Origin: a virus
Taxonomy: Duplodnaviria > Heunggongvirae > Uroviricota > Caudoviricetes
Reading direction: 5' to 3' (one strand)
Length of the DNA stretch: 25,956 nt
IMG/VR virus record: IMGVR_UViG_2711768059_000012
Span: 1 to 25,956 of that record
Part shown: in pieces, positions 1 through 25,956 of the stretch
How the letters are laid out: each line of letters starts with the position of its first letter
How positions within the stretch are numbered: the first letter of the stretch is position 1
Translations under genes and position numbers: made by a program
The notes under the pieces: generated by a model
The model's database searches: none
The model's input: only the letters and a program-made list of their open reading frames with translations
What the model was told of the DNA's origin: nothing

Positions 1-1032
1 TCAAACAGTTGCTGTTGATGTTGGTAGTGTAGCCAGCGGATTAAACCGTAATGCAGTTTCCAGGTGATCCGGTGCCAGATGTGCGTAACGCATGGTCATT
101 TTTATGTCGTGATGTCCGAGGATTTTTTGCAAAGCAAGGATATTTCCACCCGACATCATGAAATGCGCCGCAAACGTATGGCGCAGAACGTGTGTCAGTT
201 GACCGCGAGGGAGTACGATGGACGTTTTTTCCATCACGGATAAAAATTGAAAATAGCAGTCTGTGAAGAAATTGAACCCATCAAGCGCCATGATCTCTTC
301 GTAAAGGTCTTTACTGATAGGGATGCTTCTGTTTTTCTTCCCCTTCGTTCTTACAAAGGTAATTCGGTATTTGGTCACCTGTGAGCGGGTAAGATTTACG
401 GCTTCACGCCAACGTGCGCCTGTGCTTAAGCATATCTTAACTACCAGTGCCAGAATTGGGTCCTGACGTTTGCAATCAGCCAGCAATTCAACAATCTGCT
501 CATGGGTAAGCCATGCCATCTCTTTTTCTGCGATGGTGAATTTTCGCATGTTCTCCAGTGGGTTCGGATACGACCATTCGCCCAGGCGGGATAGTTCGCT
601 AAAAACACTACTTAGATAGCTTTGCTCCAGGTTAATGGTGACCGGGCTTGCTCCTTTCTTCCATTTCTCGCTGAAGTAGATCTCACCTGTCAGGCGTTTA
701 TCTCGATAGTGGGCAAACATTTTAGATGTGAGATCAGTTGCAAGGGGATTGCCCAGAGCGTCAACCATCAACAGCAGTTTGTCATAGACATGCTGGCCAG
801 CTGTCAGAGATTTACCATGTAGTTTGAACCATAGTTCAACCACGTCTTTCAGTGTTCGACGATCCACTGATTCGCCCAGCCAGGGCTTTGCTTCGGTTTC
901 TTCCATCGTGTGACGCTCAAAAGCCAGAGCTTCGCCTTTGGTGGCGAATTGTTTACGCACACGACGTCCGCTACGTCCGGCGGGGTAACATTCGCAAAGC
1001 CATTTTCCTGTGGTGAGTTTTCGTACTGCCAT
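1..1032 (-). CDS. int: Tyrosine integrase (P2/186-type site-specific recombinase)
   Basis: 343-aa ORF with tyrosine-recombinase catalytic signature in order (R in STGARWREA, HVLRHTFA box, RYAHL with catalytic Tyr). Stop codon is at the window edge (pos 1-3). Position next to the repressor is typical of P2-like prophages. Confidence 0.9.
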   Translation of the reverse strand: MAVRKLTTGKWLCECYPAGRSGRRVRKQFATKGEALAFERHTMEETEAKPWLGESVDRRTLKDVVELWFKLHGKSLTAGQHVYDKLLLMVDALGNPLATDLTSKMFAHYRDKRLTGEIYFSEKWKKGASPVTINLEQSYLSSVFSELSRLGEWSYPNPLENMRKFTIAEKEMAWLTHEQIVELLADCKRQDPILALVVKICLSTGARWREAVNLTRSQVTKYRITFVRTKGKKNRSIPISKDLYEEIMALDGFNFFTDCYFQFLSVMEKTSIVLPRGQLTHVLRHTFAAHFMMSGGNILALQKILGHHDIKMTMRYAHLAPDHLETALRFNPLATLPTSTATV

Positions 1033-1036
1033 AAAA

Positions 1037-1056
1037 AGCCCTCATGTCAGAGGGCT
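1037..1056 (-). terminator. GC-rich hairpin plus U-tract directly upstream of the int start codon; putative terminator of the old-like gene and/or RBS-sequestering structure for int
   Basis: Minus strand reads AGCCCTC-TGACAT-GAGGGCT-TTTT-ATG(int). The 7-bp stem is followed by a T-run, and the only SD-like GAGGG for int lies in the 3' arm. Confidence 0.45.
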
Positions 1057-1104
1057 AAATTTAACTGTATGTTTGACCAGTGGTCAATGTATGTAAATAT
1101 TAAA

Positions 1105-2874
1105 TCATACGTCAGGGGTAATCCAGTCGACTAAAGCCTCAATACTTTCGAAATCTGCACAGATATCTGAAAGAGGTTGTGTATCTGCTTTTGTTTTGAA
1201 ATCAGCCCATACTGATTCATTTTTTTCTGTAAGACCCAAATGGTTTTCTATCGAACCATTTAGCCAAATCCAAATATTTGCATTTCTCAGTTTTGCGGCT
1301 AATGATGACAAAAATTCTCTGGCGCCGGGCTTTTGAGACATAATAGCAAATGCTTCAGCTGCGGTAGTGTTACTACCCCTTGTAGGCAAACCGGATCCAT
1401 CGAGAGTGCATTCTCCATTAGCATGCATACTTCTCAAGATTTCTTTTAGTCGTAAAATATCCTCGTCATTATGTTCTAAGAAGTTGTTCCTTATTGCACC
1501 GCGGAACGCAAAATCTAAATCAACAATTGCTTTTGTAGGTATATCCATTGAATTTAGAATTTGCATCGTTTTAGATATACTTTCAACGGACCCTGTTTCA
1601 ATTAGTGCTATTTGCATCTGACCTAATGTTTTATTTTTAACTTTGTTAAAAATAAATGGGAGCAGAGTAGTCTCTGTTTTACCTTCTGTTAGTATTACAT
1701 TGTTAGCAAACAAAACTTTTGAAGACTGTGTTAATGAAAATAAATGGGTTGCTTGTGCTGGTCGTTGTTCGATTACTTTATTGACTGCTTCTTTTAATGT
1801 TAATCTGCAATGAGTGCCACGCTGACTGTTTTTTCTGATTAACACAGTGTCTTTTGCTAAGTCAGAGGTAATCATTTGAGATGAATGGGTAGAGAAAATT
1901 ATTTGATATCCATGATGAGATAGTGTTTTTAGAGATTCTCTAATTTGTTCGATAGCAAATGGGTGAAGATATAACTCAGGTTCATCTATTAACAGTAGAG
2001 TAGTTGTTTTAATATCATCACCGTTGGTTATATCAGCTAAATGTCTTATTAGAGCCATCTGAATCGAACGCTGTGTGCCATGACCATAAGAAGAACAGTC
2101 ACGAGCAATGCCGGGAAATGAATCTTCATATACTTTTACAGTCCCTGATTTAAATATATCCTTGAAGTCAGGGAGTTCGAAGTGTAGTTTTAAACTTATC
2201 CCAGGGAAGAAATCAGCAACTTTACTACTTATTGAATCATCAATATCATTGAGGTCCGATATTCGTTTATTACCGGTTGCAGTCATTCTTCTATTAACGG
2301 CATTTAAATGGCTTAGTATCATTTGAGTGTGCTTCTCTTCTATTTTGCAACTCAATTCTGCCAGCAACTTACCTATTGTAGTTCCTGTTTTTGATTTTGA
2401 AGAATCATCCGCTGCATTTTCCATTGCACCTATACGTATTGGGTCTGGAAATAAAGCTTTTATCGCATTCTCAATACCCGTTGGTGATGTTCTGAATTCG
2501 TTATTTTCTGGGTTTTTAATTAATAATCTGACGTCTTTTGCACTTTGAGCACCAACAGGCTGTTGACGCTTAAATATCAATGCCTCATCAATAATGTAGG
2601 GTGAAATTCTAGTTCTGTTTTCTTCTGTTAAAGCTGACAAAATATCTTCAGTAATACCCTTAACTGTGCCTATAACTTCTATAGGGTTATCTGGATTAGT
2701 ATAATCATCAGAGGACAAAAGTTTTTTCTTAAAAAGCCATTCAATAGCATTTAAAATCGTTGACTTACCAGCATTGTTGTAACCGATTAAAGGCGTGAAT
2801 GAAGAAAAATTGATATCAATATCTTTGCAAGATCTAAAGTTTTTTATAGAAATCTTTGAAAGATGATGATTCAT
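1105..2874 (-). CDS. OLD-family ATP-dependent endonuclease (N-terminal ABC/AAA ATPase + C-terminal Toprim), P2 Old-like
   Basis: 589-aa ORF. N-terminus IKNFRSCKD...GYNNAGKST (Walker A), LLLIDEPELYLHP (Walker B/D-loop region), C-terminal VILTEGKTE and AIVDLDF resembling Toprim Glu and DxD. Strong RBS (GGAGGAG, 6 nt before ATG). Visibly AT-rich compared with flanking phage genes. Confidence 0.7.
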   Translation of the reverse strand: MNHHLSKISIKNFRSCKDIDINFSSFTPLIGYNNAGKSTILNAIEWLFKKKLLSSDDYTNPDNPIEVIGTVKGITEDILSALTEENRTRISPYIIDEALIFKRQQPVGAQSAKDVRLLIKNPENNEFRTSPTGIENAIKALFPDPIRIGAMENAADDSSKSKTGTTIGKLLAELSCKIEEKHTQMILSHLNAVNRRMTATGNKRISDLNDIDDSISSKVADFFPGISLKLHFELPDFKDIFKSGTVKVYEDSFPGIARDCSSYGHGTQRSIQMALIRHLADITNGDDIKTTTLLLIDEPELYLHPFAIEQIRESLKTLSHHGYQIIFSTHSSQMITSDLAKDTVLIRKNSQRGTHCRLTLKEAVNKVIEQRPAQATHLFSLTQSSKVLFANNVILTEGKTETTLLPFIFNKVKNKTLGQMQIALIETGSVESISKTMQILNSMDIPTKAIVDLDFAFRGAIRNNFLEHNDEDILRLKEILRSMHANGECTLDGSGLPTRGSNTTAAEAFAIMSQKPGAREFLSSLAAKLRNANIWIWLNGSIENHLGLTEKNESVWADFKTKADTQPLSDICADFESIEALVDWITPDV

Positions 2875-2917
2875 TTTAGACTCCTCCAGTAAGTATTTAA
2901 AAGTAATGTCTGCAATG

Positions 2918-3856
2918 TTATTGTATTGTTAAGATAATGCTGGCTATAATTTGAATATCTTCAATGGAACACTCAAAATCCTTACTCCCACCAGAAACAA
3001 GAATTTTGTTCTTAGGTAAACGAGTTAACTCTTTTAAAGATAACTCATTGTCAATTCCTACTAACCATTTTCCATCTCTAATTAGGTGAAATTCTTTATC
3101 ACATATGACATGTTTTTCTCCATTGCTTACAAACATCAAGCTGCTAGTTTCTTGCTTCGGAAGTAGACACCGATCCATGGATAAAAAACCTGACTCGACA
3201 AGCACGCCATTGACCAAATTGAACTTATTTAAAATTACAGTGTTTTCTTCTTGTGAACTATTTGGTGTTTCGATTCCTGTAACTAGCCAGGCGAGATCCG
3301 CTTTGGTTTCTAATGCGCATTTAATCACCCAATCCGCAGGGAAAGAATCTCGCATGTATCGTGTGGCTAATGTGCTTTTTGAAATACCAAGGTGGTCGGC
3401 TAAGGCTTGGCGGGTTTTAAACCCGTAAGCATTAACAATCCTCTCTATCGCGGCTTTTCCTCCGTTAGTAAGCTCAATATGATTCTCAATGCGGCGCTTA
3501 AAGGATGATTGATGAGCGTTGCTGTTAAACCCCTCATGTGGGACTGTTTCATCATGTTGTTCCACATAAGGGGGGAAACTTTCTTCTGCATTGTTAGAAC
3601 CAAAGGCCAGCCATTCTAGGGATGCGCCAGTTTCCATTGAACATATAACAACCCAATCAGCAGGGAAGGTATCGCGTGCATATCTATTAGCCATTGTGCT
3701 TTGTGAAATACCAAGATGCTTACAGAAGGCTTGGCGTGATTTGAAACCATAGGCCTTGAGTATCCTCTCAATGACTTTTTGCCCTCCACGATTCTGCATG
3801 ACCATAGCTTTCAGACTATCTTCAATATGGCGAAATGTGATTTTTTGAGTTGACAT
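2918..3856 (-). CDS. cI: CI-type immunity repressor (186 CI family) with tandemly duplicated N-terminal HTH domain
   Basis: 312-aa ORF divergent from the apl/cII operon. Two ~58-aa copies of IERI(L/V)(K/N)AYGFK(S/T)RQA...HLGIS(Q/K)ST(M/L)A(N/T)RY(A/M)RD(T/S)FPADWV..., at residues ~29-86 and ~137-194, then a C-terminal domain. The duplication is also visible at the DNA level. Confidence 0.8.
   Translation of the reverse strand: MSTQKITFRHIEDSLKAMVMQNRGGQKVIERILKAYGFKSRQAFCKHLGISQSTMANRYARDTFPADWVVICSMETGASLEWLAFGSNNAEESFPPYVEQHDETVPHEGFNSNAHQSSFKRRIENHIELTNGGKAAIERIVNAYGFKTRQALADHLGISKSTLATRYMRDSFPADWVIKCALETKADLAWLVTGIETPNSSQEENTVILNKFNLVNGVLVESGFLSMDRCLLPKQETSSLMFVSNGEKHVICDKEFHLIRDGKWLVGIDNELSLKELTRLPKNKILVSGGSKDFECSIEDIQIIASIILTIQ
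3275..3772 (-). repeat. Intragenic tandem duplication (two ~174-bp copies, 3599-3772 and 3275-3448) encoding the two HTH modules of the repressor
   Basis: Protein-level repeat seen directly. Shared DNA strings such as gaaataccaag and aaggcttggcg occur in both copies. Confidence 0.7.
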
Positions 3857-3943
3857 ATTCTTTATGTGAACCTATTCTCCGTTTTGTGATGTTTTGTCAC
3901 GATTAATACCGGCTCACCACAAGCCAATAGGAGATGTTGCATC
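3857..3943. promoter_or_regulatory. Divergent lysis-lysogeny switch region between cI (leftward) and apl/cII (rightward); candidate operator/promoter DNA
   Basis: 87-bp AT-rich intergenic region between divergent starts. Contains near-palindromic ttgtgatg...ttgtcacg motifs and an AGGAG RBS for the rightward gene. Exact promoters not resolved. Confidence 0.5.
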
Positions 3944-4165
3944 ATGACCCCTAACATTTCAATAACTCTGAATACGCCACACGTCACAATTGAGCGTTAT
4001 AGCGAACTTACTGGTCTTTCTATCGACACCATCAACGATATGCTGGCTGATGGTCGTATCCCTCGCCATCGCCTTCGGAAAGACAAGAAAAAAGAAAAGG
4101 TAATGATCAACCTTGCTGCTCTTACCGTTGATGCACTTACTGATTGCAATGTTGTATTCATCTAG
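3944..4165 (+). CDS. Small DNA-binding regulator/excisionase, Apl/Cox-like (putative)
   Basis: 73-aa basic ORF ([12 protein letters not shown]), first gene of the rightward operon opposite cI, AGGAG RBS 10 nt upstream. Position matches apl of 186 and cox of P2. The function is assigned from position, not from a recognised motif. Confidence 0.5.
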
Positions 4166-4197
4166 TTCCATTTTGGGATGCATCAGGAGTGTCGACT

Positions 4198-4707
4198 ATG
4201 TTTGATTACCAAGTTTCCAAACATCCACATTTTGATGAAGCCTGTCGTGCATTTGCATTGCGCCACAACCTGGTGCAACTGGCAGAACGTGCAGGCATGA
4301 ATGTGCAGATTCTGCGGAACAAGCTGAACCCAGCTCAACCTCATTTATTAACCGCACCAGAAATCTGGTTGCTTACCGATCTGACTGAAGATTCAACGCT
4401 AGTAGATGGTTTTCTGGCTCAGATTCACTGCCTGCCATGCGTACCGATTAATGAGGTGGCAAAAGAGAAACTGCCGCATTACGTCATGAGTGCAACTGCA
4501 GAGATAGGGCGTGTCGCGGCAGGTGCGGTTTCTGGCGATGTAAAAACCAGTGCAGGCCGTCGTGATGCGATCAGCAGCATTAACTCTGTTACACGACTGA
4601 TGGCGCTGGCTGCTGTTTCATTGCAGGCCCGTTTACAGGCTAATCCTGCGATGGCGAGTGCAGTTGATACCGTGACTGGCCTCGGTGCTTCATTCGGTTT
4701 GCTGTGA
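4198..4707 (+). CDS. cII: Phage regulatory protein CII (186 CII family)
   Basis: 169-aa product starting [24 protein letters not shown]..., very close to my recollection of 186 CII (MFDFQVSKHPHYDEACRAF...). GGAG RBS. The ATG at 4198 is preferred over the upstream track start at 4144. Confidence 0.8.
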
Positions 4708-4714
4708 GGTGCTT

Positions 4715-4915
4715 ATGCTGACGAAAGAACCATCATTTGCATCGCTGCTGGTAAAACAAAGTCCGGCAATGCACTACGGTCACGGCTGGATCATGGGTGA
4801 GGATGGTAAACGCTGGCATCCGTGCCGTTCACAAGATGAATTGCTGGCAGAACTATCTACGAAAAAACGGGGGAACAAATGGCTATTGAAGGCGCTGCGG
4901 CGACTGTTCCATTAA
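4715..4915 (+). CDS. Hypothetical early protein
   Basis: 66-aa ORF with GAGGT RBS 5 nt upstream of ATG 4715, co-directional in the early operon. No recognised motif. Confidence 0.45.
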   Translation: MLTKEPSFASLLVKQSPAMHYGHGWIMGEDGKRWHPCRSQDELLAELSTKKRGNKWLLKALRRLFH

Positions 4916-5220
4916 GACCCGGTGAACGCCTGAATGGACTTAATCATATTGCGGAGTTAAGGGCGAAAGTTTTTGGTTTGAATATTGAGTCAGAGCTTGA
5001 GCGGTTTATTAAAGATATGCGTGATCCTCGGGATATCAATAATGAACAAAATAAACGGGCACTGGCTGCCATATTCTTTATGGCAAAAATTCCAGCTGAA
5101 CGTCATAGCATCAGCATTAATGAGCTGACCACTGACGAAAAGCGGGAGTTGATTAAAGCAATGAATCATTTTCGTGCAGTGGTGAGCTTATTTCCCAGAC
5201 GGCTAACCATGCCGAATTAA
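4879..5220 (+). CDS. Hypothetical early protein
   Basis: 113-aa ORF in the early operon. Start uncertain: ATG 4879 overlaps the previous ORF by 37 nt. Confidence 0.5.
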   Translation: MAIEGAAATVPLRPGERLNGLNHIAELRAKVFGLNIESELERFIKDMRDPRDINNEQNKRALAAIFFMAKIPAERHSISINELTTDEKRELIKAMNHFRAVVSLFPRRLTMPN

Positions 5221-5287
5221 CCAACTAATGAAATTAATGGCGTAAACCCGCCGGGCATCCCTTTATCTAAATTCAGGAGAATTGCTT

Positions 5288-5521
5288 ATGCGTAATATTG
5301 AAACCCTCACGACCAAAACCGGACCGGATGATGCAGGTCTTAATCTTTTACTGACAGAGGCTCGTCTGGAAGAACGCCGGGCAAGGGCTGAAGCAATGGC
5401 TGCTCGCCTCGATAGCCTGGCGTGTCATATCACCTCCCGCCAGCTAAACCACGTCGAAGCGGCAGAACTGCTGCGTGTGACTGCTGAAGCAATCCAGAAC
5501 GAAGCGCAGGAGATCCACTGA
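5288..5521 (+). CDS. Hypothetical early protein (coiled-coil)
   Basis: 77-aa ORF, AGGAG RBS 8 nt upstream of ATG 5288. Its stop overlaps the next start (TGATG). Confidence 0.55.
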   Translation: MRNIETLTTKTGPDDAGLNLLLTEARLEERRARAEAMAARLDSLACHITSRQLNHVEAAELLRVTAEAIQNEAQEIH

Positions 5522-5748
5522 TGGCTGATGCAATGGATCTCGTACAGCAGCGCGTTGAAGAAGAACGCCAACGCCATATCCGTGCTGCCCGTGCCAAAAC
5601 GCCGGGCGTGTCCCGCGTGCTTTGCGTTGAGTGTGAAGCGCCAATTCCGCCAGCACGCCGCCGTGCCATTCCGGGTGTGCAGCTTTGCATTACCTGTCAG
5701 GAAATCGCAGAGCTGAAAGGCAAACATTACAACGGAGGTGCTGTATGA
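5521..5748 (+). CDS. TraR/DksA-family C4 zinc-finger protein
   Basis: 75-aa ORF with CVEC...(17 aa)...CITC four-cysteine motif typical of phage TraR-like proteins. Translationally coupled on both sides. Confidence 0.7.
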   Translation: MADAMDLVQQRVEEERQRHIRAARAKTPGVSRVLCVECEAPIPPARRRAIPGVQLCITCQEIAELKGKHYNGGAV

Positions 5749-6599
5749 GCACCATCCTGAAATGGGCAGGAAATAAAACCGCCATAATGTCCGAACTGAA
5801 AAAGTATCTTCCTGCTGGCCCGCGACTGGTTGAACCTTTCGCGGGTTCCTGTGCAGTGATGATGGAGACGGATTATCCCAGCTATCTTGTTGCGGATATT
5901 AATCCTGATTTAATCAACCTCTATAAAAAGGTTGCTGCTGATTGTGAGGCGTTTATATCTCGTGCCAGAGCTTTATTTGAGGAAGCAAACAGGGAGGTGG
6001 CTTATTACAACATAAGGCAGGAGTTTAATTACTCCACTGAAATTACTGATTTCATGAAAGCGGTATATTTCCTGTATCTCAATCGTCACGGTTACCGTGG
6101 TTTATGTCGCTATAACAAGAGCGGGCATTTCAACATTCCCTACGGTAATTATAAAAATCCGTATTTCCCTGAAAAAGAAATTCGCGCATTTGCAGAGAAA
6201 GCCCAGCGGGCAACGTTTATCTGCGCCAGCTTTGATGAAACGCTGGCGATGTTGAAGGTGGGGGATGTGGTGTATTGCGATCCGCCTTATGACGGTACGT
6301 TTTCCGGCTATCACACTGATGGTTTCACTGAAGATGATCAGTATCACCTGGCATCCATTCTTGAACATCGGTCATCAGAAGGACATCCGGTCATTGTTTC
6401 TAACAGTAACACGTCTTTGACCCGGTCCCTTTATCGTAATTTCACTCACCACTACATCAGGGCGAAACGCAGCATCGGCGTTGCAGCGGGGGAGGGAAAA
6501 TTTGCAACAGAGATGATTGCCACTAAATCTGCTAATTGGTTTAGTGCCGATTTTAGTAGGGGACGTGACTCTACTGTTATTTTCGGGGTGCAAGTGTGA
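5745..6599 (+). CDS. dam: DNA adenine methyltransferase (Dam-like, GATC-type N6-adenine MTase)
   Basis: Starts [23 protein letters not shown], has FAGSCAVM (SAM-binding) and CDPPYDGTF (DPPY catalytic motif). GGAGG RBS. ATGA overlap with the upstream gene. Confidence 0.85.
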
Positions 6600-7426
6600 A
6601 AGAAATGCACCACGGAATTCATCATTTCCATGGGACGCCTGTCTGGGGAAGTGCTGGCGACGTTCATCGTATTGCGGTGAGCGGAGCTGGCGCTTTCGTC
6701 TCCTATGTACGACCAGATCAGATTGCGGCGTCCATTCAGCACGCTCAGGTCGTCGGCATTGATAACGGCGCATTTTCTGCATGGGTGCGTGGGCTAAAAA
6801 TTAACTGGAGTGATTTTTATAAATGGCTCCTGAACTATTACCACCATCCTAAGGTCGCTTTTTTTGTCATTCCTGATGTTGTGGACGGAGGTGAACGTGA
6901 CAATGATGCCCTGATAAACGAAGTTCCGAAAATGTTCTACGGGAAGGCAACTCCCGTCTGGCATCTGCACGAGTCAATCGATCGGCTTATCGAGCTATGT
7001 CGTGAATGGCCTCGTGTCTGCTTTGGATCGTCTGGTGAATATGCGGCTATCAGAACTGCGCACTGGCATCGTCGTATGCAGGACGCTTTTGAAGCAATTT
7101 ATTGCCGACACAATTTCAAAACAGCTGTTCATGGTTTGCGCATGCTTGACGGTCGTGTGTTGGGAAATTACCCACTGGCGACTGCCGACAGTACAAATCT
7201 TGCCTGCAATGTCCCCAAATTTAATAGCAAATATCCTGAGCTGACGCGGGCTATTCAGGAGGCTGAGTATTCGCGCAATCTGACGGAAAAGGAGCTGAAA
7301 GCTGTCATTCTGAAAAACCGTTGCGCAATTTTAAAAGGTGCAATTGAAGCTGTTCGCCCACCTTCAGTTTCTGATTGGCTGTCGAATGGTTTGCAGCCTT
7401 CACAGCTCGAACTGGAGATTGCGTAA
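6596..7426 (+). CDS. Hypothetical protein, possibly a minimal TGT/DpdA-like (7-deazaguanine) transglycosylase (speculative)
   Basis: 276-aa ORF (GTG 6596 overlapping the dam stop, or ATG 6605). Motifs in the same order as in tRNA-guanine transglycosylases as I recall them: GTPVWGSAG (cf. TPAFMPVGT), [11 protein letters not shown] (cf. ILTDSGGFQV), FFVIPD (cf. MAFDE), FGSSGE (cf. GGLAVGE). No Zn-binding Cys cluster. The assignment rests on remembered motifs only. Confidence 0.55.
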
Positions 7427-9798
7427 TGAACTACAGCTATTCCTGGAATGCTGAGAAAAAAGCAATCAATCCTTACGTAGAGACAGAAGAGCAATCTTCA
7501 GTTTCTGCGCTTTCAAACCTGATCGCTCTGTACGCTGCCGATAACGAGCAGGAACAGCTGCGCCGCGAGGCACTGAGTGATCAGGTCTGGGAGCGTTATT
7601 TCTTTAATGAATCCCGTGATCCTGTCCAGCGCGAAATGGAGCAGGATAAGCTCATTAGTCGGGCAAAGCTGGCGCATGAGCAGCAGCGTTTTAATCCAGA
7701 TATGGTCATTCTGGCGGACGTCAATGCCCAGCCTTCCCATATCAGCAAGCCGCTGATGCAACGTATTGAATACTTCAGCAGCCTGGGCAGGCCAAAGGCT
7801 TATTCCCGCTATTTGCGTGAGACGATTAAGCCATGTCTGGAACGGCTGGAGCATGTACGCGACTGTCAGCTATCCACTTCTTTTCGCTTTATGGCAAGCC
7901 ATGAAGGGCTGGACGGCCTGCTGATCCTGCCTGAAATGAGTCAGGATCAGGTGAAACGCCTGTCCACCCTGGTAGCTGCGCATATGAGCATGTGCCTTGA
8001 TGCAGCTTGTGGCGATTTGTATGTCACCGATGACGTTAAGCCAGAAGAAATCCGCAAGACATGGGAAAAGGTGGCAGCGGAAACCCTGCGTCTGGATGTC
8101 ATCCCGCCTGCGTTTGAGCAACTCCGCCGGAAAAGAAACCGCCGTAAACCCGTGCCCTATGAACTCATTCCGGGTTCGCTGGCGCGTATGTTGTGCGCTG
8201 ACTGGTGGTACCGGAAATTATGGAAGATGCGTTGCGAATGGCGGGAAGAGCAGTTGCGTGCTGTCTGCCTGGTCAGCAAAAAAGCATCTCCCTATGTCAG
8301 CTATGAAGCCGTGATGCATAAACGTGAGCAGCGCCGTAAGTCGCTGGAGTTTTTTCGTTCTCATGAACTGGTGAACGAAGACGGCGACACGCTGGATATG
8401 GAAGACGTGGTAAACGCCAGCAGCAGCAACCCTGCGCATCGCCGCAATGAGATGATGGCCTGTGTTAAAGGCCTGGAGCTTATCGCGGAAATGCGCGGTG
8501 ACTGCGCCGTTTTCTACACCATCACCTGTCCGTCACGTTTCCATTCCACGCTAAATAATGGCAGGCCCAACCCAACTTGGACAAATGCGACGGTAAGACA
8601 AAGCAGTGATTATCTGGTCGGCATGTTTGCTGCATTTCGTAAGGCGATGCACAAAGCCGGATTGCGGTGGTATGGCGTGCGGGTGGCTGAGCCGCATCAT
8701 GACGGTACAGTTCACTGGCACCTGTTGTGTTTTATGCGCAAAAAAGACCGCCGCGCCATCACTGCATTACTGCGTAAGTTTGCCATCCGTGAAGACCGCG
8801 AGGAACTGGGCAATAACACTGGGCCGCGCTTTAAGTCTGAGTTGATTAACCCGCGCAAAGGTACGCCAACAAGCTACATCGCGAAATACATCAGTAAGAA
8901 CATTGACGGGCGTGGTCTGGCTGGCGAGATCAGCAAGGAAACGGGGAAATCCCTGCGTGATAATGCTGAATACGTTAATGCCTGGGCGTCTCTGCATCGT
9001 GTTCAGCAATTCCGCTTCTTTGGCATTCCGGGGCGTCAGGCTTACCGTGAACTGCGATTGCTGGCTGGTCAGGCGGCAAGGCAACAGGGGGACAAAAAAG
9101 CAGGTGCGCCGGTACTGGATAACCCGCGCCTTGATGCCATCCTGGCTGCTGCTGATGCTGGTTGTTTTGCCACCTACATCATGAAGCAGGGCGGCGTACT
9201 GGTTCCCCGCAAATATCACCTCATCAGAACCGCTTATGAAATCAACGAAGAGCCGACCGCCTATGGCGATCACGGCATTCGTATTTATGGCATCTGGTCA
9301 CCTATTGCAGAGGGCAAGATCTGCACTCATGCCGTGAAGTGGAAAATGGTTCGTAAGGCCGTTGATGTTCAGGAGGCGGCAGCCGACCAGGGCGCTTGCG
9401 CCCCTTGGACTCGTGGCAATAACTGTCCCCTTGCTGAAAATTTGAAACAACAAGGGAAAGACAAATCAGCTGATGGGGATACCAGAACGGATATCACCCG
9501 CATGGATGACAAGGAGTTGCACGATTACCTGCACAGTATGAGCAAAAAAGAGCGCCGGGAACTGGCTGCAAGGTTACGCCTGGTGAAACCGAAACGGCGT
9601 AAAGACTACAAACAGCGAATTACAGACCATCAGCGACAGCAGCTCGTCTATGAACTGAAGTCCAGAGGATTTGATGGCAGCGAGAAAGAGGTCGATTTAC
9701 TCCTTCGCGGCGGCAGTATTCCGTCAGGAGCAGGCCTGCGTATCTTCTATCGGAACCAGCGTTTGCAGGAAGATGATAAGTGGCGAAACCTGTATTAA
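7426..9798 (+). CDS. A: Rolling-circle replication initiator endonuclease (P2 gpA family)
   Basis: 790-aa product from ATG 7426 (overlaps the upstream stop as TAATG). HUH motif TVHWHLLCF and paired active-site tyrosines in [11 protein letters not shown]. Size matches P2 A. Confidence 0.9.
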
Positions 9799-9890
9799 TT
9801 ACGCGGGTTAACAATTCGTGCTCTTAATAATACCAGGCATATCAGGCTGATGAACGTAAAAAAACGTTTTACATCAGTAAGATTATTATA

Positions 9891-9910
9891 TACTGTAAAT
9901 ATAAACAGTG
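9891..9910. promoter_or_regulatory. LexA box (SOS operator) upstream of the small-ORF/dinI-like pair
   Basis: TACTGTAAATATAAACAGTG fits CTGT-N8-ACAG with an AT-rich spacer, about 45 bp upstream of the ORF starting at 9952 and overlapping AT-rich promoter-like sequence. Confidence 0.65.
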
Positions 9911-9951
9911 GTTATGCATACAGTATTGCTTGTGGTGTCATAGGAGGAAAG

Positions 9952-10140
9952 ATGCAGGACTATTTTTTGGAGTCTTTGAAGCTCCAGCGCATTGATTTTT
10001 TTCTTAAACTTGTAGCGGCTAGTGAGTGTAGTGATGAAGAGAAGGGGCTGGCTTTGCAGTGGGTTTCTGAACTGACAGATGAACTCATGGCAAAAATCAG
10101 AACTCACGAATACAACCGCTCAATGGATGTCATCAGCTGA
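9952..10140 (+). CDS. Small hypothetical protein; possible N-terminal part of a Tum-like SOS antirepressor
   Basis: 62-aa ORF with AGGAGG RBS 4 nt upstream, immediately downstream of the LexA box. Overlaps the upstream extension of the dinI-like reading frame. Confidence 0.45.
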   Translation: MQDYFLESLKLQRIDFFLKLVAASECSDEEKGLALQWVSELTDELMAKIRTHEYNRSMDVIS

Positions 10141-10150
10141 GGTGACTTTT

Positions 10151-10384
10151 ATGCGCATTGAAATAATGATCGATAAAGAGCAGAAGATTAGCCAGTCTAC
10201 CCTAGATGCCCTTGAATCCGAGCTTTACCGCAATCTGCGCCCCCTGTATCCCAAAACGGTAATTCGTATCCGCAAAGGTAGCTCTAACGGTGTGGAACTG
10301 ACCGGACTGCAACTGGACGAAGAAAGAAAACAAGTGCTGAAAATTATGCAGAAGGTGTGGGAAGACGACTGCTGGCTGCATTGA
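10151..10384 (+). CDS. dinI: DinI-family protein (DNA-damage-inducible protein I-like)
   Basis: 77-aa product MRIEIMIDKEQKISQSTLDALESELYRNLRPLYP...VWEDDCWLH resembles E. coli DinI (MRIEVTIAKT..., acidic C-terminus). GAGGTG RBS 6 nt upstream. Downstream of the LexA box. Confidence 0.75.
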   Translation: MRIEIMIDKEQKISQSTLDALESELYRNLRPLYPKTVIRIRKGSSNGVELTGLQLDEERKQVLKIMQKVWEDDCWLH

Positions 10385-10520
10385 TAGGTTTCGTTTGTAA
10401 TGAGTCATGTTTTTTGAGTCCGATAGTAGACAGCTAGAGGGATAAATGATTAATAGATAGATTAAACATAGTGATGGGCGTAAAATCGCGCGCATTTTAT
10501 TGGCAACGGATCTGAACTCA

Positions 10521-11414
10521 ATGGCGGATAAGACTCAATCAGTAAGTATTGTGTATCAAGGCAAAGCTCTCGACGATCATAAGATGGATATTCTTTCGTT
10601 TGCGAAAAGTTTGCAGGGGCTAGGTGAGGCTATCTACTCTGCAAATGAGATTGTAAACGGAGGGCGAGACATTGAAGTTAACGTTGACGCTGAATTGATA
10701 GCCGGTTCCTTTGGGTTTGATATTGAGGTTGTACAACATCTAGCTAATGCTAAAGATGTTGTACAAATTTTAGGTTTGTCAGCCATTCCTTTAGCCGTTG
10801 GCGGTGCTACAGTTTTAGAGGTTCTCAAGAAGCTTAACGGGCGTAAGATCGACATAGTCGAGAAAGCTAACGGTAGTGACAAAGTTAAGCTGAAAGTCGA
10901 TGGTGAAGAGATTGTTTGCTCTGAAGATGTCGAAAAAATCGTTAATGCCCCAGAGATTCGTAAGGCTGTTGACGCGTTTGTCAGACAGCCTCTGTTACAA
11001 GATGGTATCGACAATTTTGTGGTAAAAAAATCGCGCACCTCTAAGAAAGAAATCCTCAAAATTCATAAAGATGAGGCAGAAGAGTTTAAGTCGCCAAAAG
11101 TTCTCTTTGAAACCAAAGAAGAAGTTGACGAATTTGAAACAACCGTGACATTCGTTTCGGCGCATACTGACAAAAAAAGTGGCTGGCGTGTTGAGTTTGG
11201 CGGTGAAAAGCGCAATGTCAGAATGGAAGATAATGAGTTCATCAAGCTTGTTACTGGACCAGACGCCCCCAAAATTTTTGGCGAATTGTTTGCTGTGAAG
11301 ATGAAGAAAATTGTGAAAGATTCCGGTGGCCAGGTAGACGAAAAGTTATCGATCATCAAAGTGGGTCGACACTTTGCCGCCAAAGATAGAAAAATAAAAC
11401 CTGATGCGGATTAA
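10521..11414 (+). CDS. Hypothetical soluble protein, first gene of a three-gene accessory module
   Basis: 298-aa (ATG 10521; TTG 10500 also possible), Lys/Glu-rich, no recognised catalytic motif. Sits in a visibly AT-rich stretch. Stop is 2 nt before the next start. Confidence 0.6.
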   Translation: MADKTQSVSIVYQGKALDDHKMDILSFAKSLQGLGEAIYSANEIVNGGRDIEVNVDAELIAGSFGFDIEVVQHLANAKDVVQILGLSAIPLAVGGATVLEVLKKLNGRKIDIVEKANGSDKVKLKVDGEEIVCSEDVEKIVNAPEIRKAVDAFVRQPLLQDGIDNFVVKKSRTSKKEILKIHKDEAEEFKSPKVLFETKEEVDEFETTVTFVSAHTDKKSGWRVEFGGEKRNVRMEDNEFIKLVTGPDAPKIFGELFAVKMKKIVKDSGGQVDEKLSIIKVGRHFAAKDRKIKPDAD

Positions 11415-11416
11415 AA

Positions 11417-11680
11417 ATGTCTATAGATATTAGTGTGTTAGGATGGTTGGGGCTGCTTGTTGCAGCTCCAGCTATATTTATAGGTGCTAGAGTGGCTATA
11501 CGTAGCCTGCTCGATCGAGTTATTGTCGAAACAAAAGTTTCTATCACTTATACTGATGCAAACAAAAATGTCTATAAAACAAATATTTATATAAACAATG
11601 ATGATGAGTTAATAAAGCTCATCGATGATATAGCAGAGAAAAATAAGCGTGAGAGGAAGGAGTCAGCCTCTCATGCCTGA
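11417..11680 (+). CDS. Small membrane protein (one N-terminal TM helix), second gene of the module
   Basis: 87-aa. Hydrophobic VLGWLGLLVAAPAIFIGARVAI then a charged C-terminal tail. Coupled to both neighbours. Confidence 0.55.
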   Translation: MSIDISVLGWLGLLVAAPAIFIGARVAIRSLLDRVIVETKVSITYTDANKNVYKTNIYINNDDELIKLIDDIAEKNKRERKESASHA

Positions 11681-12089
11681 ACAAAAGAAAACAAGCGGTA
11701 AAGCAGTCGGTGTTACAGGTGGCGGCGGTGTAGGCCTTTTCCTAATAAAGCTGGCTAGCTTCATTACAGATCCAACATGGAAAGACCTTTACATTGCTTC
11801 AATACCGATGGTGTCAATTCTTTTAAGCGAAGTTTTTACTTTTGCATGGACGATTTATGCTGTTGATCCGCAAGAAATCAAACTGAAAAGGCGGTTGAAG
11901 GCTCTGAAGAAGCAAGCCGAAGCAGTTTTAAATGCACCATCGTCCCCTGTTTCTCCAGAAATGCGAGAGAAAGCGCAGGCTCGTTACGACGTGATCTGTG
12001 GAATTGAAATGGGAATTTACCCCCTCTCAATTGTAAATACGCTAGATGGAAAAGTATCCCCCACAGCGCAAACGCCGGACGTTAAATAG
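11673..12089 (+). CDS. Small membrane protein (two predicted TM helices, Gly-zipper), third gene of the module
   Basis: 138-aa from ATG 11673 (GAGGAAGGAG upstream; 8-nt overlap with previous gene). GVTGGGGVGLFLIKLASFI and IASIPMVSILLSEVFTFAWTIYAV hydrophobic segments, then a basic coiled region. Confidence 0.55.
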   Translation: MPEQKKTSGKAVGVTGGGGVGLFLIKLASFITDPTWKDLYIASIPMVSILLSEVFTFAWTIYAVDPQEIKLKRRLKALKKQAEAVLNAPSSPVSPEMREKAQARYDVICGIEMGIYPLSIVNTLDGKVSPTAQTPDVK

Positions 12090-12152
12090 CAGTTTCTACT
12101 TTGCATGACTATGCTGCATGAAATCGCATGATCGTTTGAGGATCGTTTTTGC

Positions 12153-12180
12153 AAAAGCCCGCCAGAACTGGCGGGCTTTT
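12153..12180. terminator. Perfect 13-bp inverted repeat hairpin (AAAAGCCCGCCAG-aa-CTGGCGGGCTTTT), likely bidirectional intrinsic terminator
   Basis: Read directly: the arms are exact reverse complements, with A-run and T-run flanks. Lies 64 nt after the module stop. Confidence 0.65.
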
Positions 12181-12225
12181 GCGTAGAGCATGCATCTGCA
12201 TGAAAACCACTACATAAAGCGGGCA

Positions 12226-12244
12226 GGCGTGGCGGGGATACGAG
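12226..12244. other. Candidate cos (cohesive-end) site
   Basis: GGCGTGGCGGGGATACGAG. The first 13 nt match the 186 cos 19-mer as I recall it (GGCGTGGCGGGGAAAGCAT; 15/19 overall), and the A-to-Q location matches where cos lies in P2/186. Confidence 0.4.
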
Positions 12245-12326
12245 TGCGCGCAATACGGTTCGATAAGAATTCACTTCGACTATGTTTTTAGATAATCTGG
12301 CAATAAAAGGATGAGGAGAATGGCAA

Positions 12327-13568
12327 ATGCAAAGAATAGTTTTTTACTCTTGGCAATCTGATTTAAATGGAAAATGTAATAGAAATTTAATTCAAGATGC
12401 TTTGGTTAGATCTCTAAAAGCAATAAAAAAGGATGAAACAGAAACATTGGAGCCAGTCTTGGATCGTGATACTAATGGTTTAAATGGCTCACCATCAATT
12501 AGCGAAAGCATTTTTAATAAAATATCACTTTCAGATGTTTTTGTTGCCGATGTTTCTATCATAAATGGAAGGTCTGAGGATAAGAAGACACCTAATCCAA
12601 ATGTTTTGATTGAATTAGGATATGCAGTATCCCAGCTAGGCTGGGATAGAGTAATCATGGTCCAGAATACATTTTATGGTTCTCCAGAAGAACTTCCTTT
12701 TGACTTAAGAGGACGGAGGGTAATTGCATATACTATGGACCCTGATAGTGATTCAAAACCTGAGGTAAGAAGCTTACTGCAAGGGCGACTTGAAACTGCA
12801 TTAAGGGAGTCCTTGAGTGATTCAAGCCAAGGAGCTATTTCTTCAGGTTTAAATGCACCAATATGGTGGGGGGAGTGGTACAAGGACAATCGCAGAAGTA
12901 ATTTTGGCAAATTATTTATTCGTGAAACATCGTCAAATGGTTTTCTTTTTGATTTAGTAGTTATGAATGGATCACATTCTGGGAGTATTACAGGAGAGGC
13001 GGTTTTTGTAGCTAGAGATTCAGCTTACGCTAGAATAAAAATACCTGGAAGTAATGAATTTGGCGAGTTGAGTTTTAGGCGCAGCATATTTGATGGTAAA
13101 CGATATATTAGGATAAGTGAGACCGTTAGTTGTCAATACTGGCGAGGTATGGGGGCCTTTTTTGATGGTGAGTTTCGTTGTGCAGAGGATCATTTGTTTT
13201 TATTTGGTTTTGCAAATGAAATGGAACTTCAGAGATTATACAACGTTATGGGGCAATATTACTTTGAACTGAAAAAAGTGATGGAGCAAATAGGTGAGCG
13301 CGATAATCTTGATACTTTTGTCGCAAAGGCTTATCAGGGAGGAGTTAGAGGACTTTATACCATTGCGGAAGGTATGGTGATGTTTGGTAGAGAGGGCGAG
13401 ATATGGGCTATTTATCTCAATGATGGTGAAATTCGTTATTTCACAAATGTACATAAATGGAAAAAAACTATTCCAAAAACTTTTGAACAGTGGCGAGAAC
13501 GATTTCCAGAGATTGAAATAAATTATGGAGGTGATATCTCGACACTTCCTACACAAGAAGATTTATAG
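12327..13568 (+). CDS. Two-domain protein: N-terminal TIR-like/nucleoside 2-deoxyribosyltransferase-like domain plus uncharacterised C-terminal domain; candidate anti-phage effector
   Basis: 413-aa. GAGGAG RBS 7 nt upstream. N-terminus RIVFYSWQSD (cf. TIR beta-A FISYSxxD) and NPNVLIELGYA (Glu96 in an E-[LI]-G-Y-A context as in the NDT/TIR-like superfamily). Very AT-rich. Followed by a hairpin terminator. Confidence 0.65.
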   Translation: MQRIVFYSWQSDLNGKCNRNLIQDALVRSLKAIKKDETETLEPVLDRDTNGLNGSPSISESIFNKISLSDVFVADVSIINGRSEDKKTPNPNVLIELGYAVSQLGWDRVIMVQNTFYGSPEELPFDLRGRRVIAYTMDPDSDSKPEVRSLLQGRLETALRESLSDSSQGAISSGLNAPIWWGEWYKDNRRSNFGKLFIRETSSNGFLFDLVVMNGSHSGSITGEAVFVARDSAYARIKIPGSNEFGELSFRRSIFDGKRYIRISETVSCQYWRGMGAFFDGEFRCAEDHLFLFGFANEMELQRLYNVMGQYYFELKKVMEQIGERDNLDTFVAKAYQGGVRGLYTIAEGMVMFGREGEIWAIYLNDGEIRYFTNVHKWKKTIPKTFEQWRERFPEIEINYGGDISTLPTQEDL

Positions 13569-13575
13569 ACAAATG

Positions 13576-13610
13576 ACCCGCGATTCGCCAACGCGGGTTT
13601 TGTTTGTTCA
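13576..13610. terminator. Hairpin (ACCCGCG...CGCGGGT) followed by T-rich tract; terminator between the convergent accessory gene and Q
   Basis: 7-bp GC-rich stem with 9-nt loop then TTTTGTTTGTT. An A-run follows, so it may act in both directions. Confidence 0.55.
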
Positions 13611-13621
13611 AAAAAAAATCA

Positions 13622-14665
13622 TTAAGTTATGTTGGGTTCAAATGCATAAGAATCAAAACGAATTACTTGTTCATTGGCCCAGCTATTCAGTTCCTCAAAA
13701 CGCTTCTGTAGAGGGATCAGTTCATTTCGAACAAAAACGCGGCTGGCCTTCTCCACATCCCCAAACCCCCCGACATTATTCGGCATAATCCCCATCATCT
13801 GTGGCGGAACACGATGCGCCGCCATCATGTCATCGCGGCTGACGTTCTTGATGTTCAGAAATTCATCTTTCGCCGCGACTTCTGACAACGGGATGATCTG
13901 AAGCCCGTCTTTTTTGCCGTTAGGCGAGTACATAAACAGGTTGCGGAAGTTGCCCGGGCCTTTGGCGCTTTTCATTGCGTTGCGGAGGTTGTTCACGTCC
14001 TCCTGGTTCTGCGCGGCATCGGTCATGTACATGATGAAGCCTGCATGACTGCCGTTAATGTAATACTTGCGGCGGAACAGCGTGGCGGACTCGTTGAGCA
14101 GGGCTGACGGAATGGCAGAAAGATAACCGGGCAGGCCGTAGATCTCCTGGTTGATATCCGGTTCTATCAGATGAAAAATGCTGCCTTTCGTGAACTGATA
14201 CGGCTGGGTTGTCATACCGTATTGCACAAACCAGTAGGTATCCAGGTCTAACCCGCGTCGGGTGTATTTTGCCAGAGCAGGCTCAAGGGCGATAACTTCA
14301 CCGAAGCGGTTCGTGCGTTTCTCCAGGTAGGCGTTACCAAATACCAGATAGTCCTGCACAAAACGTGAAAAAGCCTGCTGGCTGAGCAGCGGGTGGGGGA
14401 TGTAGGTACTGGTCAGAATGTTGCATTTCACCGCAATTGGTGAACTGTGATGCACGGCGGCGCGGAAGGTGCGCGCCAGTCCGTCAAAGCTTACTGGCGG
14501 CTCATACCAGCGATCTGTCTGTACGCATTCCACATAGTCCAGTAGTTCGCGGCGGTCCAGAACAGGAACGGGATCACCGAAGCTGAATGCTTCGGCTGTA
14601 GTCTGACTTTTATGCTGGATCTGGTTCGTCGACGCAGCGCGGTTCTTCTTACTCTTTCCCATCAA
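13622..14665 (-). CDS. Q: Portal protein (P2 gpQ family)
   Basis: 347-aa (P2 Q is ~344 aa). Start overlaps the stop of the upstream terminase gene. Conserved position next to P and divergent from O. Confidence 0.9.
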   Translation of the reverse strand: MMGKSKKNRAASTNQIQHKSQTTAEAFSFGDPVPVLDRRELLDYVECVQTDRWYEPPVSFDGLARTFRAAVHHSSPIAVKCNILTSTYIPHPLLSQQAFSRFVQDYLVFGNAYLEKRTNRFGEVIALEPALAKYTRRGLDLDTYWFVQYGMTTQPYQFTKGSIFHLIEPDINQEIYGLPGYLSAIPSALLNESATLFRRKYYINGSHAGFIMYMTDAAQNQEDVNNLRNAMKSAKGPGNFRNLFMYSPNGKKDGLQIIPLSEVAAKDEFLNIKNVSRDDMMAAHRVPPQMMGIMPNNVGGFGDVEKASRVFVRNELIPLQKRFEELNSWANEQVIRFDSYAFEPNIT

Positions 14666-16428
14666 AAAATCTCCACAATATTACTGGTATTGGCGGACTC
14701 GCCCTGCAGTGGTTCGTTAAACAGTGCGTGCATTGTTGCCCAGGCCAGATCGGCGTGGCTGGCTTCTTCGCTGCGGCTGGCTTCATAGGTTGGGCGGTTG
14801 CCACTGGCGGTGGTTGCGCGACGGATTGCCATGAATGACTGCGCAATGTCGGTGTGCCCGGCGTCAAACTCCAGACGGCGGTGGCTGATAATGTCGTAGG
14901 CCTTGAGTACCAGGGCGTTTTTAACGTTGGGGTTGTAGACAAACTCCCGGACGGCAGGAAAGAACGCTTTCACGTTCTCGTAAACCCCGTGACCAACGCC
15001 GGTTGAGTCGATACCGATATAAGTCACGTTGTACTGCTCGGTAAGTTTTTTGATGGCGTCAGCCTGGGCGCGGAAGTCCATCCCGCGCCACTGGTGACGC
15101 TCAAGAATGCGGAACTTACCACCCGGCACGGCTGGCGGTGCCACCACCACGCATCCAGCGCTGTCGCCGTTTTGCGTACCTTTTGCCGGGTCATAACCGA
15201 TCCACACTTCGCGCCAGCCAAACGGGCGCAGCGCCAGTGCATGAAAGTCGGTCCAGACTTCCCAACTGTCCACCATGCACGCCTGCAGCTCGCTGAGCGG
15301 AAACACGGACGCGAGATCGTCCACAAACTCGCACATCAGCAGGTTCTGGTATTCGTCCGGGCTGTACTCCATGCGTAGCTGGTCGAGGTCGAACAGGTTA
15401 CAGCCGCCGCGCACCGCATCTTCTACGGTGACTATCTGGCGGTATTGCCCGTCTGCGCACAGCAGGCCGGGGGCCAGATTGCTGTGGGACAGGTCGATGT
15501 CCACCTTGTCGGCTTTGTTGCGCCCACGGTTGAACAGCGCACCGGACCAGAACGGATAAGCACTGTGTGTCAGACTGGATGGCGTGGAAAAATAGGTTTG
15601 TCGCCATTTTTTGTGAATAGCCATACCGGAAGCCACTTTGCGCAGCTCCTGGAATTTCGGTATCCAGAAATATTCATCCAGATACAGGTTGCCGTGGTAA
15701 CTCTGGGCCGTGCGGGCATTGGTGCCGAGGAAGTAAAGCGTGGCCCCGTTAGGAAGCACCATCGGATCGCCTTTCAGCTCCACCTCCACTTCTTTGGCAA
15801 AGTCGATGATGTACTGTTTAAAGACGTGGGCCTGAGCCTTGCTGGCAGAAAGGAAAATCTGGTTACGCCCGGTCAGCAGGGCGTCAATCAGGGCTTCACG
15901 GGCAAAGTAAAAGGTCGCGCCGATCTGGCGTGACTTCAGCAGGTTGCGGATGCGGTTGGTTTTTCCGGCTTCCCACCAGTGGCGCTGGTAGTTGAACATG
16001 GAGGAATGGAAGATTTTTTCCAGCTTCTCAATCTGTTCATCGGTGAAGACATTCTTTTCCGGCTGACGGCGCGGGCCTTTGTTGCGGTTGGCGACGTTAG
16101 GGTTTAAGTCAGCTTCGTTGCCGCCATTGTTAAACTTGCCGATCCGCGCGTGGCGCTCAGACTGGCGCGCCAGCAGGTCAATCTCTTTGAAATCTTTCCC
16201 TTCTTTGTGCTCCTTCATAATGAGCTGGCAGTAGCGTGCGGCGGTGGTGAGCTGCATCTGATCCAGCGGCCCATAGTCACCCCACTTGTCGCGTTTTTTC
16301 CAGCTGTGAACGGTTGCAACTTTCTCGCCCAGCATTTCAGCAATGCGGGCGACGCGGTATCCCTGAAAGTACAGCAGCATGGCCTGCCGACGGGGATCGA
16401 GATCTGCGGGTGTCAGTGTGGTGTTCAT
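14662..16428 (-). CDS. P: Terminase large (ATPase) subunit (P2 gpP family)
   Basis: 588-aa (P2 P ~590 aa), adjacent to and co-directional with Q, divergent from the capsid operon. Confidence 0.9.
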   Translation of the reverse strand: MNTTLTPADLDPRRQAMLLYFQGYRVARIAEMLGEKVATVHSWKKRDKWGDYGPLDQMQLTTAARYCQLIMKEHKEGKDFKEIDLLARQSERHARIGKFNNGGNEADLNPNVANRNKGPRRQPEKNVFTDEQIEKLEKIFHSSMFNYQRHWWEAGKTNRIRNLLKSRQIGATFYFAREALIDALLTGRNQIFLSASKAQAHVFKQYIIDFAKEVEVELKGDPMVLPNGATLYFLGTNARTAQSYHGNLYLDEYFWIPKFQELRKVASGMAIHKKWRQTYFSTPSSLTHSAYPFWSGALFNRGRNKADKVDIDLSHSNLAPGLLCADGQYRQIVTVEDAVRGGCNLFDLDQLRMEYSPDEYQNLLMCEFVDDLASVFPLSELQACMVDSWEVWTDFHALALRPFGWREVWIGYDPAKGTQNGDSAGCVVVAPPAVPGGKFRILERHQWRGMDFRAQADAIKKLTEQYNVTYIGIDSTGVGHGVYENVKAFFPAVREFVYNPNVKNALVLKAYDIISHRRLEFDAGHTDIAQSFMAIRRATTASGNRPTYEASRSEEASHADLAWATMHALFNEPLQGESANTSNIVEIF

Positions 16429-16474
16429 GGCACAAACCTACAGCCTTGAATGAAGGCTTTCCCCGCCTGCGGTT

Positions 16475-16492
16475 TGTGTGGTTGTCGGTACA
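16475..16492. promoter_or_regulatory. Late-promoter activator site (TGT-N12-ACA dyad) in the divergent P/O control region
   Basis: TGTgtggttgtcggtACA in the 142-bp intergenic region between P and O. P2 Ogr/Delta-dependent late promoters carry this dyad. Confidence 0.5.
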
Positions 16493-16570
16493 AATACCGC
16501 GCATTGTTTCACTGCCCCCATCACCGCAACCATAAGGCTCCAGTAAGTTTTTTCTAACGGAGCACGGCTC

Positions 16571-17404
16571 ATGACAGTGAAAGCAAAGCGTTTTCGCATC
16601 GGGGTGGAAGGTGCCACCACCGATGGACGCGAAATCCAGCGTGAATGGCTGGAACAGATGGCAGCCAGCTACAACCCGGCGGTGTATACCGCGCTGATTA
16701 ACCTTGAGCACATCAAGTCTTATCTGCCGGACAGCACCTTTAACCGCTACGGCAAGGTGACGGCGCTGTTTGCTGAAGAAATCACGGAAGGTCCACTGGC
16801 AGGCAAGATGGCGCTGTATGCCGACGTTGAGCCAACGGAGTCCCTGGTGGAGCTGGTGAAAAAAGGCCAGAAATTATTCACCTCTATGGAAGTCAGCCCG
16901 AAGTTCGCTGATACGGGCAAAGCCTACCTGGTTGGCCTGGCTGCCACTGATGACCCTGCCAGTCTGGGCACTGAAATGCTGACATTCAGCGCCAGTGCAG
17001 CTCATAACCCGCTGGCAAACCGCAAGCAGAATCCCGCCAATCTCTTTACCGCTGCAGAGGAAACGGTGATCGAACTGGAAGAAATCCAGGATGACAAACC
17101 GTCCCTGTTTGCCCGTGTCACGGCGTTGTTTACCAAAAAAGAGCAGTCCGATGACGCCCGGTTCTCTGATGTGCATAAGGCCGTGGAGCTGGTCGCCACT
17201 GAGCAGCAGAACCTGAGCGCACGCACCGAAAAATCCCTGTCTGAGCAGGAAGAACGCCTGTCTGAACTGGAGACTGCTCTGCAGGAGCAGCAAACCGTCT
17301 TTAACGAACTGGTGAATAAGCTGAGTCATGAAGACAGCCGCCAGGACTACCGCCAGCGTGCAACAGGCGGTAACGCCCCCGCTGACACTCTGACCAATTG
17401 CTGA
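16571..17404 (+). CDS. O: Capsid scaffolding protein (P2 gpO family)
   Basis: 277-aa, first gene of the rightward late operon, GGAG RBS, acidic coiled-coil C-terminus. Order O-N-M-L as in P2. Confidence 0.85.
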   Translation: MTVKAKRFRIGVEGATTDGREIQREWLEQMAASYNPAVYTALINLEHIKSYLPDSTFNRYGKVTALFAEEITEGPLAGKMALYADVEPTESLVELVKKGQKLFTSMEVSPKFADTGKAYLVGLAATDDPASLGTEMLTFSASAAHNPLANRKQNPANLFTAAEETVIELEEIQDDKPSLFARVTALFTKKEQSDDARFSDVHKAVELVATEQQNLSARTEKSLSEQEERLSELETALQEQQTVFNELVNKLSHEDSRQDYRQRATGGNAPADTLTNC

Positions 17405-17420
17405 TGGAGCACAAAACCTG

Positions 17421-18479
17421 ATGAAGAAGAATACCCGCTTTGCTTTTAACGCTTACCTGCGGCAGCTGGCGCGTCTGAACGGTGTGGCAGTTGAAGAACT
17501 GTCCAGCAAGTTCACCGTGGAGCCGTCTGTACAGCAGACGCTGGAAGACCAGATCCAGCAGTCCGCCGCTTTCCTGACGCTGATTAACGTCACGCCAGTG
17601 ACTGAGCAGTCCGGTCAGCTGCTGGGGTTGGGTGTTGGTAGCACCATTGCCGGAACCACTGACACCACCGCGAAAGAGCGTGAACCTGTCGATCCTACGC
17701 TGATGGTCGATGTGGAATACAAATGCGAGCAGACCAACTTTGACACGGTACTGACCTACGCGAAGCTGGACCTGTGGGCGAAGTTTCAGGATTTCCAGGT
17801 GCGTATCCGTGACGCCATCGTGAAACGTCAGGCACTGGACCGCATCATGATCGGCTTTAACGGCGTGAAGCGTGCGAAAACCTCCAACCGTAGCGAAAAC
17901 CCGCTGCTGCAGGATGTGAACAAAGGCTGGTTACAGAAAATCCGTGAGGATGCACCGGATCACGTCATGGGCAGCAGCACCACGGGCGGTGAAACCACAC
18001 CGGGTGCGGTGAAAGTCGGTAAAGGTGGCGAATATGCCAACCTGGACGCCGTGGTGATGGATGCCGTCAATGAGCTTATCGACGTTGTCTACCAGGACGA
18101 TGACGATCTGGTGGTGATTTGCGGGCGTGAACTGCTGTCTGACAAGTATTTCCCGCTGGTCAACAAAGAGCAGGAAAACAGTGAAAAACTGGCTGCCGAT
18201 ATGATCATCAGTCAGAAACGCATGGGTGGCCTGCAGGCGGTGCGTGCGCCGTTCTTCCCGCCGAATGCGCTGCTGATCACCCGTCTGGATAACCTGTCCA
18301 TCTACTGGCAGGAAGATACCCGCCGCCGTTCAGTTATCGACAACCCGAAACGTGACCGGATTGAAAATTTTGAATCCGTTAACGAAGCCTATGTGGTTGA
18401 GGACTATCGCTGCGCTGCACTGGTGGAAAACATCCAGATTGGTGACTTCAGCGCCGCCGCAGCAGAAACCGGAGCGTAA
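17421..18479 (+). CDS. N: Major capsid protein (P2 gpN family)
   Basis: 352-aa (P2 N ~357 aa), follows the scaffold gene. Confidence 0.9.
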   Translation: MKKNTRFAFNAYLRQLARLNGVAVEELSSKFTVEPSVQQTLEDQIQQSAAFLTLINVTPVTEQSGQLLGLGVGSTIAGTTDTTAKEREPVDPTLMVDVEYKCEQTNFDTVLTYAKLDLWAKFQDFQVRIRDAIVKRQALDRIMIGFNGVKRAKTSNRSENPLLQDVNKGWLQKIREDAPDHVMGSSTTGGETTPGAVKVGKGGEYANLDAVVMDAVNELIDVVYQDDDDLVVICGRELLSDKYFPLVNKEQENSEKLAADMIISQKRMGGLQAVRAPFFPPNALLITRLDNLSIYWQEDTRRRSVIDNPKRDRIENFESVNEAYVVEDYRCAALVENIQIGDFSAAAAETGA

Positions 18480-18482
18480 TTC

Positions 18483-19133
18483 ATGAGCCTGAGTCCCGCA
18501 CGGCAGCATCGCCTGCGCGTTCAGGCTGAACAGGCCGCTCGCGAGGGTGGCAGTGTTCGCCACGCGTCGGGCTATGACCTGATGCTGCTGCAACTGGCGG
18601 AAGACCGCCGCCGTCTCAAGGGCGTTCAGTCCACGGTCAAAAAAGCGGAAATCAAGGTGGAGCTGCTGCCGAAATATGCCGCCTGGGCGGAGGGCGTTCT
18701 GGCTGCCGGAGGCGCTCAACAGGATGACGTGCTGATGTACGTGATGCTGTGGCGCATTGATGCCGGAGATTATGCCGGGGCGCTGGAGATCGGGCGTCAT
18801 GCCCTGCGTCATGGCTGGGTGATGCCGCTGGGTAACCGCAACGTGCAGACCGTGCTGGCAGAGGAAATGGCAGACGCGGCGCAGAGCGCAATGCTTGCCG
18901 CCACCGGCTTTGATGCCGATCTGTTGCTGCAGACGCTGGAGCTGACAGACGGTCTGGATATGCCGGACCAGTCACGGGCGCGTCTGCATAAAGCGGTTGG
19001 CGCTGTCCTGAGTGAAAGCAACCCGGCTTCCGCCCTTAATCATCTCAACCATGCGTTACAGCTCGATCCTCGCTGTGGCGTGAAAAAAGACAAACAGCAG
19101 CTGGAGCGCAGACTGCGCAATGACAGCCGCTGA
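18483..19133 (+). CDS. M: Terminase small (endonuclease) subunit (P2 gpM family)
   Basis: 216-aa, GGAG RBS, follows N as in P2. Confidence 0.85.
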   Translation: MSLSPARQHRLRVQAEQAAREGGSVRHASGYDLMLLQLAEDRRRLKGVQSTVKKAEIKVELLPKYAAWAEGVLAAGGAQQDDVLMYVMLWRIDAGDYAGALEIGRHALRHGWVMPLGNRNVQTVLAEEMADAAQSAMLAATGFDADLLLQTLELTDGLDMPDQSRARLHKAVGAVLSESNPASALNHLNHALQLDPRCGVKKDKQQLERRLRNDSR

Positions 19134-19228
19134 CAGAACGTGCCCCCGCGCACGGGCGGCACGGGGTGGCGAAAGGCACTGCCACATCAAAACCCCGTCC
19201 ACCGCCCTCTATTTCAGGAGAAAGCAGC

Positions 19229-19693
19229 ATGAAGTTTGTTGCGCCAGAACAGGCACCGGAACAGGCGGAAATTATCAGGAATACGCCGTTCTGGCCTGAT
19301 GTGGACCTGTCGGAGTTTCGCAGCGTGATGCGCACTGACGGCACGGTGACGCAGCCGCGTTTAAAGCAGGTTGCGCTGTCGGCAATTTCGGAGGTCAACG
19401 CAGAGCTGTATGAGTTTCGCAGACGCCAGCAGATGCTGGGGTATGCCTCGCTGGCAGAGGTTCCGGCGGAACAGCTGGACGGCAAAAGTGAGCGCATTCA
19501 GCACTATTTTAACGCGGTTTACTGCTGGGCACGCGCCATGCTCAACGAACGTTACCAGGACTATGACGCCACGGCGTCCGGTGTGAAGCGGGGCGAGGAA
19601 CTGGCGGAAGCAAGCGGTGATTTGTGGCGTGACGCCCGCTGGGCCATCAGCCGGGTGCAGGATGCGCCGCACTGCACAGTGGAGCTTATCTGA
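19229..19693 (+). CDS. L: Head completion/stabilisation protein (P2 gpL family)
   Basis: 154-aa from ATG 19229 (AGGAG 8 nt upstream; the track start 19166 lacks an RBS). Stop overlaps the next gene start (ATGA). Confidence 0.8.
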   Translation: MKFVAPEQAPEQAEIIRNTPFWPDVDLSEFRSVMRTDGTVTQPRLKQVALSAISEVNAELYEFRRRQQMLGYASLAEVPAEQLDGKSERIQHYFNAVYCWARAMLNERYQDYDATASGVKRGEELAEASGDLWRDARWAISRVQDAPHCTVELI

Positions 19694-19896
19694 TGAAAGT
19701 GCGTGCGCATCAGTATGACACGGTGGACGCGCTTTGCTGGCGTCATTACGGGCGCACGCAGGGTGTCACGGAGCAGGTACTGAAGGCAAATCCGGGGCTT
19801 GCCGAATACGGCCCCTTTTTACCTCACGGGCTGCAGGTGGAGCTGCCGGACATTCCGACCACCACCACCGTGCAGACCGTCCAGCTATGGGACTGA
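19693..19896 (+). CDS. X: Tail protein X (P2 gpX family)
   Basis: 67-aa, conserved position between L and the lysis cassette. Confidence 0.75.
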   Translation: MKVRAHQYDTVDALCWRHYGRTQGVTEQVLKANPGLAEYGPFLPHGLQVELPDIPTTTTVQTVQLWD

Positions 19897-19899
19897 ATT

Positions 19900-20115
19900 A
19901 TGACGCTTGAGCGAATCAGCGCCTTTATCACGTATTGCATCGCCGTCGTGCTGGCCTGGCTGGGCGATTTGTCCATCAAGGATGCCTCAACGCTGGGCGG
20001 CCTGATGATTGGTGTGCTGATGCTGGCTATCAACTGGTACTACAAACACAAAGCCTACCAGCTTCTGCGCGACGGGCAGATCTCGCGGGAGGACTATGAA
20101 TCCATCAATCGTTAA
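19900..20115 (+). CDS. Holin (small two-TM, pinholin-like)
   Basis: 71-aa with two hydrophobic helices (AFITYCIAVVLAWLG; LGGLMIGVLMLAINWYY) and a charged C-terminus, immediately before the endolysin. Confidence 0.7.
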   Translation: MTLERISAFITYCIAVVLAWLGDLSIKDASTLGGLMIGVLMLAINWYYKHKAYQLLRDGQISREDYESINR

Positions 20116-20608
20116 ACGCTGCCTTGTCGGGGCCGTGCTGGCTATTACTGCCACGCTGCCGGGTTTTCAGCAGCTTCACACCTCCGTGGAGGGGCTGAAA
20201 CTGATTGCCGATTACGAAGGCTGTCGTCTGCAGCCGTATCAGTGCAGCGCGGGTGTCTGGACCGACGGCATTGGTAATACATCGGGCGTTATTCCCGGCA
20301 AAACAATCACGGAACGACAGGCAGCAGAAGGGCTGATCTCCAACGTGCTGCGTGTGGAGCGGGCACTGGAAAGGTGTGTGAAGCAACAGCCACCACAGAA
20401 GGTGTATGACGCTACGGTGTCGTTTGCCTTCAACGTGGGGACGGGCAATGCCTGCAGCTCCACGCTGGTGAAATTGCTCAATCAGCGGCGCTGGGCGGAT
20501 GCGTGCCGACAGTTGCCGCGCTGGGTTTATGTAAAAGGTGTGTTTAATCAGGGGCTGGATAACCGCCGTGCGCGGGAGATGGCCTGGTGTTTACAGGGAG
20601 CAAACTGA
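20096..20608 (+). CDS. K: Endolysin, phage lysozyme (T4-lysozyme/GH24-like) with N-terminal signal-anchor-release (SAR) segment
   Basis: 170-aa. N-terminal hydrophobic CLVGAVLAITATLPG, then catalytic region EG...(8 aa)...x...(5 aa)...T in YEGCRLQPYQCSAGVWTDGIGNT. GGAGG RBS. Confidence 0.85.
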   Translation: MNPSIVKRCLVGAVLAITATLPGFQQLHTSVEGLKLIADYEGCRLQPYQCSAGVWTDGIGNTSGVIPGKTITERQAAEGLISNVLRVERALERCVKQQPPQKVYDATVSFAFNVGTGNACSSTLVKLLNQRRWADACRQLPRWVYVKGVFNQGLDNRRAREMAWCLQGAN

Positions 20609-20609
20609 A

Positions 20610-20987
20610 ATGAAAAAGAAATTAATCAGCGGACTGTTTCTGATGTTATGGATGGCGCTGTTAATCGCAGCAATGGTGTATCCGCAGGGGATTTTTCCGG
20701 TACTGGCAGCGTCCGGCGTTTGGGTAGCCTGTTTGCTGACATGGGCGGTAATTCCGGTAGCACTGGCTGCGTTAATTAAGAATGGCCCGCTCTGGCAGGA
20801 GTTAAGGGCATCTTTACTGAAGACAATTACCCGAAAAGAAAACGTATTTATCAGTTGGGTGATGCGATTGCTGATTGTTGTAAGTCTCGCCTGGACGGGG
20901 TGGGCTATTACCCTGGTCTTTTATCTACTGACCGTTATTGCCTTCTGGATCACCCGTAATCAGATGGCGCAACAGGTAGCAGCATGA
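20610..20987 (+). CDS. lysA: LysA-like membrane protein (lysis timing/antiholin-like)
   Basis: 125-aa, four predicted TM segments, AGGGAG RBS, same position as P2 lysA. Confidence 0.65.
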   Translation: MKKKLISGLFLMLWMALLIAAMVYPQGIFPVLAASGVWVACLLTWAVIPVALAALIKNGPLWQELRASLLKTITRKENVFISWVMRLLIVVSLAWTGWAITLVFYLLTVIAFWITRNQMAQQVAA

Positions 20988-21412
20988 ACCGGTTGCTGCT
21001 GGTTGTGCTGGCGTTATTACTGGCGGCGCTGGGCTGGCAGACGTGGCGGCTGGCTGATGCCAGCCAGACCATTAGCACGCAGGCAGACGAGCTGCAGAGC
21101 AAAAGCCAGGCACTGGCAAAGAGCAACAGCCAGCTTATCAGCCTGTCCATTCTGACTGAAACCAATAACCGGGAGCAGGCGCGGCTCTATGCCGAAGCAG
21201 AACAGACCAGCGCGCTGCTGAGACAACGACAACACCGGATCGAGGAACTGAAACGTGAGAACGAGGATTTACGCCGCTGGGCTGATACTCCTTTGCCTGC
21301 TGACATTATCCGGCTGCGGGAACGTCCGACGCTCACCGGAGGTGCAGCTTACCGTCAGTGGTTGTCCGCGAGTGACGCCGTGTTGGCTGGATCAGGCAGC
21401 GCCGCGCACTAA
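20984..21412 (+). CDS. lysB: LysB, i-spanin (Rz-like)
   Basis: 142-aa, N-terminal TM (LLLVVLALLLAALGW) then coiled-coil periplasmic domain. Contains the embedded lysC frame. Confidence 0.7.
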   Translation: MNRLLLVVLALLLAALGWQTWRLADASQTISTQADELQSKSQALAKSNSQLISLSILTETNNREQARLYAEAEQTSALLRQRQHRIEELKRENEDLRRWADTPLPADIIRLRERPTLTGGAAYRQWLSASDAVLAGSGSAAH

Positions 21413-21545
21413 CGGTGATCTGAACGCGTTGCTGGATGAAACGGAGGCCGCCTGGGCGGTCTGTGCAGACAAAGTGGACATGATTATTGCGTGTCAGGAG
21501 CGAAACAGTGAACAAACCACAATCCCTGCGCCACGCCCTCAATAA
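21255..21545 (+). CDS. lysC: LysC, o-spanin lipoprotein (Rz1-like), overlapping the 3' end of lysB
   Basis: GTG start inside lysB in another frame. Lipobox LLTLSGC after a short signal peptide. Pro-rich C-terminus. Confidence 0.6.
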   Translation: MRTRIYAAGLILLCLLTLSGCGNVRRSPEVQLTVSGCPRVTPCWLDQAAPRTNGDLNALLDETEAAWAVCADKVDMIIACQERNSEQTTIPAPRPQ

Positions 21546-21939
21546 AGCGGTGCCTTATGTCCGCAATAACCCGGACAAACTGCATCTGTTTGTGGATAAC
21601 GGTTCGCTGGTTGCCACGGGGGCCAACTCCATGTCGTGGGAGTACCGTTACACCCTGAACGCGGTGATTGAGGATTTCAGCGGCGACCAGAATCTGCTGA
21701 TGGCCCCGGTTTTGCTGTGGCTGAGGGATAACCAGCCCGATGCCATCAATAACCCGGCGTTACGGGAAAAACTATTCACCTTTGAGGTGGATATTCTGCG
21801 CAACGATGTCTGTGATATCAGCCTGAACCTGCAACTGACGGAGCGTGTGCTGGTCAGCACTGACGGTAGTGTGTCGAGCGTTGAAGCTATAGCGGAACCT
21901 GATGAACCTGAAGAAATGTGGACGGTGAAACGTGGCTGA
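21508..21939 (+). CDS. R: Tail completion protein R (P2 gpR family)
   Basis: 143-aa from GTG 21508 (AGGAG 7 nt upstream), position as in P2. Confidence 0.7.
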   Translation: MNKPQSLRHALNKAVPYVRNNPDKLHLFVDNGSLVATGANSMSWEYRYTLNAVIEDFSGDQNLLMAPVLLWLRDNQPDAINNPALREKLFTFEVDILRNDVCDISLNLQLTERVLVSTDGSVSSVEAIAEPDEPEEMWTVKRG

Positions 21940-22378
21940 ACTGCAGAAAGTAGACGACTGGCTGAGTGCCTTGCTGGCGAATCTGGAACCAGCCGCCAGA
22001 AGCCGCATGATGCGCCAGCTGGCGCAGGAACTGCGCCGGACACAGCAGCAGAACATCAGGATGCAACGCAATCCTGATGGCAGCAGCTATGAACCGAGGC
22101 GAGTAACAGCACGCAGTAAAAAAGGCCGTATCAAACGGCAGATGTTTACAAAACTTCGCACCACAAAATACCTGAAAACCGCCGCCAGCGAGGACTCTGC
22201 CAGCGTGCAGTTTGAAGGTAAGGTGCAGCGCATTGCCCGCGTCCACCATTATGGCCTGCGTGATCGCGTCAGCCGCAAAGGACCGGAGGTCCGTTACGCA
22301 GAGCGTCGCCTTCTGGGCGTAAATGATGATGTTGAGGCAATGACCCGCGACATGATTCTGCAATGGTTGGCGGGGTGA
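21932..22378 (+). CDS. S: Tail completion/virion morphogenesis protein S (P2 gpS family)
   Basis: 148-aa, GTG start overlapping the end of R, position as in P2. Confidence 0.75.
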   Translation: MAELQKVDDWLSALLANLEPAARSRMMRQLAQELRRTQQQNIRMQRNPDGSSYEPRRVTARSKKGRIKRQMFTKLRTTKYLKTAASEDSASVQFEGKVQRIARVHHYGLRDRVSRKGPEVRYAERRLLGVNDDVEAMTRDMILQWLAG

Positions 22379-22382
22379 TTTT

Positions 22383-22400
22383 TGTATCAGCACTGATACA
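22383..22400. promoter_or_regulatory. Late-promoter activator site (TGT-N12-ACA, extended dyad TTGTATCAG-ca-CTGATACAA) upstream of V
   Basis: Exact TGT-N12-ACA with a perfect 7-bp palindromic extension in the 68-bp S-V intergenic region, corresponding to the P2 PV late promoter. Confidence 0.55.
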
Positions 22401-22446
22401 AGTTGCAGCACTGCCGCCTTTCTTCCCCTGATGGCAACCTTTCCCT

Positions 22447-23025
22447 ATGAACGGACAATTAACCGAAATCATGCGCCTTATCACCAACCTGATCCGCACT
22501 GGGGTAGTCACCGAAGTGGACCGGGAAAACTGGCTTTGCCGGGTGAAAACAGGCGACTTAGAAACCAACTGGATCAGCTGGCTGACCCTGCGTGCCGGGA
22601 ATGCCCGGACATGGTGGCGACCATCGGAAGGTGAGCAGGTGGTGCTGCTGAGTCTGGGCGGCAATCTGGAAACCGCCTTTGCGTTACCCGCCATCTATTC
22701 GAATCAGTTCGCACCACCGTCGACGTCGGCGGACGCCTGCGTGACAGAACATCCTGACGGTGGCTGGTTTGAATACGAACCCGCCACCGGGCGCTGGTAT
22801 GTCAGGGGCATCAAATCAATGGTCATTGAGGCCGCTGACAACATCACCATGAAAACCAGTGAGTTTGTACTGGAGGCTGACCGCACGCGCATTGACAGCG
22901 AAGTGGTGATCAATGGTGGCGTTACCCAGGGCGGCGGAGCGATGAGTTCTAACGGGATCGTGGTTGATGCGCATCAGCATACTGGCGTCCTGAAAGGCGG
23001 CGATACAACCGGAGGCCCGGTATGA
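22447..23025 (+). CDS. V: Baseplate spike/assembly protein V (P2 gpV family)
   Basis: 192-aa. The N-terminus aligns with remembered P2 V (…IRTG(I/V)V(V/T)E(T/V)D…CRV(Q/K)TG…W…WL…RAG…RTWW.PS.GEQV). Confidence 0.85.
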   Translation: MNGQLTEIMRLITNLIRTGVVTEVDRENWLCRVKTGDLETNWISWLTLRAGNARTWWRPSEGEQVVLLSLGGNLETAFALPAIYSNQFAPPSTSADACVTEHPDGGWFEYEPATGRWYVRGIKSMVIEAADNITMKTSEFVLEADRTRIDSEVVINGGVTQGGGAMSSNGIVVDAHQHTGVLKGGDTTGGPV

Positions 23026-23381
23026 CGCTTTATAGCGGGATGAACAATACCAACGGCAAAGTCATTACTGATATTGACCATCTGCGCCAGTCGGTGCGGG
23101 ACATTCTGCTGACGCCGCAGGGTAGCCGCATTGCTCGTCGTGAATATGGTTCCCTGCTGTCGTCGCTAATAGACCAGCCACAAAATCCGGCATTACGCCT
23201 GCAGGTCATGTCGGCAGTGTATGTGGCTCTGAGTCGCTGGGAGCCACGGATGACGCTGGATTCCATCACCATCAACAGCAATTTTGACGGTTCAATGGTG
23301 GTGGCGCTGAGCGGACGGCGTAATAACGGTGTGCCTGTTTCCCTTTCCGTATCAACAGGAGCAGAGAATGGCAGTGATTGA
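23022..23381 (+). CDS. W: Baseplate protein W (P2 gpW/gp25-like)
   Basis: 119-aa, overlaps the V stop, conserved order V-W-J-I-H. Confidence 0.85.
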   Translation: MTLYSGMNNTNGKVITDIDHLRQSVRDILLTPQGSRIARREYGSLLSSLIDQPQNPALRLQVMSAVYVALSRWEPRMTLDSITINSNFDGSMVVALSGRRNNGVPVSLSVSTGAENGSD

Positions 23382-24276
23382 CCTTTCGCAGTTGCCTGCG
23401 CCGCAGATTGTGGATGTGCCGGACTTTGAGACGCTGCTTGCCGAACGCAAGGCCGAATTTGTTGCGCTTCATCCGAAAGATGAGCAGGAAGCAGTGATCC
23501 GCACGCTGGAACTGGAATCTGAACCCGTCACCAAATTGCTGCAGGAGAACGCTTACCGTGAGTTGCTTCTGCGCCAGCGCATTAACGAAGCCGCGCAGGC
23601 TGTGATGGTGGCTTACGCGATGGGCGGAGACCTTGACCAAATTGCTGCCAACTACAACGTGAAACGCCTGACGGTGACACCTGCTGATGATGACGCTGTA
23701 CCGCCTGTTGCGGCTGTGATGGAAAGTGATGAAGCGTTACGCCTGCGTGTGCCTGCAGCCTTTGAAGGGCTTTCAGTTGCGGGGCCAACTGCAGCTTATG
23801 AATTTCATGCCCGAAGCGCCGACGGTCGGGTGGCGGATGCCAGTGCAACCAGCCCGGCACCTGCAGAGGTGGTGCTGACTGTCCTTAGCCGCGAAGGCGA
23901 TGGAACTGCAGAAAAAGACCTGCTGGACGTGGTGGAAAAAGCTCTGAACAGTGAGAACGTCCGCCCGGTGGCTGACCGTCTTACGGTTCGCAGCGCAGAA
24001 ATCATCCCGTACCGCGTGGAAGCCACCATTTTTCTCTACCCGGGGCCGGAAGCAGAGCCGGTAATGGCAGCGGCAAAAGCCAGCCTGCAGAAGTACATCG
24101 CCAGTCAGACGCGTCTTGGTCGGGATATTCGCCGTAGCGCCATCTTTGCCGCCCTGCATGTTGAGGGTGTGCAGCGTGTGGAGCTGGCTTCTCCTCTGGC
24201 GGATGTGGTCCTGAACAAAACACAGGCGGCATCTTGTACGCAGTGGAACGTAACTAACGGAGGAACGGATGAATAG
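23368..24276 (+). CDS. J: Baseplate assembly protein J (P2 gpJ family)
   Basis: 302-aa from ATG 23368 (AGGAG RBS), same length as P2 J. Confidence 0.85.
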   Translation: MAVIDLSQLPAPQIVDVPDFETLLAERKAEFVALHPKDEQEAVIRTLELESEPVTKLLQENAYRELLLRQRINEAAQAVMVAYAMGGDLDQIAANYNVKRLTVTPADDDAVPPVAAVMESDEALRLRVPAAFEGLSVAGPTAAYEFHARSADGRVADASATSPAPAEVVLTVLSREGDGTAEKDLLDVVEKALNSENVRPVADRLTVRSAEIIPYRVEATIFLYPGPEAEPVMAAAKASLQKYIASQTRLGRDIRRSAIFAALHVEGVQRVELASPLADVVLNKTQAASCTQWNVTNGGTDE

Positions 24277-24874
24277 TCTGCTGCCTCCGGGTTCAACACC
24301 ACTGGAGCGCCGACTGGCGCAAACCTGCAGCGGGATTTCTGATCTGCAGGTGCCGCTGCGTGACTTGTGGAATCCGGCGACCTGTCCGGTCAGCTTCCTG
24401 CCTTATCTCGCCTGGGCGTTCTCTGTGGATCGCTGGGATGAGGGCTGGACTGAAAGCGTCAAACGTCAGGTGGTGAAGGATGCTTTTTATATTCATCAGC
24501 ATAAAGGAACCACCAGTGCCGTGCGGCGGGTAGTGGAACCGTTCGGCTTCCTGATCCGCATTATTGAGTGGTGGCAGACCGGAGAAACACCGGGCACGTT
24601 TCGCCTGGATATCGGCGTGCAGGACCAGGGCATTACTGAAGATACCTATCTGGAACTTGAGCGACTGATAAGCGATGCCAAACCATGTAGCCGTCACATG
24701 ATCGGCATGTCCATTAACCTGCAGACCAGCGGCCCGCATTGGGTGGGAGTCGCCAGCTATCTTGGCGAAGAAATCACGATCTATCCGTATATCAACGAAA
24801 CGATTATTTCCGGTGGCACCGCGCATGAAGGCGGGGCGGTCCATGTTATTGACACAATGAGAGTGAATCCATGA
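24269..24874 (+). CDS. I: Baseplate/tail-fibre attachment protein I (P2 gpI family)
   Basis: 201-aa. Overlaps the J stop and the H start (ATGA). Confidence 0.8.
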   Translation: MNSLLPPGSTPLERRLAQTCSGISDLQVPLRDLWNPATCPVSFLPYLAWAFSVDRWDEGWTESVKRQVVKDAFYIHQHKGTTSAVRRVVEPFGFLIRIIEWWQTGETPGTFRLDIGVQDQGITEDTYLELERLISDAKPCSRHMIGMSINLQTSGPHWVGVASYLGEEITIYPYINETIISGGTAHEGGAVHVIDTMRVNP

Positions 24875-25956
24875 GCACAAAATTTTATACCCTGCTGACG
24901 GATATTGGCGCGGCGAAACTTGCCAGCGCCGCCGCGCTCGGTGTGCCTTTAAAAATTACCCATATGGCGGTCGGTGATGGCGGCGGAACATTGCCAACGC
25001 CGGACGCAAAGCAGACTGGGCTGGTGAATGAGAAACGCCGGGCTGCGCTGAATATGCTGTACATCGACCCGCAGAACAGCAGCCAGATTATTGCTGAACA
25101 GGTGATCCCTGAAAACGAGGGTGGTTGGTGGATACGTGAAGTGGGCCTGTTTGATGAGTCCGGAGCATTGATTGCCGTGGGCAACTGCCCGGAAAGCTAT
25201 AAGCCGCAACTGGTTGAAGGCAGCGGGCGTACCCAGACCGTGCGTATGGTGTTGATTACCAGCAGCACGGACAATATCACCCTGAAAATCGACCCTGCTG
25301 TAGTACTGGCAACCCGCAAGTATGTGGATGACAAAATATCAGAGCACGAACAGTCACGACGTCACCCGGACGCCTCGCTGACCGCAAAAGGTTTTACTCA
25401 GTTAAGCAGTGCGACCAACAGTGAATCCGAAATACTGGCCGCAACACCGAAGGCAGTGAAGGCTGTATATGACCTTGCAGCAGGTAAGGCACCTGTCAGT
25501 CACACGCACCCGTGGAATCAGATAACGGATGTGCCTGCAGCTTCACTGACGGTAAAAGGCACCGTGCAACTCAGCAGCGCCACTAACAGCACGTCAGAAA
25601 CGCAGGCTGCCACACCAAAGGCAGTGAAGGCGGCATATGACCTTGCAGCAGGTAAGGCACCTGTCAGTCACACGCACCCGTGGAGCCAGATAACGGATGT
25701 GCCTGCAGCTTCACTGACGGTAAAAGGCACCGTGCAACTCAGCAGCGCCACTAACAGCACGTCAGAAACGCAGGCTGCCACACCAAAGGCAGTGAAGGCG
25801 GCATATGACCTGGCAGCTGGTAAACCTCCATGTCGTCCAACCCCACCCGTGCACTACATCACGGTGTGCGCGGTCGCTTTCCCACACCGAACACGCCACC
25901 GTCCACGTCCACACACCACCTCCACCCACGTCACCACAGTAGCCGGCCAACGACAA
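24871..25956 (+). CDS. H: Tail fibre protein H, 5'-partial view (ORF continues beyond the window end)
   Basis: Open frame from ATG 24871 to the window edge with no stop (absent from the ORF track for that reason). Conserved N-terminus MSTKFYTLLTDIGAAKLASAAALG..., then tail-fibre repeat modules (SSATNS.SE..AATPKAVKA.YDLAAGKAPVSHTHPW). Confidence 0.85.
   Translation, partial: MSTKFYTLLTDIGAAKLASAAALGVPLKITHMAVGDGGGTLPTPDAKQTGLVNEKRRAALNMLYIDPQNSSQIIAEQVIPENEGGWWIREVGLFDESGALIAVGNCPESYKPQLVEGSGRTQTVRMVLITSSTDNITLKIDPAVVLATRKYVDDKISEHEQSRRHPDASLTAKGFTQLSSATNSESEILAATPKAVKAVYDLAAGKAPVSHTHPWNQITDVPAASLTVKGTVQLSSATNSTSETQAATPKAVKAAYDLAAGKAPVSHTHPWSQITDVPAASLTVKGTVQLSSATNSTSETQAATPKAVKAAYDLAAGKPPCRPTPPVHYITVCAVAFPHRTRHRPRPHTTSTHVTTVAGQRQ
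25471..25806 (+). repeat. Two near-identical tandem 168-bp (56-aa) repeats inside tail-fibre gene H, preceded by a diverged third copy
   Basis: Copies at 25471-25638 and 25639-25806 differ at only a few positions (for example aat versus agc in the HPW(N/S)Q codon, and ctt versus ctg near the end). Confidence 0.85.

Follow-up and report, generated by a model that had tools for sequence, protein, structure and literature searches.

A predicted Class 1 OLD nuclease resembling P2 Old between cI and int of a 186-like prophage

Results

Organization of the old locus

The stretch of DNA analyzed here (the window, 25,956 nucleotides) comes from a 186-like prophage that is integrated adjoining rcdA in E. 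coli. An old-like gene is located between the genes of the integrase and the immunity repressor, and the region contains the following features:

1..1032, minus strand: int, tyrosine integrase of the P2/186 type (Pfam Int_N, Phage_integrase)
1037..1056, minus strand: hairpin with a 7-bp stem and a T-run, directly 5' of the int ATG (1032), ending 4 nt before it
1058..1087, minus strand: putative promoter-like box TTGACC-18 nt-TAAATT in the int leader, recognized by its consensus alone and retained next to different types of cargo
1105..2874, minus strand: old-like gene, intact open reading frame with ATG start, 589 aa
2875..2917, minus strand: spacer of 43 nt between cI and old, with no terminator and no usable promoter
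2881..2887, minus strand: Shine-Dalgarno sequence of old, GGAGGAG, 6 nt 5' of the ATG at 2874, read from the sequence
2918..3856, minus strand: cI immunity repressor, 312 aa (Pfam Phage_CI_repr in two stretches, a duplicated 186-type HTH, and Phage_CI_C)
2918..3305, minus strand: 3' part of cI, coding for the CI C-terminal domain, AT-rich and exchanged together with old

Position, strand, start codon and length of the open reading frame are exactly as described in the initial annotation, and the strong ribosome-binding site that it had assigned to old is present at 2887..2881. The gene had also been called AT-rich, and its composition bears this out, with a G+C content of 35.3% (GC3 25%) compared to 47.7% for int and 51.7% for the remaining window.

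Because old follows cI at a distance of 43 nt on the same strand with no terminator between the two genes, it is most likely expressed on the repressor transcript. The spacer 2875..2917 contains no terminator-like site on the minus strand, and its sole promoter-like match (2901..2873) overlaps the Shine-Dalgarno sequence and the start codon. Using the operon layout of phage 186 for comparison, the gene order and the absence of consensus signals suggest that cI and old most likely share a transcript which starts at the lysogenic promoter(s).

The spacer between old and int has a length of 72 nt and harbors the hairpin, which had been interpreted as a terminator belonging to old. The hairpin itself is real (minimum free energy of the region -21.3 kcal/mol, z = -4.0), but its 3' arm holds the GAGG Shine-Dalgarno sequence of int. 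The hairpin and about 60 nt upstream of it are kept in relatives with entirely different cargo, and it therefore belongs to the conserved int leader and not to the old cassette. This conservation alongside other cargos rules out a private terminator of old. An RNAalifold analysis of six leaders revealed no double-sided compensatory changes in the hairpin, and the impression gained by eye of a compensated stem in Klebsiella phage 4LV2017 was not supported statistically.

Affiliation of the old product with the OLD family

To compare the product of old with P2 Old, GajA and AriA we used alignments and profile searches. The single-gene 'Old' model of PADLOC (PDLC02358) matched the protein with 776 bits (E 8.7e-234) over profile positions 2-578 of 578, and P2 Old, which is likewise matched over its full length, reached 712 bits with the same model. 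The next-best PADLOC models were AriA with 118 bits (partial, in two stretches) and, for GajA, 98 bits at best. The retron-Eco8 effector model NF038234 gave 62 bits compared to a cut-off of 250; the NCBIfam matches to retron-Eco8, MAD3 and PtuA were all far under their cut-offs, and AriB was not found among the best 25 profile matches. A pairwise alignment with P2 Old covers 585 of the 589 residues of the window protein at 37% identity (58% positives). The domain order is the same and the lengths are close (589 and 586 aa), as had been pointed out before. Together with the lack of a partner gene, these data agree with the proposed class-1 identity. The old product is a Class 1 member of the OLD family and is predicted to act, like P2 Old, as a stand-alone nuclease with ATPase and Toprim domains. 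A comparison with PHROGs gave phrog_4747, labelled only 'unknown function'.

The same combination of ABC ATPase and Toprim domain, and a related structure, is found in GajA (Class 2), the OLD protein of retron-Eco8 (Class 3) and AriA/AriB of PARIS (Class 4). A different origin of the gene could be considered, namely that it is what remains, without function, of an OLD system with several genes (Gabija, PARIS or retron-Eco8) after the loss of the other half. The partial matches to AriA, GajA and the retron-Eco8 effector would fit such an origin, but they are weak and reflect the shared architecture, with HMM scores for these systems 7-12x lower than for Old. In contrast to the window protein, GajA needs the helicase GajB, AriA a separate or fused AriB, and the OLD protein of retron-Eco8 a reverse transcriptase and msDNA. 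No adjacent gene for a GajB UvrD-like helicase is present in the flanks of old, the AriA matches are only partial, the Toprim domain is assigned to the OLD-like family, and no reverse transcriptase ORF lies nearby. Near old, the ORFs of the window code for neither a helicase nor a reverse transcriptase nor a split partner, which argues for Class 1 and against a decayed two-gene system, and a search against Rfam gave no match to a retron or another known ncRNA in the sequence searched. With cI and int as direct neighbours of old, no partner is missing or truncated, and the spacers of only 43 and 72 nt leave no space for a partner or a pseudogene. The genomic contexts of homologues in five genera also revealed no common partner gene. 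Furthermore, all orthologues of old are intact (584-589 aa), and the comparison with the Citrobacter orthologue (84% identical) yielded a dN/dS of 0.07; old is under purifying selection. Score ratios, tight flanks and homologue contexts thus rule out a decayed two-gene system, and we regard this explanation as effectively refuted.

A homologue search matched more than 2,000 proteins at E <= 1e-10, relatives over the full length. Sampled members of the clade of the window protein are 47-84% identical to it. This clade is larger than and separate from that of P2 Old, which shows 35-39% identity to each of its members.

Domains, catalytic residues and predicted structure

The protein is composed of the following regions:

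residues ~1-360: ABC ATPase (Pfam AAA_15, AAA_21)
residues ~160-245: helical 'dimerization' region, inserted in the ATPase
residue ~388 to the C-terminus: Toprim domain (Pfam OLD-like_TOPRIM match 388-454, 61 bits, cut-off 23)

The Walker A motif GYNNAGKST, which had been noted for the ABC-type ATPase, comprises residues 31-39 of the translation. K37 of this motif and the residues of the Walker B, signature, D-loop and H-loop motifs (D297/E298, G264-H-G-x-Q-R269, H304 and H330) are invariant in both alignments, A1 and A2. The C-terminal glutamate and DxD motif that had been suggested for the Toprim domain correspond to E397, E401 and D452/D454, and all four residues are invariant in an alignment of 26 sequences. 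E397, D452 and D454 are the ligands of metal A; E401, S541 and E543 those of metal B, with K551 as the catalytic lysine.

Mutagenesis of P2 Old identified K37, D299, H306, H332, E398, D453, D455, E402, D541, E543 and K550 as required residues (PMC7049728). In the window protein they correspond, in this order, to K37, D297, H304, H330, E397, D452, D454, E401, S541, E543 and K551. Ten of the eleven are identical, and all except S541 are invariant in A1 and A2; catalytic residues are present in the ATPase as well as in the Toprim domain. The exception concerns metal B, where D541 of P2 Old is replaced by serine; most members of the clade have alanine at this position. The P2 mutant D541A kept its slow-growth effect.

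An AlphaFold2 model calculated with an alignment that left out P2 Old reached a pLDDT of 84 and a pTM of 0.77, with lower confidence for the dimerization insert (pLDDT 50-80, residues ~150-290). The best match of this model in the PDB according to Foldseek was the OLD protein of Thermus scotoductus (Ts OLD, 6P74, E 1.1e-23), followed by GajA and the OLD protein of retron-Eco8. The predicted fold consists, as in Ts OLD, of ABC ATPase, dimerization insert and Toprim domain. Ts OLD, the structural prototype of Class 1, is also the best sequence match within the PDB and contains serine at the metal B position (S478, equivalent to S541), but over the structural alignment the two proteins are only ~17% identical. 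It is a dimeric protein of 528 aa with DNA exo- and endonuclease activity in vitro and no known biological role (PMC7049728).

In P2 Old a tetramer is held together by a hydrophobic interface of the dimerization region and a clasp of F221/F222 with Y32/Y304; the residues of this lock are L170, I177, F185, I192, L196, L229, F231, F221, F222, Y32 and Y304 (bioRxiv 10.64898/2026.07.10.737580). Their counterparts in the pairwise alignment are L171, I178, I186, V193, M197, L230, F232, F222, F223, Y32 and Y302. At the level of sequence, all 11 positions are thus identical or conservatively hydrophobic, and a similar tetramer may form. The ATPase motifs, the ligands of metal A, those of metal B apart from S541, and the catalytic lysine are conserved between P2 Old and the window protein.

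old as cargo of the cI-int slot

The order cI-old-int was also found in prophages of Citrobacter, Serratia and Klebsiella michiganensis. No neighbouring gene is common to the more distant homologues of old from Pseudomonas and Vibrio. Comparison of related phages and prophages demonstrated that int and a leader of ~60-80 nt are conserved at ~95% and that the position between cI and int is occupied by different genes. Old is present in the window and in L006, L010, L011 and L012, PD-Lambda-1 in L002 and L003 (phages KP12 and 813R9), PDC-M18A/B in L007-L009 (E. coli 1105, STEC005 and SC475), and an ORF of 349 aa without known function in L001 (4LV2017). By eye, an AT-rich inverted repeat, ATGTATG...CATACAT, follows the stop codon of each cargo; it could be a boundary element, a terminator element or a chance occurrence in AT-rich DNA.

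In complete E. coli genomes old is rare (14 of 5,426) and annotated as "ATP-dependent nuclease". The same number, 14, is found among the 48 E. coli genomes that share the int leader of the window. Most phages closely related to this one lack old and have unrelated genes in its place, which marks it as dispensable cargo. This distribution bears on the idea that old serves DNA metabolism of phage or host or the lysogenic cycle, either as a housekeeping OLD similar to Cran1 or as an addiction module which stabilizes the prophage. An archaeal OLD ATPase acts in cell-cycle progression (PMC12796447), and old lies within the immunity operon and was inherited together with the C-terminal domain of CI. 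Nevertheless, we consider such a role very improbable: most close relatives do without old, even with this int leader only 14 of 48 genomes carry it, defence or candidate defence genes unrelated to old occur in the same place, and the closest characterized relative of its product is a defence protein.

The slot between cI and int has already been described as a minor defence hotspot (PMC9122126; bioRxiv 10.64898/2026.02.27.708500); in prophages related to P2 this variable position between repressor and integrase, the cI-integrase or integrase-primase hotspot, holds defence systems. The location of old is therefore a known variable slot and not a novelty. It differs from the main published hotspot of E. 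coli P2 phages, the gpA-portal slot, which is also filled in the window (a PDC-S42 candidate and a TIR-domain protein). The initial annotation had stated that old of P2 lies at the other end of the genome and that the insertion point differs; indeed, the P2 gene is located between gpA/tin and cos and has its own mapped transcript starts, whereas the gene analyzed here lies between cI and int. In both phages old is a single gene without a partner, forms AT-rich cargo (35% G+C) of a temperate phage of the P2 family and is presumed to be expressed in the lysogen.

Exchange block reaching into cI

A comparison with 4LV2017 showed that homology is lost at ~1098 and does not return before 3306, a position within cI. 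The exchanged AT-rich DNA thus also covers the part of cI which codes for the C-terminal domain. The G+C content of the 3' part of cI is 35.1% compared to 43.7% for the 5' part, and the C-terminal domain is 64% identical to that of a Citrobacter prophage CI but only 28% to that of 4LV2017. The same Citrobacter prophage also has the closest old (84%). The gene had been proposed to be inserted between int and the repressor gene. This is correct for its position, but a clean insertion did not occur: the breakpoint in the lineage of the window is located inside cI and not between genes, and the locus illustrates clearly how a module can be exchanged through a breakpoint within a repressor gene.

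Discussion

On the basis of these results we consider it highly probable that old, an accessory gene which a 186-like temperate phage carries between cI and int, encodes a functional stand-alone Class 1 OLD nuclease similar to P2 Old. By analogy with P2 Old, its function is likely abortive-infection defence of the lysogen. P2 Old interferes with lambda-like phages, is lethal in cells deficient in recB or recC and cleaves tRNA in the anticodon stem (PMC12445682, PMC7049728, bioRxiv 10.64898/2026.07.10.737580).

Following the mechanism described for P2 Old (PMC12445682; bioRxiv 10.64898/2026.07.10.737580), the gene would be transcribed with cI in the lysogen and translated from its own strong ribosome-binding site, and its product would be kept inactive as an autoinhibited tetramer. 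The trigger may be DNA structures that are aberrant or linked to replication and that form during replication of an incoming phage or upon its inactivation of RecBCD. The activated protein would hydrolyze ATP and cut host tRNA in the anticodon stem with its two-metal Toprim site; translation would stop, the infection would be aborted, and the population of lysogens, and hence the prophage, would be shielded from competing phages. A phage-encoded tRNA as a possible safeguard against the OLD protein of the prophage itself was not found in the window.

As substrate, tRNA appears somewhat favored by the analogy, with DNA as the main alternative. In the latter case the protein would be a Class 1 OLD defence nuclease that nicks or degrades the replicating DNA of the invader, possibly without a link to RecBCD. 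Vc OLD from Vibrio cholerae, like the window protein a stand-alone ATPase-Toprim protein (Class 1) on a mobile element, in its case a phage defence element, mediates abortive infection and depends on its DxD and Walker A/B residues; it nicks DNA and blocks replication of the ICP1 genome independently of RecBCD (PMC12392090). Ts OLD, the best structural match, also degrades DNA in vitro (PMC7049728), and the conserved two-metal Toprim chemistry alone cannot distinguish an RNA from a DNA substrate. However, P2 Old cuts specific tRNA and not dsDNA in two independent studies (PMC12445682; bioRxiv 10.64898/2026.07.10.737580). With 37% identity over the full length the window protein is much closer to it than is Vc OLD, which belongs to a different clade and is less than 25% identical to P2 and Ts OLD according to its authors (PMC12392090), and the residues of the P2 tetramer lock are conserved in the pairwise alignment. 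Cleavage of invader DNA is thus conceivable but rather unlikely, and cleavage of tRNA is the reading we prefer. Since P2 Old is only 35-39% identical to the clade members, substrate and trigger could differ from those of P2 Old, and in the literature searched we found no experiments on any member of this clade.

Conceptually the finding is small: old is an intact, already annotated, real but ordinary relative of P2 old. It confirms that Old-type abortive-infection nucleases are cargo which the P2/186-like prophages of Enterobacterales swap with each other, and such genes can fill the repressor-integrase slot in addition to the classical gpA-cos slot. The window protein is a convenient representative of the main Old clade that is native to E. 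coli, and it can be used to ask if the amputation of the tRNA anticodon arm and the sensing of DNA structures by P2 Old generalize.

A more far-reaching and doubtful reading is that the window protein belongs to a sister clade of P2 Old with a different trigger or nucleic-acid target, and that the dosage, or even the activity, of OLD is coupled to the state of the prophage repressor. Such a coupling might follow from the wiring of old into the immunity operon and its co-inheritance with the C-terminal (oligomerization) domain of CI. If this were true, the defence would be armed only during lysogeny, and induction would disarm it or direct it against the host.

Identity and catalytic residues of the Old protein

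The prophage cargo gene old encodes an intact Class 1 OLD of the P2 Old type, which is under selection and catalytically complete. The gene and its translation signal are arranged as follows:

1105..2874, minus strand: old, an uninterrupted ORF of 589 codons with an ATG start
2887..2881, minus strand: Shine-Dalgarno sequence GGAGGAG of old, 6 nt ahead of the start codon

The Walker A motif GYNNAGKST corresponds to residues 31-39 of the translation, and the G+C content of old (35.3%, GC3 25%) is lower than that of int (47.7%) and of the remaining window (51.7%). The initial annotation, made by a model from the sequence alone, had described ORF, motif, ribosome-binding site and AT-richness accurately. 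Its proposal of an OLD-family nuclease is supported by the database comparisons. Pfam assigns an ABC-type ATPase (AAA_15/AAA_21) to the N-terminus and OLD-like_TOPRIM to residues 388-454 (61 bits, cut-off 23). Comparison with the Old, GajA and AriA profiles revealed a match to the PADLOC-DB single-gene model 'Old' over profile positions 2-578 of 578 (E = 8.7e-234, 776 bits; P2 Old reaches 712 bits with the same model), followed by AriA with 118 bits and the GajA models with at most 98 bits. By BLASTP the protein shows 37% identity and 58% positives to P2 Old (586 aa) over residues 1-585. Matches to the NCBIfam entries for the retron-Eco8 effector, MAD3 and PtuA were all far under the curated cut-offs. 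The best sequence match among solved structures is the OLD protein of Thermus scotoductus (6P74), and a Foldseek search with an AlphaFold2 prediction that used 34 homologues (pLDDT 84, pTM 0.77) also returned 6P74 first (E 1.1e-23), followed by Gabija GajA and retron-Eco8 OLD chains.

According to Schiltz et al. (PMC7049728), P2 Old depends on four ATPase residues (K37, D299, H306 and H332), on E398, D453 and D455 as metal-A residues, on E402, D541 and E543 as metal-B residues, and on K550. Using pairwise and 26-sequence alignments, the counterparts in the window protein were identified as K37, D297, H304 and H330 in the ATPase and as E397, D452 and D454 (metal A), E401, S541 and E543 (metal B) and K551 in the Toprim domain. 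The Toprim residues, which the initial annotation had left to be checked, are present with Ser at position 541. Every mapped catalytic residue except this one is invariant across the family; position 541 is Asp in P2 Old, whereas the window protein and a few further ones have Ser and most of the clade has Ala. Ser at 541 is no argument against activity, because the structurally equivalent metal-B residue of Thermus OLD is likewise Ser (S478) and P2 D541A was the sole mutant that retained a residual slow-growth effect (PMC7049728).

Integrity, clade and partner genes

The exact protein is already public from E. coli under the names 'ATP-dependent nuclease' or 'AAA family ATPase', and thousands of full-length homologues (575-612 aa) occur across Gammaproteobacteria. 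Comparison with the Citrobacter freundii orthologue (84% identity) gave dN/dS = 0.07 (dN = 0.092, dS = 1.28), and the orthologues from Serratia and Klebsiella michiganensis are likewise intact. Identity to the sampled clade members is 47-84% for the window protein versus 35-39% for P2 Old, which points to the window protein as a member of the main Old clade and to P2 Old as an outlying sister. The window old belongs to a known defence family, as an ordinary member that had been annotated before. Its only mildly novel aspects are that the literature searched contains no experiments on any protein of the main Old clade and that the gene is placed in the immunity operon, with apparent co-inheritance of the CI C-terminal domain.

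The spacers of 43 nt (cI-old) and 72 nt (old-int) leave space for no further gene, and only cI and int flank old. The order cI-old-int is also found in Citrobacter, Serratia and K. michiganensis (loci L010, L011 and L012/L013, respectively). The homologues of Pseudomonas syringae and Vibrio are located in other integrase-bearing islands without a common neighbour. Among the contexts examined there was no recurrent helicase, reverse transcriptase or separate Toprim gene beside the homologues, and an Rfam search for ncRNA gave no match. The possibility, raised in the initial annotation, that old is a remnant with a missing or truncated partner is ruled out by the short spacers and by homologue contexts without a recurring partner. 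The gene fits the Class 1 definition of OLD.

Two homologue loci contain additional genes. The K. michiganensis remnant with a 53%-identical old (L012, L013) has an RVT_1 gene at 1920-2897, about 3 kb off and adjoining truncated portal and tail genes, which may be a further defence cargo, e.g. a retron or DRT. At the P. syringae locus L014 (54% identity) a 478-aa DUF8370/DUF8371 protein is encoded 84 nt downstream on the same strand (7842-9278, in a resolvase/integrase/transposase island); this neighbour, seen nowhere else, is probably independent of old.

Proposed mode of action

[quoted passage not shown] According to a 2026 cryo-EM study, the resting enzyme is an autoinhibited tetramer that is activated upon recognition of aberrant DNA; the tetramer is locked by L170, I177, F185, I192, L196, L229 and F231 and by a clasp of F221/F222 with Y32/Y304 (preprint, bioRxiv 10.64898/2026.07.10.737580). 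In the pairwise alignment the window protein has L171, I178, I186, V193, M197, L230 and F232 at the lock positions and F222/F223, Y32 and Y302 at the clasp positions, all identical or conservatively hydrophobic.

By analogy, the window Old would rest as an autoinhibited tetramer, become activated when aberrant DNA is recognised, and then use ATP to cut tRNAs in the anticodon stem, which would halt translation. A serious alternative, which we regard as less likely, is that it acts on DNA like Vc OLD (PMC12392090) or Ts OLD. The 37% identity and the conserved catalytic and lock residues favour the P2 Old scheme, which we consider the most likely one for the window Old; for the substrate itself we lean towards tRNA.

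Prophage context and the int leader

The window spans the left two thirds of a prophage of the 186/P2 family. Its genes include int, cI, an apl/cox-like gene, cII (Phage_CP76), Dam methylase, gpA, portal, terminase and more late genes. Near-identical DNA (99.4-99.7%) is present in 14 of 5,426 complete E. coli genomes; the one copy examined, in strain OkiPb01716, lies beside rcdA (ybjK) and carries the annotation 'ATP-dependent nuclease'. The cI and int genes of phage 186 are adjacent and form a single lysogenic operon transcribed from pL and pE; in the window, old lies between them on the same strand. No terminator-like signal was found in the cI-old spacer, and the single promoter-like match there overlaps the Shine-Dalgarno sequence and start codon of old, so that co-transcription of old with cI in the lysogen is the natural inference. 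The old gene of P2 lies between tin/gpA and cos, and transcript starts of its own have been mapped; the position is indeed a different one, as initially stated.

Downstream of old the following elements precede int:

1033-1093, minus strand: int leader, promoter-like box TTGACC-18-TAAATT, then hairpin and T-run
1056..1037, minus strand: hairpin with a 7-bp G+C-rich stem, and T-run

Hairpin and T-run end 4 nt short of the int ATG, and the 3' arm includes GAGG, the would-be ribosome-binding site of int. The region folds with -21.3 kcal/mol (z = -4.0); six sequences contained no compensatory changes in the hairpin. The hairpin had been taken for old's own terminator. This assignment has to be withdrawn, because in relatives with other cargo the homology extends from int across hairpin and promoter-like box to window 1093-1110, at the old stop codon. 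The leader is conserved regardless of the upstream cargo (relatives L001-L003 and L006-L013), and the hairpin is thus a backbone feature. Even so, it may terminate the cI-old transcript. Since a transcript begun at the box would start within the hairpin, the layout looks suited to stop or occlude read-through from cI and cargo and to permit separate int expression.

Directly past the old stop codon (1094-1116, minus strand) lies an AT-rich inverted repeat, ATGTATG...CATACAT, with a variable centre. A repeat of the same form follows the stop codon of each differing cargo in Klebsiella phage 4LV2017 (L001), L002, L007 and L012. Such repeats could mark cassette boundaries, act as terminators or have arisen by chance.

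The cI-int slot and the exchanged block

In the relatives compared, identity is about 95% for int and 90-96% for the right flank, which starts at cI or apl. In the slot between them, Klebsiella phage KP12 and Escherichia phage 813R9 encode a PD-Lambda-1 homologue (558 aa, E 7e-120), E. coli strains 1105, STEC005 and SC475 have the candidate pair PDC-M18A/B, and 4LV2017 encodes an unannotated 349-aa protein. Old is present in 14 of the 48 E. coli genomes having the 61-nt int leader. Prophage hotspots of this kind are already known: one between cI and integrase was described in K139-like Vibrio phages (Rousset et al., PMC9122126).

The exchanged block is larger than the insertion of old alone assumed initially and extends into cI: the DNA becomes homologous to that of 4LV2017 again only from 3306 on, and segment 2918-3305 has an old-like G+C content of 35.1%. 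CI (2918-3856, minus strand; 312 aa) contains two tandem 186-type HTH domains (residues ~24-86 and 132-194), not one, and is a mosaic. With 4LV2017 CI, residues 1-184 share 78% identity and the C-terminal domain only 28%; the C-terminal domain shares 64% with the CI encoded by the Citrobacter prophage that also has the closest old. The breakpoint, the shared low G+C content and the Citrobacter match suggest that the 3' part of cI and old moved together, apparently by recombination inside cI.

Further cargo and the int terminus

Cargo is likewise present in the gpA-portal slot, the classical old/tin hotspot of P2 (9850-13568, plus strand, between gpA at 7375-9798 and portal at 13622-14665):

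10500-11414, plus strand: 304-aa protein, PADLOC candidate PDC-S42 (E 8e-44)
11649-12089, plus strand: 146-aa ORF without match
12327-13568, plus strand: 413-aa protein with TIR domain, CAP12/Pycsar-effector type

This brings the defence cargos of the prophage to at least two, possibly three.

At the other end of int, window nt 1-20 match no relative. The integrase stops 7 codons sooner, with the tail ...LPTSTATV versus ...LPSGDKVAAAVGITP in E. coli OkiPb01716; the integrases compared are otherwise 95-99% identical to it. The 3' end of int was probably replaced or lies at a rearrangement or att junction.

Follow-up and report, generated by a model that had tools for sequence, protein, structure and literature searches.

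We analyzed a 25,956-nucleotide stretch of viral DNA (IMG/VR record IMGVR_UViG_2711768059_000012), which we call the window. It is the left two-thirds of a P2/186-like (Peduoviridae) E. coli prophage, with 26 kb visible. The integrase, Old nuclease and repressor genes are read leftward at one end, and a rightward early operon separates them from a cargo island and the P2 structural genes. The original prediction, which was made from the sequence alone, placed a Dam methylase and a possible minimal TGT/DpdA-like protein side by side in this operon. The features that the analysis uses are the following.

1-1032, minus strand: integrase gene
1105-2874, minus strand: Old nuclease gene
2918-3856, minus strand: 186-type CI repressor gene
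3850-3878, plus strand: promoter-like site TTGACA-17-TATTCT heading the early operon, beside the divergent CI gene (a consensus match only)
Rightward early operon, in gene order: CII/CP76, DUF5347, DUF2732, DksA/TraR zinc finger, Dam, 276-aa open reading frame (ORF), gene A
5521-5748, plus strand: DksA/TraR-type C4 zinc-finger gene (Pfam PF01258, 4.4e-11; phrog_54, 1.8e-30)
5745-6599, plus strand: dam, encoding a D12-class N6-adenine DNA methyltransferase of 284 aa (PF02086, 9.9e-76)
6279-6290, plus strand: DPPY catalytic motif IV of Dam, aa 179-182, as read from the sequence
6596-7426, plus strand: gene of solo-DpdA type with a predicted TGT fold, 276 aa from the GTG at 6596 (273 aa from the ATG at 6605)
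7426-9798, plus strand: gene A, P2-type replication initiator/nickase (PF05840, 6.6e-128; phrog_91, 2.2e-288)
9850-13568: low-GC cargo island
Beyond the cargo island: P2 portal, terminase, scaffold, capsid, lysis, and baseplate genes

The genes around dam are packed end to end. The stop codon of the dksA-like gene overlaps the dam start as ATGA, and the GTG start of the 276-aa ORF, preceded 7 nt upstream by GGGG, overlaps the stop of dam in GTGA; this second overlap had been reported in the original prediction and is seen in the sequence. At its other end, the TAA stop of the 276-aa ORF overlaps the ATG of gene A as TAATG (7424-7428). When we scanned positions 3800-10200 for promoters and terminators, the site at 3850-3878 was the sole promoter-like site on the plus strand, with a total count of such sites below the shuffle expectation, and no internal plus-strand promoter was found. 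Terminator-like sites in the scan were no commoner than chance. From the stop/start overlaps and the single plus-strand promoter-like site, we therefore read the dksA-like gene, dam, the 276-aa gene, and gene A as one translationally coupled early operon. We also considered the 276-aa gene as an independently expressed moron and found no supporting evidence, as the scan showed no internal plus-strand promoter and only chance-level terminator-like sites.

In NCBI, the identical protein is entered with 273 aa, as a start at the ATG at 6605 would give. The choice between the two starts is immaterial because residues 1 to 5 are disordered in the structural model. The ORF is not a chance frame, because it has 4313 homologues at E<=1e-3. 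The segment from 5500 to 7500 is 100% identical to E. coli chromosomes such as those of D2 and B771, and APEC O78 also has an identical locus. Of 5426 complete E. coli genomes, 102 contain the segment at >=80% coverage, and PGAP labels the 276-aa gene in them "hypothetical protein."

The Dam assignment is solid. In addition to the PF02086 match and the DPPY motif, the product scored 316.5 bits against TIGR00571 "dam" (cutoff, 114.85) and matched the PADLOC orphan methyltransferase model at 4.5e-109. Its score against the E. coli Dam equivalog model was 286 bits, under the cutoff of 441. The protein is like the Dams of P2-like and other temperate phages, which share the D12 class, the DPPY motif, and a dam-subfamily score above the cutoff, and membership in the dam subfamily points to GATC as its probable target. 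The gene is 95% identical at the DNA level to dam of Klebsiella P2-like phages, except that its last ~80 nt are unlike the Klebsiella version because of the adjoining cassette junction described below.

The 276-aa protein is a minimal TGT-superfamily protein of the phage DpdA group, as had been proposed. It matched phrog_887, annotated "queuine tRNA-ribosyltransferase," at 2.4e-96, and the same PHROG takes in CAjan DpdA1, a validated enzyme (8.2e-96), as well as the DpdA of phage MED16 (3e-70). We made a family profile of 52 sequences, with members down to 27% identity, and its hhalign comparison with CAjan DpdA1 gave a probability of 98.8% and an E value of 1.4e-16 over 160 columns, across which the window protein and CAjan DpdA1 are only ~19% identical. 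The protein is also 76% identical to gp38 of Salmonella phage SEN1. With an alignment of 8 sequences we gathered 80 IMG/VR loci of relatives and searched them by tblastn; a plain tblastn search with CAjan DpdA1 matched 41 of these 80 family loci.

The fold agrees with this assignment. An AlphaFold2 model of the protein (pLDDT, 92.2; pTM, 0.90) has eight alternating strands and helices, a predicted (beta/alpha)8 barrel that is nearest in fold to the tRNA and DNA guanine transglycosylases. The TIM-barrel TGT fold on which the original prediction depended is thus borne out by the AlphaFold2 barrel and the hhalign match to CAjan DpdA1, together with the weaker evidence of a Foldseek search of the PDB that ranked arcTGT first. 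Among the viral models of BFVD there were 31 matches at E<=1e-3, and the named ones were nearly all phage "queuine tRNA-ribosyltransferase" proteins. It is extremely improbable that the gene encodes an enzyme with an unrelated TIM barrel, such as an aldolase or a hydrolase, whose likeness to a TGT is only superficial; this reading is effectively refuted by the hhalign alignment to CAjan DpdA1, the tblastn matches at the loci of relatives, and the common PHROG.

General domain libraries were silent on the protein. It had no Pfam or NCBIfam match at E<=1, including to the TGT models (PF01702), and no PADLOC match. The lack of such matches is uninformative because validated CAjan DpdA1 has no Pfam match either; as a control, E. 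coli Tgt matched PF01702 at 2.8e-168. Searches of PDB sequences with the single sequence and with the 52-sequence hidden Markov model returned chance matches only (a coat protein and GCN4 coiled coils), and the family profile gave no significant hhalign match to the single sequence of E. coli Tgt. The original prediction had also noted the lack of a zinc-binding subdomain, and this holds: the CxCxxC motif is absent, and none of the five cysteines of the protein is conserved in the family, at the C terminus or elsewhere, where E. coli Tgt has CDCYTC at residues 302 to 307. Because CAjan DpdA1 likewise has no such motif, the absence of the zinc subdomain is normal for the phage type of enzyme and is not special to this protein.

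The TGT-like motif order that first drew attention to the gene is real. The motifs are DNGAF (D56), IPD (D94), WH (H123), GSSG (G144), HGLR (H179), and ADS (D198), and they match the corresponding active-site positions of CAjan DpdA1. In the family alignment, D56, D94, H123, H179, D198, and S199 are invariant in all 52 sequences. The codons of the main predicted active-site residues, all on the plus strand, are as follows.

6761-6763, plus strand: D56, predicted general acid/base; invariant, aligned by hhalign with CAjan D63, probable equivalent of D95 of bacterial DpdA (bDpdA) by motif order
6875-6877, plus strand: D94, predicted base-recognition Asp after strand 4; invariant in the 52 sequences
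6962-6964, plus strand: H123, predicted pocket His; invariant, aligned with CAjan H132, probable equivalent of bDpdA H181 by motif order
7130-7132, plus strand: H179, the His 19 residues before the nucleophile; invariant, aligned with CAjan H187
7187-7189, plus strand: D198, predicted catalytic nucleophile; invariant, aligned with CAjan D206, probable equivalent of bDpdA D256 and Cap10 D248 by motif order

The complete set of residues that hhalign paired between the window protein and CAjan DpdA1 was D56/D63, F60/F67, H123/H132, G144/G153, H179/H187, L181/F189, and D198/D206. Kot et al. assigned the active-site roles in CAjan, with D63 as the general base and D206 as the nucleophile, together with F67, H132, G153, and F189. 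The base-recognition position is offset in this alignment, since hhalign sets CAjan D105 opposite D97 and not opposite the invariant D94; D97 lies three residues further on in the same loop. D56, D94, H123, and D198 occur in the same order as D95, D130, H181, and D256 of bDpdA, whose D95A and D256A mutants are dead. Judged on sequence, the catalytic nucleophile, the general acid/base, and the base-recognition Asp of the TGT superfamily are all conserved. The position of H179 suggests that it corresponds to H226 of Cap10, the hydrogen-bond partner of the Cap10 nucleophile.

The family to which this protein belongs has already been described. By tblastn, the protein is 75.7% identical to SEN1 gp38 and to SW9 gp39, both from P2/186-like phages, 61% identical to a protein of the Flyfo siphovirus Tbat1_6, 54.7% identical to the DpdA of Pantoea phage MED16, and 34 to 38% identical to proteins of HK106, PEAT2, SE131, and 7-11 (38% for HK106 and 34% for 7-11). 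Supplementary Data 1 of Hutinet 2019 counts SEN1, HK106, PEAT2, and 7-11 among the phages with DpdA only; solo DpdAs of gammaproteobacterial phages are group 3 of that study, and SEN1 gp38, SW9 gp39, MED16 gp38, and the HK106, PEAT2, and 7-11 proteins belong to the cluster DpdA/TGT_1 of Simoliunas 2021. According to the MED16 paper, the viral homologues nearest to MED16 DpdA are SW9 gp39 and SEN1 gp38. Hutinet 2019 also reported that the singleton DpdAs cluster apart and that functional divergence is possible. Like the window gene, the solo DpdA genes of gammaproteobacterial phages encode ~260 to 276 aa, have no accompanying que genes, and lack the zinc motif. The window protein is a further, so far unannotated member of this published family. 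The original prediction had presented the gene as a possible discovery, but both the family and its occurrence in P2-like phages were published in 2019 and 2021. The finding leaves existing knowledge unchanged; what it supplies is a functional name for a gene called "hypothetical protein" in ~100 complete E. coli genomes.

The position of the gene is also shared with its closest relatives. The SEN1 and SW9 homologues likewise sit immediately upstream of gene A, although in SW9 the gene is preceded by DUF5405, giving the order DUF5405, DpdA-like gene, gene A with no Dam, whereas the window gene is preceded and overlapped by Dam. We compared the window with Klebsiella phage 4LV2017 by blastn. 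The two are 95 to 98% identical in the segments 3800-6520 and 7501-10200. The DNA that separates these segments has no match, and this difference defines one further feature.

6521-7500, no strand: 980-bp replacement cassette relative to 4LV2017; it covers ~80 nt at the 3' end of dam, the dpdA-like gene in full, and ~75 nt at the 5' end of gene A

In 4LV2017 there are 195 bp where the window has these 980 bp, and dam runs straight into A. Among the 80 relative loci, 24 are P2-like and have a homologue of gene A immediately downstream, and Dam is directly upstream in 16, including lineages in which Dam is only 68 to 74% identical and the DpdA-like protein only 70 to 84% identical to those of the window. 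Roughly half of the different P2-like lineages in this set have no Dam. The DpdA-like gene is an independently assorting cassette of ~0.8 kb that recurs in P2/186-like prophages at one fixed slot upstream of gene A, often after Dam.

These arrangements bear on the proposal that Dam and the DpdA-like protein form a two-layer anti-restriction module. The genes do adjoin one another and are coupled, and that part of the proposal stands. However, the linkage was overstated, as the two genes assort independently, and an obligate two-gene module is rejected by the existence of both Dam-only phages (4LV2017) and phages with the DpdA-like gene only (SW9). The anti-restriction part is weakened by phage MED16, the nearest relative for which such tests exist. 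Its DNA contains 354 dADG per 1e6 nt, or ~0.13% of G, plus m6A, and it is still cut by the tested restriction enzymes with G in their sites (Simoliunas 2021); the link of this dADG to DpdA is correlative. A similarly correlative link was described for phage 7-11, with dADG at 50 per 1e6 nt, or ~0.02% of G (Hutinet 2019).

We looked for a source of the modified base in the DNA around the gene. No preQ0 synthesis genes were found among the scanned ORFs of the window (26 kb of prophage), which comprise int, Old, CI, CII, DUF5347, DUF2732, DksA-like, Dam, gpA, PDC-S42, a TIR protein, and the P2 structural genes, as the original prediction had stated. Likewise, tblastn of limited sensitivity found no CAjan-like FolE, QueC, QueD, or QueE within 8 kb at any of the 80 relative loci. 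A Vut_1/YhhQ-type transporter gene adjoins the homologue in 11 of the 80 loci, and the neighbor in Tbat1_6 matched PF02592 at 4.7e-10; these transporters are independent evidence that links the family to 7-deazaguanine salvage. The suggestion that a DpdA here would draw on host precursors agrees with the published view of DpdA-only phages and with the absence of que genes from the window and the 80 related loci. Host precursors can suffice, because the DpdA of phage 9g, expressed alone in E. coli, inserted host preQ0 into plasmid DNA (Hutinet 2019). In the same study, mycobacteriophage Orion, which has a solo DpdA and a host without preQ0 synthesis, showed no modification.

Taking these results together, we consider it likely that the 276-aa gene encodes a solo phage DpdA, a minimal (beta/alpha)8 DNA-guanine transglycosylase of the TGT superfamily that is cotranscribed and translationally coupled with dam and gene A in a CI-repressed early operon. 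The operon would be silenced by CI in the lysogen and expressed with gene A on induction or infection, a timing that would fit modification of phage DNA after its replication. By analogy with TGT, bDpdA, and DpdA1, the enzyme would flip its target G out of the phage DNA duplex. [quoted passage not shown] A host-made 7-deazaguanine base would enter a pocket formed by D94, H123, F60, L181, and the G144 loop, and D56 would deprotonate its N9 to complete the exchange. This base could be preQ0, made through FolE, QueD, QueE, and QueC, or possibly an ADG intermediate. Judging from the relatives, the expected product would be low-level dADG or dPreQ0, in addition to m6A at GATC from the neighboring Dam.

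The validated phage enzyme closest to this proposal is DpdA1 of CAjan and 9g (Queuovirinae), a preQ0 DNA transglycosylase with which the window protein shares the PHROG, the aligned nucleophile, general base, and pocket, and the lack of both a zinc motif and a Pfam match. The two systems differ in scale. DpdA1 is encoded with folE, queD, queE, queC, and yhhQ and replaces 25 to 32% of G, whereas the window gene stands alone and dADG in its relatives amounts to 0.02 to 0.13% of G. Scaled to a genome of ~34 kb, the 7-11 and MED16 levels correspond to about 3 to 25 modified G, a number too low for general evasion of restriction. The modification would either bring a site-specific benefit or be raised in level by high preQ0, a queF-poor host, or an imported base.

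It is unlikely that the enzyme is intact and yet makes essentially no contribution in E. coli. On this reading the gene would be a hitchhiking cassette whose activity requires other hosts or an imported base, and the phage DNA would hold only m6A and canonical bases. The gene does behave as a dispensable cassette: an otherwise 95 to 98% identical Klebsiella phage lacks it, and only 102 of 5426 complete E. coli genomes carry it. In some relatives it is paired with a YhhQ-type importer, which the window prophage does not have. In wild-type E. coli, QueF drains preQ0. The unmodified DNA of Orion points the same way. However, the active-site residues do not vary among ~550 cluster representatives, a sign of selection on catalysis, and the tight translational coupling within the early operon has been kept across diverged P2-like lineages. 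Insertion of host preQ0 by 9g DpdA alone took place in E. coli itself, and we retain the reading of the gene as a solo DpdA that acts on phage DNA.

Two characterized systems outside phage genomes have probable counterparts of the catalytic residues discussed above. The bacterial DpdA of the Dpd restriction-modification system of S. Montevideo (PDB 7UI4) has 413 aa, family-specific insertions, and a CXCX2CX22H zinc site, and it needs the DpdB ATPase. Membership of the window protein in that system was rejected on its length (276 versus 413 aa), its lack of a zinc motif, of those insertions, of a DpdB partner, and of a PADLOC match, and its neighbors, which are the dksA-like gene, dam, and gene A. 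Cap10 of type IV CBASS (PDB 9NTN) is encoded in a host defense operon; its partners are a CD-NTase and the QueC-like Cap9, and the base on which it works is protein linked. We rejected membership in this group as well, since the window gene lies in a phage replication operon without a CD-NTase (with its N-terminal Gly-rich tail) or a QueC-like Cap9.

Cap10 also shows how an active transglycosylase of this fold could have a substrate other than phage DNA. The window protein might act on host tRNA or, like Cap10, on a protein-linked 7-deazaguanine, and so alter translation or deazaguanine-based immunity. We regard this as quite improbable, because its context holds no CD-NTase or QueC partner and its link by sequence is to DNA enzymes. 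A DNA-guanine transglycosylase remains our preferred reading of the gene. More speculatively, and with low confidence, we propose that the solo DpdAs of temperate P2-like phages may be something other than bulk anti-restriction enzymes. They would place a few site-specific dADG marks per genome, made from host preQ0 or ADG, and these might serve in regulation or as a specific antidefense signal, perhaps at sites of replication or packaging near gene A; or else the enzymes may act on a non-DNA target as Cap10 does. An inducible E. coli prophage in a que-proficient and genetically tractable host would be a handy system for studying the inserted base, the origin of dADG without DpdC or a QueC*, and any protection given by sparse marks.

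A short gene for a Vut_1/YhhQ-type transporter (about 150 to 160 aa), the kind linked to 7-deazaguanine salvage, adjoins the solo-DpdA homologue in 11 of the 80 viral loci that encode relatives of the DpdA-like protein (L035, L041, L042, L043, L062, L065, L075, and L080-L083). The solo-DpdA homologue of Flyfo siphovirus Tbat1_6 is likewise adjoined by such a gene (L002, 3525-4001). In phages without preQ0-synthesis (que) genes, this arrangement points to an "import and insert" cassette of two genes.

We compared window positions 6521-7500, the segment carrying the DpdA-like gene, with positions 4522-4716 of Klebsiella phage 4LV2017 (L006). Homology with 4LV2017 ends within the 3' end of dam on one side and within the 5' end of gene A on the other, and therefore ~27 C-terminal residues of Dam and ~25 N-terminal residues of gpA were swapped along with the cassette. 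A single Logan contig of 36.6 kb encodes a 421-aa protein, P0011. Its N-terminal part is Dam (PF02086), and from residue 193 to its end at 421 it shows 100% identity to the DpdA-like protein (residues 48-276 of the latter). This fusion arose either from a deletion joining dam and the DpdA-like gene or as an assembly artefact.

Two genes on the minus strand of the window encode a defence protein and the repressor.

1105-2874, minus strand: full-length Old defence gene (OLD-family ATPase-TOPRIM nuclease; PADLOC Old model, 8.7e-234)
2918-3856, minus strand: CI repressor, 312 aa

The Old gene has a GC content of 35%, versus about 50-56% in the phage core. It is flanked by the integrase and CI genes. 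The Phage_CI_repr HTH domain matched CI at two separate places, and the CI C-terminal domain matched as well; this suggests that the N-terminal DNA-binding domain of CI is duplicated. The CI gene of 4LV2017 is similar in size (942 nt).

A low-GC cargo island separates gene A from the portal gene.

9850-13568, plus strand: cargo island, 37-42% GC
10500-11414, plus strand: PDC-S42 candidate defence protein (7.8e-44)
11649-12089, plus strand: 146-aa protein of unknown kind
12327-13568, plus strand: TIR-domain protein, 413 aa; domain of the CAP12/Pycsar type (Pfam, 6.7e-6)

Follow-up and report, generated by a model that had tools for sequence, protein, structure and literature searches.

The window, by which we mean the whole stretch of 25,956 nucleotides of viral DNA analysed here, is a P2/186-like (Peduoviridae) prophage, and its features are collected in Table 1. 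The region of interest lies directly after the gpA-type replicase gene and consists of a LexA operator, a gene of 62 codons which we call tum, and a gene for a DinI-like protein; the location is syntenic with that of the corresponding module in 186, PSP3, Fels-2 and DuoHS. Between 9700 and 10385 the DNA shares 96.6% identity with Salmonella phage Fels-2; the value for many Klebsiella P2-like prophages is about 98%, and in both cases the homology ends at the dinI stop codon (10385). In E. coli 13E0767 the match, at 99.6% identity, extends over the full query and takes in the first part of the cargo genes that follow. The features listed in a first-pass annotation of this DNA are all present, with slight adjustments to their coordinates.

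Table 1. Features of the prophage window discussed in the text, in order of position.
Feature	Position	Strand	Basis or remark
Integrase	1-1032	-	
Old-family ATPase-nuclease	1105-2874	-	
186-type CI immunity repressor, presumed target of Tum	2918-3856	-	two Phage_CI_repr HTH and Phage_CI_C
apl-like ORF, CII (CP76 family), Dam methylase, then gpA-type replicase	gpA ends 9798		
-35-like hexamer TTTACA of p95-like promoter	9868-9873	+	sequence reading; assigned by analogy with 186
-10-like hexamer TACTGT	9891-9896	+	first six bases of LexA box
LexA operator (SOS box) TACTGTAAATATAAACAGTG	9891-9910	+	motif scan and conservation
tum Shine-Dalgarno AGGAGG	9942-9947	+	sequence reading
tum (tumA-like), 62 codons, predicted antirepressor	9952-10140	+	homology to N-terminal half of 186 Tum
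Small hairpin GTCATC-AGCTGA-GGTGAC, then TTTTAT	10129-10146	+	weak; covers tum stop and dinI Shine-Dalgarno
dinI Shine-Dalgarno GAGGTGA	10139-10145	+	sequence reading; overlaps tum TGA stop
dinI-like (tumB-like) gene, 77 codons	10151-10384	+	Pfam DinI match
Intergenic stretch, dinI to cargo (136 nt)	10385-10520	+	no terminator- or promoter-like site detected
PDC-S42/LAPAL-family gene	10521-11414		PADLOC PDC-S42 7.8e-44; NCBIfam LAPAL_fam 191.7 bits
Two small partner ORFs	after 10521-11414 gene		
TIR-like gene, CAP12/Pycsar-type TIR domain	12327-13568		after a gap
Portal and terminase genes	right of variable cargo	-	

A near-consensus LexA operator had been proposed to precede the two genes, and this is confirmed. 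The box agrees with the consensus TACTGTATATATATACAGTA at 17 of 20 positions, and when up to three mismatches to this consensus are allowed it is the only such 20-mer in the window, with none in 100 shuffles. It is also the single CTGT-N8-ACAG site in the window, but this loose core is unremarkable by itself, 0.36 sites being expected by chance and at least one being present in 32 of the 100 shuffles. The sequence of the box is the same in the window, Fels-2, DuoHS and 813R9. The CTGT and ACAG cores are kept, with a variable spacer between them, in SopEPhi, Klebsiella phi4.1, Yersinia MLG42 and PSP3, and the 186 box TACTGTATGTTTATACAGTA likewise keeps the cores and has a different spacer.

The annotated p95 promoter of 186 consists of TTCACA, 18 nt and TACTGT, with the LexA site running from the -10. 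The window has the same architecture, except that 17 nt separate TTTACA from TACTGT, and by analogy these two hexamers probably form a p95-like promoter. It does not appear in the output of the consensus promoter scan, because its -10 agrees with the consensus at only 3 of 6 positions.

The start codon of tum agrees with the annotations of Fels-2, DuoHS and E. coli 13E0767, and the stop codon of the gene is TGA (10138-10140). A longer version of the ORF, of 96 aa from 9850, was rejected as an overcall: the corresponding N-terminal extensions of homologues are an unconserved translation of the promoter and LexA box. Compared with relatives at which synonymous sites are nearly saturated, dN/dS is 0.04-0.09, and the gene is under strong purifying selection.

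The first-pass annotation had likened the 62-aa protein to the N-terminal part of the antirepressor Tum of phage 186, a likeness that is upheld by reciprocal matches to PHROG profiles, by a family HMM and by hhalign. Direct BLASTP of the protein against 186 Tum or PSP3 TumA gave no match, and for this reason the homology was established through profiles and intermediate sequences. The protein matches phrog_698 (E 3.6e-38), phrog_8554 (2.4e-8) and phrog_1993 (2e-3); for the first 60 residues of 186 Tum the same three profiles are found in the opposite order, namely phrog_1993 (1.4e-22), phrog_8554 (1.4e-11) and phrog_698 (2.7e-5, in the register 7-44 that it shares with the 62-aa protein). An HMM was built from the 62-aa protein and 42 diverse relatives, with 2000 shuffles as decoys. 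It matches residues 6-43 of 186 Tum with 33 bits, where the best of the 2000 shuffles reaches 9.2. The family alignment compared with 186 Tum by hhalign gives a probability of 94.6% and an E value of 7e-8, pairing residues 5-46 with 5-46. The family and 186 Tum have in common a motif that is roughly E-x3-LQRI-x-L-x2-RLV-x4-C-x3-DK-x-LA-x2-W-[IV]-x-EL. This profile evidence establishes homology between the 62-aa protein and the antirepressor half of 186 Tum, at its N-terminus. PSP3 TumA is itself a member of phrog_1993, but the family HMM gives it 3.4 bits, which is not above the shuffles, so that it is linked to the family only by way of phrog_1993 and 186 Tum.

The AlphaFold model of the 62-aa protein is a two-helix hairpin (helices 2-23 and 28-61, pLDDT 87.8), with the nearly invariant Cys in the predicted turn. 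A Foldseek search of this model against the PDB returned only generic helical hairpins, none with E ≤0.001.

The second gene had been described as DinI-like and as corresponding to the C-terminal part of Tum, and this assignment holds. Its product matches Pfam DinI (PF06183) with 75.4 bits against a cut-off of 24.2 (E 4.3e-21), residues 14-76 covering positions 1-63 of the 63 in the profile. The score against the NCBIfam equivalog for chromosomal DinI is 41.4, below the threshold of 111, which marks the protein as a phage paralogue and not as host DinI. Its identity is 40% with residues 71-145 of 186 Tum and 75% with PSP3 TumB, and by these alignments the gene is the counterpart of the C-terminal half of 186 Tum. 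With dN/dS at 0.06-0.13 against relatives whose synonymous sites are nearly saturated, it too is under strong purifying selection. A 101-aa version of the ORF, starting at 10079, was rejected as an overcall.

The stop codon of tum is followed after 10 nt by the ATG of dinI, which is in the +1 frame relative to tum. The first-pass annotation had noted that the DinI frame reaches back to an ATG at 10079, sharing 60 nt with the 62-aa ORF. The extension is real, with 25 open codons ahead of the dinI ATG, as far as 10076, but the overlap, in the +1 frame, amounts to 62 nt. Three explanations of this layout had been offered, namely a genuine two-gene arrangement, a programmed frameshift and an inactivating mutation. 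The evidence given below bears out the first of these, through the separate Shine-Dalgarno sequences, the variable frames and the purifying selection, and contradicts the other two.

The junction was compared in the window and seven relatives. The window, Fels-2, DuoHS and 813R9 have a gap of 10 nt, frame +1 and 25 open codons upstream of dinI; SopEPhi and Klebsiella ST437-OXA245phi4.1 have a gap of 11 nt, frame +2 and 14 open codons; Yersinia vB_YpM_MLG42 has a gap of 12 nt, frame 0 and four open codons; and PSP3 has a gap of 3 nt, frame 0 and a single open codon. The stop codon of the first gene is kept in every relative compared, and a purine-rich stretch resembling a Shine-Dalgarno sequence precedes the dinI ATG at every junction except that of PSP3, where none is evident. 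Since the frame relation is +1, +2 or 0 among these relatives, one recoding event could not be conserved among them. That the DinI frame reaches back into the 62-aa ORF is, judged from this comparison, a fortuitous property of the Fels-2 lineage.

These observations bear directly on the suggestion of a programmed ribosomal frameshift, which would take place within 10079-10137 and produce a counterpart of 186 Tum, a Tum-DinI fusion of about 140 aa. The open DinI frame over the end of the 62-aa ORF would permit it, and the fused form is real in 186. However, the shift required is the rare +1 and not the common -1, no X-XXY-YYZ heptamer is seen in 10079-10140, the dinI-like gene has a Shine-Dalgarno sequence and ATG of its own, and both the frame relation and the length of the open upstream stretch vary among close relatives. 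The locus therefore does not look like a programmed frameshift site. The question whether homologous loci are fused has a divided answer: the gene is fused in 186, but among the listed homologues of the 62-aa protein none of 120 continues into DinI sequence. The longer entries among them are N-terminal overcalls in which the promoter and LexA box have been translated. A profile search of 1.84 billion representative proteins, in which the library-wide E-value cut-off puts a fused 186-type Tum below reach, gave 87 matches, none with the size and N-terminal placement of a Tum-DinI fusion. Most of these are of 50-100 aa, and the remainder are fragments, N-terminal overcalls and one false positive. 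The false positive, P0163, is a protein of 1205 aa with a P-loop NTPase motif and tandem 37-residue repeats (AIDALVKLIADSNVDD...), taken as HEAT-like. We consider a frameshifted fusion to be extremely improbable.

The other suggestion was that an ancestral fused tum had been broken by a frameshift or stop, leaving a prophage that can no longer be induced. It starts from the observation that the 186 gene is fused and that the two halves in the window are in different frames. Against it, the split is kept in Fels-2, SopEPhi and PSP3 as well as in Klebsiella, Yersinia and E. coli prophages, and both halves have retained ribosome-binding sites and are under strong purifying selection. The most direct argument comes from DuoHS, a near-identical prophage of E. 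coli HS that is inducible by mitomycin C. Deletion of its tum gene (ECHS_RS04495), whose product is identical to the 62-aa protein of the window at 61 of 62 residues, abolishes this induction, which also needs a cleavable LexA (PMC12055606). Phage 186 too makes the DinI-like half separately: its annotation includes Tum95.5, which has an internal GTG start, is essentially the DinI-like half and 'modulates SOS induction'. TumA-like genes also occur with no dinI at all, following gene A in Escherichia phage ESSI2_ev040, Cronobacter phage ESSI-2 and Yersinia phage vB_YenM_06.16-2. An inactivated tum is thus hardly credible.

The two-gene arrangement is hence preferred. In the strict sense 186 Tum is a single polypeptide of 146 aa, and the window does not encode one, as the stop codon at 10138-10140 ends the first product and dinI is in the +1 frame. 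By sequence comparison the tum/dinI pair is a natural two-gene layout, a split variant of 186 tum, and the N-terminal module of Tum is an autonomous unit that is found alone, beside dinI or fused to dinI. Because it occurs fused, split in three frame relations or without DinI, the DinI part is accessory.

The junction between the two genes contains a small hairpin that sequesters the dinI Shine-Dalgarno sequence and has the tum stop codon in its loop. The 39 nt of the junction fold with -9.4 kcal/mol, at a z score of about -1.7. A hairpin with other arms is present in Klebsiella phi4.1, and none is present in SopEPhi or MLG42. It might possibly be a translational-coupling or attenuating element; being weak and missing in some relatives, it is not claimed here to be functional.

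It is concluded, with a probability of roughly 0.9, that the region is the naturally split, LexA-controlled SOS operon of a P2-like prophage of the Fels-2/186 type. The overlap of LexA box and promoter, the location, the homology to the N-terminal part of Tum and the DinI moiety are all as in the Tum operons of 186, PSP3 and Fels-2. The initial proposal of a Tum-like SOS induction module under LexA control is in this way substantiated by the LexA box, by the homologies to Tum and DinI, and by the presence of a 186-type CI. The anatomy, homologies, conservation and selection are read from the sequence, and the LexA dependence and the requirement for the 62-aa gene are taken from the literature on near-identical or related phages.

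The operon would be expected to work as follows. In a lysogen, host LexA bound at 9891-9910 would keep it silent, because the operator overlaps the -10 of the p95-like promoter. DNA damage would lead to activation of RecA, self-cleavage of LexA and firing of the promoter. The first product, the two-helix Tum of 62 aa, would then bind the 186-type CI and so free the lytic promoter, and the prophage would be induced with no cleavage of CI. The 77-aa protein of the DinI family would be made separately, its ribosome-binding site being a distinct one that overlaps the stop codon of tum. DinI modulates the activity of RecA filaments, and by analogy the DinI-like protein would bind these filaments and thereby adjust SOS signalling, a role that the 186 annotation gives to the DinI-like products started within tum.

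Binding of the window Tum to the window CI is likewise proposed by analogy. DuoHS CI has 189 aa and a single HTH, whereas the window CI has 312 aa and a double HTH. The two are 55% identical overall and about 78% identical in the second HTH (counted from the alignment), and it is because of this limited identity, together with the HTH duplication, that the compatibility of Tum and CI is argued rather than taken over from DuoHS. Klebsiella phages 4LV2017 and Kp4860-7 have a similar double-HTH CI together with a Tum that is 100% identical, which makes it plausible that the window Tum acts on the window CI.

The effective inducer might instead be the DinI-like protein, for example acting via RecA, in which case the 62-aa ORF would be an accessory gene or a leader peptide. 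The deletion in DuoHS lies in the upstream gene, and its effect could be polar, through the junction hairpin and the overlapping stop codon and Shine-Dalgarno sequence; if the genes are translationally coupled, the deletion could be partly polar on dinI. In addition, the activity of PSP3 TumA is a second-hand claim, relayed in a passage of PMC3121763 as a personal communication from E. Christie. On the other side, a 186-type CI has no RecA-dependent cleavage route, and the 186 antirepressor Tum inhibits DNA binding by CI (PMC7708051; also the 186 annotation). Moreover, the 62-aa family is conserved and under purifying selection, and in several Peduoviridae gene A is followed by a TumA-like gene although dinI is missing. 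We regard induction by the DinI-like protein as quite unlikely, if somewhat less so than either a frameshifted fusion or a broken tum, and retain Tum as the probable antirepressor.

The split tum/dinI SOS operon is an already described (Fels-2, PSP3), functional and very common variant, and 1125 of the 5426 complete E. coli genomes searched contain the module. Since the split has been described, and since a near-identical E. coli prophage has already been studied with its 62-aa gene deleted, finding it here has little value as a discovery. The operon is nevertheless poorly served by annotation. Neither Pfam nor NCBIfam has a model for the 62-aa antirepressor family, and all of the E. coli entries listed annotate the pair as 'hypothetical protein' and 'DinI-like family protein'; some records label the antirepressor 'levan regulatory protein'. 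The TumA-like gene of Yersinia phage vB_YenM_06.16-2 is annotated as 'tum protein'. With an antirepressor that has no Pfam or NCBIfam model and is labelled hypothetical, the inducibility of these very common prophages is invisible to routine annotation.

The only part with residual novelty is the possible SOS control of the cargo downstream of dinI. The first-pass annotation saw no convincing terminator after dinI, and we agree: the scan for terminators gave no candidate on the + strand from the dinI stop codon to the next genes, and RNA folding of 10375-10530 is not better than that of shuffles (z = -1.13). The cargo occupies the gpA-gpQ hotspot of P2-like phages (Rousset et al., PMC9122126). 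In 186 the same position is held by orf97, a gene that, according to the annotation, belongs to the SOS operon, follows a partial terminator and on expression prevents infection by 186. This partial terminator, annotated as t95a after tum, has no counterpart in the window. Orf97 and STM2726 of Fels-2, both of 243 aa and in the same position, have no detectable similarity to each other, and the orf97 position therefore holds unrelated cargo.

Because no terminator is found and orf97 provides a precedent, it is a reasonable idea that the cargo responds to SOS. We put forward tentatively, while on balance doubting it, the idea that transcription from the LexA-controlled tum promoter continues into the defence cargo, which consists of the PDC-S42/LAPAL-family gene, the two small ORFs and perhaps also the TIR-like gene. 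If this were true, the gpA-gpQ defence hotspot of Fels-2-type prophages would be at least partly an SOS-induced compartment, generalising the case of 186 orf97. The P2-type defence hotspot is widely studied, and here it begins right behind a LexA-controlled operon with no detected terminator. In the papers on this hotspot that were searched, PMC9122126 among them, no mention of Tum, LexA or SOS was found.

Several known systems resemble the operon to different degrees. The dinI-gfoA/gftA loci of the Salmonella prophages Gifsy-1 and Gifsy-2 pair a LexA-controlled DinI homologue with a small antirepressor that inactivates the repressor without cleavage (PMC3121763). Their gene order is reversed, with dinI first, and their antirepressors and repressors are of lambdoid type. 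Coliphage 186 has its module in the same place after gene A, with the LexA box over the -10; the antirepressor and DinI-like regions are found in the same order as in the window, from which 186 differs in that they are fused.

The split form has been described in Fels-2 and PSP3, in both of which tum is divided by a stop codon, and the upstream gene of PSP3 is stated to have antirepressor activity (Lemire et al., PMC3121763). A passage in the same paper credits the split tum of Fels-2 to Bunny, Liu and Roth 2002. A literature search for TumA or TumB as whole words returned only unrelated papers. The PSP3 annotation describes tumA as 'similar to 5' end 186 tum; UV induction of prophage' and tumB as 'similar to dinI and 3' end of 186 tum'. 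Like the window, PSP3 has a LexA box, a TumA of about 60 aa and a DinI-like TumB of 77 aa; unlike the window, its TumA belongs to phrog_1993 and not phrog_698, and its genes are in the same frame, separated by TAG and one codon.

DuoHS has ECHS_RS04495 (tum, 189 nt, annotated 'hypothetical protein') upstream of the DinI-like ECHS_RS04500, after a replication endonuclease gene, and its downstream cargo differs from that of the window. In Fels-2 the same two genes are STM2728 (hypothetical) and STM2726.1 ('DinI family protein, similar to TumB of PSP3'), whose products are identical to those of the window at 61 of 62 and 75 of 77 residues. The LexA box, the 10-nt gap and the +1 frame are also alike, and the cargo after dinI is different.

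The tum antirepressor gene of the window is followed by a separate dinI-like gene, but three other Peduoviridae (Escherichia phage ESSI2_ev040, Cronobacter phage ESSI-2 and Yersinia phage vB_YenM_06.16-2) carry a TumA-like gene after gene A and have no dinI-like gene. The antirepressor module is also found on its own, without dinI. In ESSI-2 the TumA-like ORF is wholly unannotated. Coordinates of these genes and of the features discussed below are listed in the table.

Features of the window and TumA-like genes of three relatives (numbered within their locus sequences L010, L011 and L012)
Feature	Coordinates	Strand	Remarks
P2 Old-family ATPase/TOPRIM exclusion protein	1105-2874	-	full-length; PADLOC Old, 8.7e-234
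CI immunity repressor	2918-3856	-	312 aa; two tandem Phage_CI_repr HTH domains, then one Phage_CI_C domain
276-aa ORF	6596-7426	+	between Dam methylase and gene A
Hairpin over tum stop codon and dinI Shine-Dalgarno, then TTTTAT	10129-10146	+	flagged terminator-like by scan
First cargo gene and two small ORFs	10521-12089	+	first gene of PDC-S42/LAPAL family
Small ORF after the first cargo gene	11417-11680	+	no family match
Second small ORF after the first cargo gene	about 11673-12089	+	no family match
TIR-domain protein	12327-13568	+	413 aa; N-terminal CAP12/Pycsar-type TIR domain, C-terminal part uncharacterised
TumA-like gene, ESSI2_ev040	L010 653-913
TumA-like gene, ESSI-2	L011 701-868
TumA-like gene, vB_YenM_06.16-2	L012 677-859

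No Pfam or NCBIfam model exists for the antirepressor (9952-10140), which has experimental support. Its homologues in public databases go under the name 'hypothetical protein'; some entries instead read 'levan regulatory (domain) protein', a label that looks like a propagated misannotation. Many of their gene calls start too far upstream, so that the LexA box is translated. The Tum-family profile search also returned a protein of 1205 aa (P0163), matched in 10 stretches. Its sequence contains GEPGAGKT, a P-loop NTPase motif, together with repeats of 37 residues in tandem (AIDALVKLIADSNVDD...), which we take to be HEAT-like. It was judged a repeat-driven false positive and rejected as a relative.

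A hairpin is also present at the tum-dinI junction of the Klebsiella phage phi4.1, although with arm sequences different from those in the window. The junctions of SopEPhi and Yersinia MLG42 have none.

Two family models recognise the first cargo gene 3' of dinI: in PADLOC it falls into the candidate defence family PDC-S42 (7.8e-44), and in NCBIfam it scores 191.7 bits with 'LAPAL motif-containing putative phage structural protein'. One family thus goes by two conflicting names. E. coli 13E0767 has this gene and the two small ORFs as well. The TIR gene (Pfam 6.7e-6; PADLOC TIR effector 1.8e-9), a second cargo gene, lies before the portal gene, and its place in 13E0767 is taken by a DUF262 protein.

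The 276-aa ORF gave no match in Pfam or PADLOC, and is absent from 13E0767 and the E. coli HS prophage DuoHS, where the methylase abuts gene A. The CI of DuoHS has one HTH domain and 189 aa, whereas that of the window has two. Klebsiella phages 4LV2017 and Kp4860-7 have a similar double-HTH CI (about 294 aa, 59% identity to that of the window); their Tum is 100% identical to that of the window. The Old-family gene of the window is located between the integrase and cI, whereas old of P2 itself is in the gpA-gpQ hotspot.

Follow-up and report, generated by a model that had tools for sequence, protein, structure and literature searches.

Positions 10383–12101 (plus strand) of the 25,956-nt stretch of viral DNA analysed here, hereafter the window, hold an acquired cargo cassette that, with a probability we put at about 60% from sequence comparison, is a mobile ‘moron’ whose genes are co-translated and protect the lysogen from other phages. 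The cassette is probably an enterobacterial three-gene version of the gp29/gp30 prophage defence of mycobacteriophage MichelleMyBell (MMB), as judged by homology, and not wholly new. An abortive-infection or exclusion system is the best reading of these genes, and the mechanism set out below is one that we infer. A preliminary description of this DNA had put forward an uncharacterised candidate defence or exclusion system; defence remains the best-supported function, through the match to PDC-S42 and the homology to gp29, but protein A belongs to a known family.

Genes and boundaries of the cassette

The cassette comprises 138 nt of upstream DNA and three genes on the plus strand, which we call cassette genes A, B and C. 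Cassette gene A (10521–11414) encodes a 297-aa soluble protein of the LAPAL / PDC-S42 / MichelleMyBell gp29 family. Gene B (11417–11680) encodes an 87-aa protein with one predicted N-terminal transmembrane helix and a C-terminal domain facing the cytoplasm, and gene C (11673–12089) a 138-aa protein with two predicted transmembrane helices and a basic, cytoplasmic, helical tail. Re-deriving the reading frames from the sequence recovered the layout reported in the preliminary description, with three co-directional ORFs, a 2-nt gap between the TAA stop of A and the start of B, and an 8-nt overlap (ATGCCTGA) between B and C, which suggests that the latter two genes are translationally coupled. The RefSeq start of protein A (WP_000764102) is the same as the call at 10521; an alternative TTG start for this gene lies at 10500. 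Protein C corresponds to WP_001115044 in RefSeq, and GGAAGGAG sits 8 nt 5′ of its ATG; the GTG at 11649 that was picked by the ORF lister is probably not the true start. A promoter scan of the 138 nt 5′ of cassette gene A returned no σ70 promoter at the scan threshold.

The module is more AT-rich than the phage core, as had been noticed before, with a GC content of 41.7% versus about 53–56% in core phage genes (52.7% in phage backbone gene A, 56.5% for positions 14666–25956), and the GC3 of its genes is 0.31–0.39 versus 0.57 in phage backbone gene A. Identity to an empty-slot prophage (L037) and to a prophage that carries only a TIR-domain gene (L002) stops at 10382 and restarts at 12102. This comparison places the cargo at 10383–12101, in the A-to-cos slot of a P2/186-like hotspot, in agreement with the location first proposed. 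The hotspot has already been validated as a site of anti-phage systems (PMC9122126).

Downstream of the genes, a perfect hairpin at 12151–12182 (GCAAAAGCCCGCCA-GAAC-TGGCGGGCTTTTGC, with a 14-bp stem and a 4-nt loop) is terminator-like in both directions. Folding 12090–12200 as RNA yielded −44.1 kcal/mol (z −4.4), with none of 200 shuffles as good. While the perfect hairpin was thus correctly recognised in the preliminary description, a role as a terminator specific to the operon does not hold: it lies in a backbone block (12102–12255, also containing a cos-like site) that is present in the empty-slot prophage at 93.5% identity, as well as in P2/186-like prophages with other cargo, and it is therefore outside the acquired cassette. 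It probably terminates transcription of any cargo placed upstream of it. The cos-like sequence GGCGTGGCGGGGATACGAG at 12226–12244, which we take to be cos on the model of P2 and 186, likewise belongs to the context outside the cassette and divides two cargo slots. GGCGTGGCGGGGATACGAG is closely like the cos-proximal GGCGAGGCGGGGAAAGCAC of P2/P4 clones (Rousset Table S2), and the sequence of the hairpin block is also found in the pFR109 clone of Rousset et al.

The A-to-cos slot of the hotspot holds the three genes and the cos-to-Q slot holds a TIR-domain gene (12327–13568). We rejected a single four-gene system made up of both, since the cassettes occur apart in other genomes and are separated here by the backbone hairpin and cos; the TIR-domain gene occurs alone in other prophages and is an independent cassette. 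Besides the TIR-domain gene, the prophage carries an Old nuclease homologue elsewhere in the window (1105–2874); PADLOC returned no Old match for A, B or C.

Protein A is related to MichelleMyBell gp29 at the profile level

None of the three products had been assigned to a known family in the preliminary description. This has to be revised for protein A, which belongs to LAPAL_fam, PDC-S42 and phrog_3243, so the module can no longer count as an unplaced novelty. Protein A scores 191.7 bits against NCBIfam NF053583 LAPAL_fam (E = 1.8e-56, profile positions 2–290 of 292), for which the curated cut-off is 60 bits. Residues 5–288 match PADLOC PDC-S42 (PDLC05015) with 148.2 bits (E = 8.8e-44, profile positions 3–293 of 302), and the protein is a full-length member of phrog_3243 with a score above threshold. 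PDC-S42 is a PADLOC ‘phage defence candidate’ only, filed as a single gene; the LAPAL_fam and phrog_3243 entries are single-gene entries too, and none of the three captures B and C, the obligatory partners in the subfamily to which the cassette belongs.

Profile comparison identifies protein A as a remote homologue, over its full length, of MMB gp29 (taken from KF986246, an accession given in PMC4939774). Alignment of the A family with gp29 using hhalign covered 253 columns with a probability of 83.7% (E = 8e-6), and the family-invariant GSF, PL, W and D..F positions line up with gp29. An HMM built from 160 family members gave gp29 73 bits over HMM positions 15–296; among 500 shuffles the highest score was 7.1. 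The PADLOC PDC-S42 model also picks up gp29, at 1.6e-16. Identity between A and gp29 is about 22%. Foldseek against viral models returned a match in Pipsqueaks, another cluster N mycobacteriophage, at 2.6e-7. The A homologue on a Vibrio element was labelled ‘MMB_gp29_gp30__gp29’ by its submitters; tblastn of this homologue against phage records gave no mycobacteriophage match. Collected at E up to 0.001, the A family forms no fewer than 3,619 clusters (50% identity) and spans Actinobacteria, Gammaproteobacteria, and Mu-like and PM2-like backbones.

A sequence search of solved structures found no relative, and Foldseek against the PDB gave no match at E below 0.001. For DUF7946, 9 of 35 family members gave weak, sub-cut-off matches at the N terminus, which we note as a lead only. 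Our literature search found no papers on PDC-S42, DUF7946, the ‘LAPAL motif’ or the RefSeq protein accessions.

The N-terminal domain of protein A contains the ‘LAPAL’ helix and a GSFG motif, and is followed by a middle α/β domain and a C-terminal OB-fold at about residues 199–285. The OB domain has a pI of about 7 and is not basic, which gives nucleic-acid sensing no edge over protein binding. Residues at about 79–100 are Gly/Ala-rich and moderately hydrophobic, and a hydrophobic Gly/Ala-rich stretch is found at about residues 80–110 in nearly all A-family members; among the members sampled, its hydropathy is 1.4–2.0 in distant relatives versus about 1.0 in most of those linked to B and C. 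AF2 puts residues 79–105 inside the soluble fold with moderate confidence. We considered whether A is a membrane protein and rejected this: the segment at 79–100 is borderline in the E. coli protein (hydropathy 1.8), but in the Klebsiella and Proteus homologues it bears charged residues that preclude a transmembrane helix.

Two small membrane proteins travel with protein A

The two small membrane proteins and the glycine motif of the preliminary description were recovered in our analysis, with one hydrophobic segment in B and two in C. The helix of protein B extends over about residues 5–24 (hydropathy peak of 2.15 at residues 5–23) and is followed by the basic residues R25, R29 and R34 and by a conserved C-terminal domain (KVTITY...DDE...LIDDIAEK). 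Its sole library match is a weak one, to phrog_36230. The hydrophobic segments of protein C are residues 11–29 and 38–62, the first of these helices holding a conserved glycine run, GGGG(V/A/I)G. AF2 models C with helices at 18–28, 34–63, 66–87 and 95–112, at low confidence (pLDDT 64), and C has no match in Pfam, PADLOC, NCBIfam or PHROGs. According to the positive-inside rule, the soluble parts of B and C are predicted to face the cytoplasm, where A is located. No signal peptides or periplasmic domains were found in either protein, and the periplasmic loop of C measures about 9 residues. When compared with gp30, B and C gave HMM scores of 1.5 and −1.8 bits and a BLASTP E of 1.2, suggesting that B/C and gp30 are analogous partners, not demonstrably homologous ones.

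Homologues of B (22–41% identity) lie directly 3′ of A in all 32 loci counted, homologues of C (17–41% identity) invariably come after B, and C overlaps B by 4–20 nt in the loci whose gene calls were compared. The A-B-C order is intact in 32/32 loci, two of which were found starting from C, and occurs in seven backbone settings. Besides the P2/186 hotspot, these are a Klebsiella prophage, where the cassette has tail genes on one side, replication genes on the other and the opposite orientation to both, with an Imm_superinfect gene nearby; a Proteus prophage, where it is directly 3′ of, and co-directional with, an S24 (CI-like) repressor; a Proteus siphophage, between tail genes; the head genes of a Mu-like locus, where it has 37% GC in a locus of 58% GC; an environmental contig, where it adjoins a morphogenesis gene family also seen in the Mu-like locus; and a 14-kb PM2-like Vibrio element, where it adjoins the integrase. 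In three loci (L009, L011 and L038) the neighbours of the cassette are head or tail genes. The three genes are inherited together and move as a unit between unrelated phage backbones. Across the wider A family the partners vary: P0049 and P0055 have none, P0079 has a 103-aa protein with one transmembrane helix, MMB has gp30 with two, and the subfamily described here has B and C.

Only 8 of 5,426 complete E. coli genomes carry the cassette, which makes it accessory, neither core nor structural; the flanking backbone is present in about 1,281 of them. Seven of the eight carriers share the 1,719-bp segment at 99.9% identity or more, and in the eighth it is truncated by IS1. Together with its foreign GC content, this distribution substantiates the earlier proposal of horizontal acquisition. 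A place in the conserved core of related phages would have argued against the proposal of a defence or exclusion system; the cassette is missing from almost all P2/186-like prophages.

Proposed mechanism and alternatives

The MMB pair is described in PMC11856565 as a toxic protein and a putative membrane protein that defend against lytic phages, with gp29 as the toxic component, and is termed abortive-infection-like in a passage of PMC6426606, according to which adsorption and DNA injection proceed normally. DefenseFinder found MMB_gp29_gp30 only in Actinobacteria (PMC10482375). The gp29 gene is centrally placed, with the lysis genes to one side and the integrase to the other, in a region that cluster N phages are described as expressing during lysogeny. 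Our cassette resembles this system in its soluble protein of ~300 aa, homologous over its full length, in the small membrane-protein gene that follows (the gp30 gene overlaps the end of gp29), and in being accessory cargo on a temperate phage. It differs in the position of the overlap, which here is between B and C, whereas B begins 2 nt past the stop of A; in its partners, B (one transmembrane helix, 87 aa) and C (two, 138 aa) in place of a single 67-aa protein with two such helices, gp30, which has no sequence similarity to either; and in its hosts, which are Gammaproteobacteria. Since identity is about 22% and the partner proteins differ, function may have diverged between the two systems.

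In the lysogen, we propose, A would be held inactive in a complex with the cytoplasmic domains of a B–C membrane complex. An infecting phage would supply a protein or nucleic-acid cue, sensed by A through its C-terminal OB-fold, upon which the complex would switch, the inner membrane would be permeabilised or depolarised, and the infection would abort. The permeabilising element could be the glycine-rich helices of C, possibly also the Gly/Ala-rich hydrophobic segment of A. This logic would be that of lambda RexA/RexB and Sbash gp30/31, which, like CarolAnn gp44/43, combine a soluble prophage-expressed protein with a small multi-transmembrane protein in abortive infection. Moreover, the Proteus cassette lies directly 3′ of a CI-like repressor, as does rexAB (PMC6426606). 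The likeness is one of analogy, not membership: the cassette has one and two transmembrane helices distributed over two proteins, whereas RexAB has one protein with four. RexA/DUF4747 membership was rejected, with no Pfam match for protein A at E up to 0.1, and RexA structures are absent among the listed PDB fold matches of protein A.

The soluble sensor and membrane effector of the preliminary description are one of two live models, the other being a reversal of roles in which A is the toxic effector, with B and C serving as an antitoxin or sensor anchored in the membrane. Here, the A segment would insert in the membrane, or the OB domain would bind an essential nucleic acid or protein, and B/C would sequester A until infection disturbs them, in the style of toxin–antitoxin abortive infection. 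An effector role for A fits the description of gp29 as toxic (PMC11856565) and the lack of a membrane partner in distant relatives, and these lone relatives argue against the membrane proteins being the universal effector. It is also consistent with A being the conserved core of a very large family whose partners vary, with its PADLOC listing as a single-gene candidate, and with a Gly/Ala-rich stretch that is nearly universal and, among sampled members, more hydrophobic in distant relatives. However, the burial of residues 79–105 in the AF2 model, at moderate confidence, and the charges that preclude a transmembrane helix in Klebsiella and Proteus speak against insertion, and C, to judge from its conserved glycine run and from how strictly it is retained, may well do more than anchor passively. 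On balance, we consider the reversed arrangement a serious but rather unlikely alternative to the sensor–effector arrangement. Tentatively, and with greater doubt, the LAPAL/PDC-S42/gp29 proteins might even constitute a very widespread and mechanistically new class of immunity, in which the OB domain would sense a phage cue and the central Gly/Ala-rich segment of A, together with small membrane partners particular to each lineage (here B and C), would form the lethal membrane lesion.

Two further readings leave abortive infection aside. A lysogenic-conversion or membrane module could block DNA entry (as Sie or Charlie gp32), modulate the host envelope or stabilise the prophage by addiction. 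In favour of this, B and C are both small inner-membrane proteins, an Imm_superinfect gene lies near the Klebsiella cassette, and single prophage membrane proteins can exclude DNA injection (PMC9262239); yet the conserved soluble 297-aa partner and the Abi-like homology point to an intracellular step, and the missing signal peptides and periplasmic domains, with a periplasmic loop of only about 9 residues in C, also speak against it; we regard this as improbable. A structural or morphogenetic role, suggested by the NCBIfam equivalog name ‘LAPAL motif-containing putative phage structural protein’ and by the three loci with the cassette among head or tail genes, is barely credible, as the positions of the cassette vary and include non-structural sites (by a repressor, by an integrase, or flanked by tail and replication genes of the other strand), it is missing from nearly all related P2/186-like prophages, its GC is foreign even within structural operons, no similarity to virion proteins was found in PHROGs, Pfam, PDB or BFVD, and the gp29 homologue sits in the lysis–integrase region described as lysogenically expressed. 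Homology to structural proteins, which would have counted against defence, exists in the NCBI family name only, a name at odds with the genomic contexts.

If the cassette defends E. coli, a type of defence from a single mycobacteriophage would extend to Enterobacteria, Vibrio and many backbones, and the PADLOC candidate, the NCBI ‘structural protein’ and the PHROG labels would describe one family. The gp29/gp30 mechanism would then be open to study in a tractable host with genetically separable partners, and the A-to-cos and cos-to-Q slots would be loaded independently, this prophage stacking Old, the cassette and the TIR gene. Were the new class of immunity to hold, a new pore-forming or membrane-disrupting Abi family would gain its first genetically tractable model in the E. 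coli cassette, and a ‘structural protein’ misannotation that annotation pipelines are spreading would be corrected. Even with no phenotype, the cassette would still be a well-delimited moron.

Finally, the cassette shares the gene A–Q hotspot, and superficially similar gene counts and transmembrane themes, with systems of Rousset et al., of which we compared hp+hp+hp ‘Rst_3HP’, the 2TM+1TM+TIR system of phage AC1 and the P4 ‘HP+4TMs’; a TIR gene also adjoins the cassette in the window. Identity with Rst_3HP (pFR109) or Rst_2TM_1TM_TIR (pFD240) was rejected, the Table S2 sequences being unrelated. BLASTP against the Rousset proteins gave short alignments with a best E of 0.52, for the neighbouring TIR protein, and of 1.6 for A, B and C. 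The HP of HP+4TMs has a weak N-terminal motif in common (hhalign E = 0.016, probability 2.8%). The arrangement itself is listed in Table S5A of Rousset et al. 2022, outside the systems that they assayed.

Cargo limits within the prophage

The window is a P2/186-like prophage in which the integrase (1-1032), an Old-type nuclease (1105-2874; PADLOC Old, 8.7e-234) and a 186-type CI repressor (2918-3856), all on the minus strand, are followed by CII (4144-4707), a Dam methylase (5685-6599) and replication endonuclease A (7375-9798). Between this last gene and the minus-strand portal gene Q (13622-14665) lie a 62-aa ORF (9952-10140), a DinI-like gene (10151-10384; Pfam DinI, 8e-21), the cassette, a hairpin with a 14-bp stem (12151-12182), the cos-like sequence GGCGTGGCGGGGATACGAG (12226-12244) and a plus-strand TIR-domain gene encoding 413 aa (12327-13568). 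The cassette consists of three plus-strand genes, A (10521-11414, 297 aa), B (11417-11680, 87 aa) and C (11673-12089, 138 aa), the last preceded by the Shine-Dalgarno sequence GGAAGGAG. The 2-nt gap between A and B and the 8-nt overlap between B and C, reported in the preliminary description, agree with the ORF coordinates and with starts annotated by RefSeq in identical copies. Its claim of AT-richness also holds, the cassette having 41.7% GC (GC3 0.31-0.39) against 52.7% (GC3 0.57) for the replication gene.

Alignment of the window to two related loci, one with the slot empty (L037) and one with the TIR gene only (L002), shows backbone identity ending at 10382, where the DinI-like gene stops, and restarting at 12102, 13 nt past the C stop; the cargo is therefore 10383-12101, exactly A, B and C. 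The downstream hairpin, previously taken to bound the operon, is real (fold z -4.4), but it falls, like the cos-like sequence, in backbone common to other prophages and outside the acquired cargo. The pFR109 clone of Rousset et al. carries the same hairpin and cos block with other cargo. Besides the cos-like site and the 14-bp hairpin, which resembles a bidirectional terminator, block 12102-12255 has another small hairpin; since the block is common to prophages with differing cargo on either side, it may insulate both slots transcriptionally. The TIR gene lies beyond cos, and other genomes carry it without the cassette, or the cassette with a DUF262 gene in its place; the hotspot is therefore two slots, loaded independently.

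Of 5,426 complete E. coli genomes, 8 contain the 1,719-bp cassette (intact at ≥99.9% identity in seven, truncated by IS1 in one), whereas the flanking backbone is matched in ~1,281, so that a place in the conserved core is ruled out. As a feature, the cassette is real, accessory and clearly bounded. In the truncated E. coli copy (L003, strain 22AR0118, 3288-5326), IS1A sits inside A in a degraded prophage; the cassette is otherwise identical and B and C are intact, making it a natural A-minus variant.

Family membership of A and its homology to gp29

The preliminary description could place none of the three products, but A belongs to NCBIfam NF053583 (LAPAL motif-containing putative phage structural protein; 191.7 bits, cut-off 60), to the PADLOC family PDC-S42 over its full length (8.8e-44) and to phrog_3243, of unknown function (3.7e-59). 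PADLOC PDC entries are defence candidates without experimental test (PMC11514479), and a literature search for PDC-S42, DUF7946, the RefSeq accessions and the LAPAL motif found no paper that names any of them. When 1.84 billion cluster representatives were searched with a profile, 3,619 clusters matched at E ≤0.001, 556 of them at E ≤1e-30; all but two of the best 150 of the 3,619 measure 276-336 aa.

In a Vibrio PM2-like element (PQ189332), the submitters labelled an A homologue MMB_gp29_gp30__gp29. The genome of mycobacteriophage MichelleMyBell (KF986246, accession from PMC4939774) encodes gp29 (310 aa) and, downstream with a 41-nt overlap, the two-TM protein gp30 (67 aa). This pair has been described as a toxic protein and a putative membrane protein acting against lytic phages by an unknown mechanism (PMC11856565) and as abortive-infection-like (PMC6426606), and DefenseFinder reportedly detects it in Actinobacteria only (PMC10482375). 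Comparing a 23-sequence A alignment with gp29 in hhalign gave a probability of 83.7% (E 8e-6, 253 columns), with invariant GSF, PL, W and D..F positions lining up. An HMM of 160 A-family members scored gp29 at 73 bits (HMM 15-296, gp29 24-297; best of 500 shuffles, 7.1), and gp29 matched PDC-S42 at 1.6e-16. At the level of sequence, these comparisons show that A is homologous to a tested defence protein. Direct comparison gave no similarity between gp30 and B or C.

The AF2 model of A (pLDDT 79.9, pTM 0.62) divides into four parts: its N-terminal strand-helix-hairpin domain contains the "LAPAL" helix and the GSFG motif, and is followed by a Gly/Ala-rich segment (~79-105), an alpha/beta domain in the middle and a beta-barrel at the C-terminus. 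Foldseek matched the model in BFVD to a cluster N phage protein (Pipsqueaks, 2.6e-7), which adds to the support for homology with gp29, and found nothing in the PDB at E <0.001; sequence searches likewise returned no solved relative. The C-terminal OB domain has a pI of ~7, close to neutral, which makes binding of a protein no less plausible than binding of nucleic acid. Residues 9-42 (window 10521-10650) contain the motif Y-x-G-x-A-L-x-x-H-x-M-D...S-L-x-G-L, which gives weak, sub-threshold matches to Pfam DUF7946 in 9 of 35 family members (best E 2e-5) and aligns with pFR87 protein 1 of Rousset et al., the soluble partner in the P4-hotspot HP+4TMs system (E 0.016); it may be a common adaptor module for membrane partners, or the likeness may be chance.

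Linkage and mobility of the three genes

Using HMMs of B and C, we found both in order at each of the 32 loci counted in which A shares at least ~31% identity with the protein in the window (30, including the window and near-identical copies, plus two reached from C); identity is 22-41% for B homologues and 17-41% for C homologues. Beside more distant A relatives, B and C are missing; P0049 and P0055 stand alone, P0079 neighbours a different, 103-aa single-TM protein, and the MichelleMyBell protein has gp30. The three genes form a strictly linked unit that moves between phages like a moron, with B and C as its membrane partners. Besides the gene A-to-cos hotspot of E. coli, the cassette lies on the strand opposite to its neighbours, flanked by tail genes and SSB (Klebsiella prophage), between tail genes (Proteus siphophage), inside head genes at 37% GC within a 58% GC locus (Mu-like phage) and beside a morphogenesis gene family shared with the Mu-like locus (environmental contig). 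Taken over all settings, including those beside an integrase and a repressor given below, context speaks against a role as phage structural genes, and that reading fails. Newer PGAP runs call A a "LAPAL motif-containing putative phage structural protein" (H5/H57, E. coli PEC148); this name, which is spreading through annotation, is probably misleading.

In the 14-kb PM2-like (Vinavirales) element PQ189332 (L007, Vibrio phage 10N.286.45.F8_PE001, 7980-9584) the cassette adjoins the integrase, and it therefore crosses tailed and non-tailed lineages. In Proteus mirabilis prophages (L008 and L010, 5004-7550) it lies directly 3' of a co-directional S24-peptidase, CI-like repressor that faces a divergent Cro/YdaS-like gene, the layout of lambda cI-rexA-rexB; this hints at expression from the repressor maintenance promoter.

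Probable function and neighbouring cargo

Anti-phage defence is the most probable function of the cassette. B has a single N-terminal helix followed by arginines, which place its C-terminal domain (59 residues) on the cytoplasmic side. In C, the N-terminus is rich in lysine, a loop of 9 residues connects the two helices, and the tail (~76 residues) is basic and helical, a layout that makes both ends of this protein cytoplasmic. The soluble parts of B and C can all meet A. We propose a RexAB-like logic, in which an A/B/C complex would start out inactive, a phage cue sensed by A would switch it, and the switched complex would cause membrane failure and abort the infection. The main rival keeps the defence function and makes A the toxin, restrained by B and C; it is favoured by the reported toxicity of gp29, by the A relatives that stand alone and by the conservation of a hydrophobic segment in A. 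The cassette may instead act purely by entry block or conversion, but the conserved cytoplasmic partner A fits this less well.

That hydrophobic, Gly/Ala/Thr-rich stretch (residues ~80-110, window 10758-10850) recurs in nearly every family member; among sampled members its hydropathy is 1.4-2.0 in distant relatives and ~1.0 in most B/C-linked ones, the E. coli protein (1.8) being an exception.

Sequence comparison separates the cassette from the 3HP, 2TM+1TM+TIR and HP+4TMs systems of Rousset et al., with no match beyond the weak motif, as Pfam and PDB fold comparison does from RexAB. It belongs with the gp29/gp30 kind, already known and mechanistically unsolved, as a variant that has three genes and unrelated membrane partners, and A is a member of both PDC-S42 and LAPAL_fam. 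In the available part of Table S5A of Rousset et al., the A-B-C arrangement is catalogued with at least 12 occurrences, but it is not among the systems that those authors assayed. Defence cargo is expected at this hotspot and will hardly surprise specialists; the cassette brings several database labels together, puts right what is likely a misannotation and gives an unsolved system a model in E. coli.

The TIR protein has an N-terminal CAP12/Pycsar-type TIR domain (Pfam 6.7e-6; PADLOC TIR effector 1.8e-9) and ~260 C-terminal residues without a family match. Its gene, at 37% GC, occupies the separate cos-to-Q slot and in other E. coli prophages follows DinI with no cassette beside it (WP_023277642; "TIR-like" in Table S5A of Rousset et al.); the two were found together in no complete RefSeq E. 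coli genome. The Old-type protein, a full-length ATPase/TOPRIM nuclease encoded between integrase and repressor in a stretch of 31-39% GC, at another locus than P2's own old, is a third defence-type cargo of this prophage.

Follow-up and report, generated by a model that had tools for sequence, protein, structure and literature searches.

Gene order and packaging functions of the prophage

The stretch of DNA analysed here (the window; 25,956 nucleotides, IMG/VR record IMGVR_UViG_2711768059_000012) is a P2-family prophage in prophage order that ends inside the tail genes. Klebsiella phage 4LV2017 (Peduoviridae, Elveevirus) matches 74% of the window at about 96% identity. Its genes and cargo regions of interest are listed below.

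1-1032, - strand: integrase
1105-2874, - strand: Old homologue (PADLOC Old, 8.7e-234; AAA_15 and OLD-like TOPRIM)
2918-3856, - strand: CI
7375-9798, + strand: gpA
10079-10384, + strand: DinI (PF06183, 8e-21)
10500-12089, + strand: right-end cargo slot, from DinI to cos, with three ORFs of which the first is a PDC-S42 candidate (PADLOC PDC-S42, 7.8e-44)
12327-13568, + strand: left-end cargo slot, from cos to Q, with a 413-aa TIR-domain protein (PF10137 CAP12/Pycsar TIR, 6.7e-6; PADLOC TIR effector, 1.8e-9)
13622-14665, - strand: portal, gpQ homologue (PF04860, 1.1e-17; position and strand as P2 Q)
14662-16428, - strand: large terminase, gpP homologue, by which cosN would be nicked (PF03237, 3.1e-65; PF17289, 1.7e-49; PF06056, 3.3e-27)
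18483-19133, + strand: small terminase, gpM homologue, with the cos block as its expected target (PF05944, 2.2e-40)

The O, N, M and L genes follow P on the + strand, and full-length genes are present for the large terminase (TerL), small terminase (TerS), portal, scaffold, capsid and gpL. The presence of a DinI/Tum-type gene hints at SOS control. The predicted cos site lies between gpA/DinI and the leftward Q-P operon, an order that is the same in P2 and 186. A full-length Old homologue is found between the integrase and CI, whereas old of P2 is cos-proximal; this placement fits the minor integrase-to-primase hotspot of PMC13586616, and 4LV2017 has a different, hypothetical gene of 350 aa at the same place.

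A conserved 152-bp block around the predicted cohesive end

The sequence GGCGTGGCGGGGATACGAG occurs once in the window, at 12226-12244 on the + strand, within a conserved block of 152 bp (12101-12252) that has variable cargo on both flanks. Blastn against 50,697 phage records gave 89 matching records, of which those listed cover about 12102-12253 only, and no phage record in this search covered 80% of the query. In a separate scan of IMG/VR, 115 unique sequences among the matches listed carry the exact 19-mer, and their column conservation goes up sharply at 12101 and down after 12252. Because conservation starts and ends there, the functional unit is probably the 152-bp block, made up of some 125 bp towards the right arm, the overhang of 19 bp and a further 7-8 bp towards the left arm. 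The following elements were placed within it.

12103-12131, + strand: three GCATGA repeats, candidate gpM recognition repeats, in register -123/-110/-100 from the predicted top-strand nick
12151-12182, no strand assigned: perfect inverted repeat, part of the cos block (fold; dyad centre -59.5)
12197-12251, + strand: 55-bp cos core, homologous to the P2/P4 core (junction searches)
12198-12203, + strand: fourth GCATGA, inside the core, at -28
12219-12225, + strand: heptamer GCGGGCA, directly 5' of the predicted top-strand nick (12225/12226), mirroring the other-strand heptamer
12226-12244, + strand: cosN, predicted 19-nt 5' cohesive end (identity to the SEN8 19-mer)
12245-12251, - strand: heptamer TGCGCGC (GCGCGCA on the - strand), directly 5' of the predicted bottom-strand nick (12244/12245), identified by its conservation

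The circular junctions of P2, 186, P4 and SEN8 were rebuilt from both ends of each record and searched against the whole window, and each had one significant place. The 186 junction aligned to 12160-12251 (93 bp, E 1.8e-15), that of P4 to 12191-12253 (E 1.6e-9) and that of P2 to 12197-12251 (55 bp, E 7e-8), while all other matches in the window had E values of at least 0.002. The core, which comprises the 19-mer with 29 bp ahead of it and 7 bp after it, is identical to that of SEN8 at 53/55 positions, 186 at 45/55, P2 at 43/55 and P4 at 42/55. PMC5694545, PMC3931495 and PMC2231350 credit the 55-bp core of P2 and its satellite P4, both of which have 19-nt 5' cohesive ends, to Ziermann and Calendar (1990). 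A further cosN-like sequence, AGGCGGGGAAAGC, lies at 16456-16468 on the - strand, in the divergent P-O late-promoter region; it matches the P2/186-type cosN interior at 13/13 positions, above the match to the window's own cosN, and with an E value of 0.23 it is probably due to chance.

The 19-mer itself fits the related G-rich cosN pattern of the P2 family, GGCG(A/T)GGCGGGGA..., with 15/19 positions identical to 186 and 14/19 to P2 and P4, from which it thus differs at 5/19 overhang positions. The 186 record (NC_001317) annotates bases 1-19 as cos (GGCGTGGCGGGGAAAGCAT), and the P2 record annotates GGCGAGGCGGGGAAAGCAC as cosL. The first-pass annotation had called the 19-mer cos-like and had given its first 13 nt as common to 186; both statements hold, the latter against the annotated 186 bases 1-19, with the difference from 186 confined to the last six overhang bases (AAGCAT versus TACGAG). 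It had also asked for a comparison with P2 and 186 cos and their flanks, and the similarity proved to reach well beyond the G-rich run, since the match to P2, 186 and P4 also takes in the TGCGCGC that follows the 19-mer and some 125 nt ahead of it.

The geometry of the block is also shared. Counted from where the 19-mer begins, GCAT starts at -123/-110/-100/-28 in the window, 186, P4, SEN8, Fels-2 and Yersinia phage MLG42, and at -122/-110/-100/-28 in P2; this fixed-register criterion was drawn from the reference sequences compared here and not from the literature. Five GCATG occur within 105 bp, a density reached by none of 500 shuffles. The GCATGA repeats are candidate recognition repeats of the small terminase (gpM). 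At the other side of the predicted cut, the columns 12245-12251 are conserved at roughly 0.9 or more in the 115 loci among the matches listed. The 3' heptamer is TGCGCGC in P2 and 186 as well, and CGCGCGC in P4, SEN8 and Fels-2, so that position 12245 of the window is T as in P2 and 186, whereas the SEN8 group has C; the top-strand heptamer corresponds to GCGGGCG in P2 and P4 and to GTGGGCA in 186. The heptamer equivalents in P2, P4 and 186 are one base different from those of the window. A similar heptamer 5' of each predicted nick would explain the conservation of the 7 bp after the 19-mer, and a role of the heptamers in nick specificity may be suggested.

The closest characterised relatives carry the same site. 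The record of SEN8 (Felsduovirus, NC_047753) starts at the identical 19-mer, annotated as 'putative cos site', and ends with ...AAAGCGGGCA; in the genome announcement (PMC5427200) cos is given as ggcgtggcggggatacgag under genome annotation, without an end-mapping experiment. The 19-mer is likewise identical in Fels-2, RE-2010 and MLG42, and the homologous first 59 bp of Elveevirus Cartapus are annotated as putative cos. Compared with SEN8, the block is 90.7% identical over 151 bp (E 3e-57). The window and the SEN8/Fels-2 group have the GCAT spacing, hairpin, T-run and cargo between cos and Q in common, and differ in that the window has a stem extended to 14-15 perfect pairs and other cargo on both sides. 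The cos site and its layout have thus already been described for close relatives, and this is an ordinary cos in its usual context; what appears specific to the window is its cargo on both sides and the extended perfect stem.

Several related loci depart from this pattern. In 4LV2017 (10804-10822 of that locus) the 19-mer has a G-to-C change at position 12, GGCGTGGCGGGCATACGAG. In the record of phage 500465-1 the 19-mer is reduced to 18 nt by the loss of one G, and the fragmented state of the portal and terminase genes suggests that sequencing errors are present there. An identical P2-type 19-mer was found at 1475-1493 on the - strand of IMGVR_UViG_2700989567_000009 (hereafter L044), whose early genes are lambdoid-type (RecE/RecT, YdaT, DnaC/IstB-like, DUF977 and a tyrosine integrase) and which has a DndB-like gene after cos; there the hairpin is 20 bp long, with the same core, other outer arms and no T-run, and there is no GCAT at -123/-110/-100. 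L044 may represent a hybrid phage, or else a satellite dependent on a terminase of the P2 type. When P4 Psu, Delta, Sid and Alpha were searched by tblastn against 240 loci, one weak Psu-like match was obtained (27% identity), on metagenome contig OGZI01002510.1 (L202), with the Psu-like ORF 1.3-1.8 kb upstream. L202 shares the 19-mer, core and GCAT repeats and shows no obvious hairpin at the -59.5 position; a P4-like satellite with this cos variant is a possible reading of this single case.

Considering this evidence, we propose that 12101-12252 is the cos of an apparently intact Fels-2/Elveevirus-type P2-family prophage and would work as in P2, 186 and P4, a reading to which we give a probability of about 0.9 and which draws on the sequence homology, conserved geometry, gene content and flank variability observed. 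Homology, position and architecture support the assignment of 12226-12244 as cosN of a P2-family cos site. We infer the cut positions from homology with P2, 186 and P4, because no experimental end-mapping for this 19-mer variant was found in the literature searched; in IMG/VR and the metagenome collection, no contig among the matches listed starts or ends exactly at the 19-mer, and the closest contig end lies 4 nt from it and does not fit a filled-in end. A chance similarity between a G-rich stretch and the 186 cos has the G-richness of the 19-mer in its favour and nothing else. It is contradicted by flanks that match 186 over 93 bp and by motif spacing as in 186 and P4 (the first GCAT of P2 being at -122), and only 0.01 matches to the 19-mer with three or fewer mismatches are expected by chance in the window; the junction searches and the motif spacing lead us to reject this explanation as having a negligible probability. 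Alternatively, the site could be a relic in a defective prophage, where cutting and packaging have been lost, which would agree with the window covering only part of the element and ending inside the tail genes. The head and packaging genes are, however, all full-length, the core differs from that of the viable phage SEN8 at just 2/55 positions, and at both of these the base of the window is that of P2 and 186 or that of 186 and Fels-2. We therefore consider a relic very unlikely, and a functional cos of the P2 type remains the preferred reading.

The hairpin upstream of the predicted cohesive end

A perfect hairpin ahead of the 19-mer, as noted in the first-pass annotation, is present at 12151-12182, the originally given start of 12153 being an A-tract inside the stem. 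Positions 12151-12164 pair with 12169-12182 in 14 Watson-Crick pairs around a GAAC loop, and at the DNA level the stem is 15 bp with a loop of 2 nt. The fold of 12140-12195 has a free energy of -32.8 kcal/mol (z = -6.95), and none of 200 shuffles was as stable. On the + strand the stem is followed by TTTTGCGT, which is the form of an intrinsic terminator. Among the 115 unique relatives in the matches listed, the hairpin folds at -10 kcal/mol or below in every one, whatever the upstream cargo, and at -15 kcal/mol or below in 104, with a median of -23.6; a T-run, TTTT(G/T), lies 3' of the stem arm in about 90 of the 115. The conserved stem in these relatives is 8-10 bp, and a perfect stem of 14-15 bp is unique to the window, where the outermost extension GCAAAA/TTTTGC is the only window-specific part. 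The loop (12165-12168) is GAAC in the window and many relatives, and the reverse complement GTTC in Fels-2, RE-2010, 4LV2017 and others, a pattern that looks like loop inversion.

The position of this dyad is shared more widely than its sequence. Its centre is at exactly -59.5 in the window, 186, P4, SEN8, Fels-2 and MLG42, despite stem sequences that differ between 186 (CGCCAGAGCTGGCG), P4 (ACCGCGCC-attccc-GGCGCGGT) and the Fels-2/Elveevirus lineage. The 186 dyad is short and has no T-run, and the p95 terminator of 186, t95b, lies upstream of the block. No T-run follows the equivalent dyads of P4 and L044 either, and no dyad at -59.5 was found in P2. Neither dyad nor GCAT is universal, as P2 and L202 are without the dyad and L044 is without the upstream GCAT repeats.

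The main hairpin escaped a pattern scan for terminators in the window, MLG42 and Fels-2, since its T-run can be drawn into an extended stem; the window has only four T 3' of the stem, and these can pair in this way. What the scan does call in all three, on the - strand, is a weak hairpin of 5 bp within the core (12222-12207 in the window), and in phages with an empty right slot it found no other + strand terminator-like site between DinI and cosN. Rfam models searched against 11400-13700 gave no known RNA family, the sole result, below threshold, being an alignment of the hairpin with the terminator portion of an unrelated leader (E 0.83; score 22 bits, gathering threshold 55).

The origin and function of the hairpin can be explained in different ways. 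Its place 62 nt past the stop (12089) of the final cargo ORF and its terminator-like form would be expected if it were the terminator of the three-gene module, had arrived with it and were unrelated to cos. This explanation is contradicted by the conservation data, in that the hairpin is inside the conserved block, downstream of GCATGA repeats, and is present in relatives with other upstream cargo or none; we rejected it as highly improbable. Because it is inside the block and present whatever lies upstream, the hairpin appears to belong to the cos block and not to the cargo. It might still be primarily a packaging element, as a dyad to which the small terminase or a host factor binds or as part of the structure of cos, with its terminator look incidental. 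The constant centre in the window, 186, P4, SEN8, Fels-2 and MLG42 despite differing stems agrees with such an element, and the lack of a T-run at the dyads of 186, P4 and L044 (the last with its 20-bp version and different outer arms) points to a packaging role instead. However, the dyad is absent from P2, which has the best-studied cos of the family, and from L202, and it is therefore not generally required; moreover, the T-run is kept in about 90 of the 115 sequences of the lineage among the matches listed, and in phages whose right slot is empty no terminator-like structure comes between DinI and the hairpin. Stem variants compatible with wobble pairing, 30 of which fit the + strand and 20 the - strand in counts that are not independent, fit packaging and terminator roles alike. 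An element primarily for packaging, with incidental terminator form, thus seems rather doubtful to us.

In our reading, the hairpin would be an ancestral cos-region dyad that also serves as an intrinsic terminator in the Fels-2/Elveevirus lineage. We rate terminator activity in this lineage as slightly better than an even chance, inferred from stem, T-run and position; a direct packaging role, which would be compatible with it, is suggested more tentatively. A broader proposal is that the -59.5 dyad is a functional, fixed part of most P2-family cos sites, perhaps co-opted here as a terminator, and that the 152-bp block is a homology anchor for independent exchange at two slots; this combination is speculative, and we consider it rather unlikely as a whole. 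The dyad occurs in 186, P4, the Fels-2/Elveevirus lineage and the lambdoid-type L044, and is missing only in P2 and a few others. Neither the dyad as a cos component nor the block as an anchor was found in the literature searched, and the older P2/186 literature may cover both.

Cargo slots on the two sides of cos

The right-end slot of the window contains a 304-aa PDC-S42 candidate followed by ORFs of 87 and 146 aa, for which no Pfam or PADLOC match was obtained. In the left-end slot, the TIR domain is confined to about residues 54-151 of the 413 aa, no domain was assigned to the C-terminal 260 aa, and a terminator-like hairpin (13582-13599) lies between the TIR gene and Q. HMM matches mark this cargo as candidate defence genes (PDC-S42, 7.8e-44; TIR effector, 1.8e-9). 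Among the matches listed, the right-end insert was found in no other of 120 related IMG/VR loci, and the same was true of the left-end TIR insert.

The occupancy of the two sides was measured in loci with the identical 19-mer among the matches listed, the window included; as the loci lack phylogenetic independence, the fractions are approximate. The distance from the cos block to the Q stop is about 150-190 bp in 9/87 loci and above 500 bp in 78/87, and from the DinI stop to the block it is about 80 bp in 23/81 and at least 300 bp in 58/81. In the 55 loci of this set that were measured on both sides, cargo is present on both in 40, right of cos only in 10, left only in 4 and on neither in 1. 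The first-pass annotation had called a gene between cos and Q unusual for P2, which is right for P2 and 186 and does not hold for this lineage, where that slot is filled in 78/87 of the matches listed. P2 and 186 have a terminator alone between cos and Q/W, and Q/W ends about 170-180 bp from cos; the right arm of P2 contains old and tin, no gene separating cos from Q, and 186 has DinI/Tum-type genes on the right arm, as the window does, and, unlike the window, no gene between cos and W (the Q homologue). Named phages with a filled cos-Q slot are Fels-2 (a 565-aa protein), RE-2010 (an AIPR protein), 4LV2017 (a retron effector and reverse transcriptase), SEN8 (two genes), Cartapus (DUF4145) and 500465-1 (a TIR protein).

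When the inserts of the identical 19-mer loci among the matches listed were clustered, they fell into 34 types on the left and 67 on the right. A left type represented by six loci was paired with six different right types, loci with an empty left slot (n=11) showed ten, and a right type represented by four loci was combined with three left types, again among the matches listed. Given these mixed pairings, the left and right inserts appear to assort independently, as would be expected of two separate slots split by the cos block. With cos at 12226-12244 and intact terminase and portal genes, it would follow that virion DNA has the TIR gene as its leftmost cargo and the PDC-S42 three-gene module as its rightmost, next to either end. 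The two cargo sites at opposite ends that the first-pass annotation had envisaged are in this way upheld, by the cos homology and the independent assortment of inserts.

Several reports have placed foreign genes in this region. Rousset et al. (2022; PMC9122126) described the cos-proximal gpA-gpQ interval as a defence hotspot of P2-like phages, and PMC13586616 also gives it as a cos-proximal hotspot; Askora et al. (PMC5694545), citing Dodd and Egan (1996) and Nakayama et al. (1999), refer to cosL-to-Q as a place suggested to be a hotspot for foreign genes. The window is like the P2 gpA-gpQ hotspot in having variable defence-type genes (the PDC-S42 candidate and the TIR protein) that flank cos between gpA/DinI and Q. 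It differs from the description in the hotspot papers, in which gpA-gpQ is one hotspot, whereas here two independently assorting slots appear to be split by the cos block. The two-slot picture is a refinement of a known hotspot and not a new system.

We propose a model for the processing of this site. Upon induction, the excised and replicated circular genome would be recognised by the terminase, gpM and gpP, by analogy with P2, 186 and P4, for the last of which closed circles are the preferred packaging substrate (PMC2231350). Recognition would take place through the side of about 125 bp upstream of the cut, with its GCATGA repeats at -123/-110/-100/-28 and the dyad at -59.5. Nicks made next by the large subunit, at 12225/12226 in the top strand and at 12244/12245 in the bottom strand, each just 3' of a GCGSGCA heptamer, would leave 19-nt 5' overhangs of GGCGTGGCGGGGATACGAG. 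The left end of the virion DNA would begin with the TIR gene, followed by Q and P, and the right end would carry DinI, the PDC-S42 module and then the cos recognition side. The hairpin, with its GC-rich stem and T-run, would probably also act as a factor-independent terminator of rightward DinI/cargo transcription before cosN, and the cos block would separate two independently exchangeable slots of the gpA-gpQ defence hotspot.

For annotation, a cos at 12226-12244 would set the linear map of the prophage. As the PDC-S42 module and the TIR gene would occupy different slots, they should be treated as separate cargo units and not as one island, and the 152-bp block may be a handy anchor to find both slots in other Fels-2/Elveevirus-type prophages.

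Follow-up and report, generated by a model that had tools for sequence, protein, structure and literature searches.

The window analysed here, a single stretch of 25,956 nucleotides (IMG/VR record IMGVR_UViG_2711768059_000012), is a P2-like (186/Fels-2-like) prophage of E. coli, and the gene that lies between its cos site and its portal gene on balance probably encodes an independent, single-protein anti-phage (superinfection-exclusion) module, an abortive-infection NADase carried as cargo of the cos-to-portal slot in the gpA-gpQ hotspot of P2-family phages. The protein combines a TIR-like N-terminal domain with a C-terminal beta-barrel module. Counted in support of this reading are the conservation of Glu96 and of the motifs around it, the solitary occurrence of the gene, its presence in both P2 and P4 hotspots, the ThsB and HEC-03 genes found beside two of its homologues, and the recurrence of the C-terminal module in other proteins; from these we infer the NADase activity, the defence phenotype, the role of Glu96 and the sensor role of the C-terminus.

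The open reading frame, which a preceding sequence-only reading had placed between a cos-like site and the portal gene, was found exactly as described: it opens with an ATG and encodes 413 aa, the protein beginning MQRIVFYSWQSD (Table 1). The product is 99% identical to WP_023277642.1, which carries the PGAP name 'TIR domain-containing protein'. The gene has a G+C content of 0.38-0.39, whereas the portal, terminase and capsid genes lie at 0.54-0.60, and it possesses its own Shine-Dalgarno sequence, so that both the AT-richness and the separate ribosome-binding site claimed for it are borne out. A sigma-70 scan of the region upstream of the gene returned no consensus promoter, which was counted against its being a defence module. 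The gene had further been described as insulated between two hairpin terminators. Both hairpins fold stably: the downstream one (-17.6 kcal/mol, z -3.15) sits between the convergent TIR and portal genes, and the upstream one (-27.9 kcal/mol on both strands, z about -7) separates a three-gene cassette from the TIR gene. The upstream structure, however, is a conserved P2-family backbone element beside cos and was not acquired together with the gene, because the cos region is common to 1210 E. coli genomes; the sequence that Rousset et al. cloned contains the region of this hairpin as well.

Table 1. Coordinates of the TIR gene, its domains and signals, and the neighbouring prophage features in the window.
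Feature	Position	Strand	Description or basis
Replication endonuclease gpA	7375..9798		
Three-gene cassette	10500..12089		PDC-S42/LAPAL protein and two small membrane proteins (1-TM, 2-TM)
Strong symmetric hairpin upstream of the TIR gene	12151..12182	.	fold; conservation
cos-like core GGCGTGGCGGGGATACG	12226..12242	+	single match, 0.01 expected by chance
Shine-Dalgarno GGAGA	12315..12319	+	7 nt before the ATG of the TIR gene; read off the sequence
TIR-plus-beta-barrel gene, complete	12327..13568	+	ORF list; homologue annotated in E. coli CUWW06
TIR-like domain, residues 1-143	12327..12755	+	predicted five-stranded flavodoxin-like alpha/beta fold, Cap12/PycTIR type by profile
Glu96 codon, putative catalytic glutamate	12612..12614	+	helix 91-104, alpha-C position
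Linker helix (residues 144-167) and flexible hinge (166-175, pLDDT below 50)	12756..12851	+	AlphaFold
C-terminal module, residues 176-405	12852..13541	+	no Pfam, NCBIfam or PADLOC family
Intrinsic-terminator-like hairpin (ACCCGCG/CGCGGGT) and T-rich tail	13576..13608	+	terminator scan; fold
Portal gene (Q)	13622..14665	-	convergent with the TIR gene

In order, the prophage contains genes for an integrase, an Old-family nuclease, CI, CII, a Dam-like methylase, gpA and DinI, then the three-gene cassette, cos and the TIR gene; these are followed by portal Q, terminase P and the genes for capsid, lysis and tail. Judged from the cos core, the TIR gene occupies the portal-proximal side of this site. 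Rousset et al. (2022, PMC9122126) described the interval from gpA to gpQ beside cos as the defence hotspot of P2, and the same cos motif, GGCGTGGCGGGGATACG, also adjoins the hotspot in their constructs. The cos region occurs in 1210 of 5426 complete E. coli genomes, but only three of these 1210 carry the TIR gene, and in E. coli 13E0767 the slot between cos and Q is filled by a DUF262/HEC-06 gene (1.2e-89) instead. Situated between gpA and portal Q, beside cos, in a position whose content varies among prophages, the gene has the placement of hotspot cargo. That it might encode a virion component, the outcome which the sequence-only reading had set against its own proposal, is ruled out by this variability of the slot and by the rarity of the gene.

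Full-length homologues (about 411-415 aa, 45-99% identity) form more than 4473 clusters at 90% identity, and their hosts include Enterobacterales, Shewanella, Aeromonas, Nitrosospira, Methylobacter, Rhodopseudomonas, Paraburkholderia, Cyanobium and Nitrospiria. The protein had no tblastn match in 50,697 deposited phage genomes, and a scan of IMG/VR yielded only three loci with the gene. In five further prophages or viral contigs, homologues at 100%, 99.5%, 78%, 71% and 63% identity directly adjoin P2-type portal genes (77-99% identity), and a Klebsiella homologue occupies the P4 hotspot, the interval from psu to int, of a P4-like satellite. An Aeromonas homologue adjoins a ThsB gene (PADLOC 5e-60) and a Nitrosospira homologue adjoins HEC-03A/B (8e-128), the Shewanella and Rhodopseudomonas copies are lone insertions, and in several genomes the gene is chromosomal and outside prophages. 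No neighbouring gene is conserved across the seven distinct contexts compared. The TIR gene is present without the upstream cassette in E. coli CUWW06 and in an IMG/VR contig (L013), and the cassette, 100% identical, is present without the TIR gene in E. coli 13E0767. Because gene and cassette each occur without the other, and because no neighbour is conserved, the TIR gene is an independent, solitary unit; the same independent occurrence means that there are two slots in the P2 hotspot, to either side of cos, that can be exchanged separately.

This distribution bears directly on a different arrangement, in which the TIR gene would form a four-gene system with the upstream PDC-S42/LAPAL protein and the two small membrane proteins, comparable to the 2TM+1TM+TIR system of the P2-like phage AC1 described by Rousset et al. 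in 2022. The 1-TM and 2-TM proteins are encoded immediately upstream in the same orientation, and the AC1 system, which comes from the same hotspot, does pair membrane proteins with a TIR protein. Nevertheless, the cos site and the strong upstream hairpin intervene, the AC1 TIR protein has no similarity to the protein studied here (BLASTP E=0.31), and the separate occurrence of gene and cassette effectively refutes a common operon, leaving this arrangement very improbable and giving no ground for assigning the gene to Rst_2TM_1TM_TIR. The AC1 system and TIR-NLR share with our gene the P2/P4 hotspot niche, and all are TIR-based, but the AC1 TIR protein requires its two membrane proteins, and in TIR-NLR there are a STAND NTPase and TPR domains. 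When the sequences that Rousset et al. published for their 2TM+1TM+TIR and 'hp+hp+hp' systems were inspected, the proteins likewise differed from this one and from those of its upstream neighbours.

The N-terminus had been likened to TIR and nucleoside deoxyribosyltransferase domains on account of two motifs, which are indeed present, FYSWQSD at residues 6-12 and Glu96 within NPNVLIELGYA. When both families were compared by profile, only the TIR family reached its threshold. The family of CAP12 and Pycsar-effector TIR domains (PF10137) scored 26.5 bits against a gathering threshold of 24.7 (E 6.7e-6), a marginal and partial pass that aligns residues 54-135 with positions 37-117 of the 119 in the profile, whereas Nuc_deoxyrib_tr (PF05014) stayed below its threshold (12.8 versus 28.8 bits, E=0.13). 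Many homologues bear the same precomputed label PF10137. The PADLOC models for CBASS TIR effectors match at 1.8e-9 and 4.5e-8 and the model for PycTIR at 4.5e-3, and all PADLOC and NCBIfam matches are to TIR NADase effectors, the full-length Cap12 model of NCBIfam reaching 14.8 bits, far under its cut-off of 450. Profile searches against all PDB chains, made with the whole family and with the N-terminal domain alone, returned noise only (E above 0.3); this result and the marginal Pfam score count against the reading favoured here.

The AlphaFold model of the protein, built on 118 homologues, has a mean pLDDT of 86. As the sequence-only reading had led one to expect, the best Foldseek matches of the N-terminal domain in the PDB are TIR domains and deoxyribosyltransferases, with TIR-STING filaments ranked best (7un8, E 2.4e-4; 9lmq), followed by a deoxyribosyltransferase, and the model displays the flavodoxin-like three-dimensional fold of TIR domains. 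Such structure-match scores speak for topology and not for family; the fold is best described as TIR/deoxyribosyltransferase-like, and the predicted Cap12/PycTIR affiliation comes from the sequence profile. Among the 118 aligned homologues, which span Proteobacteria, Cyanobacteria and Nitrospirota, Glu96 is invariant (118/118), as are R19, D48, N90-P91-N92, G98 and A100, with FYSWQSD nearly so and the DRDT loop invariant or nearly so. The model places Glu96 on the helix formed by residues 91-104, and the loop at residues 50-53 is flexible and resembles a BB loop. Glu96 is the putative catalytic residue.

Fold scores that are equal for TIR and deoxyribosyltransferase domains would also suit a nucleotide N-glycosidase of the deoxyribosyltransferase/MilB/DNPH1 kind (PF05014), in which Glu96 would serve as nucleophile and nucleotides would be depleted or destroyed, for example modified ones of phages such as hydroxymethyl-(d)CMP. 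We consider this rather unlikely. The deoxyribosyltransferase profile falls short while the Cap12/PycTIR family passes its cut-off, and the PADLOC and NCBIfam matches point to TIR NADase effectors throughout. FYSWQSD moreover corresponds to the first strand and loop of TIR domains (F-x-S-x-x-x-D) and not to the glycine-rich loop of deoxyribosyltransferases, and the characterised members of PF10137, TIR-STING and PycTIR, are NADases.

With Cap12 (TIR-STING) and PycTIR of the CBASS and Pycsar systems the protein shares PF10137, but its C-terminal domain is neither STING nor SAVED nor a cNMP-binding domain. Neither a CD-NTase nor a pyrimidine cyclase gene is present in the window or beside the homologues in the seven contexts, which sets the gene outside CBASS and Pycsar. 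Nor can it be assigned to Thoeris: the PADLOC models for ThsB do not match the protein, no effector gene is a conserved neighbour, and ThsB is adjacent in the single Aeromonas locus only. That locus, together with a report that many bacterial TIR proteins generate signals (10.64898/2025.12.03.692087), could be taken to mean that the TIR domain makes a signalling nucleotide in the manner of ThsB, which would activate an unlinked effector of the host or of the prophage, with no NAD+ depletion of its own. We give this little credence, given the absence of a conserved partner in the seven contexts, the failure of the ThsB models and the affiliation of the domain with the effector-type TIR family of Cap12 and PycTIR. 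In addition, a horizontally mobile single gene in need of an unlinked effector would seldom be functional once transferred, whereas this family is found in several phyla.

As a functional model for the gene, the TIR-I to TIR-IX systems of Wang et al. and SpbK come closest by our comparison. Each consists of one TIR polypeptide, is carried on a mobile element and defends by abortive infection, and phage structural proteins (portal, tail fibre) switch it on directly by clustering its TIR domains. None of them has been described with the beta-barrel module found here, and it is by these descriptions that our protein is set apart from them.

The C-terminal region had been put at about 280 residues and called unrecognised. 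Unrecognised it is, since no family in Pfam, NCBIfam or PADLOC covers it, but it is shorter than was claimed, about 230 residues (176-405) following the linker helix. It is modelled with confidence (pLDDT 95) as an eight-stranded up-and-down beta-barrel (about residues 180-285), a helix (298-318) and a second beta subdomain (321-400). Among the closest known systems are the cyclic-dinucleotide-binding beta-barrel of Cap15 and other eight-stranded barrels of calycin- or avidin-like type. A phmmer search of 1.84 billion cluster representatives recovered 432 relatives of the module, 231 of them at an E-value of 1e-10 or better. Among 118 near-complete relatives, 11 carry a Cap12-type TIR domain, 8 a TIR_2 domain (PF13676, E down to 9e-26), and 99 neither. 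Judged by a crude hydrophobicity test, 77 of these 99 open with a signal-peptide-like or lipobox segment and six contain an internal hydrophobic helix; LprI (a lysozyme-inhibitor domain), SLH, Big_5 or TPR domains are found in some of them. The module is thus an autonomous, well-folded unit that recurs with different N-terminal partners, and at least two independent fusions with TIR domains appear to have taken place, one with the Cap12 type and one with TIR_2, two types that are not detectably related by sequence (hhalign of our N-terminal domain profile with the TIR_2 alignment gave a probability of 1%).

The residues conserved across all groups of module relatives are mostly structural (W180, G182, W184, G215, G219, G274, G342, P383 and W389), and D329 and E348 are conserved across the groups as well. 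No conserved residues of catalytic appearance or forming an obvious pocket were identified among the aligned relatives, and H217 is not conserved beyond the TIR fusions. Residues and relatives together suggest a domain for binding or assembly that is not an enzyme and is mainly extracytoplasmic. Its use as a cytoplasmic phage sensor is conjectural, because its relatives are for the most part proteins with signal peptides or lipoproteins. A bolder possibility, to which we assign a low probability, is that the module represents an undescribed, envelope-derived family of ligand-binding domains that TIR families captured at least twice as cytoplasmic immune sensors of a cue related to the envelope or to lysis, such as a phage endolysin, a peptidoglycan-derived compound or another small molecule. 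If this were true, it would constitute a new class of pattern recognition for TIR immunity, unlike STING, SAVED, CARF, TPR and NLR.

The mainly extracytoplasmic relatives, some of them fused to LprI or SLH, would also be compatible with a gene that has no anti-phage function, and the P2 hotspot is known to contain non-defence cargo as well, for example partition systems and cytolethal distending toxin (PMC9122126). The protein could then be a toxin or a factor for manipulation of the host, for example a regulator of growth, part of an addiction module or a TIR virulence factor like TcpC, or a counter-defence enzyme that destroys signals of the TIR or CBASS type. This seems improbable to us on several counts. 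The protein lacks a signal peptide; homologues are widespread in free-living environmental bacteria, among them Nitrosospira, Methylobacter, Cyanobium and Rhodopseudomonas, which argues against a role in animal virulence; no antitoxin-like partner is present; and the chromosomal copies outside prophages, together with the two cases of ThsB or HEC-03 neighbours, fit defence better than counter-defence.

If the gene is the abortive-infection module that we favour, the protein would remain idle in the lysogen as a monomer or small oligomer. Upon infection by another phage, the C-terminal module would bind a trigger, either a phage protein or a small molecule associated with infection, and the protein would self-associate, bringing its TIR domains together head-to-tail. 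Composite active sites would thereby form around Glu96, NAD+ would be hydrolysed, and the infected cell would stop growing before the invader completes its cycle. Activation of effectors through ligand-driven clustering of TIR domains, in the form of ligand-induced filaments, is known from TIR-STING and TIR-SAVED. A TIR-SAVED effector has been reported to sense a host nucleotide and to work in this way in the absence of its cyclase (10.1101/2025.06.19.660554), which makes an orphan effector of the type proposed here plausible.

That a TIR defence gene can occupy the P2 hotspot, and that lone TIR proteins on mobile elements can act in defence, is already established, and the protein itself already has both a TIR annotation and an entry as hotspot cargo: Table S5A of PMC9122126 lists WP_023277642 as 'hypothetical + DinI + TIR-like', although the systems cloned in that study do not include it. 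The C-terminal module appears to be undescribed, and so does its combination with two TIR families. In the searchable literature we found no experimental test of this protein family and no paper naming the accession WP_023277642, and the most recent systematic survey of TIR immunity in bacteria deliberately excluded standalone TIR proteins (10.64898/2025.12.03.692087). The family is large and crosses phyla, and as a single gene of 1.2 kb it is easy to clone and to mutate. Activity would mean one more sensor module, a new one, among the few known to switch on TIR NADases, and a simple system to study what a TIR effector senses without a cyclase; should the protein be inactive, it would be merely another annotated 'TIR domain-containing protein'. 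Wang et al. defined 64 clusters of E. coli TIR proteins from 2289 genomes with a cut-off of October 2020, and the protein probably falls outside these clusters, because the three carrier genomes were, by their accession numbers, deposited after that date.

The gpA-gpQ defence hotspot of the window prophage carries, in addition to the TIR gene located between cos and the portal gene, a three-gene cassette that lies between DinI and cos and represents a candidate defence system. The NCBIfam model matched by its first gene (LAPAL_fam) carries the name 'putative phage structural protein'. Assignment of the cassette to the Rousset 'hp+hp+hp' or the 2TM+1TM+TIR system was considered and rejected, both being judged unrelated on inspection of the published sequences. 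An identical three-gene cassette was found in the related prophage of E. coli 13E0767, whose cos-to-portal slot is occupied by a DUF262 gene where the window has the TIR gene. This replacement of the TIR gene by a DUF262/HEC-06 gene indicates that the hotspot slots on either side of cos are separately exchangeable.

Features of the window prophage and of comparison loci (positions in the window unless a locus is named)
Feature	Position	Strand	Evidence
Old-family ATPase/TOPRIM nuclease, 589 aa	1105-2874	-	PADLOC Old 8.7e-234; Pfam AAA_15 + OLD-like_TOPRIM
CI repressor ORF, 312 aa	2918-3856	-	Pfam: two separate Phage_CI_repr helix-turn-helix stretches + C-terminal domain
Three-gene cassette between DinI and cos	10500-12089	+	
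Cassette gene 1, 304 aa			PADLOC PDC-S42 7.8e-44; NCBIfam LAPAL_fam 2e-56; phrog_3243
Cassette gene 2, 87 aa			One hydrophobic helix
Cassette gene 3, 146 aa			Two hydrophobic helices
DUF262 protein, 581 aa (E. coli 13E0767, NZ_CP020107.1)	L012 3722-5467		PADLOC HEC-06 1.2e-89; also Orf5- and SspE-like
ThsB-type TIR gene upstream of the TIR homologue (Aeromonas veronii)	L008 6662-7796		PADLOC ThsB1 5e-60

The Old-family nuclease gene, flanked by the integrase gene (1-1032) and the CI repressor gene and located in AT-rich sequence, is a second accessory defence locus of this prophage; while P2 carries old within the gpA-gpQ hotspot, the Old-family gene of the window prophage is found outside it. 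The neighbouring CI ORF is longer than the 210 aa annotated for CI in the related prophage L001, and may contain an N-terminal duplication or extension relative to the latter, or its length could be an artefact of a mechanically chosen upstream start codon.

Homologues of the TIR gene were found in other settings. In the viral contig IMGVR_UViG_3300013102_000102 (L015 2779-3986), a 78%-identical homologue adjoins a P2-type portal gene; its contiguous alignment covers only residues 1-227, whereas the overall tblastn match reaches residue 403, so that a frameshift or other disruption of this copy is possible. In Aeromonas veronii, a ThsB-type TIR gene, itself preceded by a gene for a 212-aa protein without family match, is located directly upstream of the homologue, thus placing two different TIR proteins side by side within a small island that interrupts a run of housekeeping genes.

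The TIR protein's C-terminal module has its relatives in an envelope family for which Pfam has no model (members include P0155, P0180, P0239, P0212, P0200, P0207 and P0265). Signal-peptide or lipoprotein proteins form the majority, fusions to LprI (PF07007, a lysozyme-inhibitor domain), SLH, Big_5 or TPR occur in some members, and many have in common an additional N-terminal domain, unannotated and approximately 100 aa long, with the motif GTYxYxKxxxxIxLxG. In the relative P0206, the same module is joined to a TIR_2 domain, which groups with highly modular TIR proteins (P0271-P0352), many of them from Desulfobacterales. The C-terminal partners in this set include DUF3298 (RsiV-like), DUF1566/Lcl, FGE-sulfatase, pentapeptide repeats, SIR2_2 and NACHT; a number of these are domains that usually occur outside the cytoplasm.
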